A stretch of 52,440 nt of DNA from Eledone cirrhosa (Eukaryota). Shown piece after piece: positions 1-52,440 of this stretch (positions are counted from its first letter, which is position 1; every line of letters begins with the position of its first letter). The DNA is taken from contig CAXHJY010001375.1 in NCBI GenBank assembly GCA_964016885.1, positions 1-52,440 on the forward strand, read 5' to 3'. Position numbers and translations under genes: made by a program. A model generated the notes under the pieces. It was not told where the DNA came from and searched no databases. It saw only the letters and a program-made list of their open reading frames with translations.

Positions 1-324
1 TATATATATATGTATATATGTATATATATGTATATATATGTATATATATGTATATATGTATATATATATATATATGTATATATATATGTATATATATATA
101 TATGTATATATGTATATATATGTGTATATATATGTATATATGTATATATATATATATGTATATATGTATATATATGTGTATATATATGTATATATGTGTA
201 TATATGTATATGTATATATATATGTATATGTATATATATATGTATATATATATGTATATATATATGTATATGTATATATATATGTATATGTGTATATATG
301 TGTATATATGTATGTATATGTATG

Positions 325-369
<45 letters not shown>

Positions 370-423
370 GTGTATATATGTGTATATATGTGTATATATA
401 TGTATATATATGTATGTATATAT
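1..423. repeat. Compound (TA)n/(TATG)n microsatellite
   Basis: Sequence consists only of TA/TG dinucleotides; it abuts the (ATC)n tail of the RTE copy. Confidence 0.98.
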
Positions 424-2555
424 ATCATCATCAACGTTTAACGTCCGTGTTCCACGCTTGCATGGGTTTGACATTGTCTTGGAGAGGTGTAAGTGTGTGA
501 GGTCGGAGTTTATCAGCTCGTCCCAGGTTTTTCTAGGTCTGCCTATTCCGTGGCTACTGTCTATCTTTATTGCCCTGCACTTTGTTATACAGCTATCGAC
601 TTTCATGCGCATCACGTGTCCATACCAACGTAGCCTTCTCTCGAGTAAACAACATCTGATCCCTCTTCTTTCTAATTTTTTCCTTAGTTCGTTTATGCTT
701 TGCCGTTCACGTATATTACTGTTACACATCCAGCGGAGCATGCAAGCTTCGTTCCTCTTTAGTCTCCGTATATCCTCTGCACACAATGCCCAGGTCTCAC
801 TGCCATGCAACATTGCTGTTCGTATGCAGGCATCATACAACCTGCCTTTCATTTTTAGGGAGAACCCTTTAGCAGCTAATAGTGGTATAAGCTCTCTGAA
901 CTTTTTCCACCCAGTTCTGACTCTAGCTACTGTACTTTCAGAGCACCCTCCCCCACTGCTGATTTTGTCGCCCAGGTAACGGAAGCTGTCCACTATTTCT
1001 ATAGAACCCTCTGCGCAATTGAAAGAGCTAGTATTTGTGGGCACTTGCTGCTACTTATTGCACCAGAGCACCGACCACATGTAAAATCTATGTTCTTAGT
1101 TAACTTACCTGTGATCCCACTACATCTTTTATGCACCCATACTTTGCATTTGGGACATAAAATGGAGTTTCTACCTACGCCTTTCCTACACACTGAGCAT
1201 GGCCATTTCCCAGAAGGGACCGCCGCCTTATTTTCTTTCCTACAAACTAGAACTTTAGTCTTAACCAGGTTAATGTTAAGTCCTTTTGATTCTAGGCCGT
1301 GCTTCCATGTTTGGAATTTCTTCTCTAGCTCGGCCATTGATTCAGCTATGAGTGTCAGGTCGTCTGCATATAGGAGTTCCCATGGGCAGCCGGTCTTGAA
1401 CTCCTCTGTTATAGCCTGAAGGGCAATAATAAATAGTAGGGGGCTGAGAACAGAGCCCTGATGGACGCCAACTTTTACGCTAAACTCTTCACTATATTCG
1501 TTGTTAATTCTAATCTTGCTGACTGTTTCTTTATACATGGCTTGTATAGCTCTCACACGCCATTTGTCAACCCCTAGTTTTCTAAGAGCCCACCAGATAA
1601 TGGAACGGGGGACTCTGTCGAAGGCTTTCTCCAAGTCGACAAAAGCTAAGTAGAGGGGTTTACCTTTAGCTAGGTACTTCTCCTGTAGTTGTCGTACAAT
1701 GAAAAGAGCGTCTGTGGTACTTTTGCCTGACACAAACCCGAACTGCATTTCATCTAGGTCAATTCTCTCTCTGATTAGTTGCGCTATTACTTTTTCCGTG
1801 ACCTGGTCGATTAGTTTAATGCCTCTGTAGTTACTCCTATCTAGGGCATCTCCTTTACCCTTATAACAGTTAACGATAATGCTGCTATGCCAGTCCTTCG
1901 GAACAACCCCATTCTGTATGACTTGGTTTACTATCCGGGTGACCATGGTGTGTCCCACCGTGCCAGATGCCTTCAGCATATCAGCAACTATTTCCGAAGG
2001 CCCAGCCGCCTTACCCGTCTTCATATCTTTGATTGCCTTACTTATAATACTCCCCTCGACTAACACTGCTGGTCCCTCTATTGGGTCGATGTGGGGGAGA
2101 CTGTCTTTCTCCCATTTATTCTCCTCATTTACTTCTTATCAGCGTCGGTGATGGCAAGTACGCCGTCATCATTAAGTACACACTTCTCCCCGACAATATC
2201 ACGGTTTTCCTTGACACATTGCCTAGCAATCCTGAACACCTCACGTTTTTGGTCCTCGCGTTGTAGAACATGCTTGAACTTTCTTTCCTCTGCTTCCCTT
2301 CTTGCGAAGTACACTTGTCTCCTAGCTTCCCTCCTGGCCACTTGATAGTCTTCTCTACTTCCCCCATCCGCCATACTTTCCAAGCCTGCTTTTTGGCCTT
2401 AATTGACTCCTCCACCTTACTGTTCCACCACCATGTTACTCTCCTGCCTACAGGCCTGCTCCAGCCACAGACTTCGTCTGTCGCCATCAGCAGGTTTGCT
2501 TTCAGAAATTCCCACTGTCCCTCTATATTGTCTGACTCTAAATGCTCTTCCTTAC
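424..2555 (-). mobile_element. RTE-clade LINE subfamily A, 5'-truncated copy with internal deletions (RT pseudogene)
   Basis: Nearly identical to 34270-36822. RT motifs QFGF, AFVDLEKAFD, GVHQGSVLSP and LLYADD occur in ORF 999-2066. It has a frameshift near 1035, deletions near 470 (most of the 3'UTR), 1800 and 2130, and a 3' (GAT)n tail at 424-432. Confidence 0.95.
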
Positions 2556-2791
2556 AACCTCATTTACAGTGAGTGCTGGGTGCTTTTTTGCCGTGGCACC
2601 TCCACGACCATTTTGCAGTGGAATGATATGGACCCCAGTCCCTATCATCTCATTTCTACAGCTGAGTAAACTGGAGCAATGTGAAATAAAGTGCCTTGCT
2701 CAAGGAAACAACACATCACCCGGTCTGAGAATTGAACTCACAACCTTTCAATTGCAAAGCCAATGCTCTAACCACTAAGCCATGTGCCTCC
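2556..2791 (-). mobile_element. tRNA-derived CORE-SINE, 5' part, fused to the RTE copy
   Basis: The reverse complement begins GGAGGCACATGGCTTAGTGG (A box) ... GTTCAATTC (B box). It matches the complete copy at 33583-33918. Confidence 0.9.
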
Positions 2792-2894
2792 ATATCTCTA
2801 TATATATATATATATGTATGTGTATATATGTATGTGTACATATATATATGTATGTGTACATATATATATGTATGTGTATATATATATATGTATG

Positions 2895-2925
<31 letters not shown>

Positions 2926-3123
2926 GTATGTATATATATGTATATATATGTATGTATATATATGTATATATATATATGTATATATATATATGTATATATA
3001 TATATGTATATATATATATGTATATATATGTATGTATGTATATGTATGTATGTATATGTATGTATGTATATATATATATATGTATGTATATATATATATA
3101 TGTATGTATATATATATATATGT

Positions 3124-3157
<34 letters not shown>

Positions 3158-3350
3158 GTGTATATATATATGTATATATATATATATGTATGTATGTATA
3201 TATATGTATGTATGTATATATATGTATGTATGTGTATATATGTATGTATGTGTATATATATATGTATGTATATATATATATATGTATGTATATATATATA
3301 TATGTATGTATATATATATATATGTAAGTATATATATATATATATGTATG

Positions 3351-3381
<31 letters not shown>

Positions 3382-3500
3382 GTATATGTATGTATGTATA
3401 TATATGTATATGTATGTATGTATATATATGTATATGTATGTATGTATATATATGTATATGTATGTATGTATATATATGTATATGTATATGTATGTATATG

Positions 3501-3574
<74 letters not shown>

Positions 3575-3631
3575 TATATATATGTATGTATATATATATA
3601 TGTATATATATATATGTATATATATATATGT

Positions 3632-3681
<50 letters not shown>

Positions 3682-3710
3682 GTATATATGTATATGTATA
3701 TATATATATG

Positions 3711-3742
<32 letters not shown>

Positions 3743-3758
3743 TGTATGTATATATATG

Positions 3759-3848
<90 letters not shown>

Positions 3849-3852
3849 TATG

Positions 3853-3884
<32 letters not shown>
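2792..3884. repeat. Compound (TA)n/(TATG)n microsatellite, about 1.1 kb
   Basis: Direct inspection. Confidence 0.98.
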
Positions 3885-3886
<2 letters not shown>

Positions 3887-4965
3887 ACTAAGAACATAGA
3901 TTTTACATGTGGCCGGTGCTCTGGTGCAATAAGTAGCAGCAAGTGCCCACAAACTACTAGCTCTTTCAATTGCGCAGAGGGTTCTATAGAAATAGTGGAC
4001 AGCTTCCGTTACCTGGGCGATAAAATCAGCAGTGGGGGAGGGTGCTCTGAAAGTACTGTAGCTAGAGTCAGAACTGGTTGGAAAAAGTTCAGAGAGCTTA
4101 TACCACTATTAGCTGCTAAAGGGTTCTCACTAAAAATGAAAGGCAGGTTGTACGATGCCTGCATACGAACAGCAATGCTGCATGGCAGTGAGACCTGGGC
4201 ATTGTGTGCAGAGGATATACGCAGACTAGAGAGGAACGAAGCTTGCATGCTCCGCTGGATGTGTAACAGTAATATACGTGAACGGCAAAGCATAAACGAA
4301 CTAAGGAAAAAATTAGAGATAAGAGGGATCAGATGTTGTTTACTCGAGAGAAGGCTACGTTGGTATGGACACGTGATGCGCATGAAAGTCGATAGCTGTA
4401 TAACAAAGTGCAGGGCAATAAAGATAGACGGTAGTCACGGAATAGGCAGACCTAGAAAAACCTGGGACGAGCTGATAAACTCCGACATCACACACTTACA
4501 CCTCTCCAAGACAATGTCACTGGACCGAGACCTTTGGCGGTACTCAGTAACAGAGAAGACCCGCCTTACCTAAATATATAGTAAAACCTACTCCAGCCAG
4601 TAGGCATCTCTAACAAAATACACCCCGTCCCACCACCCCCACCCGATCCACACCACCCCGTTCTATGTAAAGTTATGTTGGTGCCGCGCCTTCGAGGCCG
4701 AAACAAATGAGATCGTGTAGGTGTCACGACAAAAAACACACAGTCCACGCTGTAATGTGGCCGTGTAGGCAACACGGTAAAAACCTCCCAGACCCACACT
4801 GTAAATGTGGTTGGTGTTAGGAAGGGCATCCAACTGTAGAAAACCTGCCAGACAGTCCTATGCGAGCAAGACAATCACTCTTGCCTCAAGTGGGACTACC
4901 CCCGTCCAAACCCATGCAAGCGTGGAACACGGACGTTAAACGTTGATGATGATGATGATGATGAT
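3885..4965 (+). mobile_element. RTE LINE subfamily A, young 5'-truncated copy with complete 3'UTR and (GAT)n tail
   Basis: Encodes [11 protein letters not shown]...VDSFRYLG...RLRWYGHV...GRPRKTW...RDLWR. The 3'UTR is nearly identical to the reverse complement of 34270-34640. TA tracts flank it on both sides. Confidence 0.96.
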
Positions 4966-5997
<1,032 letters not shown>

Positions 5998-6260
5998 AAA
6001 CGGAAAAAATGAAACGAAATTTCATTTCTCACTCTTAGTACGGCTGTTACATAAATATAAGTATGTATACGTACATACATATATGTATACAGACGTACAG
6101 TAGTATGTATATATACATACATGCACACATATATATATGTACGTATGCATTCACCGATCATGTATTATAATGCTCGGTGTGTTTATAGACAAACATCCCG
6201 AATTAAGCCGTACAGTGTCTAGCAACCATCGTTGCTCATGTGTTCAACACTGACAAAGGA

Positions 6261-6303
6261 ACGCTGTACTAGTTTCAAGCTTATTAGCTATCGTCAGCAA
6301 CAT
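6261..6303 (-). ncRNA. Minimal type I hammerhead ribozyme (Penelope-associated)
   Basis: Minus strand reads ATGTTG-CTGACGA-TAGCTAATAAGCTT-GAAAC-TA-GTA-CAGCGT. It has the CUGANGA and GAAA cores, stem II AGC/GCT, palindromic stem III ACTAGT, a GUA cleavage triplet and stem I ATGTTG/CAGCGT. It lies just downstream of a PLE RT fragment. Confidence 0.75.
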
Positions 6304-6314
6304 ATACCTTCCTG

Positions 6315-6700
6315 CTAGATGGTTGAACGTCTGCAAGTATATACTTTCCTTATGGGGTTACTGGGGCAGAAACGTCTAAGGTCATGGCTGTCTAGGTAGT
6401 CAGTGTCGTAGGTATGTCTAAGTAGGAGGCCCATTTCGTCTGTGTCGACGTCGCAGAACTCCACCTCACTCTCAATGATCATCTCCACACATTTTTCCAC
6501 AGCAAAATCAATGTTAATGGATGGGTACAGTGATACCACATCCATACTGCCTATTATGCAGTTGGATAGGTTCCTGTTTTTGTTGCACTCACTGATTCTG
6601 CTGAGGAGGTTCTCTGTACTGTCACATACATCTGGGGACATCTTGATTATGGGGCGTATAACCATTGAGAGGGAGTAGGAGATCCTGGAGTTGCTAGTTA
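6315..6700 (-). pseudogene. Penelope-like element reverse transcriptase fragment
   Basis: IRPII...IIGSMDVVSLYPSI matches the PLE RT motifs RPII and S-x-D-V-x-S-L-Y-P/T-x-I. Confidence 0.75.
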
Positions 6701-6703
6701 TAT

Positions 6704-7270
6704 TTGCTCCGCATACAGATCCTAAAGCAACTATTTTACGGAGAGCTCCATCTTGGGAAAAGGCCTCAACACAACCCCAAAATGAGGTACAAGAACAGCG
6801 TCAAAAACAGCCTCAAAGAGCTGGCACTTGATATAGACAACTGGGAGGAGATAGCTCTAAATAGGCCTGAGGGCATAAAGGCCAGTTGCAAAACGTTTGA
6901 AGTATGGAGCCTAGAACAGAAACAGCTGAAGTGTCATGTGTATTCTGTCAACATGTATTCCACTCAAAAGCTGGTTACGTTAATCACCTGACGTGACATG
7001 AAAGAACAACCACTCACAACACCACTCAACAAAGACCTGGTGAAAAAACGTGATATGCACTAAAAAAACACATGGTGATGGATAAAGATTGTATCCTACA
7101 AAATGACTCTACCAATCCTGTGGAAAGCACAACTTCTGTGTCACCTGTGTCATAAACCATGCAGATCTGCAGCTGGTCTAAAAAGTCATCTACAAAGTCA
7201 TAGATGCGGATGGGATGACAATGAAAAAACAATGAGATGGCAATCACCTGTGAAGACACTGCAATCTTCA
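6704..7270 (+). mobile_element. RTE/BovB-type LINE 3' fragment with terminal C2H2 zinc finger
   Basis: KQLFYGEL..GKR....PKMRYK..VK..LK...IDNWEEIALNR, followed by CHLCHKPCRSAAGLKSHLQSH (C-x2-C-x12-H-x3-H). Confidence 0.75.
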
Positions 7271-7280
7271 TGTATGTATA

Positions 7281-7775
7281 TCATCATCACCGTTTAATGT
7301 CTATTTTTCCACACTAGCATAGGTTAGACGAGTTGTCCTGTTGTGAGCAATGCCAGGTCAGGTGACCATGTCTTGCTCATACAGAATTGATTTTGACTCA
7401 GTTTCTACAGCTGGATGCCATTCCTAACGGCAACCTCATTTACAGTGAGTACTGGGTGCTTTTTGTTATGACACACTTTACCATGTGGGCTGTGTGCTTT
7501 TTGTCATGACACCTACATGACCACTTTATCATGTGAACTGGGTGCTTTTTGCCTTGTCACTATCACCACCACTTCACAGTGTGGGCCTGGTGCTTTTTGC
7601 CATGTCGCCATCAGGACCACTTTACTGTGTGGGCAGGAGGTTTCACTAGATATATGCTTCAGCCTGTCCTCAGGGTAGATGTATGAGAGGGTGGGGTGGA
7701 GTGGTGCATACTATAATATATGCTTCAGCTTCAGCCTGAACCCATGGGAAGGCAGGTCTTCTGTATTACTGCATA
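7281..7775 (-). mobile_element. RTE 3'UTR-only copy with expanded ~40-bp internal subrepeats
   Basis: (ATC)n tail and terminal stem-loop sequence, about 5 TTTACAGTG...GTGCTTTTT repeats, and the GTCTTCTGTATTACTG ORF-end motif. Confidence 0.8.
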
Positions 7776-8307
7776 TTCCAGTGCCATTGTTTTTTCAAAA
7801 AGGGTTGTTACATGATCTACCCCCACTCTAGGATTAAAGTCGCCCATAATGACTAGTTTCTTTTCCCTAGGAACTTTTCACAACCAGAGTCCCAAGATTC
7901 TGACAAAATTATTCAATGGTAACATGTAATTCAGTACAACCTGCTACATGGTTGGGTTGTTAGTGACTAAACTATGATTAGGGTGATTTTGACATCCTGT
8001 GGAAGGAAAAACAAAACCCGACACAAAGGTGGGGTAACTCAGGAGAGTCAACAGCCATCCAATCAAACTTGTACATATGTACATACGTTTTACATTTATA
8101 TATATTTATTTGGGGATATCTTTTATAACTTTTAAAATACATTTTAATCTTTACTTTTTAACATTATCTTTTAACCTTTATATATGTATGTGTATATATA
8201 TATATATATATGTTTGTATGTATATATCTATATCTATGCATATGTGTATATGTATGTATGTATGTATGTATGTATATATCTATATCTATGTATATGTGTG
8301 TATATAT

Positions 8308-8490
8308 TTGGGAGCCCCTACATGGACACACTAGAAGAGGAAGACCAAGGTTAACGTATGTTGATGCCCTAAGGACAGTCACTGGTCTGTTGGAGACGCA
8401 GGACATGGCAGCGATAATGAGGGACAGAGACCGCTGGAGAGAACTCGTCCATGGATCTCGGGAATTTTACCCACCTTAGATAGATAGATA
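8308..8490 (+). mobile_element. 3' end of a different RTE-group LINE with (TAGA)n tail
   Basis: WEPLHGHTRRGRPRLTYVDAL...MRDRDRWR is a typical RTE-group C-terminus. It is preceded by a TA/TG tract and followed by TAGATAGATAGA. Confidence 0.65.
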
Positions 8491-9221
8491 TGAATTAAAA
8501 GTGACAAAGGCTGTGGGTCGCCGATGTTTTGACACATTAAAGACAGTACATCTCACAACAGTGCGTTGATAACTAAGAGGAATAGTTATCAGAGAAGAAA
8601 ACAAAAAAACAACAAAAAACAGACGTTAGCAAAGAGAACGACAGAAAAAGAAAATAAACAAAAGAAAAACGTACCGATAGAGAGGGGGAAACGCGAGACA
8701 GTTGTACATGTAAGTTGCATGAGAGAAGTTAAAAAGAATGGATGTAAGTCCTGAATCCATATTAACAAAACGAGGGAGAGCAAAGAGAAAAACGACTGAT
8801 CATAGCGAGAACAGGCACAGAGAGGGAGAGACAAAGGAAAACGGAAGTGAGAGGGAAGAGTGGTAAGGGAGCAGAGGGGGGGGGGAGATGGATGGTAAGA
8901 GAGAGAATAAGTGAGTGTGAGAAAGAGGAAGGAAAAGAGTTAATCCAAAATGGCAGAACTTAAGTTCAAAACCCGATTAACAACAAGCGAGATAGGGAAG
9001 AAAACAACAAAAAAACAGACGGTAGCGAAGAAAAAGCCCAGAAAAAGAAAATAAACAAAAGTAAAACATACCGATAGAGAGGGGGAAACACGAGACAGTA
9101 GTACATGTAAGTTGCAGTAACCAGTGGGAGATGGGGAGAAGATGTATATATATGTATGCATATATTTGCATATACATATATGCACATGTATATACATGTA
9201 TGCATATGTGTATGTATGCAT

Positions 9222-10450
9222 ATGACATCATCAAACCGGCGGACAAGGGAGGCGCCGAGGTGGTGTGGCGCGCTGAGGTCCTCAGGCAGCACCACAACCT
9301 ACCCATCCGACCCTACACCCCACTACCAGCAACAAGTTTCCTCCACCATCCAACACCTTGTCTCCTCCTCCCCTCTACCTCTCACCTCATCATCTGCACT
9401 CCCCACATCTACTTCCTCCTCAAAATCTACAAACCCGACACCCCCGGCCGCGCCATCGTCTCTGCTGCCTGCAACTGCCCAACTGAACTCAACTCCATCC
9501 TCGCCCCCCCCCCCCCTGTCACCGCCCTCCCCTCCCACATCTCTGACACCTTGCCCTCCGCCTTTTTTTACTCTCACTTTCCCATCCGGCCCACCCCCTC
9601 CTCTTCACCTTAGACATAAAATCTCTATACGGTCATCCCCTACTACTCCTGCACTACCTCAACCCCCTCCACCACCCTCCCTCGCTGAGCTCGTCACCCT
9701 TAACTGCTTCACCTTCACAGGTGGATTTTACCAACCGGTCACTGGGGTAGCCATAGGCATAAGAATGGGTCCTAACTATGCCAACCTTTTTGTTGGCCAT
9801 GTTGAAGCCCAAATCTTTGCCCAATCCACTGGTCCCTACTCCAGAACTGTACGGTCATTATATTGACGACTCTATCAGGACCACAGTCCTCACCCGAGAA
9901 CAGCTCCACTCCTCTCTTTCTTCTGTTCCTTCCACTTCTATCTCCACCACCCACGTCTACTTCTTGGACATCTCTACTGCCATCGATCCCTCACACCGCT
10001 CACTCATCACCTCCGCTTTCTTTAAACCTACACTCCTACCTCGACTTCACCTCCTCCCACCCTGCACACACCAAACACTCTATTCCTTACTCCCAACTCC
10101 TCCGGATCCACCGCCTTAGCAGCCGAGATGCCGACTTCGAGACCCAGGCTCTTTCTCTGGTCCGTCATTTCATCTGGAGGGGTTAACCCGTCCGCACCTG
10201 CGCAGTCCGTTGCACCACCGCCATCGCACCCCCACCCACCGTCTCCCCTTCCCCCTCACCTACCAACCCACCACCCTACACCCCCAACGAACCATCCTTC
10301 GACACCTCCAGTCCAACCTCTCTTCCTTTAGCCTTCAACCGACTTCTCCTACCCGGCTCTCCTCCCTCCATACTAACACGACTAAAAACACTCCCAACAT
10401 TAAGTCCCCTCACCTTCTAACTACACTAACCCCCACCCACGCCCACATTT
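9222..10450 (+). pseudogene. Penelope-like element RT, degenerate
   Basis: Frameshifted motifs IIKPADKGG, FLLKIYKP..PGRAIVS, LDIKSLY, NCFTF..FYQ..GVAIGIRMGPNYANLF, YIDD, FLDI and YLDFTSSHPAHTKHSIPYSQLLR. Confidence 0.9.
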
Positions 10451-10574
10451 GACCACCCCACCACTAATACCGCCCCACCCTCTTTCCCTCTTACAACACA
10501 TATGCACTCACACCCCAAACATGTATACACACACACACCATTATATATACACACTCACGGCCCCTTTCAACATT

Positions 10575-12050
10575 TGATGCCTGGATGATGGGCGGGTCCG
10601 TAGAGACTGTCTGCCATGACCTACAATCAGTGGTTCTTGTCCTAGTGGGAATCGGCCTCCAGGTCAACTTGTCCAAGTCGTTGGTGATGAATGTCAACCA
10701 CGATGCTGAGAGCTTTGCAGCCTCCGTCTAGGATATGCAGTCCATTCTCCACCAGGTACAGGTTACCCCGAAAGAGGATATCTTCATCCACGGGTCACCG
10801 ATCCACCCGCCGGCCATCTGCTCCACCATCAAGTCCAGGCTCCAGCAACTCAAGACCTTCACGAGCCGACTGGCCTTGATTGAGGGCCACCCAGCACTCT
10901 CCTTGTTGAAGAACTGCTTCGCCATGCTGAAGCTCCTCTATACCCTTTGCAACACTCACTCCGTGCTACAGTAATGCATCTCTCCCCGCTGACCTCGATA
11001 CTTGTATCTGAGCGGCAGCCGGGAAGATATGCAATTTCAGGTTTGACGACATTGGATGGCAACAGGCCACTTTACCTGTCAGATGTAGGAGCCTTGGCCT
11101 CTGGTCCCTGATCTCGCTGGATTTGTTGGCGTTTCTTTTGTGAGTAACCTCAGGACGCGTCCTTGTCAGCAGGGTTCTCCAAAACAATGGAACCCTCTGT
11201 GATCGAGGTACGTGGGACCGGCTGGGACTTAGCCCAGTAGACTCCGTTTCTCCTCCCCCTGCTGACGTTAAGTGCCCCCAAAGCATTTTGGATGCTATCC
11301 AATGCAACCTGCCCTCAGACAGGCTCACGCGCCAGCTGGACCAGCACCGCCTTGCCTGTTTTCGCGCAGACTCCAAACCCCACAGTGTGGTGCCTGGCTC
11401 TATGCCTTGCCCCTCTTCTCCACTGGCATGCAGCTGAATAACGATAGCCTGTGTATCGGCATTTCCTTGAGGCTTGGCCTCCGGATCTGCGAGCCACACA
11501 AATGTCGCTGTGGATCCACCGTGGACTCTTTTGGCCTCCACCTGCTTTCCTGTCACCACAATGTCGGCCACCTTCCACACCATGCTGCCCTCAACGAGGT
11601 CATAAAGCATGGCTTGGGTGCTGCAAGGTTTCCCCTCACAGCTTGAGCTGTTGGGGCTGGACCGAGGGGATGGCAAAAGATCAGACGGTATTACAATCTT
11701 CCTGTTCTGCGGTGGCAAACCCCTCGTCTGCGATACCACTTGCAGCGACACTTTCTGCAGCCGCAACCTGGTGCAGTCTGCGACTAACCCAAGTTTGGCT
11801 GTGCGTCGGTCTGAAGAGGCCAAACTCTCCAAGTACCAGTCACTCTCCAACAGGTTTGTGATCGTGCCCTTGGCAGTGGAGACTTCTGGTGTCCTAAGCC
11901 CCAGGGCTACCTACCTACCCACCACCATAGGCGCTGAGCTGGCCAGCCGCAGGTGTGAGCCATGCGAGTTGGAATGGCTCTTCCAGCACATCTCCCTTAC
12001 CATCCTCCGGGGAAATGCCTTCTCCATTCTGTCCGCCGGGGCTGTGGGGA
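10575..12050 (+). mobile_element. CRE-clade-like non-LTR retrotransposon fragment (RT C-terminus, CCHC zinc knuckle, restriction-like endonuclease)
   Basis: GAWLYALP...LRLGL..C.PH.C.CG..VD..G.H.L.C...HAALN, RSDG (RPDG-like), D.TC.DT, E..K..KY, P.AVETSG, LFQHISL.ILRGNA; frameshifted. Confidence 0.8.
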
Positions 12051-12459
12051 GGCCAGCACGTGGGACCCCATTTTCTTACCATACAGAGAAATGGGGAGGG
12101 CGTGAGAGATGGAGGCGATGACAGTGGGAGTTTGGCTCTTCCACATTCGGACCATATCCTTGTGGTTGTATTCATTATCTATAGAGTTCATTCTATTTTT
12201 GTTTGTTCCATTCAAGGAGAGACTAGCTCAGGCACACCTGTAATTTCGTTTTGTTGCTAATAGATATACTTTTTATTGACTTGAACATAAAGTTTTCAGC
12301 AGCCCATAATAGCAGTGCACTTTCCTTTCTCCCCCTCCCCTCATACTACCAACACTAACCTCCACCCACACACCCACATTCTAGTAACAACCCCTCTCCT
12401 TCAACTTTACCTCTCTTCACACTACACACCACACATTCCAGCATAGTTATGCCCCTTTA

Positions 12460-12575
12460 CGGTCTGAGTTCAAATCCCGCCGAGGTTAACTTTGCCTTTC
12501 ATCCTTATGGAGTCGATAAAATAAAGTACCAGTAATGCACTGGATAATTGCTGGCCTTGTGCCTAAAGTAGAAAC
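12460..12575 (+). mobile_element. tRNA-derived SINE fragment of a second family
   Basis: B box GTTCAAATC followed by GCCTTTCATCCTTATGGAGTCGATAAAATAAAGTACCAG, which resembles the Meta/Sauria-type SINE central domain. This resemblance is recalled, not aligned. Confidence 0.6.
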
Positions 12576-13419
12576 TATATACACTCACTCACACTGACCT
12601 TACCTCCTCATGTCCACCACACCTTCAGCACACATACACACATGCCACTCTCACCCACACCTGCCTGTCTACACAGCTACTACCATCCCACACACAGCCT
12701 CTCACTCACTAGTCCTGTTCTGCTGGCTCCACCTCCTCCCCTCCCCCTTACACATTGCCCTGCCATCCCACCCCTTTGACTTGACCATCTTGACCACTTC
12801 CTGTTGTGTGCACCCCATAACATTCCACTTCCTCCTCCCCATTTTTTCGACCCCACCACAAGGAATCTAAAACTTGGATATCTATGCAATTTACCTTCAG
12901 AACCGTATCATCCACATACATACCAACATCCATTCAGAAACTTAGACACGCACAGACACTTGCACCATTTTCGCACACACGCAACTATACATTTCACACT
13001 AACACACACACACACACACACAGACGTGCACATCTTCACATACACCCACATTCCATCCCTCACGATCTCCCCTCACCCCATCCGATCCTTTTCGATCCAT
13101 ACACTTCACTTCAACACAATGGTTTTTCAAAACCCACAATCACGTACACCCGCTCTTCCCCCAGACTCTCAAACTTACACCCACGCATACACACACACAC
13201 ACACACCTCACCTTCCGCCATCCCCCCTCTCTCCCTCTCCACACACCCCCACACACCACTACACCCGTACCCTCCCTGATCTGTACACCCCTCTCACTTT
13301 TTAATATTCCTTTTTTAGAACCTTTTTTTCCACTTCATGTTCCATTTTCAATTTATTTTTATTTCTATATTTCTCACTAACAACTTCCTCACTCCTCGGA
13401 GTTACTCCCCCACACTCTC

Positions 13420-13447
13420 CTGATGAAGGGGTTATGCCCGAAACGTT
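13420..13447 (+). ncRNA. Degenerate hammerhead ribozyme core in Penelope 3' region (pLTR)
   Basis: CTGATGA-AGGGGTTATGCCC-GAAAC-GTT: both cores, stem II GGG/CCC and palindromic AACGTT are present. Stem I pairs poorly. Confidence 0.55.
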
Positions 13448-13556
13448 GCAATCGCACCCCCCACTCTCACCAAGCGTGAAACCAATAATATTTGTAACAT
13501 TTACTCCAGTGTTTGTTTTTTGTTTTCTGTTATTCCAAACTATATATATATATATA

Positions 13557-15005
13557 CTAGCTGGCGCCCGGCTAGGTATACCGGTATTTTATCTTTTCAG
13601 GAATCTCCCCCTACACTCCAGTGCAAAGATACCACATGCCCTCTCAAGTCAGCATGGGGGGGGGGGGGGGTTAACGTGCTCTGATGTTGGGTTTGAATAG
13701 TTTTTAGAATTCCCCAGTTTAGCATCCAGTACGTTAAAGAAAATTGATAGTTACAACAATAAAGGCTGAACAGAGAACAAATTTTTTAACAAACAATAAT
13801 TTGTACAACCATAATGGAAATTCCAAGTAACAAAAAATATTTAAATTATATTGTTAGAGCCTCAGAGTACACAATATTTTTTGTTCGGCCCTCTCCGGAG
13901 CAAAGATGAAGAGATTGTTTGGCGAGCTCACCCTAGAGCATTCTACATACAATTAATTGACCATGGGAGATCAGTGATTTCTTAGCTCGTCTCGCCAAGA
14001 AGCTCTGTACAAGAAGCTCTGTAGACGTTGACCTCTGGACACTCCTGTCAGGAGCAGGTAAGCTGTAGTGACTTAGAGGCCTACCACCAATCTCCAGTAC
14101 ACTGTTTTCAAGACAAATGAGCACCTCATTGAAAACGACATCGTATGTTACGTTTGGATTGTTTCTGTGTGTGCGGTGGAGGATGTCCTCAGCTAAACTT
14201 TCACGGTGGTTGTTCCACAGTGCGAGAGGGTTAGCGAGATCGCAGTTGTGCAGCATAATAGCAAAAAGTTTTCACAACTGAGAAGGGAATTTAGCAGTTG
14301 CTACTTTTTGCAGGGTGAGGTGCCAATGGCTGTCGTGTAACATACCACGCATCTGGCAAGCCAAACGGTAAGTGGAACATTGATGGCCATTAGTGGTTCT
14401 CAGATCTTGGAAAGACTGTGGTCCTCAAATCTCGAACAGTAACAATGATGATAAGCCGTCTGTGCTTTTGTGAAATAAATAAGTTTTTGTTTTTGTGTAT
14501 GCAAAAATATCTGTACACGAATATATATATATTAGAATAACAGATTAAAGTTTAAGCAAAGAATCGCTTCTTTTACCCTTAACGGGATCTTCTGAAACTA
14601 AAACAATCTGTCTGTAAACGCAGAAGTAAATATTTTGAAAAACGTTATCTAATGCAGACAGTCAGACATACAGAGACATATTATAAGGGCGCTACGTTAT
14701 AGCTATGTATTTATCTAAAAAGGCAGACTAAGAAAAAGAGGGGAATGTTGTGCGACGTCATAAGAAAAAGTGAGGAATGACGTATAACCGGAAGTGTTGA
14801 CATTTGAAATTTTAAAGAAGTGAATATTTAAATAATGTCTTTAATCTTTTAACAAAATTCAGTAGACAAAAATACCCTCACTTTTTTACTTGGAAAAAGT
14901 TACATCTATGGTGCAAATTTGGTGCTGTTCAGTCCAGCCGTTTGGCGGAAAGTTTGTTACCTACATACGGCCGTCAGCTTTATAGTATAGGTATATATAG
15001 ATAGA
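13557..15005 (-). mobile_element. Internally deleted Helitron (RepHel remnants)
   Basis: Minus strand encodes GPQSFQDLRT.NG..C.TYR.AC..RG, then NPLALWNNHRESLAEDI...LSHYSLPAP, joined to SHGQL...SSPNNLFIFAP...KNIVYSEAL. The 3' end has a CCGG..CCGG hairpin plus CTAG|T at 13557. A 5' CTATACTATAAAG-like end lies near 14990-15005. Confidence 0.8.
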
Positions 15006-15112
15006 TATATATTAATCAATGAAAAAAGAGTTAGTTGATTTATAATCAACTGATTCTTACATATAACAGATGCCAAACACTCAACTGTATAAATTTATCC
15101 GGAGTATTATTA

Positions 15113-16222
15113 TCTATACATATAAATAAAAGTGTAGTTGTCTGTGTGTGTCTCCTCATTTTTGCAAAGTCTATACAAATCCACATTTCTACTCCGATTC
15201 ACTTCAAACTTGCATTCATATATTCCTTGCGGACTAAAGATATTAACTGCAGCTTTTATTTTTCAATTTTCTGTTGTTAAAGGGGTGTTAGGCTCCGGTT
15301 CGATCTCTGTCGCGCCCTTATAATATCTGTCTGCATTACGATATTATGACAAACATTGATGACGTATTACGTTTGCTATTTTCCGTTCATTGCCAGGGAA
15401 CGTCTTCACGAACCAAAGTATCGTCTTCCTGTTTTCCTTCAGTTGCAACGTTTTTCGAAATATTTACTCCTGCGTTCACAGATTAATTTTTTTTAGTTTC
15501 AGAAGATCCGTTTAGGGTGAAAGCAGCGATTCTTTGCTTAAACTTTAATCTGTTATTTTAATATATAATATAAGCGAAGCAAGCCAGCCCAGTTGCCACT
15601 TCTTGCCAATAAACATTAACCCTTTGTGCGCTATTCATCTAACTGTAGACCAACAAATACCAACTAAACGGAGCGTTGACAAGAACGGAGGTAAGCAGTT
15701 TCCTCCCGAGCTGTTAGTGTACGCAGGATTCTCTGCTACACCTTTTCGTAATAATACCGAACAACGTACTGCTGGTCACTCCTTCTTCCAAAAGCCGTAC
15801 AAAGCGGACATGTGGATCGGGTGCAAATATACACCAGGCCTACTCGAGAAATTCACAAGGGACTGCACCGAGAGGAATAGAGAGAAAGAGTAACTTAGTG
15901 GAAAGAGTGCAAATGAACTTTTGAGGTAAGTAGCCTACGCCTTACTGCTATTGCACTGGAACCTTCTGCCAACTTAACCTTTCACATTTCCTCCAATAGA
16001 CCAAAACAGAGGAGTATGAAAAGAAGGGGCTCAACAATATTTCTATGAACAATGCACGTAGACAGCTAAACTACTTTCAACTTCTTAATTTTATCCAAAT
16101 AAAACAAGTTTTGTGTCGGTATATTTTCGTGAGTTTTTAACAGGCCAACACAAATAAACGTTACTCATTGGAGGTGCTATTACCAATGTTCTTATCCATG
16201 CAACGCCGGGATACACTGCTAG
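15113..16222 (+). mobile_element. Non-autonomous Helitron-like element
   Basis: 5' A|TCTATACATATAAA and 3' CCATGCAACGCCGGG...CTAG|T ends. Segment 15310-15560 is inverted-homologous to 14530-14700. Confidence 0.6.
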
Positions 16223-16232
16223 TAATAATAAT

Positions 16233-16513
16233 AGTAATAAACGAAAGATATATACTTTATATAATCTCTATTTCATTATATATATTTCGAAGATGCAAAG
16301 TTTTATGTATAACATAGAGCAAAACGTGTCCTTGGTGGTCATGGATCTGTCCAGCTCGTTTGTCTCCCAGCATATCAGGAAAAAATTATACATTTTCTAT
16401 GTATTCTATCTGAAGAGGACACATTTTGCTTTGTTATACATAAAACTTTGCATCTTCGAAATATATATAATGAAATAGAGATGATATAAAGTATATATCT
16501 TTCGTTTATTACT
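16233..16513. repeat. Foldback/MITE-like inverted repeat (~100-bp arms, ~80-bp spacer)
   Basis: AGTAATAAACGAAAGATATATACTTTAT...GCAAAACGTGTCC matches GGACACATTTTGC...ATAAAGTATATATCTTTCGTTTATTACT in inverted orientation. Confidence 0.85.
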
Positions 16514-16560
16514 CTGGTGCGTTATGGTCCACCTGGTTCCTAACCACACTTCCTTCGTTA

Positions 16561-16865
16561 AATATATATATAAATAAAATAGACTCTGTCTCTGTGTGTC
16601 TGTTTCCACATAACTTCTACAACTAGCAACTGATTTTCTTCAAATTTGGCACAAACATGCGTTATGCTCCTGACCTTCATACGAGCTCATTACATTTTCA
16701 AATTTGTGTCTACTGCACCCGCAATAAGAGAAAATCCAACTAAAAAAAAATCATTTTTGTCAATAACTTCTACAGTTTACATCCGATTTCCTTCAAATTT
16801 GGAACAAACATGCATTGTTTAGTGCACCCCCCCCCCTGGACTAGAAAAAACGAATCGAAAAAATC
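16561..16865 (+). mobile_element. Helitron/Helentron-associated repeat fragment
   Basis: Starts ATATATATAAATAAAA..GTCTCTGTGTGTCTGT and has a duplicated ATAACTTCTACA...TTCAAATTTGG..ACAAACATGC block. Confidence 0.4.
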
Positions 16866-16923
16866 TGCATGTGTATATATATATGTGTGTATGTATAGAT
16901 GTGTGTGTGTATATATGTGTGTG

Positions 16924-19270
16924 TCATCACCGTTTCAAGTCCGTTCTTCCACGCTAGCATGGGTTAGACGGGTTGTCCTGTTGTGGGCAGTATCAGGTCG
17001 GCTGACCTTGTCTTGCTCATACGGGAACTGATTCTGGCTTGACTTCTGCAGCTGGATGCACTTCCTAACACCAACCTCATTTACAGTGAGTGCTGGGTGC
17101 TTTTTTTCCGTGGCACCTACACGTCCATGTTACAGGGTGCTTTTTTGCAGTGGGAGGGTGTAGGTGCATATTGTCTATATGCTTCAGCTTCGGCTTGTAC
17201 CCGTGGAGAGTCGGGTCTTCTGTATTACTGTGTGACGCCAAAGGTCACGGTCGTGTGTCATCGCCTTTGAGAGGTGTAATTGGGTAAGGTTGGCTTTTAT
17301 CACCTCATCCCAGGTCTTCTTGGGTCTCCTCACTCCGCGGTTTCCATCGACTTCTAGTGCTCTGCACCTTTTTATGCAACTGTCATCCTTCATACGCATC
17401 ACATGGCCATACCAACGCAACCGCCTCTCCTGCACACAGCATTTGATTCCTCTGATGCTCAGTCTCTCTCTCAATTCATTTATGCTTTGCCGTTTGCGTA
17501 TATTACTCTTACACATCCATTGGAGCATGTAGGCTTTGTTTCTTTCTAATCCACGCAAGTCTTCCACAGACAGCGCCCAGGTCTCACTACCATGTAACAT
17601 TGCTGTTCGTATACACGCATCATACAGTCTGCCTTTCATTTTGAGGGAAAAGCCTTTTGCCGCTAGCAGTAGCTCCCTGAACTTCTTCCAACCCGTTCTT
17701 ACCCTAGTTATTGTACTTTCCGAACACCCACCTCCACTGCTAATTCGGTCACCTAGGTAGCAGAAGCTGTCTACTGTTTCTACAGAGCCCTCCCAGAGTT
17801 TGGTAGTGCTTGTTTCCTGTGGCTATTTGCTACTTGCTGTCCCAGCACAGCTGCTACATGTGAACCCTACATTCTTAGTTAAGCTTCCTGAAATCCCGCT
17901 ACATCTCTTGTGTACCCATTGTTTGCATTTGGGTCAGAGAATGGAGTTCCTACCTACACCTTTCCTACACACTGAGCAAGGCCATTTCGCTGAGGGGATC
18001 TGGGTTCTGTTTTCTCGTCTACTTACAAGGACCTTAGTCTTTGTCCGGTTGACCCTGAGACCCTTTCTCTCTAGTCCCTGCTTCCAAGTTTGGAATTTCT
18101 TCTCTAGTTCTACCATAGATTCAGCTATAAGTGCGAGGTCATCTGCATACAGGAGTTTCTATGGACATCCGGTCTTAAATTCATCCGTTATTGCCTGCAG
18201 AACTATGATGAACAGGAGAGGGCTAAGAACAGAGCCCTGGTGGACACCAACCTGTACGCTAAATTCCTCGCTAATCTCATTTCTAATCCTAACTTTGCTG
18301 ACTGCTCCCCTATACATGGCTTGTACAGCTTTCACAAGCCATTCATCTACTCTTAGTTTTCTAAGAGCCCACCAGCACGAGGGAACTCTGTCAAAGGCTT
18401 TCTCGAGATCGACAAATGCCAGGTAGAGCGGCTTACTTTTAGCTAGGTACTTTTCCTGTAACTGCCTAACAAGGATGAGGGCATCAGTGGTGTCTCTTCC
18501 TGGCACAAACCCAAATTGCATCTCATCTAGTTTCACCCGGTCCCTAATCAACTGTGCTATAACTCTTTCTGTTACTTTCATGACCTGGTCCATCAGCTTT
18601 ATACCTCTATAGTTTCCTCTATCTAGTGCATCACCTTTACGTTTGTAGCAGTTGACAATGATGCTACTGCACCAATCCTTTGGTATGACACCTAGTATTA
18701 CCTGGTTAACAATACGTGTGGTTATGGTGTGACCTACCAACCCAGATGCCTTCAGCATCTCGGCAGCTATACCCGATGGACCGGTTGCTTTCCCCGTCTT
18801 CATATCTTTGATTGCCTTACTTACTACGCTGCTGCTGACTTGTACTGCTGGCCCCTCTATAGGGTCTACTTGGGGTAGGGTCTCTTCTTCCCATACATTC
18901 TCCTCATTTAGTAATCTATCATAATGGCTCTTCCACACATCTTTCTTCTCAGCATTTGTGAGGGCAAGCTCACCTTTATCATTCCGGATACACTTCTCTC
19001 CAATGACATCACAATTCTCTCTGACACACTGCCTCGCAATCTTCTAAGTATACTTGTCGCCTAGCTTCCCTCCTGGTCTCTATGTAATGTACCCTGCTTC
19101 CCGCATTCTTCCATTCTTTCCATGCCTGTCTCTTGGCCTTAACTGCCTCATCTGCCTTATTGTCCCACCAACAAGTCACTCTCCTCCTGCCTGTGGTCTT
19201 ACTCCAGCCACAGATCTCATCCGTCGCCTTTAGTAAGTTATTTTTTAGGAACTCCCAGTGCTCTTCTACA
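16924..19270 (-). mobile_element. RTE LINE subfamily B, 5'-truncated, frameshifted
   Basis: ORFs 18159-18938, 17934-18116 and 17184-17639 carry RT, PHD and C-terminal motifs. It has the shared 3' stem-loop tail and TA/TG tracts on both sides. Confidence 0.93.
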
Positions 19271-19280
19271 TTGAATGTGT

Positions 19281-19316
<36 letters not shown>

Positions 19317-19347
19317 ATATGTATGTGTGTACATGTGTGTGTAGGTG

Positions 19348-19386
<39 letters not shown>

Positions 19387-19579
19387 TTCTGTAAGTCAAG
19401 TCACTCTTCAGCACTACTGGTAACGTTATCCAGCACAACATGTGCATTGTCGGGTTGACGGCAACTAAACCAAGCTTGCTTGGTGAGGAGGGCAGATTTT
19501 GTACATTCTGCTGGCCATAGGCAAGTCCCTAGCCAGACGAAAAAGCCTATTCCTTGATGCTCATGCTTAAAAATAATAA

Positions 19580-19905
19580 TAATAATGAAATTGTGTACAG
19601 TGCTCAGGTGCATGTATAGTACATAGAATAATGTACAAATGTCAGGAGAGTGAACAGTCTATGAGTCATATACATGATTGCATGTGTATGGAGGGGGGAT
19701 ATCAGGTCTAGTGTTGGTGAATTTCAGGAAGCATGAATATTTTAAAGGATGCAGTGTCCTGGCAGATAACTGGTGTAGTTTCAGCAACTCTGTGTGAAAA
19801 AATGTTTCCGAAAGTCATGGGAGCTGTGCTGTTTTCTGACTTCATAGGGATGCCCATGGGTGCTACTATTAAGCGATGGCATTACTCGAAATCGTGTTGC
19901 AGCCA
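19580..19905 (-). mobile_element. CR1-like LINE 3' fragment
   Basis: Minus strand SHDFRKHFSHRVAE...SFK resembles the CR1 ORF2 terminus (RKxFFSxRV...SFK). An (ATT)n tail lies near 19575. Confidence 0.5.
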
Positions 19906-19987
19906 TAATATATGTTTGTGTGTGTGTGTATATATATAATATATGTGTGTGTGTGTGTGGATGTGTATATATGTATATATATATATA

Positions 19988-21285
19988 TCATCATCATCAT
20001 TTTTACATCCATTTTTCCACGCTAGCACGGCATCTCTCCACTCGTCGCACTCCTTTGTCATCTCTTCTGTGAGTCTCAGTGATTTGAGGTCCTCTCTCAC
20101 AATTTCTGACCAGGTCTTTTTTGGTCTACCTCTACTGCAACTTTTTTCCACTGGCATTTCCTAGCACTCCTTCTTCATCCAACGATCATTGTCCATGCAT
20201 ATCACATGTCCATACCAACACAGTCTTCTATCCTGCACACCACCTCGGATTGATTCCTCTTAAATCCAGCTTCTCCTTCAACTCATCCAAGCTCTGCCTC
20301 TCTCTCCTACTTACATTGCACATCCAACGGAGCATGGTTGCTTCATTTTTCTCGAATCTATGCATGTCTCTGCAGTCACAGCCCATGTTTCACTACCATG
20401 CATCATCGCACTTTGCACACAGGCATCATACAGTCATCCTTTTGTATGTAGGGAGAAACCTTTTTTGTTCAACAGTCGGAGTAGCTCTCTAAACTTTTTT
20501 CACCTTATCCTTATTCTAGCTATTATGCTCTCAGTGCACTCCCCTCTTGCTAATTATGTCACCTAGATAGCAGAAGGTATCAATCACTTCTATGGTTCCT
20601 TCCTGTGACTGGAAAAGGTTTGCATCACTGGCTCTCTTCTCCTCGGTTACCCCTGTGTATTTTCCACATACAAAGTTTTCCCTTCCTATTAGTCTACCCA
20701 TTATCCCATTACATCTCTTGTGTACCCATGATTTACATTGTGTACATCATATGGAGTTTATGCCTACTCATTTTCTATATATTATGCAGAGCCACTTCCT
20801 TGAGGGAATCAGGGTCCTCTCTTCTTTCTTATTCATTAGCACTTTAGTCTTGACTAAGTTTACTCACAGACCTTTTGATTCCAAATTTTGTTTCCATAGT
20901 GTGAAGTTATTTTCTACACTTAATTTCCTTAAGGACCACCAGATAATAGATCGATGTACTCTGCCAAAGGGCTTTTCTCGATCAACAAAAGCTAAATATA
21001 GCAGCTTATTCTTGGCTAGGAACTTCTCTTGAAGTTGCCTCACTAGAAAGAGGGCATCTGTAGTACTTTTCCCAGGTATGTAACCAAACTGCATCTCATC
21101 TATTTTGACTGATTGCCTAATTATCTGCGCTATAACTTTCCATCACTTTCATAATTTGGTCCATTAGTTTTATTCCTCTGTAGTTGCTCCTTTCTAGTGC
21201 ATCACCTATGACCTTATAGCAATCATGATTGTCCTGCTGTGTCAGTCATTGGGTGTGACTCCGTCCTGTATTACTTGACTATGCA
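19988..21285 (-). mobile_element. Older RTE LINE copy with internal deletion
   Basis: MQFGYIPGKSTTDALFLVRQLQEKF, GRPKKTW..WR, and a (GAT)n tail next to a TA/TG tract. Confidence 0.88.
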
Positions 21286-21334
21286 GGTTCTAGCTTTAAA
21301 GTGGTTATGTAGGTGTCAGACAAAAAGCATGCAA

Positions 21335-21501
21335 CACACACTGTAAATGTGGTTGGTGTTATGAAGGGCATCCAGCCATAGAAACCAAGCCAGAAACAGT
21401 TCTGTATGAGCAAGACTTGGTCACCTGACCTGACTTGCTTCAAATGGGACAACCCGTCTAATCCATGCTAGCGTGGAAAATAGACATTAAACAATGATGA
21501 T
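21335..21501 (+). mobile_element. RTE/SINE 3' tail fragment
   Basis: CACACTGTAAATGTGGTTGGTGTT..AAGGGCATCC...CCATGCTAGCGTGGAAAA...GATGAT followed by a TA-rich tract. Confidence 0.8.
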
Positions 21502-22659
21502 ATATAACATATATACATACATGTGTGTGTGTGTATATGTATAGTTCAAAGTATCTTGTGGTATTTTGTTGCATCCTTTTCTCTTCTGTTTGGGGGTGGA
21601 GTATTACGAGTACTGGACAAGTACTGAAGTCAATTTTCTCTAATGTTCCCATTTCAAAATCTGTGGCCTTGTACTTATATTAGATCAGTTGTGCCACTCC
21701 TCGTACAAATTTGCAATCTTGAATTTTAGATAATATATTTTGAAAATGACTCTCTCTCAAGGGATCTGTAACATATTCCTTTTCACTGTACCTGTTCTGA
21801 TTAATCATGGAGAATTTTATCCCCCCCCCCCCCCCCCCCCCCCCCCTCTAAAAAAATCACATTACTCTGAAGTACATTTTATGCACTATCTTGGCAAAAT
21901 ATATGAATATACATAGGCAGATGTTTGAAATGTCTTGTCATTTAAAGTAGGCATAATCAGTCATGAATATTGATTGTAGTAAAGGGTTATTAGGTCCTTA
22001 AGATAAAAGATTGTGCCTTTCTTTTACTTTTATTTAATAATTGCTTTTTGTTGTCATTACCAGTTTAGTTGTCATAAGATATCTCATGATGAATATAGAG
22101 CTTTTCTTTCCCTCACTTTTTATTTAAAGGTCCATGTTACTTATTTTTAAAGTACATAAAAGCAAAAATAATGACTATTGATTTCTTATAAAGCCATACA
22201 TTTGTTGAGTAGATGTAATTAAGTTGACTCTAGAATAATGTACTGCAAATTTGACATTGGTGAAATTTCATTTCAAAATGTAGAAAGATGAAATTTGAGA
22301 GAATTTACTCCAACATTCCACCATTTTGTAACTCCCAAGTTGACTCCAGTTTATATTATGTAAATATGACCATTGCTTACTTTAACCTGTTAACAAAACA
22401 TTCAGAAAATACCATAAATCAACTGCTGACCTGCACTCATAATTCCCACTAAACCAACCCCTGACCCACATCACCATATTCTGCAAACCAACCACTGACT
22501 GCACCAGCTACCAAATTACTTTGGGTTACTCTTATACTTGCTGGTTTGAAATTTTCTGTGATATTCAGTGTTTAGTTTTGTATCAAATACTCCACTAGTT
22601 TGCATGCTGGAGAATAACTATTTGTAATATTACATAACCAATGTGTTTTGAAGGACAAA

Positions 22660-23480
22660 TCATCATCTGTTTGCATCTGTTTTTCCATGCTTGCATGGGA
22701 TTGGGTGGATTTTTTTTTTCCAGCATAGCCACCCTTCACTTCCTCTACTGTAGTTTTCTTCTACTGGCATCTTTTGGCACTTCTTCACCCAATGATCATC
22801 ATCCATACACATCACATGTATCCATGCAGTCTTCTCTGTTTGCACACATCTGATTTCTCTTATACCTAGTTTTTCTCTCAGCTCCTCTGTTTCACCATTC
22901 ATGCACATTAACTCTTTCTTCCCTGATTCTAACTGTAGTCATGACTTTAAAATTGATTCAGTCTAATCCCACCTGTATTCGTTGTTCATGTTTTGCTACA
23001 GCAGTTGGAGACCGCCTAGAGTTGTGCTTTGAAGTGTGTTCTTTTCTGGTGTAAAACGCTCAGTAATTGGTTAAATTAGGAAACTATGCTTAGTTTGAAC
23101 CAACCAAATTAGATTATGAAATTAGATTTTTCAGGTTTTTGCTCATAGTTTATGATAATAAATTTTTATTTTTTTTATTTTAATGAATTGTAAATATAAT
23201 AAACTTTTTTTTATATAATGAGCAATTTTTATACGGGCAAGTTAAATAACTATCAATTTTCACTATTCAGTTTAGGGAACTAGTGTCAAAATATCTTAAT
23301 GTTGTTCAAGGAGGTATTCAGTGGTGGCAGTGACAGCTGTCAGGAAAGAAAGAGTTAATATTACACATCCATCAGAGCATGTTTGACCCATTACGTACGG
23401 CCTTCCCATATCCTATGCATCGGACTTCGCATGCAGGCATCATACAGCTGGTCTTTCATTCATAGAGAGAAAGCATTTGT
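22660..23480 (-). mobile_element. Old RTE 3' fragment split by a MITE
   Basis: ELREKLGIR...WIHVMCMDDDHWVKKC. The host sequence resumes as TTACACATCC after the insert. Confidence 0.7.
22908..23358. mobile_element. TTAA-flanked MITE (piggyBac/Kolobok-type target)
   Basis: TTAA-CTCTTTCTTCCCTGA ... TCAGGAAAGAAAGAG-TTAA gives terminal inverted repeats (1 mismatch) and a TTAA duplication within RTE sequence. Confidence 0.75.
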
Positions 23481-24982
23481 TGTCACTGAACCGTTAGATT
23501 TTAGTTTTCAGGTGCACTATTAGATGTCAGTGAGAGCATTATAAGCTGAGTGGTGCAACTTTGTAAAACTCTAATCAGTGAACTCTTGCCTTCCTTCCCA
23601 TGGTACTTATTGATATTTAGATAAGCATGCTACTGTTAAAGTGAATATTTGTATTGGTTAATAGACTAGCAACCTGCTGCTGTTTAGGTAGTTGAAAGTT
23701 ACAAAAGGAGGTTGCTAGCTTGCTAACTAAATACAAATAACTAATTAAACTATTATGTTTAGTTTAATTACTTGTTTGTGTTCAAATCTTTCTGGTGATG
23801 TGACAAAAATAAGTGCCAGACCTGAATTATTATTTATTTCCTTTTATGGATCTTTCTAGTCACTGGTTTAGTACTTATCTCTAGTTTTTATGAAATTTGC
23901 TCTTAACATTCTATACCACATGAAACACTGTTAGTAAAATATTCTTGAAAACTGCAAAACAATATGACTGCATTCTATTAAAAATTAAAGTCTTTATTCT
24001 AATTTTGCAAATGTCTACTATGATCTGTCCACTAGTAAAAATACTATAAACATTTGAATTAACAAACCCATTTTTTTAGATACTTTTTTACAGGATGTTG
24101 AGTTAAGCAAATGATATCGTCCCGTGGATTTGAAGCCAGTCTGCTGTAGAATTGAACTCTGTTCTACGACTAGTGAATCAATGACCATAGTATCGCTTAT
24201 GATGTTGAAATGTACCACTCCCTAGTACCTACTAGTAGCTAGTTATACTGAGTTGCTTAAATCTAAATTTTGAGAACAAAGATAGGGAACTCCTCACACA
24301 CAGGCAAAATTTTGCTTGCATCAAATTTAGTAATTTCTTTAAAAAGTCACATGAAAACTAAAGTGACCAAAATAGTGATTTAATAAGTTGATTTTAAACT
24401 ATTTTGTTTAGTTAAAGGATATAAACTGCTTGCTTACCATTTAGTTGTCTGTAGTGTCCTATTGACTAAATGTTGTAAACTAGAGTGTTGGAAGTAAGTC
24501 TTCCACAGCTGCCACAATGATCATGTGCTGCAAAATGTTCAGAATGTACAAAGGTGAAAGCCTGATTTAATATTTTATGTTTCTCAGTCTCACACATGAA
24601 CAGCATAATACAAAGTTAATAGATCCTCCATCTATTTCAACCATGAGTATTCCAGTTGTTACAGATCACATCTGTGCAAGTTTAGCCAGCCTTCTACGAG
24701 GTTGCATCCCATAGGAGGTTTCTCGGGTGTTTTTATACTATAGGGATCCAGTCCTCTCATAACCATGAGTATTCCAGTTGTTCAATCAATTAAGCTGCCT
24801 ATTTGAATTATAGCATAAAGTAGCTGAATATTCCATAGTCACTTGCCTATGTTAGGCAAGATTCACATTGCAAGGTATGATGATATAGGCTCTTTGAATT
24901 ACAGGTATAGTTTATATATATCTGATAGGCTTTCTAGATAAGTCTTGCTTTAATCCAATCTGAAACTACATTGCTATATAAG

Positions 24983-26675
24983 GGTTTTGTGTGTTGTGTC
25001 AGGTAAAAGTACCACAGACGCTCTTTTCTTTGTACGACAACTACAAGAGAAGTACCTAGCTAAAACTAAACTCCTCTACTTAGCTTTTGTAGACCTGGAG
25101 AAAGCTTTTGACAGTCCCCTGCTCCATTATCTGGTGGGCTCTTAGAAAACTAGGTGTAGATGAATGGCTTGTGAGAGCTATATAAGCTATGTATAATGAA
25201 ATAGTCAGTAAGGTTAGAATTAACAAGGAATATTGTGAAGAATTTAGTGTAAAAGTTGGCGTTCATCAATGCTCTGTCCTTAGCCCCTTCTTATTTATTA
25301 TTGCCCTTCAGGCTATAACAGAGGAGTTCAAGACCGGCTGCCCATGGGAACTCCTATACGCAGATGATCTAATGCTTATAGCTGAATCAATGGCTGAACT
25401 AGAGAAGAAATTTGAAACATGGAAGCATGGCCTTGAATCAAAAGGCCTTAAAGTTAACTTGTCTAAGACTAAAGTTCTAGTTTGTAGAAAGGAAAATAGG
25501 GCACAGGTGCCCTCAGGGAAATGGCCATGCTCAGTGTGTAGGAAAGGAGTAGGTAGAAATTCCATATGTCCCAAATGCAAAGTATGGGTACATAAAAGAT
25601 GTAGTGGGATCACAGGTAAACTATCTAAGAACGTAGACTTTATATGTGGCTAATGCTCAGGTGCAATAAGTAGCAAGTGTCCAAAGGATACTGGCTCCTT
25701 CCATTGCCCAGATGGTTCTATAGAAATAGTAGACACTTTCCGTTACCTGGGTGACGAAATCAGCAGTGGTGGAGGGTGTTCTGAAAGTCAGTAACCAGAG
25801 TCAGAACGGGATGGAAAAAGTTCAGAGAGCTTATACCGCTGTTGGCCACAACAGGTTTCTCTCTAAAAATGAAAGGCAGATTGTATGATGCCTGTATACG
25901 AACAGCAATGCTACATGGCAGTGAGACATGAGCATTACGTGCAGAGGACCTGCGTAGGCTGGAAAGGAACGAAGCATGCATGCTCTGTTGGATGTGTAAT
26001 AGTAATATACGTGAACGGCAAAGCATAAATGAACTAAGTGAGAAATTAGGAATAAGAGGAATCAGATGCTGTTTACTTGTGAGAAGATTATGTTGGTATG
26101 GTCACGTGATGCGCATGAAAGACGACAGCTCAGCTGCATAAAAAAGTGCAGGGCGATCAAAATTGATGGTAGTTACGGAGTAGGTAGACCCAGAAAAACC
26201 TGGGATGATCTGATAAATTCCGACCTCACACACTTACATCTCTCTAAGACAATGTCTCTGGACCGAGACCTTTGGCGCTATGCAGTAATACAGAAGACCC
26301 GCCTTGCCTATGTACAAAGCGAAACCTACAGTCAGTAGGCACCTCTTAACCAAATATACACCCCAATCTACTACCCCTACCCTATCCTCCCACCAACAGC
26401 ACGAGAAAATGAGATCGAGTTCATGTAGGTGTCACGACAAAAAACACACACAGTCCACGCTGTAATGTGGCCGTGTAGGTAACACAGTAAAAAGTTCCCA
26501 GTTCCACACTGTAAATGTGGTTGGTGTGAGGAAGGGCATCCAGCCGTAGAAAACCTGCCAGATAGTCCTATATGAGCAAGACACGGTCACCCGACTAGCC
26601 TTGCCTCAAGTGGGACAACTCCCGTCTAACCCATGCTATCGTGGAAAACAGGCGTTAAACGAAGATGATGATGAT
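24983..26675 (+). mobile_element. RTE LINE subfamily A-related, 5'-truncated, with stops
   Basis: ORFs 25189-25653 and 26066-26338, a full 3'UTR and a (GAT)n tail. Confidence 0.93.
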
Positions 26676-26699
26676 GGAGAGATTCAATTTGATGTGTAT

Positions 26700-28150
26700 A
26701 CTTGCCAAGATCCTGAAAGTATCTGGTTTGGTAGATCACACCATAACCACACATATTGTAAACCAAGTAATACTAGATGGCATCATACCAAATGATTGGT
26801 GCAGCAGCATCATTGTCAACTGCTACAAGGTAGAGAAAACTATAGAGCCATCAAGCTGATGGACCAGGTCATGAAAGTAACAGAAAGAGTTATAACACAG
26901 CTGATTAGAGACCAAGTAAATCTAGATGAGATGCAGTTTGGATTTGTACCAGGCAAAAACACCACAGATGATCTCTTCATGGTGAGGCAGTTACAGGAAA
27001 AGTAAACCACTCTACCTGCATTCGTTGATCTAGAGAAAGCTTTTGACAGTGCCCCATGAGTGGTTTGTGAAAGCTGTACAAGCCATGTATAGAGGAGCAG
27101 TCATCAAAGTTAGGATTAACAATGACTATAGCAAGAAATTAAGTATACAGGTTGGTGTCCCCCAGGGCTCTGTTCTTAACCCACTCCTGTTAATCATTGT
27201 ACTACAGGCTATAACAGAGAAGTTTAAGACTGGCAGCCCATGGGAACTCCTGTATGTGGATGATCTCACACTCATAGTGGAACTGGAGAGGAAACTTCAA
27301 ACATGGAAGCAGGGCCTTAAAGTCAACCTGACAAAGACTAAGGTCCTAAGTAGAAGAGAAAACAGAACCCTGATCCCCTTAGGTAAATTGCCTTGTTCAG
27401 TATGTAGGAAAGGTGTAGGTAGAAATTCCATCCTTTGCCCTAAATGCAAACTATGGGCACACAAGGAAGTTTAGCTAAAAACTTTGGCTTTATATGTAGC
27501 AGTTGCACCAGGACTGTAAGTAGGAAACAAGCACTATCAAATTTTGAAAATGCTCGGTGGAAACAGTAGACAGCTTCTGCTACCTGGGTGACCAAATTAA
27601 CAACAGTGGTGGGTGTTCTGAAAGTATATTAGCCAGAATATGAATGGGATGGAAGAAGTTCAGGGAGCTATTACCACTGCTAGCTACAAAAGGCTTTTCC
27701 CTCAAAACGAAAGGCAGACTGTATGATGCGTGCATATGAACAGCGATGTTGCATGGTAGTGAGTTCTGGGCCCTGTGAGTAGAAGACTGGCGTAGATTAG
27801 AAAGAAATGAAGCTTGCATGCTCTGATGGATGTGTAATAGTAATATACATGAACGGCAAGGCATTAAGAGAGAAATTAGACTTAAGAGGAATCAGATGCA
27901 GTGTGCAGGAGAGGAGATTGCGTTGGTATGGACATATGATGTGTATGAAGCATAGCAGTTGTATAAAAAGGAACAGAATGCTCAAAGTCAATGGAAGCTG
28001 TGGAGTGTAGAGACCCAGGAAGATTTGGGACATGGTGATAAAAGCTGACCATGCCCAATTTCACCTCTCAAAGATACTGACACAGGACTGGAATCTCTGG
28101 CGTTCCACAGTAATACAGAAGACCGACTTCCCACGGGCATAGGCTGAAGA
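26700..28150 (+). mobile_element. Older RTE subfamily B-like copy, degenerate
   Basis: EMQFGFVPGKNTTD, GVPQGSVLNP, LLYVDD, PCSVCRKGVGRNSILCPKC and RLRWYGH, with many stops and indels. Confidence 0.9.
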
Positions 28151-28189
28151 TGAAGCATGTGTATAATATGCACCACCCCATGCAGGTTT

Positions 28190-29290
28190 TAAACATTAAC
28201 TTTAAAACAACATAGCTCAGTCAAGAAGAAACTTTATTGATTGAAATAAAAATAAAAAATCCCATTAGAATCTATACATTTTTGTCAACAAAATTATTTC
28301 AGCAACATAAATATCTGAATTTCTGGAAGCAATGAATTCTTCAAAGGCATTTTTTACAGCTGTTTGGTTATTGAAGACTTTTCCTTACAAGTTGCTTGAA
28401 AAAGTGCTACTTGGTTTGTGAACAATCTGGTTAGTTTGCTGGATGAGGCAGTTTCATAGTCCAATTCGTTATTCGAGTATTTGTTATGCAAGAGGATTGG
28501 ACCATTTCTATTGACCAATGCTGGACACATGCTGCAATTTTTTATGCATTTCATCAATTTCATGACAATACTTCTCTGCTGCTGTGATTGTTTCGTCAGA
28601 ATTCAGAAAGCTGTAGTGGAACCACCAATTACCATAACTTTTTTGTACAACTTTGGCTTTGGGAAGTGTTTAGGAAATTCATCTCAGTTCATCTACTCTG
28701 CTGAACATCATCAGTTGTTGTATAGGATCCGCTTTTCATTGCATATCACAACGATCAAGAAATTGGCCATTTTTATTGCACAAAAGAAACGAAAAGTAAA
28801 CTTCATAATGGCAATCTTTCTTTGACTTTCCAATTTGGTTCAACAATTGTTCCAATGCTCTCTGCAAGTTCTCAAACAGTCGTGTGAGGATTTACTTCCA
28901 CGAAAGCCTTCAATTCATCCTCATCTATAGCAGAACGACATTCATAGTCTTCCTTATCTTCAAGAATGAATTCACCATGATGGAATTTTTTAAACCAGCA
29001 TTGCAGATTCATTAACACTTCATTGATGTTTCTAGCAGTTTGTGTTGCATTGCAGTCGAGTTTAAACTCAGAAATTAATTTGATGAACATTCTGTTTTGA
29101 CATCTTAACTTAAAAAATCTGAAAATCAACCAAAAGGCAATATATGTTAAAAATGGGTTACAAAGGAAAAAATGTATAAAATAAGCTTTAAAACGATAAA
29201 TAATTTTCACACTTTGTATGAAAGTTTATTCTTAAAAAATGTTGAAACAAATGAAAACAAAAAACTTGCATTAATTTCTATTTAAACTAA
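28190..29290 (-). mobile_element. Mariner-family transposase remnant
   Basis: EFKL..NATQTARNINEV..LQCWFKKF..GEF.LED.....R....DEDELKA.VE.NP..T (HTH region), RILYNN, and NRNGPILLH (catalytic region). Boundaries are approximate. Confidence 0.8.
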
Positions 29291-30570
29291 TAATTTCTAC
29301 ATTCCATTTTGTTCACTTCTCCTTAACACTGCATTCTATTACTCCAATCTCCATTGTATGCCCTGTAAATGTGTCCATTCTTTAACCCTTTTGATATAAA
29401 CCTTTCCCAAACTGGCTCTTGTTCTATGAAATAAAATTACCCAATTTAAGGGATAATTTGAATTAGATTTAAATTTAAAATCTACCAATATTGTTTTATA
29501 TATAGTAGACAACTTCAATGGGCATCTATAATGGAATGCACAGTGGCTATGGATATGGTTCGAGAAATGAAGAGGATCAAGGTTCCTAGAATTCAGTGAC
29601 ATAACCAATTACTACTAACTTCAGGATTTCAGTCAGTCAAGTATGCAAGCCAGATCAACTTCATACTTGTCAGAAAATAGGACAGACAGATGATCATGAA
29701 TGCTAAGTCCTTTTGTGGAGAAAAATGGACCACCCAACACAAATTAGTTATTAGTGACAGGTAGAATCAGAAATGCAGGATAATGCAGTTTCTGCCTACC
29801 AAATTCACTCCCAGTGCTATAATAGAAAACACTTGCCCAAACTGCTACAGTGTGGGATGGAATCTAAAACTACATGGTTGTGAAGTAAACTTCTTAACCT
29901 CAGTCATGTCTAAGATAAATCATACCCTTGATAGGTCACTAGTCTATCGCAGGTAATATTCCCAGATAAACTACGTATTATTAGATAGAATTTGTAAAAT
30001 TTCTTTCCTTCGGTGTAAACTTTTAACTGAAGCTTGTGAGATGGTTGATCATGGGGAGGTGTTTAGCCGAATGGTTAGGTTGTTGGACTCATGATCATAA
30101 GGCTGTGTTCAATTCCTTGGCTGAATGATGCATTGTGTTTTTGAACAAGATATTTTCTCACGTTGCTTTTCATTATAGGACTAGTGCCCCCTATCATTGA
30201 AACACCCTAGAAACCTCCTGTGATATTACATCTCATAAAGTGACCAACTAAACTTACACAAGTTGGACTGTATTTTCCTATGATTTGTTGACCTTTTTAC
30301 TTTAAGCAACATGTCCTACTGTGGGACTTGTATTTCTGCTTCATTCAAGTAAGACTAGTTTTGAAACAATTCTTTAGTTGTTTAAAAATCTGAACCACCA
30401 CTCATTTTACTATTAATTGTAAAATGTAAATTTGACAAAGACCAAACTTTGAATCTAACAAACTGAAACTGAATATGTGAACTTTTTGTTTAAATATTGA
30501 TTAAATATTTGTATTCATATCAGTCAGATTTTAAAAGAAATCTTTTGAATGTTTTAACAGTATCCAAGGT

Positions 30571-30650
30571 GGTTGGCTTGCTGTTGTGAATTCAAATTAC
30601 ATTGAGGTTGGCTTGCTGTTGTGAATTCAAATTACATTGAGGTTGGCTTG
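30571..30650. repeat. 35-bp perfect tandem duplication (2.3 copies)
   Basis: GGTTGGCTTGCTGTTGTGAATTCAAATTACATTGA twice, plus GGTTGGCTTG. Confidence 0.9.
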
Positions 30651-31028
30651 GTGCTGAGAAAAACAATATCGTAGCCTGTGTTATATTGAATATGTGAAGT
30701 ACATATTGAAGAGGTTCATATAATATTTGGTATTTTCTTATGCTTAATAGACTGGTCTGAATACTTGCAGTTAATTGAATTGTTGTTAAAAACACCCAAG
30801 ATCAAGGAAGTCTACCATTCATAGAACTGATTTAGTACTCTCGGGTTGTATAAACTTGCTGGTTTTCAGTCTCTCTCTTAGCTATGTAGATGTAACTCTT
30901 TTCATACTGATCTGGCAAAAACCAACTCTGATTCCATAAAAACAAAACCAGGCATTTTAAAGGGTTCCCATTTAGATTAAAATCTTCCAACATAATTTTA
31001 TATAAGATCTGTTTAAGTTAATATCTTA

Positions 31029-31492
31029 ACTAGCAGAAAAATCACCCTTCGGGTGGTTTTCTGCTAGCATGTGTAGTGTATATATTGATATTATACGCAA
31101 GTATATATGATACATCAAATAAAATTGCAATTGACAATATACACAGAAATTGAACGAAGACTGCATTACACTGTCTTACGTAATCGGTAACGTAATCCAT
31201 GATACATTAAAAAAAGACGATATTATATATAAACTGCATTAGGAGAAAATTAGTGACGGAACGTTTATGCGATCGCTAACCGGAAGTGTTGACATTTGAA
31301 AATTTTAAAGAAGTGAATCTTAAAATAAGCAACAAAATTATTTATATTTAATCAAGAATAGCAAAATTTAGTAGATAAATTATGTAATATTCATTAATTA
31401 TTTATTCAAAGTAATCCAACTTATTTTACAAATGGGATAAAATAATATATTCTGGACTCAGTCCCATACTCCTTACTTTCTTATAGTTTAGA
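31029..31492 (-). mobile_element. Non-autonomous Helitron-like element
   Basis: Terminal palindrome CTAGCAGAAAA-ATCACCC-TTC-GGGTGGT-TTTCTGCTAG. It shares TAACCGGAAGTGTTGACATTTGAAA..TTTAAAGAAGTGAAT with 14785-14825 and ends TTATAGTTTAGAT. Confidence 0.6.
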
Positions 31493-31959
31493 TAACTAAA
31501 TAATTTTAATTAATCCCTCAAAATTTTTCATTAATTGATTGATTATGACTAACAAGTATAGCGTTGTGGGTTTGATTCCTGGACCAGCCAGTGCATTGTG
31601 TTTTTAAGCAAGACGCTTTGTTTCATGAAAGGGCTGGGAGCCTCCTATTATTAAAACACCTGAGAAACTTATAAAGTGCAATTTCATAAGAGGCCAGCTA
31701 AACCTGAATAGGTGTGAACTGTAAATTTCATTTAATTTCATTAAAATAATAATTTTTGTAAGTCTCTCAAAGCTCTTCATTAATTAATTGAAAGAGTTAA
31801 GATTCTATCATTTTCCTAGAATAGTTTCTCTTGTGCATATTTATCATTACAAAAAATTAATCATTATTTGGTTGGCATATCAAATACTTATTTACAAATT
31901 TATAAGGTAGAGAGGACTTTTCAGTCTGGCCGAACATATGACAACCTCTCTTGTGCTGA

Positions 31960-32143
31960 TGTGATAAAATGTATCCAGTGCACCATGTCAGGTAGATGGT
32001 ATTAGGAGAGGCATCAAGCCATAGAAACCATGCCAAATATGGAATGTATAAGCAAGATGAGGTCTCCGACTTGTTTAGTCGAAGTATGACAACCCATCCA
32101 ACTAACCAGCATGGAAAATGGACGTAAAATGATGATGATGATG
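31960..32143 (+). mobile_element. Degenerate RTE-tail SINE/LINE fragment
   Basis: TTAGGAGAGGCATC..AGAAACCATGCC...AGCATGGAAAATGGACGTAAAATGATGATG. Confidence 0.65.
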
Positions 32144-32423
32144 AAATTTACTGTCTTTCATATTCGACCAAGAAATGTTCTCTTTTCCTCAGATTTTAGC
32201 TTCTCTTTCCATGTTTTAATCTTCAGCTTAAGTTTAATGCTATTACCGTATGATCCTTTATCGAGCACTATAATGTGACACTAAGCTCCCCAACAAGCCA
32301 AATCAGTAACCCATTTTTTATTTTGCTTATTTTAAAATTCTTTTCTGAAACCATTTCACTTTGCTTTTCATTCCTCATTCTTTTTTGGAAAGATTATATA
32401 AATATATATATGTATATATTTAT

Positions 32424-33277
32424 ATCATCATCATCGTCGTTTTACGTCCGTTCTTCCACACAAGCATGGGTTAGATGGGTTGTCCTGTTGTGGGCAGTGT
32501 TCAGTCGGCTGACCTTGTCTTGCTCATACAGTAACTGATTCTGGTTTGATTTCTACAGCTGGATGCCCTTTCCTAACACCAACCTGATTTACAACAGTGA
32601 GTGCTGGGTGCCTTTTTCCGTGGCGCCTACTTTACAGTGTGAGCTGGGTGCTTTTTTTTTTCAGTGGAAGGGTGTGGGGGGCATATTGTCTATATGCTTT
32701 AGCTTCGGCTTATTCCTGTAGGGGGTCGAGTCTTCTGTATTACTGCTGGACGCCAGAGGTCACGGTCGTGTGTCATTGCTCTTAAGAGGTGCAATTGGGT
32801 AAGGTCGGCCTTTATCACCTCATCCCAGATCTTCTTGGGTCTCCCCACTCCGCGCCTTCCATCGACTTCTAGTGCTCTGCACTTTTTTATGCAGCTGTCA
32901 TCCTTCATACGCATCACATGTCCATACCAACGTAACTTCCTCTCCTACACACAGCATTTGATTCCTCTGATGCTCAGTCTCTGTCTCTCAATTCGTTTAT
33001 AATTTGCCGTTCGCGTATATTACTATTACACATCCATCGGAACATGCAAGCTTCATTTCTTTCTAATCTGCACAAGTCTTCTACAGACAGCGCCCAGGTT
33101 TTACTTCCATGTAACATTGCTGTTCGTATACACGCATCGTACAGTCTGCCTTTCATTTTGAGGGAAAAGCCTTTTGCAGCTAGCAGTTGCAGTAGCTCCC
33201 TGAACTATTTCCATCCTGTTCTTACCCTAGTTATTGTACTTTCCGAACACCCTCCTCCGCTGCTAATTCGGTCACTA
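32424..33277 (-). mobile_element. RTE subfamily B, 5'-truncated copy
   Basis: ORFs 32699-32917 and 32974-33156; highly similar to 16924-17750; TA tracts on both sides. Confidence 0.92.
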
Positions 33278-33344
33278 ATTCTATATATTTATCTATATAT
33301 ATATATATATATATATATCTATACCTATATTTATATATCTATAT

Positions 33345-33565
33345 ATCATCATCATCATCACCGTTTTACGTCCGTTCTTCCACGCTAGCATGAGTTAGAT
33401 GGGTTGTCCTGTTGTGGGCAGTGTCTGGTCGGCCTGACCATGCCTTGCTTTACAGTGTGGGCTGGGTGCTTTTTTACCGTGGCACCTCCACGACCACCTT
33501 GCAGTGGGAGGGTGTGGGGGCATATTGTCTATATGCTTCAGCTTGTACCCATGGGAGGTCGGGTA
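33345..33565 (-). mobile_element. RTE subfamily B 3'UTR-only copy with internal deletion
   Basis: (ATC)n plus CCGTTTTACGTCCGTTCTTCCACGCTAGCATG tail; flanked by TA tracts. Confidence 0.85.
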
Positions 33566-33582
33566 TATCTATATATATCTAT

Positions 33583-33918
33583 GGAGGCACATGGCTTAGT
33601 GGTTAGAGCATTGGCCTTGCAATCGAAAGGTTGTGAGTTCAATTCTCAGACCGGGTGATGTGTTGTTTCCTTAAGCAAGACACTTTATTTCACATTGCTC
33701 CAGTTTACTCAGCTGTAGAAATGAGATGATAGGGACTGAGGTCCATATCATTCCACTGCAAAGTGGTCGTGGAGGTGCCACGGCAAAAAAGCACCCAGCA
33801 CTCAGTCAATGAGGTTGGTGTTAGGAAGGGCATCCATCTGTAGAAATCAAGCCAGAATCAGTACCCGTCCCACCCTTGCAAGCAGGGAAAAGCGGACGTA
33901 AAATGAAATGATGATGAT
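33583..33918 (+). mobile_element. Complete tRNA-CORE-RTE-tail SINE
   Basis: A box TGGCTTAGTGG and B box GTTCAATTC. CORE-like CCTTAAGCAAGACACTTTA...CCAGTTTACTCAGCTGTAGAAATG (compare the MIR core). RTE 3'UTR-derived tail ending in (GAT)n. Confidence 0.9.
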
Positions 33919-33964
33919 ATATATATATATCGTATATCTATATATATATATCTCTATATATATC

Positions 33965-33997
<33 letters not shown>

Positions 33998-34269
33998 CTA
34001 TATATATATCTATATATATATCTATATATATATCTATATATATATATCTATATATATATATCTATATATATATATCTATATATATATCTATATATCTATA
34101 TATCTATATATATATATCTATATATATATATCTATATATATATATATATATATATATCTATATATATCTATATATATATATATATCTCTATATATATCTA
34201 TATATATATCTATATATATATCTATATATATATCTATATATATATCTATATATATATATATATATATCT
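33919..34269. repeat. (TA)n/(TATC)n microsatellite between SINE and LINE tails
   Basis: Direct inspection. Confidence 0.97.
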
Positions 34270-37200
34270 ATCATCATCATCATCATCATCAACGTTTAAC
34301 GTCCGTGTTCCACGCTTGCATGGGTTTGGACGGGGGTAGTCCCACTTGAGGCAAGAGTGATTGTCTTGCTCGCATAGGACTGTCTGGCAGGTTTTCTACA
34401 GTTGGATGCCCTTCCTAACACCAACCACATTTACAGTGTGGGTCTGGGAGGTTTTTACCGTGTTGCCTACACGGCCACATTACAGCGTGGACTGTGTGTT
34501 TTTTTGTCGTGACACCTACACGATCTCATTTGTTTCGGCCTGGATGGCGCGGCACCAACATAACTTTACATAGAACGGGGTGGTGTGGATGGGGTGGGGG
34601 TGGCGGCGGGAGGGGTGTATTTTGTTAGAGATGCCTACTGGCAAGGCGGGTCTTCTCTGTTACTGAGTACCGCCAAAGGTCACGGTCCAGTGACATTGTC
34701 TTGGAGAGGTGTAAGTGTGTGAGGTCGGAGTTTATCAGCTCATCCCATGTTTTTCTAGGTCTGCCTATTCCGTGGCTACCGTCTATCTTTATTGCCCTGC
34801 ACTTTGTAATACAGCTATCGACTTTCATGCGCATCACGTGTCCATACCAACGCAGCCTTCTCTCGAGTAAACAACATCTGATCCCTCTTATCTCTAATTT
34901 TTTCCTTAGTTCGTTTATGCTTTGCCGTTCACGTATATTACTGTTACACATCCAGCGGAGCATGCAAGCTTCGTTCCTCTCTAGTCTGCGTATATCCTCT
35001 GCACACAATGCCCAGGTCTCACTACCATGCAACATTGCTGTTCGTATGCAGGCATCGTACAACCTGCCTTTCATTTTTAGGGAGAACCCTTTAGCAGCTA
35101 ATAGTGGTATAAGCTCTCTGAACTTTTTCCAACCAGTTCTGACTCTAGCTACAGTACTTTCAGAGCACCCTCCCCCACTGCTGATTTTATCGCCCAGGTA
35201 ACGGAAGCTGTCCACTATTTCTATAAAACCCTCTGCGCAATTGAAAGAGCTAGTATTTTGTGGGCACTTGCTGCTACTTATTGCACCAGAACACCGGCCA
35301 CATGTAAAGTCTATGTTCTTAGTTAGCTTACCTGTGATCCCACTACATCTTTTATGCACCCATACTTTGCATTTAGGACATAAGATGGAGTTTCTACCTA
35401 CGCCTTTCCTACATACCGAGCACGACCATTTCCCAGAAGGGACCGCCGCCTTGTTTTCTTTCCTACAAACTAGAACTTTGGTCTTAGCCAGGTTAATTTT
35501 AAGTCCTTTTGACTCTAGGCCGTGCTTCCATGTTTGGAATTTCTTCTCTAGCTCGGCCATTGATTCCGCTATGAGTGTCAGGTCGTCTGCGTATAGGAGT
35601 TCCCATGGGCAGCCTGTCTTGAACTCCTCTGTTATAGCCTGAAGGGCAATAATAAATAGTAGGGGGCTGAGAACAGAGCCCTGATGGACGCCAACTTTTA
35701 CGCTAAACTCTTCACTATATTCGTTGTTAATTCTAACCTTGCTGACTGTTTCTTTATACATGGCTTGTATAGCCCTCACAAGCCATTCGTCAACGCCTAG
35801 TTTTCTAAGAGCCCACCAGATAATGGAGCGGGGGACTCTGTCGAAGGCTTTCTCCAGGTCGACAAAAGCTAAGTAGAGGGGTTTACCTTTAGCTAGGTAC
35901 TTCTCCTGTAGTTGTCGTACTATGAAAAGAGCGTCTGTGGTGCTTTTGCCTGACACAAACCCGAACTGCATTTCATCTAGATCAATTCTCTCTCTGATTA
36001 GTTGCGCTATTACTTTTTCCGTGACCTTCATGACCTGGTCGATTAATTTAATGCCTCTATAGTTACTCCTATCTAGGGCGTCTCCTTTACCCTTATAACA
36101 GTTAACGATGATGCTGCTATGCCAGTCCTTCGGAACAACCCCATTCTGTACGACTTGGTTAACTATGCGGGTGACCATGGTGTGTCCCACCGTGCCAGAT
36201 GCCTTCAGCATCTCAGCAACTATTTCCGAAGGCCCAGCCGCCTTACCAGTCTTCATATCCTTGATTGCCTTACTTATTATACTCCCCTCGACTAACACTG
36301 CTGGTCCCTCTATCGGGTCGATATGGGGGAGACTGTCTTTCTCCCATTTATTCTCCTCATTTAGTAGCCTTTCATAGTGACACTTCCAAGCTACCTTCTT
36401 ATCAGTGTCGGTGATGGCAAGTATGCCATCATCGTTAAGTACACACTTCTCCCCGACAATATCACGGTTTTCCTTGACGCATTGCCTGGCAATCCTGAAC
36501 ACCTCACGTTTTTGGTCATCGCGTTGTAGAACATGCTTGAACTTTCTTTCCTCAGCTTCCCTTCTTGCTAAGTACACTTCTCTCCTAGCTTCCCTCCTGG
36601 CCACTTGATAGTCTACTCTACTTCCCCCATCCCGCCATACTTTCCAAGCCTGCTTTTTGGCCTTAATTGACCCCTCCACCTTACTGTTCCACCACCATGT
36701 TACTCTCCTCCTGCCTACAGGCCTGCTCCAGCCACAGACTTCGTCTGTTGCCAACAGCAGGTTAGCTTTCAGAAATTTCCACTGTCCCTCTATATTGTCC
36801 GATTCTAGATGCTCTTCCTTACTGTCGAAAGCATCAAGTAATATGCTTTGAAATTTATTTCTGGCTGTGGGGTCTTTTAGTTTCCATATTTTCCTCCTGA
36901 GGATAGTCCTCTTCTGCTGTCGGGTGCGTCTCGTCCTGACTATGAGGTCGCTAATTATCAGTCTATGTTGGGAGGTGCATTCTTCATGGGGGAGGGATTT
37001 AGTGTTTACAACAGACACTCTGTCACGTCTTCTGGTAAGGATATAATCTACCTGGCTTGTGTGTTCCCCGGATCTATAGGTAATCAGGTGATTGTCACGT
37101 TTTTTGAAGTTAGTGTTACAGATAGTTAGGTTATTTGCATCACAGTATTCCAGAATTCTGGAGCCTTCCTCATTTCTAGTACCAAACCCATAGCCTCCAT

Positions 37201-37893
37201 GGATTTCGTCATAGCCGTCACAATGTTGTCCAACGTGACCATTTAGGTCGCCTGCAATAATTATATAGTCACTGTCAGATATTTGGGAGGTAGTTAGCAA
37301 CAGTGTCTCATAGAATCTGTCTTTTATAGTGCCGGGCAGTCCGGATTGGGGTGCGTACGCAGATATTACTGTCACCGTAGTTCTATTGAGGACAAGTCTT
37401 ATTTTAATTATTCTGTCGTTCACTCTATTTACGTCTATTATCTTATCTGCCCACTTTTCTGCTACCATGATTCCTACTCCACCCAGCCCATCGTCGTTTC
37501 CCACCCAGAAAAGCTTATAACATCGTTTTTTACCCTCAATGAATCTAGCAGACCCACCCCTCCACCTGGTCTCTTGAATACAACAAACATCGACCTCCTT
37601 ACGTTCAAGCATTTCTACAACCTCGTTAGCGCGACCCTTTAGGGTGCCTACATTTATGGTACCAACTCTGAAGTTTTGGGTTGCGTTTGGAGGGTGGGGG
37701 TGGTGGGGGGCGGGAGGAGATAGGGTTATGTTAGCCATCCGCGGACGAAACAAAGAGGAGTGCTCGCATTCTCGTCCACGAGGTGAATTTGACTTTAACT
37801 TTGGCATTTTCGCTCTGGGCGTCCAGATTTTTCTCTCCCTTCCACTCTCCAAGGATTCCGCAGTCCGTCCGTCCATCCATCCATCCATCCATC
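34270..37893 (-). mobile_element. Apparently full-length, potentially active RTE-clade LINE (subfamily A)
   Basis: Single intact ORF, ~350-bp 3'UTR, (GAT)7 tail and a 5' (GGAT)n(GGAC)n leader. The true 5' boundary is uncertain. Confidence 0.93.
34625..37888 (-). CDS. RTE ORF: APE endonuclease + reverse transcriptase with inserted PHD-like C4HC3 finger
   Basis: APE motifs GTINVGTL, CIQETRW, SAYAPQ, GDLNGHVG, QVDYIL and SQHRL. RT motifs YRGIKL, QFGF, FVDLEKAFD, GVHQGSVLSP, YADD, GLKINLAKT and FRYLG. C-terminal [15 protein letters not shown]. The real start may be a downstream Met (MPKL or MANI). Confidence 0.95.
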   Translation of the reverse strand: MDGWMDGRTAESLESGRERKIWTPRAKMPKLKSNSPRGRECEHSSLFRPRMANITLSPPAPHHPHPPNATQNFRVGTINVGTLKGRANEVVEMLERKEVDVCCIQETRWRGGSARFIEGKKRCYKLFWVGNDDGLGGVGIMVAEKWADKIIDVNRVNDRIIKIRLVLNRTTVTVISAYAPQSGLPGTIKDRFYETLLLTTSQISDSDYIIIAGDLNGHVGQHCDGYDEIHGGYGFGTRNEEGSRILEYCDANNLTICNTNFKKRDNHLITYRSGEHTSQVDYILTRRRDRVSVVNTKSLPHEECTSQHRLIISDLIVRTRRTRQQKRTILRRKIWKLKDPTARNKFQSILLDAFDSKEEHLESDNIEGQWKFLKANLLLATDEVCGWSRPVGRRRVTWWWNSKVEGSIKAKKQAWKVWRDGGSRVDYQVARREARREVYLARREAEERKFKHVLQRDDQKREVFRIARQCVKENRDIVGEKCVLNDDGILAITDTDKKVAWKCHYERLLNEENKWEKDSLPHIDPIEGPAVLVEGSIISKAIKDMKTGKAAGPSEIVAEMLKASGTVGHTMVTRIVNQVVQNGVVPKDWHSSIIVNCYKGKGDALDRSNYRGIKLIDQVMKVTEKVIAQLIRERIDLDEMQFGFVSGKSTTDALFIVRQLQEKYLAKGKPLYLAFVDLEKAFDRVPRSIIWWALRKLGVDEWLVRAIQAMYKETVSKVRINNEYSEEFSVKVGVHQGSVLSPLLFIIALQAITEEFKTGCPWELLYADDLTLIAESMAELEKKFQTWKHGLESKGLKINLAKTKVLVCRKENKAAVPSGKWSCSVCRKGVGRNSILCPKCKVWVHKRCSGITGKLTKNIDFTCGRCSGAISSSKCPQNTSSFNCAEGFIEIVDSFRYLGDKISSGGGCSESTVARVRTGWKKFRELIPLLAAKGFSLKMKGRLYDACIRTAMLHGSETWALCAEDIRRLERNEACMLRWMCNSNIRERQSINELRKKLEIRGIRCCLLERRLRWYGHVMRMKVDSCITKCRAIKIDGSHGIGRPRKTWDELINSDLTHLHLSKTMSLDRDLWRYSVTEKTRLASRHL

Positions 37894-37929
37894 ATATATC
37901 GAAGGCAACCGGGCAAGCGATAGTATAGG

Positions 37930-38107
37930 CCTCTGGCTTATGATTTGGTCCGCGTAATAATAATAATGGTGATGCGTGGGGGTGGGGGTGGGTGGCTCTG
38001 GCTTATAATAATGGTGGTGATGCGGGGGGGGGGGCTCTGGCTTATGATTGGTCCACGTATTAAGTATGGTGGCGTGTGGGGGCGGGAGGGAGGGGTGTGG
38101 GGTAGCT
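37930..38107. repeat. Three imperfect G-rich ~40-70-bp repeats between LINE 5' end and array (possible promoter)
   Basis: CTCTGGCTTAT starts at about 37931, 37996 and 38035, each followed by a G-run. ATTGG (CCAAT on the minus strand) is at 38047 and GGGGCGGG at about 38079. Confidence 0.7.
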
Positions 38108-38377
38108 AGCTGGAAGGTTATGAATGTTTAACAAGCGATTTAACAAAAAGCAAAACTGCAAGATTTGTTCTGTTCAATACGACAAAAACACCGTATTTAA
38201 ACCTTAAATAGATAACAAAAAAATACAGATTTCGGATTTTGCGAGATTGGATGTTTGTTTGGACTGTGTACGGAATTGAGCGTGGAAATGGAGAGAAGGA
38301 TTGTACTTTACGGTTTACATGAGTCCATCATAGAAATAGTTGAAGCAAAGTGGATAAACATGAGGGAAAACTTATCT

Positions 38378-38412
<35 letters not shown>

Positions 38413-38881
38413 AGCTAAGCGAGAGATAGAGGGGAAGAAAGAGAGGGGGGGGAGATAGTGGCTGACCGCAGCCCCCTCGTGGAGAAGCAGGAGGGTGAAG
38501 GGGTGGATCGGCTTTTTGACTTTCAAGTAGCATACTATATATATTTAAAGTAATTTATAAGTAGAATGGGGAGGATTTTGTTTTTTTTTGTTTGAGAATA
38601 CGATAGAATTAAGCTGGAAGGTTATGAATGTTTAACAAGCGATTTAACAAAAAGCAAAACTGCAAGATTTGTTCTGTTCAATACGACAAAAACACCGTAT
38701 TTAAACCTTAAATAGATAACAAAAAAATACAGATTTCGGATTTTGCGAGATTGGATGTTTGTTTGGACTGTGTACGGAATTGAGCGTGGAAATGGAGAGA
38801 AGGATTGTACTTTACGGTTTACATGAGTCCATCATAGAAATAGTTGAAGCAAAGTGGATAAACATGAGGGAAAACTTATCT

Positions 38882-38916
<35 letters not shown>

Positions 38917-39386
38917 AGCTAAGCGAGAGATAGAGGGGAAGAAAGAGAGGGGGAGGGAGATAGTGGCTGACCGCAGCCCCCTCGTGGAGAAGCAGGAGGG
39001 TGAAGGGGTGGATCGGCTTTTTGACTTTCAAGTAGCATACTATATATATTTAAAGTAATTTATAAGTAGAATGGGGAGGATTTTGTTTTTTTTTGTTTGA
39101 GAATACGATAGAATTAAGCTGGAAGGTTATGAATGTTTAACAAGCGATTTAACAAAAAGCAAAACTGCAAGATTTGTTCTGTTCAATACGACAAAAACAC
39201 CGTATTTAAACCTTAAATAGATAACAAAAAAATACAGATTTCGGATTTTGCGAGATTGGATGTTTGTTTGGACTGTGTACGGAATTGAGCGTGGAAATGG
39301 AGAGAAGGATTGTACTTTACGGTTTACATGAGTCCATCATAGAAATAGTTGAAGCAAAGTGGATAAACATGAGGGAAAACTTATCT

Positions 39387-39421
<35 letters not shown>

Positions 39422-39890
39422 AGCTAAGCGAGAGATAGAGGGGAAGAAAGAGAGGGGGGGGAGATAGTGGCTGACCGCAGCCCCCTCGTGGAGAAGCAGG
39501 AGGGTGAAGGGGTGGATCGGCTTTTTGACTTTCAAGTAGCATACTATATATATTTAAAGTAATTTATAAGTAGAATGGGGAGGATTTTGTTTTTTTTTGT
39601 TTGAGAATACGATAGAATTAAGCTGGAAGGTTATGAATGTTTAACAAGCGATTTAACAAAAAGCAAAACTGCAAGATTTGTTCTGTTCAATACGACAAAA
39701 ACACCGTATTTAAACCTTAAATAGATAACAAAAAAATACAGATTTCGGATTTTGCGAGATTGGATGTTTGTTTGGACTGTGTACGGAATTGAGCGTGGAA
39801 ATGGAGAGAAGGATTGTACTTTACGGTTTACATGAGTCCATCATAGAAATAGTTGAAGCAAAGTGGATAAACATGAGGGAAAACTTATCT

Positions 39891-39925
<35 letters not shown>

Positions 39926-40395
39926 AGCTAAGCGAGAGATAGAGGGGAAGAAAGAGAGGGGGAGGGAGATAGTGGCTGACCGCAGCCCCCTCGTGGAGAA
40001 GCAGGAGGGTGAAGGGGTGGATCGGCTTTTTGACTTTCAAGTAGCATACTATATATATTTAAAGTAATTTATAAGTAGAATGGGGAGGATTTTGTTTTTT
40101 TTTGTTTGAGAATACGATAGAATTAAGCTGGAAGGTTATGAATGTTTAACAAGCGATTTAACAAAAAGCAAAACTGCAAGATTTGTTCTGTTCAATACGA
40201 CAAAAACACCGTATTTAAACCTTAAATAGATAACAAAAAAATACAGATTTCGGATTTTGCGAGATTGGATGTTTGTTTGGACTGTGTACGGAATTGAGCG
40301 TGGAAATGGAGAGAAGGATTGTACTTTACGGTTTACATGAGTCCATCATAGAAATAGTTGAAGCAAAGTGGATAAACATGAGGGAAAACTTATCT

Positions 40396-40430
<35 letters not shown>

Positions 40431-40900
40431 AGCTAAGCGAGAGATAGAGGGGAAGAAAGAGAGGGGGGGGGAGATAGTGGCTGACCGCAGCCCCCTCGTG
40501 GAGAAGCAGGAGGGTGAAGGGGTGGATCGGCTTTTTGACTTTCAAGTAGCATACTATATATATTTAAAGTAATTTATAAGTAGAATGGGGAGGATTTTGT
40601 TTTTTTTTGTTTGAGAATACGATAGAATTAAGCTGGAAGGTTATGAATGTTTAACAAGCGATTTAACAAAAAGCAAAACTGCAAGATTTGTTCTGTTCAA
40701 TACGACAAAAACACCGTATTTAAACCTTAAATAGATAACAAAAAAATACAGATTTCGGATTTTGCGAGATTGGATGTTTGTTTGGACTGTGTACGGAATT
40801 GAGCGTGGAAATGGAGAGAAGGATTGTACTTTACGGTTTACATGAGTCCATCATAGAAATAGTTGAAGCAAAGTGGATAAACATGAGGGAAAACTTATCT

Positions 40901-40935
<35 letters not shown>

Positions 40936-41405
40936 AGCTAAGCGAGAGATAGAGGGGAAGAAAGAGAGGGGGGGGGAGATAGTGGCTGACCGCAGCCCCC
41001 TCGTGGAGAAGCAGGAGGGTGAAGGGGTGGATCGGCTTTTTGACTTTCAAGTAGCATACTATATATATTTAAAGTAATTTATAAGTAGAATGGGGAGGAT
41101 TTTGTTTTTTTTTGTTTGAGAATACGATAGAATTAAGCTGGAAGGTTATGAATGTTTAACAAGCGATTTAACAAAAAGCAAAACTGCAAGATTTGTTCTG
41201 TTCAATACGACAAAAACACCGTATTTAAACCTTAAATAGATAACAAAAAAATACAGATTTCGGATTTTGCGAGATTGGATGTTTGTTTGGACTGTGTACG
41301 GAATTGAGCGTGGAAATGGAGAGAAGGATTGTACTTTACGGTTTACATGAGTCCATCATAGAAATAGTTGAAGCAAAGTGGATAAACATGAGGGAAAACT
41401 TATCT

Positions 41406-41440
<35 letters not shown>

Positions 41441-41910
41441 AGCTAAGCGAGAGATAGAGGGGAAGAAAGAGAGGGGGGGGGAGATAGTGGCTGACCGCAG
41501 CCCCCTCGTGGAGAAGCAGGAGGGTGAAGGGGTGGATCGGCTTTTTGACTTTCAAGTAGCATACTATATATATTTAAAGTAATTTATAAGTAGAATGGGG
41601 AGGATTTTGTTTTTTTTTGTTTGAGAATACGATAGAATTAAGCTGGAAGGTTATGAATGTTTAACAAGCGATTTAACAAAAAGCAAAACTGCAAGATTTG
41701 TTCTGTTCAATACGACAAAAACACCGTATTTAAACCTTAAATAGATAACAAAAAAATACAGATTTCGGATTTTGCGAGATTGGATGTTTGTTTGGACTGT
41801 GTACGGAATTGAGCGTGGAAATGGAGAGAAGGATTGTACTTTACGGTTTACATGAGTCCATCATAGAAATAGTTGAAGCAAAGTGGATAAACATGAGGGA
41901 AAACTTATCT

Positions 41911-41945
<35 letters not shown>

Positions 41946-42415
41946 AGCTAAGCGAGAGATAGAGGGGAAGAAAGAGAGGGGGGGGGAGATAGTGGCTGAC
42001 CGCAGCCCCCTCGTGGAGAAGCAGGAGGGTGAAGGGGTGGATCGGCTTTTTGACTTTCAAGTAGCATACTATATATATTTAAAGTAATTTATAAGTAGAA
42101 TGGGGAGGATTTTGTTTTTTTTTGTTTGAGAATACGATAGAATTAAGCTGGAAGGTTATGAATGTTTAACAAGCGATTTAACAAAAAGCAAAACTGCAAG
42201 ATTTGTTCTGTTCAATACGACAAAAACACCGTATTTAAACCTTAAATAGATAACAAAAAAATACAGATTTCGGATTTTGCGAGATTGGATGTTTGTTTGG
42301 ACTGTGTACGGAATTGAGCGTGGAAATGGAGAGAAGGATTGTACTTTACGGTTTACATGAGTCCATCATAGAAATAGTTGAAGCAAAGTGGATAAACATG
42401 AGGGAAAACTTATCT

Positions 42416-42450
<35 letters not shown>

Positions 42451-42919
42451 AGCTAAGCGAGAGATAGAGGGGAAGAAAGAGAGGGGGGGGAGATAGTGGC
42501 TGACCGCAGCCCCCTCGTGGAGAAGCAGGAGGGTGAAGGGGTGGATCGGCTTTTTGACTTTCAAGTAGCATACTATATATATTTAAAGTAATTTATAAGT
42601 AGAATGGGGAGGATTTTGTTTTTTTTTGTTTGAGAATACGATAGAATTAAGCTGGAAGGTTATGAATGTTTAACAAGCGATTTAACAAAAAGCAAAACTG
42701 CAAGATTTGTTCTGTTCAATACGACAAAAACACCGTATTTAAACCTTAAATAGATAACAAAAAAATACAGATTTCGGATTTTGCGAGATTGGATGTTTGT
42801 TTGGACTGTGTACGGAATTGAGCGTGGAAATGGAGAGAAGGATTGTACTTTACGGTTTACATGAGTCCATCATAGAAATAGTTGAAGCAAAGTGGATAAA
42901 CATGAGGGAAAACTTATCT

Positions 42920-42954
<35 letters not shown>

Positions 42955-43424
42955 AGCTAAGCGAGAGATAGAGGGGAAGAAAGAGAGGGGGGGGGAGATA
43001 GTGGCTGACCGCAGCCCCCTCGTGGAGAAGCAGGAGGGTGAAGGGGTGGATCGGCTTTTTGACTTTCAAGTAGCATACTATATATATTTAAAGTAATTTA
43101 TAAGTAGAATGGGGAGGATTTTGTTTTTTTTTGTTTGAGAATACGATAGAATTAAGCTGGAAGGTTATGAATGTTTAACAAGCGATTTAACAAAAAGCAA
43201 AACTGCAAGATTTGTTCTGTTCAATACGACAAAAACACCGTATTTAAACCTTAAATAGATAACAAAAAAATACAGATTTCGGATTTTGCGAGATTGGATG
43301 TTTGTTTGGACTGTGTACGGAATTGAGCGTGGAAATGGAGAGAAGGATTGTACTTTACGGTTTACATGAGTCCATCATAGAAATAGTTGAAGCAAAGTGG
43401 ATAAACATGAGGGAAAACTTATCT

Positions 43425-43459
<35 letters not shown>

Positions 43460-43929
43460 AGCTAAGCGAGAGATAGAGGGGAAGAAAGAGAGGGGGGGGG
43501 AGATAGTGGCTGACCGCAGCCCCCTCGTGGAGAAGCAGGAGGGTGAAGGGGTGGATCGGCTTTTTGACTTTCAAGTAGCATACTATATATATTTAAAGTA
43601 ATTTATAAGTAGAATGGGGAGGATTTTGTTTTTTTTTGTTTGAGAATACGATAGAATTAAGCTGGAAGGTTATGAATGTTTAACAAGCGATTTAACAAAA
43701 AGCAAAACTGCAAGATTTGTTCTGTTCAATACGACAAAAACACCGTATTTAAACCTTAAATAGATAACAAAAAAATACAGATTTCGGATTTTGCGAGATT
43801 GGATGTTTGTTTGGACTGTGTACGGAATTGAGCGTGGAAATGGAGAGAAGGATTGTACTTTACGGTTTACATGAGTCCATCATAGAAATAGTTGAAGCAA
43901 AGTGGATAAACATGAGGGAAAACTTATCT

Positions 43930-43964
<35 letters not shown>

Positions 43965-44434
43965 AGCTAAGCGAGAGATAGAGGGGAAGAAAGAGAGGGG
44001 GGGGGAGATAGTGGCTGACCGCAGCCCCCTCGTGGAGAAGCAGGAGGGTGAAGGGGTGGATCGGCTTTTTGACTTTCAAGTAGCATACTATATATATTTA
44101 AAGTAATTTATAAGTAGAATGGGGAGGATTTTGTTTTTTTTTGTTTGAGAATACGATAGAATTAAGCTGGAAGGTTATGAATGTTTAACAAGCGATTTAA
44201 CAAAAAGCAAAACTGCAAGATTTGTTCTGTTCAATACGACAAAAACACCGTATTTAAACCTTAAATAGATAACAAAAAAATACAGATTTCGGATTTTGCG
44301 AGATTGGATGTTTGTTTGGACTGTGTACGGAATTGAGCGTGGAAATGGAGAGAAGGATTGTACTTTACGGTTTACATGAGTCCATCATAGAAATAGTTGA
44401 AGCAAAGTGGATAAACATGAGGGAAAACTTATCT

Positions 44435-44469
<35 letters not shown>

Positions 44470-44939
44470 AGCTAAGCGAGAGATAGAGGGGAAGAAAGAG
44501 AGGGGGGGGGAGATAGTGGCTGACCGCAGCCCCCTCGTGGAGAAGCAGGAGGGTGAAGGGGTGGATCGGCTTTTTGACTTTCAAGTAGCATACTATATAT
44601 ATTTAAAGTAATTTATAAGTAGAATGGGGAGGATTTTGTTTTTTTTTGTTTGAGAATACGATAGAATTAAGCTGGAAGGTTATGAATGTTTAACAAGCGA
44701 TTTAACAAAAAGCAAAACTGCAAGATTTGTTCTGTTCAATACGACAAAAACACCGTATTTAAACCTTAAATAGATAACAAAAAAATACAGATTTCGGATT
44801 TTGCGAGATTGGATGTTTGTTTGGACTGTGTACGGAATTGAGCGTGGAAATGGAGAGAAGGATTGTACTTTACGGTTTACATGAGTCCATCATAGAAATA
44901 GTTGAAGCAAAGTGGATAAACATGAGGGAAAACTTATCT

Positions 44940-44974
<35 letters not shown>

Positions 44975-45444
44975 AGCTAAGCGAGAGATAGAGGGGAAGA
45001 AAGAGAGGGGGGGGGAGATAGTGGCTGACCGCAGCCCCCTCGTGGAGAAGCAGGAGGGTGAAGGGGTGGATCGGCTTTTTGACTTTCAAGTAGCATACTA
45101 TATATATTTAAAGTAATTTATAAGTAGAATGGGGAGGATTTTGTTTTTTTTTGTTTGAGAATACGATAGAATTAAGCTGGAAGGTTATGAATGTTTAACA
45201 AGCGATTTAACAAAAAGCAAAACTGCAAGATTTGTTCTGTTCAATACGACAAAAACACCGTATTTAAACCTTAAATAGATAACAAAAAAATACAGATTTC
45301 GGATTTTGCGAGATTGGATGTTTGTTTGGACTGTGTACGGAATTGAGCGTGGAAATGGAGAGAAGGATTGTACTTTACGGTTTACATGAGTCCATCATAG
45401 AAATAGTTGAAGCAAAGTGGATAAACATGAGGGAAAACTTATCT

Positions 45445-45479
<35 letters not shown>

Positions 45480-45949
45480 AGCTAAGCGAGAGATAGAGGG
45501 GAAGAAAGAGAGGGGGGGGGAGATAGTGGCTGACCGCAGCCCCCTCGTGGAGAAGCAGGAGGGTGAAGGGGTGGATCGGCTTTTTGACTTTCAAGTAGCA
45601 TACTATATATATTTAAAGTAATTTATAAGTAGAATGGGGAGGATTTTGTTTTTTTTTGTTTGAGAATACGATAGAATTAAGCTGGAAGGTTATGAATGTT
45701 TAACAAGCGATTTAACAAAAAGCAAAACTGCAAGATTTGTTCTGTTCAATACGACAAAAACACCGTATTTAAACCTTAAATAGATAACAAAAAAATACAG
45801 ATTTCGGATTTTGCGAGATTGGATGTTTGTTTGGACTGTGTACGGAATTGAGCGTGGAAATGGAGAGAAGGATTGTACTTTACGGTTTACATGAGTCCAT
45901 CATAGAAATAGTTGAAGCAAAGTGGATAAACATGAGGGAAAACTTATCT

Positions 45950-45984
<35 letters not shown>

Positions 45985-46454
45985 AGCTAAGCGAGAGATA
46001 GAGGGGAAGAAAGAGAGGGGGGGGGAGATAGTGGCTGACCGCAGCCCCCTCGTGGAGAAGCAGGAGGGTGAAGGGGTGGATCGGCTTTTTGACTTTCAAG
46101 TAGCATACTATATATATTTAAAGTAATTTATAAGTAGAATGGGGAGGATTTTGTTTTTTTTTGTTTGAGAATACGATAGAATTAAGCTGGAAGGTTATGA
46201 ATGTTTAACAAGCGATTTAACAAAAAGCAAAACTGCAAGATTTGTTCTGTTCAATACGACAAAAACACCGTATTTAAACCTTAAATAGATAACAAAAAAA
46301 TACAGATTTCGGATTTTGCGAGATTGGATGTTTGTTTGGACTGTGTACGGAATTGAGCGTGGAAATGGAGAGAAGGATTGTACTTTACGGTTTACATGAG
46401 TCCATCATAGAAATAGTTGAAGCAAAGTGGATAAACATGAGGGAAAACTTATCT

Positions 46455-46489
<35 letters not shown>

Positions 46490-47456
46490 AGCTAAGCGAG
46501 AGATAGAGGGGAAGAAAGAGAGGGGGGGGGAGATAGTGGCTGACCGCAGCCCCCTCGTGGAGAAGCAGGAGGGTGAAGGGGTGGATCGGCTTTTTGACTT
46601 TCAAGTAGCATACTATATATATTTAAAGTAATTTATAAGTAGAATGGGGAGGATTTTGTTTTTTTTTGTTTGAGAATACGATAGAATTAAGCTGGAAGGT
46701 TATGAATGTTTAACAAGCGATTTAACAAAAAGCAAAACTGCAAGATTTGTTCTGTTCAATACGACAAAAACACCGTATTTAAACCTTAAATAGATAACAA
46801 AAAAATACAGATTTCGGATTTTGCGAGATTGGATGTTTGTTTGGACTGTGTACGGAATTGAGCGTGGAAATGGAGAGAAGGATTGTACTTTACGGTTTAC
46901 ATGAGTCCATCATAGAAATAGTTGAAGCAAAGTGGATAAACATGAGGGAAAACTTATCTTATATATATATGTGTGTGTGTGTGTGTAGCTAAGCGAGAGA
47001 TAGAGGGGAAGAAAGAGAGGGGGGGGGAGATAGTGGCTGACCGCAGCCCCCTCGTGGAGAAGCAGGAGGGTGAAGGGGTGGATCGGCTTTTTGACTTTCA
47101 AGTAGCATACTATATATATTTAAAGTAATTTATAAGTAGAATGGGGAGGATTTTGTTTTTTTTTGTTTGAGAATACGATAGAATTAAGCTGGAAGGTTAT
47201 GAATGTTTAACAAGCGATTTAACAAAAAGCAAAACTGCAAGATTTGTTCTGTTCAATACGACAAAAACACCGTATTTAAACCTTAAATAGATAACAAAAA
47301 AATACAGATTTCGGATTTTGCGAGATTGGATGTTTGTTTGGACTGTGTACGGAATTGAGCGTGGAAATGGAGAGAAGGATTGTACTTTACGGTTTACATG
47401 AGTCCATCATAGAAATAGTTGAAGCAAAGTGGATAAACATGAGGGAAAACTTATCT

Positions 47457-47491
<35 letters not shown>

Positions 47492-47961
47492 AGCTAAGCG
47501 AGAGATAGAGGGGAAGAAAGAGAGGGGGGGGGAGATAGTGGCTGACCGCAGCCCCCTCGTGGAGAAGCAGGAGGGTGAAGGGGTGGATCGGCTTTTTGAC
47601 TTTCAAGTAGCATACTATATATATTTAAAGTAATTTATAAGTAGAATGGGGAGGATTTTGTTTTTTTTTGTTTGAGAATACGATAGAATTAAGCTGGAAG
47701 GTTATGAATGTTTAACAAGCGATTTAACAAAAAGCAAAACTGCAAGATTTGTTCTGTTCAATACGACAAAAACACCGTATTTAAACCTTAAATAGATAAC
47801 AAAAAAATACAGATTTCGGATTTTGCGAGATTGGATGTTTGTTTGGACTGTGTACGGAATTGAGCGTGGAAATGGAGAGAAGGATTGTACTTTACGGTTT
47901 ACATGAGTCCATCATAGAAATAGTTGAAGCAAAGTGGATAAACATGAGGGAAAACTTATCT

Positions 47962-47996
<35 letters not shown>

Positions 47997-48466
47997 AGCT
48001 AAGCGAGAGATAGAGGGGAAGAAAGAGAGGGGGGGGGAGATAGTGGCTGACCGCAGCCCCCTCGTGGAGAAGCAGGAGGGTGAAGGGGTGGATCGGCTTT
48101 TTGACTTTCAAGTAGCATACTATATATATTTAAAGTAATTTATAAGTAGAATGGGGAGGATTTTGTTTTTTTTTGTTTGAGAATACGATAGAATTAAGCT
48201 GGAAGGTTATGAATGTTTAACAAGCGATTTAACAAAAAGCAAAACTGCAAGATTTGTTCTGTTCAATACGACAAAAACACCGTATTTAAACCTTAAATAG
48301 ATAACAAAAAAATACAGATTTCGGATTTTGCGAGATTGGATGTTTGTTTGGACTGTGTACGGAATTGAGCGTGGAAATGGAGAGAAGGATTGTACTTTAC
48401 GGTTTACATGAGTCCATCATAGAAATAGTTGAAGCAAAGTGGATAAACATGAGGGAAAACTTATCT

Positions 48467-48501
<35 letters not shown>

Positions 48502-48971
48502 AGCTAAGCGAGAGATAGAGGGGAAGAAAGAGAGGGGGGGGGAGATAGTGGCTGACCGCAGCCCCCTCGTGGAGAAGCAGGAGGGTGAAGGGGTGGATCG
48601 GCTTTTTGACTTTCAAGTAGCATACTATATATATTTAAAGTAATTTATAAGTAGAATGGGGAGGATTTTGTTTTTTTTTGTTTGAGAATACGATAGAATT
48701 AAGCTGGAAGGTTATGAATGTTTAACAAGCGATTTAACAAAAAGCAAAACTGCAAGATTTGTTCTGTTCAATACGACAAAAACACCGTATTTAAACCTTA
48801 AATAGATAACAAAAAAATACAGATTTCGGATTTTGCGAGATTGGATGTTTGTTTGGACTGTGTACGGAATTGAGCGTGGAAATGGAGAGAAGGATTGTAC
48901 TTTACGGTTTACATGAGTCCATCATAGAAATAGTTGAAGCAAAGTGGATAAACATGAGGGAAAACTTATCT

Positions 48972-49006
<35 letters not shown>

Positions 49007-49476
49007 AGCTAAGCGAGAGATAGAGGGGAAGAAAGAGAGGGGGGGGGAGATAGTGGCTGACCGCAGCCCCCTCGTGGAGAAGCAGGAGGGTGAAGGGGTG
49101 GATCGGCTTTTTGACTTTCAAGTAGCATACTATATATATTTAAAGTAATTTATAAGTAGAATGGGGAGGATTTTGTTTTTTTTTGTTTGAGAATACGATA
49201 GAATTAAGCTGGAAGGTTATGAATGTTTAACAAGCGATTTAACAAAAAGCAAAACTGCAAGATTTGTTCTGTTCAATACGACAAAAACACCGTATTTAAA
49301 CCTTAAATAGATAACAAAAAAATACAGATTTCGGATTTTGCGAGATTGGATGTTTGTTTGGACTGTGTACGGAATTGAGCGTGGAAATGGAGAGAAGGAT
49401 TGTACTTTACGGTTTACATGAGTCCATCATAGAAATAGTTGAAGCAAAGTGGATAAACATGAGGGAAAACTTATCT

Positions 49477-49511
<35 letters not shown>

Positions 49512-49981
49512 AGCTAAGCGAGAGATAGAGGGGAAGAAAGAGAGGGGGGGGGAGATAGTGGCTGACCGCAGCCCCCTCGTGGAGAAGCAGGAGGGTGAAG
49601 GGGTGGATCGGCTTTTTGACTTTCAAGTAGCATACTATATATATTTAAAGTAATTTATAAGTAGAATGGGGAGGATTTTGTTTTTTTTTGTTTGAGAATA
49701 CGATAGAATTAAGCTGGAAGGTTATGAATGTTTAACAAGCGATTTAACAAAAAGCAAAACTGCAAGATTTGTTCTGTTCAATACGACAAAAACACCGTAT
49801 TTAAACCTTAAATAGATAACAAAAAAATACAGATTTCGGATTTTGCGAGATTGGATGTTTGTTTGGACTGTGTACGGAATTGAGCGTGGAAATGGAGAGA
49901 AGGATTGTACTTTACGGTTTACATGAGTCCATCATAGAAATAGTTGAAGCAAAGTGGATAAACATGAGGGAAAACTTATCT

Positions 49982-50016
<35 letters not shown>

Positions 50017-50486
50017 AGCTAAGCGAGAGATAGAGGGGAAGAAAGAGAGGGGGGGGGAGATAGTGGCTGACCGCAGCCCCCTCGTGGAGAAGCAGGAGGG
50101 TGAAGGGGTGGATCGGCTTTTTGACTTTCAAGTAGCATACTATATATATTTAAAGTAATTTATAAGTAGAATGGGGAGGATTTTGTTTTTTTTTGTTTGA
50201 GAATACGATAGAATTAAGCTGGAAGGTTATGAATGTTTAACAAGCGATTTAACAAAAAGCAAAACTGCAAGATTTGTTCTGTTCAATACGACAAAAACAC
50301 CGTATTTAAACCTTAAATAGATAACAAAAAAATACAGATTTCGGATTTTGCGAGATTGGATGTTTGTTTGGACTGTGTACGGAATTGAGCGTGGAAATGG
50401 AGAGAAGGATTGTACTTTACGGTTTACATGAGTCCATCATAGAAATAGTTGAAGCAAAGTGGATAAACATGAGGGAAAACTTATCT

Positions 50487-50521
<35 letters not shown>

Positions 50522-50991
50522 AGCTAAGCGAGAGATAGAGGGGAAGAAAGAGAGGGGGGGGGAGATAGTGGCTGACCGCAGCCCCCTCGTGGAGAAGCAG
50601 GAGGGTGAAGGGGTGGATCGGCTTTTTGACTTTCAAGTAGCATACTATATATATTTAAAGTAATTTATAAGTAGAATGGGGAGGATTTTGTTTTTTTTTG
50701 TTTGAGAATACGATAGAATTAAGCTGGAAGGTTATGAATGTTTAACAAGCGATTTAACAAAAAGCAAAACTGCAAGATTTGTTCTGTTCAATACGACAAA
50801 AACACCGTATTTAAACCTTAAATAGATAACAAAAAAATACAGATTTCGGATTTTGCGAGATTGGATGTTTGTTTGGACTGTGTACGGAATTGAGCGTGGA
50901 AATGGAGAGAAGGATTGTACTTTACGGTTTACATGAGTCCATCATAGAAATAGTTGAAGCAAAGTGGATAAACATGAGGGAAAACTTATCT

Positions 50992-51026
<35 letters not shown>

Positions 51027-51496
51027 AGCTAAGCGAGAGATAGAGGGGAAGAAAGAGAGGGGGGGGGAGATAGTGGCTGACCGCAGCCCCCTCGTGGAGA
51101 AGCAGGAGGGTGAAGGGGTGGATCGGCTTTTTGACTTTCAAGTAGCATACTATATATATTTAAAGTAATTTATAAGTAGAATGGGGAGGATTTTGTTTTT
51201 TTTTGTTTGAGAATACGATAGAATTAAGCTGGAAGGTTATGAATGTTTAACAAGCGATTTAACAAAAAGCAAAACTGCAAGATTTGTTCTGTTCAATACG
51301 ACAAAAACACCGTATTTAAACCTTAAATAGATAACAAAAAAATACAGATTTCGGATTTTGCGAGATTGGATGTTTGTTTGGACTGTGTACGGAATTGAGC
51401 GTGGAAATGGAGAGAAGGATTGTACTTTACGGTTTACATGAGTCCATCATAGAAATAGTTGAAGCAAAGTGGATAAACATGAGGGAAAACTTATCT

Positions 51497-51531
<35 letters not shown>

Positions 51532-52001
51532 AGCTAAGCGAGAGATAGAGGGGAAGAAAGAGAGGGGGGGGGAGATAGTGGCTGACCGCAGCCCCCTCGT
51601 GGAGAAGCAGGAGGGTGAAGGGGTGGATCGGCTTTTTGACTTTCAAGTAGCATACTATATATATTTAAAGTAATTTATAAGTAGAATGGGGAGGATTTTG
51701 TTTTTTTTTGTTTGAGAATACGATAGAATTAAGCTGGAAGGTTATGAATGTTTAACAAGCGATTTAACAAAAAGCAAAACTGCAAGATTTGTTCTGTTCA
51801 ATACGACAAAAACACCGTATTTAAACCTTAAATAGATAACAAAAAAATACAGATTTCGGATTTTGCGAGATTGGATGTTTGTTTGGACTGTGTACGGAAT
51901 TGAGCGTGGAAATGGAGAGAAGGATTGTACTTTACGGTTTACATGAGTCCATCATAGAAATAGTTGAAGCAAAGTGGATAAACATGAGGGAAAACTTATC
52001 T

Positions 52002-52036
<35 letters not shown>

Positions 52037-52440
52037 AGCTAAGCGAGAGATAGAGGGGAAGAAAGAGAGGGGGGGGGAGATAGTGGCTGACCGCAGCCCC
52101 CTCGTGGAGAAGCAGGAGGGTGAAGGGGTGGATCGGCTTTTTGACTTTCAAGTAGCATACTATATATATTTAAAGTAATTTATAAGTAGAATGGGGAGGA
52201 TTTTGTTTTTTTTTGTTTGAGAATACGATAGAATTAAGCTGGAAGGTTATGAATGTTTAACAAGCGATTTAACAAAAAGCAAAACTGCAAGATTTGTTCT
52301 GTTCAATACGACAAAAACACCGTATTTAAACCTTAAATAGATAACAAAAAAATACAGATTTCGGATTTTGCGAGATTGGATGTTTGTTTGGACTGTGTAC
52401 GGAATTGAGCGTGGAAATGGAGAGAAGGATTGTACTTTAC
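38108..52440. repeat. 505-bp tandem (satellite-like) array, 28 full units plus 1 partial, open at window end
   Basis: Unit begins AGCTGGAAGGTTATGAATG. ORF-track starts recur every 504-505 bp (one unit is 497 bp). The unit contains (AT)5(GT)12, G9 and T9. Confidence 0.99.

Follow-up and report, generated by a model that had tools for sequence, protein, structure and literature searches.

An intact RTE-like LINE of Eledone cirrhosa beside a 505-bp tandem array that may represent expanded 5' monomers

Leaders and 5' repeats of known LINEs

The L1 elements of mouse and rat carry 5' monomers of ~200 and ~650 bp, which are connected to ORF1 by a tether of ~250 bp according to the available portion of one report (PMC5381506), and in mouse L1 an average of 1.5–3.7 monomers and more than 10 at only 7 of 5765 loci are given in the accessible text of another (PMC9022269). 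Some RTE elements are said, in the part of the source at hand, to have no promoter of their own (PMC6765202). In Octopus vulgaris, the available text describes RTE-2_OV as encoding 1109 aa with a C2H2 finger, a 5' UTR of ~600 nt, and a microsatellite directly after the ORF (PMC9115989). The gain and upkeep of promoters in single-ORF RTEs are poorly known, and some of these elements are thought to rely on read-through transcription and ribozymes. For HmRTE-e01, the available excerpt gives a plain 5' UTR of 276 bp. In Dictyostelium, the A-module of TRE5-A occurs in tandem. This 5' module of ~200 bp has promoter activity in a non-LTR retrotransposon, as stated in the accessible part of PMC3159450. 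Among the literature titles and abstract openings searched, none describes a 5' monomer array in an RTE, with Repbase and Dfam outside that search; the available parts of PMC3849965 and PMC10294476 added nothing on 5' repeats, and the word "tandem" is absent from the main text of PMC9115989 as far as that text was available.

The window, i.e., the whole stretch of 52,440 nucleotides of E. cirrhosa analyzed here, contains an intact LINE, a short spacer, and a tandem array of 504/505-bp units. The unit and the spacer are interpreted, with moderate probability, as the 5' monomer and the tether of an RTE-like family built in the manner of mouse L1, in which the monomers of this copy were expanded by duplication at the DNA level.

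The intact element and other copies in the window

A frame on the minus strand is open from stop to stop between 37891 and 34625 (1088 aa) and, as originally observed for the reverse transcriptase ORF, is directed away from the array; it holds a single intact ORF of 1060 aa starting from the ATG at 37807 (34625–37807). The encoded protein contains an AP-like endonuclease domain at residues 78–313 (36953–37660; Pfam PF03372, E = 4e-11, and PF14529), a reverse transcriptase domain with YADD at residue 739 (35468–36070; PF00078, E = 3.7e-32), and, directly C-terminal to it, a PHD finger (35291–35422; PF00628, E = 2.2e-06), in which residues C796, C799, C810, C813, H818, C821, C836, and C839 are invariant in all 28 aligned sequences. 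No other ORF longer than 116 aa overlaps 37298–39058, so that an ORF1 is lacking. Judged from its sequence, with a single ORF encoding AP endonuclease and reverse transcriptase, no ORF1, and simple repeats instead of poly(A) at the 3' end, the element is an intact single-ORF LINE, likely of the RTE clade. The nearest near-full-length protein relatives are 50–54% identical, among PDB entries human L1 ORF2p matches best (E = 5.5e-30), and the short named relatives include "craniofacial development protein 2-like", which is the usual label for RTE/BovB endonucleases. No cephalopod-named protein was among the relatives found, an identical protein was not found in the protein collection searched, and viral contigs contained no relatives. 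Nearly all of the 79 metagenome loci with a related protein are fragments without the 5' end; leader, spacer, and unit had no match in any of them, the three repeats found in them with a period of at least 50 all lie elsewhere than upstream of an ORF start, and the two loci with upstream DNA present (L001 and L033) showed nothing similar by eye.

The minus-strand element continues into a 3' UTR of ~330 bp (34291–34624), partly common to other copies and to SINE-like tails in the window (blastn), and ends in a (TGA)n tail of seven repeats read directly at 34270–34290. An (AT)n-type microsatellite lies beside this end (33917–34269; TRF 33917–34267) and is the likely insertion target. The three young copies, whose tails lie at 424, 4965, and 34270, all abut runs of this type, compared with 9.6% of random 40-mers, and the truncated young copy at 3885–4974 is flanked by microsatellite at either end (score 1.0). 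Eight other loci carry ORF remains (469–2555, 3872–4570, 17202–19272, 20026–21280, 24996–26308, 26698–28124, 29627–29758, and 32726–33273), every one of them truncated, frameshifted, or interrupted by stops, and several more pieces found by blastn consist of the 3' tail only; the earlier estimate of about a dozen copies with one intact is therefore fair. Contigs of run X1 are identical to the ORF of the window at depths of 433 and 346, which suggests that the element belongs to a large young subfamily; abundant contigs of X5 are identical to the ORF as well.

Leader, spacer, and tandem array

The ORF-proximal leader (37808–37893, minus strand) contains a (GGAT)/(GGAC) tetramer repeat at 37863–37893, read directly. 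Positions 37891–37893 are the start of the open frame and not the end of the element. Beyond the leader lies a tether-like, G/C-skewed spacer of 214 bp (37894–38107, minus strand), in which an 11-mer occurs three times and an internal repeat is 78% identical, in agreement with the original description of a short triplicated segment before the array. Contigs from 4 of the 23 listed runs (X1, X2, X5, and X21) were compared with the window, 16 of 20 rows with a share below 0.2 being left out; the run material comprises short contigs and 150-nt reads, in which depth does not equal copy number. Among the 24 contig pieces displayed, from 2816 aligned, two bridge the ORF start and the spacer, namely X1 record 6 (37716–37944; depth 80.8, five other letters, four gaps) and X5 record 23 (37762–37936; depth 5.74), the latter from organism B in a separate study. 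The gap letters, 4 and 13 in the two contigs, probably reflect length variation of the tetramer repeat. Since the X1 depth of 80.8 at 37786–37818 comes entirely from one contig, the X1 ORF starts at this site run into the spacer. Spacer variants at 37911, 37914, 37944, 37955, 38060, 38073, and 38083 each occur in several contigs, and variant spacer contigs are numerous in X1 and X2. The mean-bin depths of spacer and ORF start are similar in order of magnitude, namely 44.9 vs. 80.8 in X1, 12085 vs. 10210 in X2, 61.7 vs. 161.7 in X21, and 2.8 vs. 12.1 in X5. The bridging contigs of X1 and X5 and the variant-rich spacer indicate a tether common to full-length copies, and on these sequence comparisons the spacer is part of the 5' region of the element family. 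A 21-mer of the spacer had no match in viral contigs, and words from the 5' region of the element were not found in the searched supplement files of PMC9115989 and PMC13282606.

The 5' end of the element had been placed at ~37893, about 200 bp from the array, which is wrong because both bridging contigs cross this position, and the true 5' end is probably beyond the window. As to unrelated 5' flanks at ~37893, suggested as a check, both of the displayed bridging contigs carry the spacer. A single chance landing beside a satellite would place the true 5' end at ~37893 and make ATATAT a target remnant; the ATATAT directly after 37893 does match the (AT)n flank of the 3' end, and the window is crowded with such elements, but diverged contigs, from two organisms, pass beyond 37893 and enter the same spacer, which is itself multi-copy and polymorphic, and the flank there is not microsatellite-like (score 0.36). 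A single landing of this kind is consequently highly improbable and largely excluded. The ATATAT at 37894 was also rejected as a target remnant in its own right, as the motif occurs six times within 37500–38611.

The array proposed as expanded 5' monomers occupies 38108–52440 (minus strand; TRF, unit comparison, and run contigs), where TRF reports a period of 505, 28.4 copies, and 99% matches. It consists of 28 full units and 204 nt, with the last base of the window still in the array and its end open, which bears out the earlier count of at least 28 near-perfect units. Four sequence types (22, 3, 2, and 1 units) are distinguished solely by one G run and one TG run, and the variant pattern of units 1–2 recurs in units 3–4, as is expected from duplication at the DNA level. 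The unit has 38% G+C and contains microsatellites; in blastn against the rest of the window it matches only through its TA/TG microsatellite, confirming that it occurs nowhere else in the window, and it is absent on the 3' side of the element. An origin of the unit from the ORF or 3' UTR of the element was rejected (best match E = 0.23), and an exact 24-mer had no match in metagenome contigs or in bacterial and archaeal genomes. Promoter consensus patterns gave no significant motif (of 300 shuffles, 30 reached the CCAAT-like box and 111 the GC box). TATA-like hits in the unit arise from TA-rich runs. With 22 of the 28 units identical in an array that reaches the window end, a false junction or a short run of monomers stretched during assembly into a long perfect array must be considered, and the letters of the window are lacking in X1 at several sites, one of which, 38339, is lacking in X2 too. 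Such an artefact is nevertheless very improbable, as the ORF–spacer junction occurs in independent runs, the spacer–unit junction is deduced in X1, the variants among the units are patterned, and the unit is deep in X1.

Unit variants are present in contigs of X1, X2, and X5, and the family of unit variants and junctions includes a repeat shorter by ~172 nt in X5 and end-subrepeats in X1. No displayed contig joins spacer and unit at the 31-letter bar. From an accounting of depths, a variant contig of X1 (depth 44.4) is deduced to span 38042–38123, where it explains 12.01 otherwise unexplained positions of the next bin and fits the listed contig-end distances, and on this arithmetic the contig likely runs from the spacer across the junction and 16 nt into the unit; this overlap amounts to 16 letters, or 24 when the spacer end shared with the unit is counted, and comes from the single run X1. 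In X5 the depth is 0 at 38016–38063, and organism B is thus without a visible spacer–unit link. In X2 and X5, single low-depth contigs link the unit end with 38100–38102, which implies that the final spacer letters resemble unit sequence. The unit is 16–19 times deeper than the ORF start in X1 and about equally deep in X2, X5, and X21, depth not being equal to copy number, and in X1 it is 26–31 times deeper than the junction.

This depth would be typical of a free satellite, and a weaker form of the chance insertion, the foremost competing reading, is possible but doubtful, in which an old full-length copy ended up next to an independent satellite, after which DNA-level amplification (segmental, subtelomeric, or spacer-like) multiplied the block of element, spacer, and array, so that the junction is multi-copy while the unit stays outside the retrotransposed RNA. 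Amplification of a block likewise predicts multi-copy, polymorphic junctions common to close relatives; variants and junctions of the unit form a family of their own, and the accessible part of PMC10257491 describes TE fragments and satellites hitch-hiking in rDNA spacers. However, since essentially all X1 ORF starts enter the spacer, every full-length copy would have to be in the block; the intact ORF, identical to abundant X1 and X5 contigs, fits a currently spreading family, no unit sequence lies 3' of the element, and neither rRNA nor another repeated gene was found in 1–40000, the far side of the array lying outside the window.

A possible monomer-and-tether leader

Three readings of the array had been offered initially. 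The expanded 5' monomer array is the best supported because the spacer belongs to the family and a spacer–unit link is deduced in another sample; the promoter within it, and a role of this copy as a source element, are putative. Read-through transcription or a templated RNA supplied by the array found no support. It is very unlikely that the unit is a separate or circular, retrozyme-like RNA, copied repeatedly by the reverse transcriptase after a template switch at the 5' end of the element, or that ribozyme cleavage releases the element from read-through RNA. The near-perfect identity of the units would suit such a module, and HDV-like ribozymes in promoter-less RTEs and hammerheads in newt satellites and tandem SINE-like repeats are described in the available part of PMC6765202. 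Against this, an Rfam search of 37500–39200 at E ≤ 10 gave no ribozyme, only seven weak snoRNA/lncRNA matches far below the gathering score; nothing in 1–40000 reached that score (108 hits, nearly all to microsatellite-driven miRNA models), and a hammerhead core was found on neither strand. An HDV-like descriptor had 0 hits, as in 30 shuffles, in a weak test with no positive control. No stable fold was predicted (z-scores: leader together with spacer, +1.69; unit, -0.07), and the dimer of units 1–2 and 3–4 is better explained by DNA duplication.

On the favored reading, the 5' region of the element runs past the ORF start, includes the 214-bp tether, and likely extends into the 505-bp unit, and the array is likely a stack of the element's own monomers that has grown to excess and carries a putative promoter. 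By analogy with mouse L1, transcription may start inside a monomer and continue across the monomers that follow, the tether, the ORF, and the (TGA)n tail. Target-primed reverse transcription by the endonuclease–reverse transcriptase protein would then place new copies, as it appears, in (TA)n-type microsatellites, a preference suggested by the observed flanks. Most copies would become 5'-truncated, as seen in the window, and a copy of full length would receive a partial monomer or more, which would preserve its promoter. Here, multiplication of the monomers likely followed insertion and proceeded by unequal exchange at the DNA level, and probably not by reverse transcription of an RNA of >18 kb. 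A bolder extension, which is unlikely, is that full-length copies of the family routinely carry monomer stacks that regrow after insertion into multi-kb arrays, renewing the promoter and seeding a dispersed macrosatellite, with the 26–31 units per junction in X1 as the family average.

If an RTE-like element does have a leader of monomers and tether, the rodent L1 solution would have a convergent counterpart in another clade. An array of at least 14 kb, near-perfect and continuous with an intact element, would represent satellite DNA caught arising from a LINE leader, and repeat libraries would clip the 5' end of the family and file the leader as an unrelated satellite. Amplification of a block would instead make the locus an ordinary neighborhood of TE and satellite.

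The element resembles RTE-clade LINEs (RTE-1, BovB, and lepidopteran RTEs), as far as the accessible text describes them, in its single AP endonuclease and reverse transcriptase ORF, simple-repeat 3' tail, and many 5'-truncated copies (PMC2887409), and differs from described RTEs in the PHD finger after the reverse transcriptase, the ~330-bp 3' UTR, and a 5' region that would reach at least the array. Similarly, RTE-2_OV is, in the available part of its description, a full-length single-ORF RTE of similar size (PMC9115989), with a C2H2 finger where the element of the window has a PHD finger; none of the three RTE-2_OV primers tested matches the window within three mismatches, and the element therefore represents a different family. 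TRE5-A differs in its two ORFs, tRNA-gene targeting, and short module. Ribozyme-bearing satellites and retrozymes, as outlined in the accessible text, likewise have tandem monomers, each a few hundred bases long, with a link to retrotransposition (PMC6765202), whereas the unit of the window is without a hammerhead core, Rfam ribozyme, or stable fold. The L1 elements of mouse and rat likewise have, in the portions available, tandem 5' units and a non-monomer segment of 200–300 bp before the first ORF (PMC5381506, PMC9022269). Unlike these, the element has a single ORF, no ORF1, a 505-bp unit of 38% G+C with microsatellites, and a promoter that is putative, and in contrast to mouse L1, which according to the same partial sources rarely exceeds 10 monomers, its array in the window comprises at least 28 units.

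Structure of the element and its relatives

The element lies on the minus strand, where a single long frame is open from 37891 to 34625 and encodes, from an ATG at 37807, a protein of 1060 amino acids with AP endonuclease, reverse transcriptase (RT), and PHD finger domains; its 3′ tail, (TGA)7 (34270–34290), adjoins an (AT)n run. It had been predicted to be the one intact RT ORF present, and the eight other ORF-bearing loci are indeed truncated, frameshifted, or stop-carrying. The nearest near-full-length relatives of the protein share 50–54% identity with it, and the best match among solved structures is human L1 ORF2p. The PHD finger (35291–35422) is directly C-terminal of the RT and is kept in distant relatives, and none of its eight ligands varies among the 28 sequences aligned, which makes it an old feature of the lineage; its role may be, for example, chromatin reading at target sites. 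Like RTE elements, the window element has a single ORF and a simple-repeat tail (PMC2887409), and it is probably RTE-like, judging by ORF layout and tail. Identity with RTE-2_OV of Octopus vulgaris was rejected, as none of the three primers tested matches and the finger differs from that described in the source (PMC9115989). To the eye, the overall repeat content of the window nevertheless resembles that of an octopus. No RTE element with a 5′ monomer array was found in the titles and abstract openings searched; repeat databases and subscription journals lay outside this search, and the family may therefore already be catalogued.

Two 5′-truncated copies in opposite orientations (424–2555 and 3885–4974; 94% and 95% identity to the full element) lie between long TA/TG microsatellites, with TA-type microsatellite on both sides of the second. 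Each of the window's three young copies has TA-type microsatellite adjoining its 3′ end (random 40-mer background 9.6%), and four of five tails scored at least 0.75 in a scan for microsatellite flanks. Regions with tRNA-like heads at 33592–33916 (+) and 2725–2782 (−) scored 28.1 and 24.2 bits in Rfam, below the gathering score of 29, and in the former a tail similar to the LINE 3′ end comes after the head and terminates in TGA repeats at the (AT)n run of the full element. Both are likely SINEs mobilized by the family of this LINE.

Elsewhere in the window, ∼6300–6800 (−) and ∼9700–10350 (+) contain what, by eye and from motifs, look like decayed Penelope-type RT pieces, and the G+C-rich region ∼10600–12050 (+) resembles, on the same footing, a restriction-like-endonuclease LINE in its C-terminal part, likewise decayed; the first two have no Pfam match at E ≤ 0.01 and the third has no Pfam match. 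A Mariner-type HTH fragment is present at 28872–29225 (−) (matched by Pfam HTH_48 at E 0.00028, which falls short of the curated cutoff), and 21821–21846 consists of 26 consecutive, uninterrupted C.

The spacer and the ORF start

Positions 37200–38611 were compared at 85% likeness with four of 23 listed sequencing runs, namely X1 and X2 (contigs of unstated type, both from a single study of organism A), X5 (organism B), and X21 (raw RAD reads from organism A, another study), and 24 of the 2816 placed pieces were examined individually. The 5′ end of the element had been placed at ∼37893, a position now superseded, because X1 record 6 (37716–37944; depth 80.8, with 5 differing letters and 4 gaps) and X5 record 23 (37762–37936; depth 5.74, with 1 differing letter and 13 gaps) cross it into the 214-bp spacer (37894–38107). 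X1 record 6 differs from the window and thus represents another copy, and the X1 depth at 37786–37818 is wholly due to it. The spacer, in which an 11-mer is present three times, as its predicted triplication implied, has many variants, each found in several contigs, and in each of the four runs its depth is of the same order as that of the ORF start. Bridging contigs and a variant-rich spacer at comparable depth therefore make the spacer part of the 5′ region of the family and rule out 37893 as an insertion boundary. This junction of spacer and ORF start in other contigs largely refutes a one-off chance insertion at the array edge, which is highly improbable, and an array inflated or a junction falsely made in the assembly is improbable, since the junctions recur in other runs. 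Spacer copies without the element may occur, given that the loose-end tables omit the repeat 37857–37902 and 315 further loose ends.

At 37798, 37800, 38060, 38073, and 38339, every X1 contig differs from the window letter, as X2 does at 38339, whereas parts of the ORF in X1 and X2 are identical to the window, unlike leader and unit sites. The window leader and unit are another variant than the main one of organism A. An old insertion beside a satellite, later multiplied as a block, would account for multi-copy junctions equally well, the available contigs being short, but ORF starts in X1 continue into the spacer, no unit lies on the 3′ side of the element, and no rRNA was found in 1–40000, which leaves this explanation unlikely.

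The 505-bp array and its probable link to the spacer

The near-perfect array of the original prediction was recovered by Tandem Repeats Finder at 38108–52440 (period 505 bp, 28.4 copies, 99% matches) and splits into 28 full units and a final 204-nt piece. Identical units number 22 of 28, and in the remainder variation is limited to a G run or to 8 nt within a TG run, and the variants of units 1 and 2 recur as units 3 and 4. The near-identity of the units points to recent growth of the array, and the dimer supports growth at the DNA level. The unit had been thought confined to the array, which holds for the window except that its microsatellite part matches elsewhere. In other runs the unit family is more varied than in the window array; in X5, a junction of 38282 to 38111 gives a ∼172-nt monomer. 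In the comparison of X1, X2, and X5 with 38108–38611, other unit copies also end in short additional subrepeats, as seen in X1, and in all four runs 38544–38611 and 38108–38290 are deeper than the middle of the unit. The ratio of unit to ORF-start depth is 16–19x in X1 and ∼1x in X2, X5, and X21, depths being no copy number.

No piece bridging 38107/38108 was present among the 24 listed of 2816, and X5 has zero coverage at 38016–38063. Isolated contigs of low depth in X2 and X5 connect the unit end to 38100–38102, suggesting that the final spacer letters are unit sequence since lost from the window's own unit–unit junction. Bin depth leaves out deleted letters (1261.9 predicted vs. 1261.8 observed), and in the X1 bin 38112–38159 a surplus of 533 depth-bases is left unexplained, which corresponds to 12.01 positions of a contig of depth 44.4 that carries three spacer variants and is independently placed at 38042–38123 by the listed end distances. 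Depth surplus and end distances together thus indicate that a variant copy likely crosses the junction, reaching 16 nt beyond the spacer into unit sequence, as deduced from one run and below the 31-letter bar.

Proposed working and comparison with rodent L1

The pairing of LINE and array is a real feature, beyond chance neighborhood, and the likeliest identity of the element is that of an RTE-like LINE whose leader consists of monomers and a tether, the monomers having grown to a satellite-sized array. This reading builds on the intact ORF, the shared tether, the microsatellite flanks, and the array structure, all directly observed, and extends to a presumed tether–unit linkage in other copies and a putative mechanism of array growth. 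An expansion of 5′ monomers, one of the options originally proposed, agrees with a spacer belonging to the family and a likely unit link. Promoter motif scans gave no support for a promoter. Ribozyme-bearing RTE elements and satellites form the background (PMC6765202) to an RNA-templated or ribozyme module, but neither this module, which is quite improbable, nor the read-through or templated RNA first suggested found support in the ribozyme search, Rfam, or folding. With a monomer-and-tether leader, transcription would start within the unit, full-length insertions would keep part of the stack and so remain transcribable, and the stack at the window locus would have expanded after insertion via unequal exchange.

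In rodent L1, the promoter resides in monomers of ∼200 or ∼650 bp, which are linked to ORF1 by a ∼250-bp tether (PMC5381506), and this order of units, tether, and ORF matches that of the window element. More than 10 monomers are seldom found in mouse L1 (just 7 of 5765 loci; PMC9022269), in comparison with which the at least 28 units of the window would be extreme.
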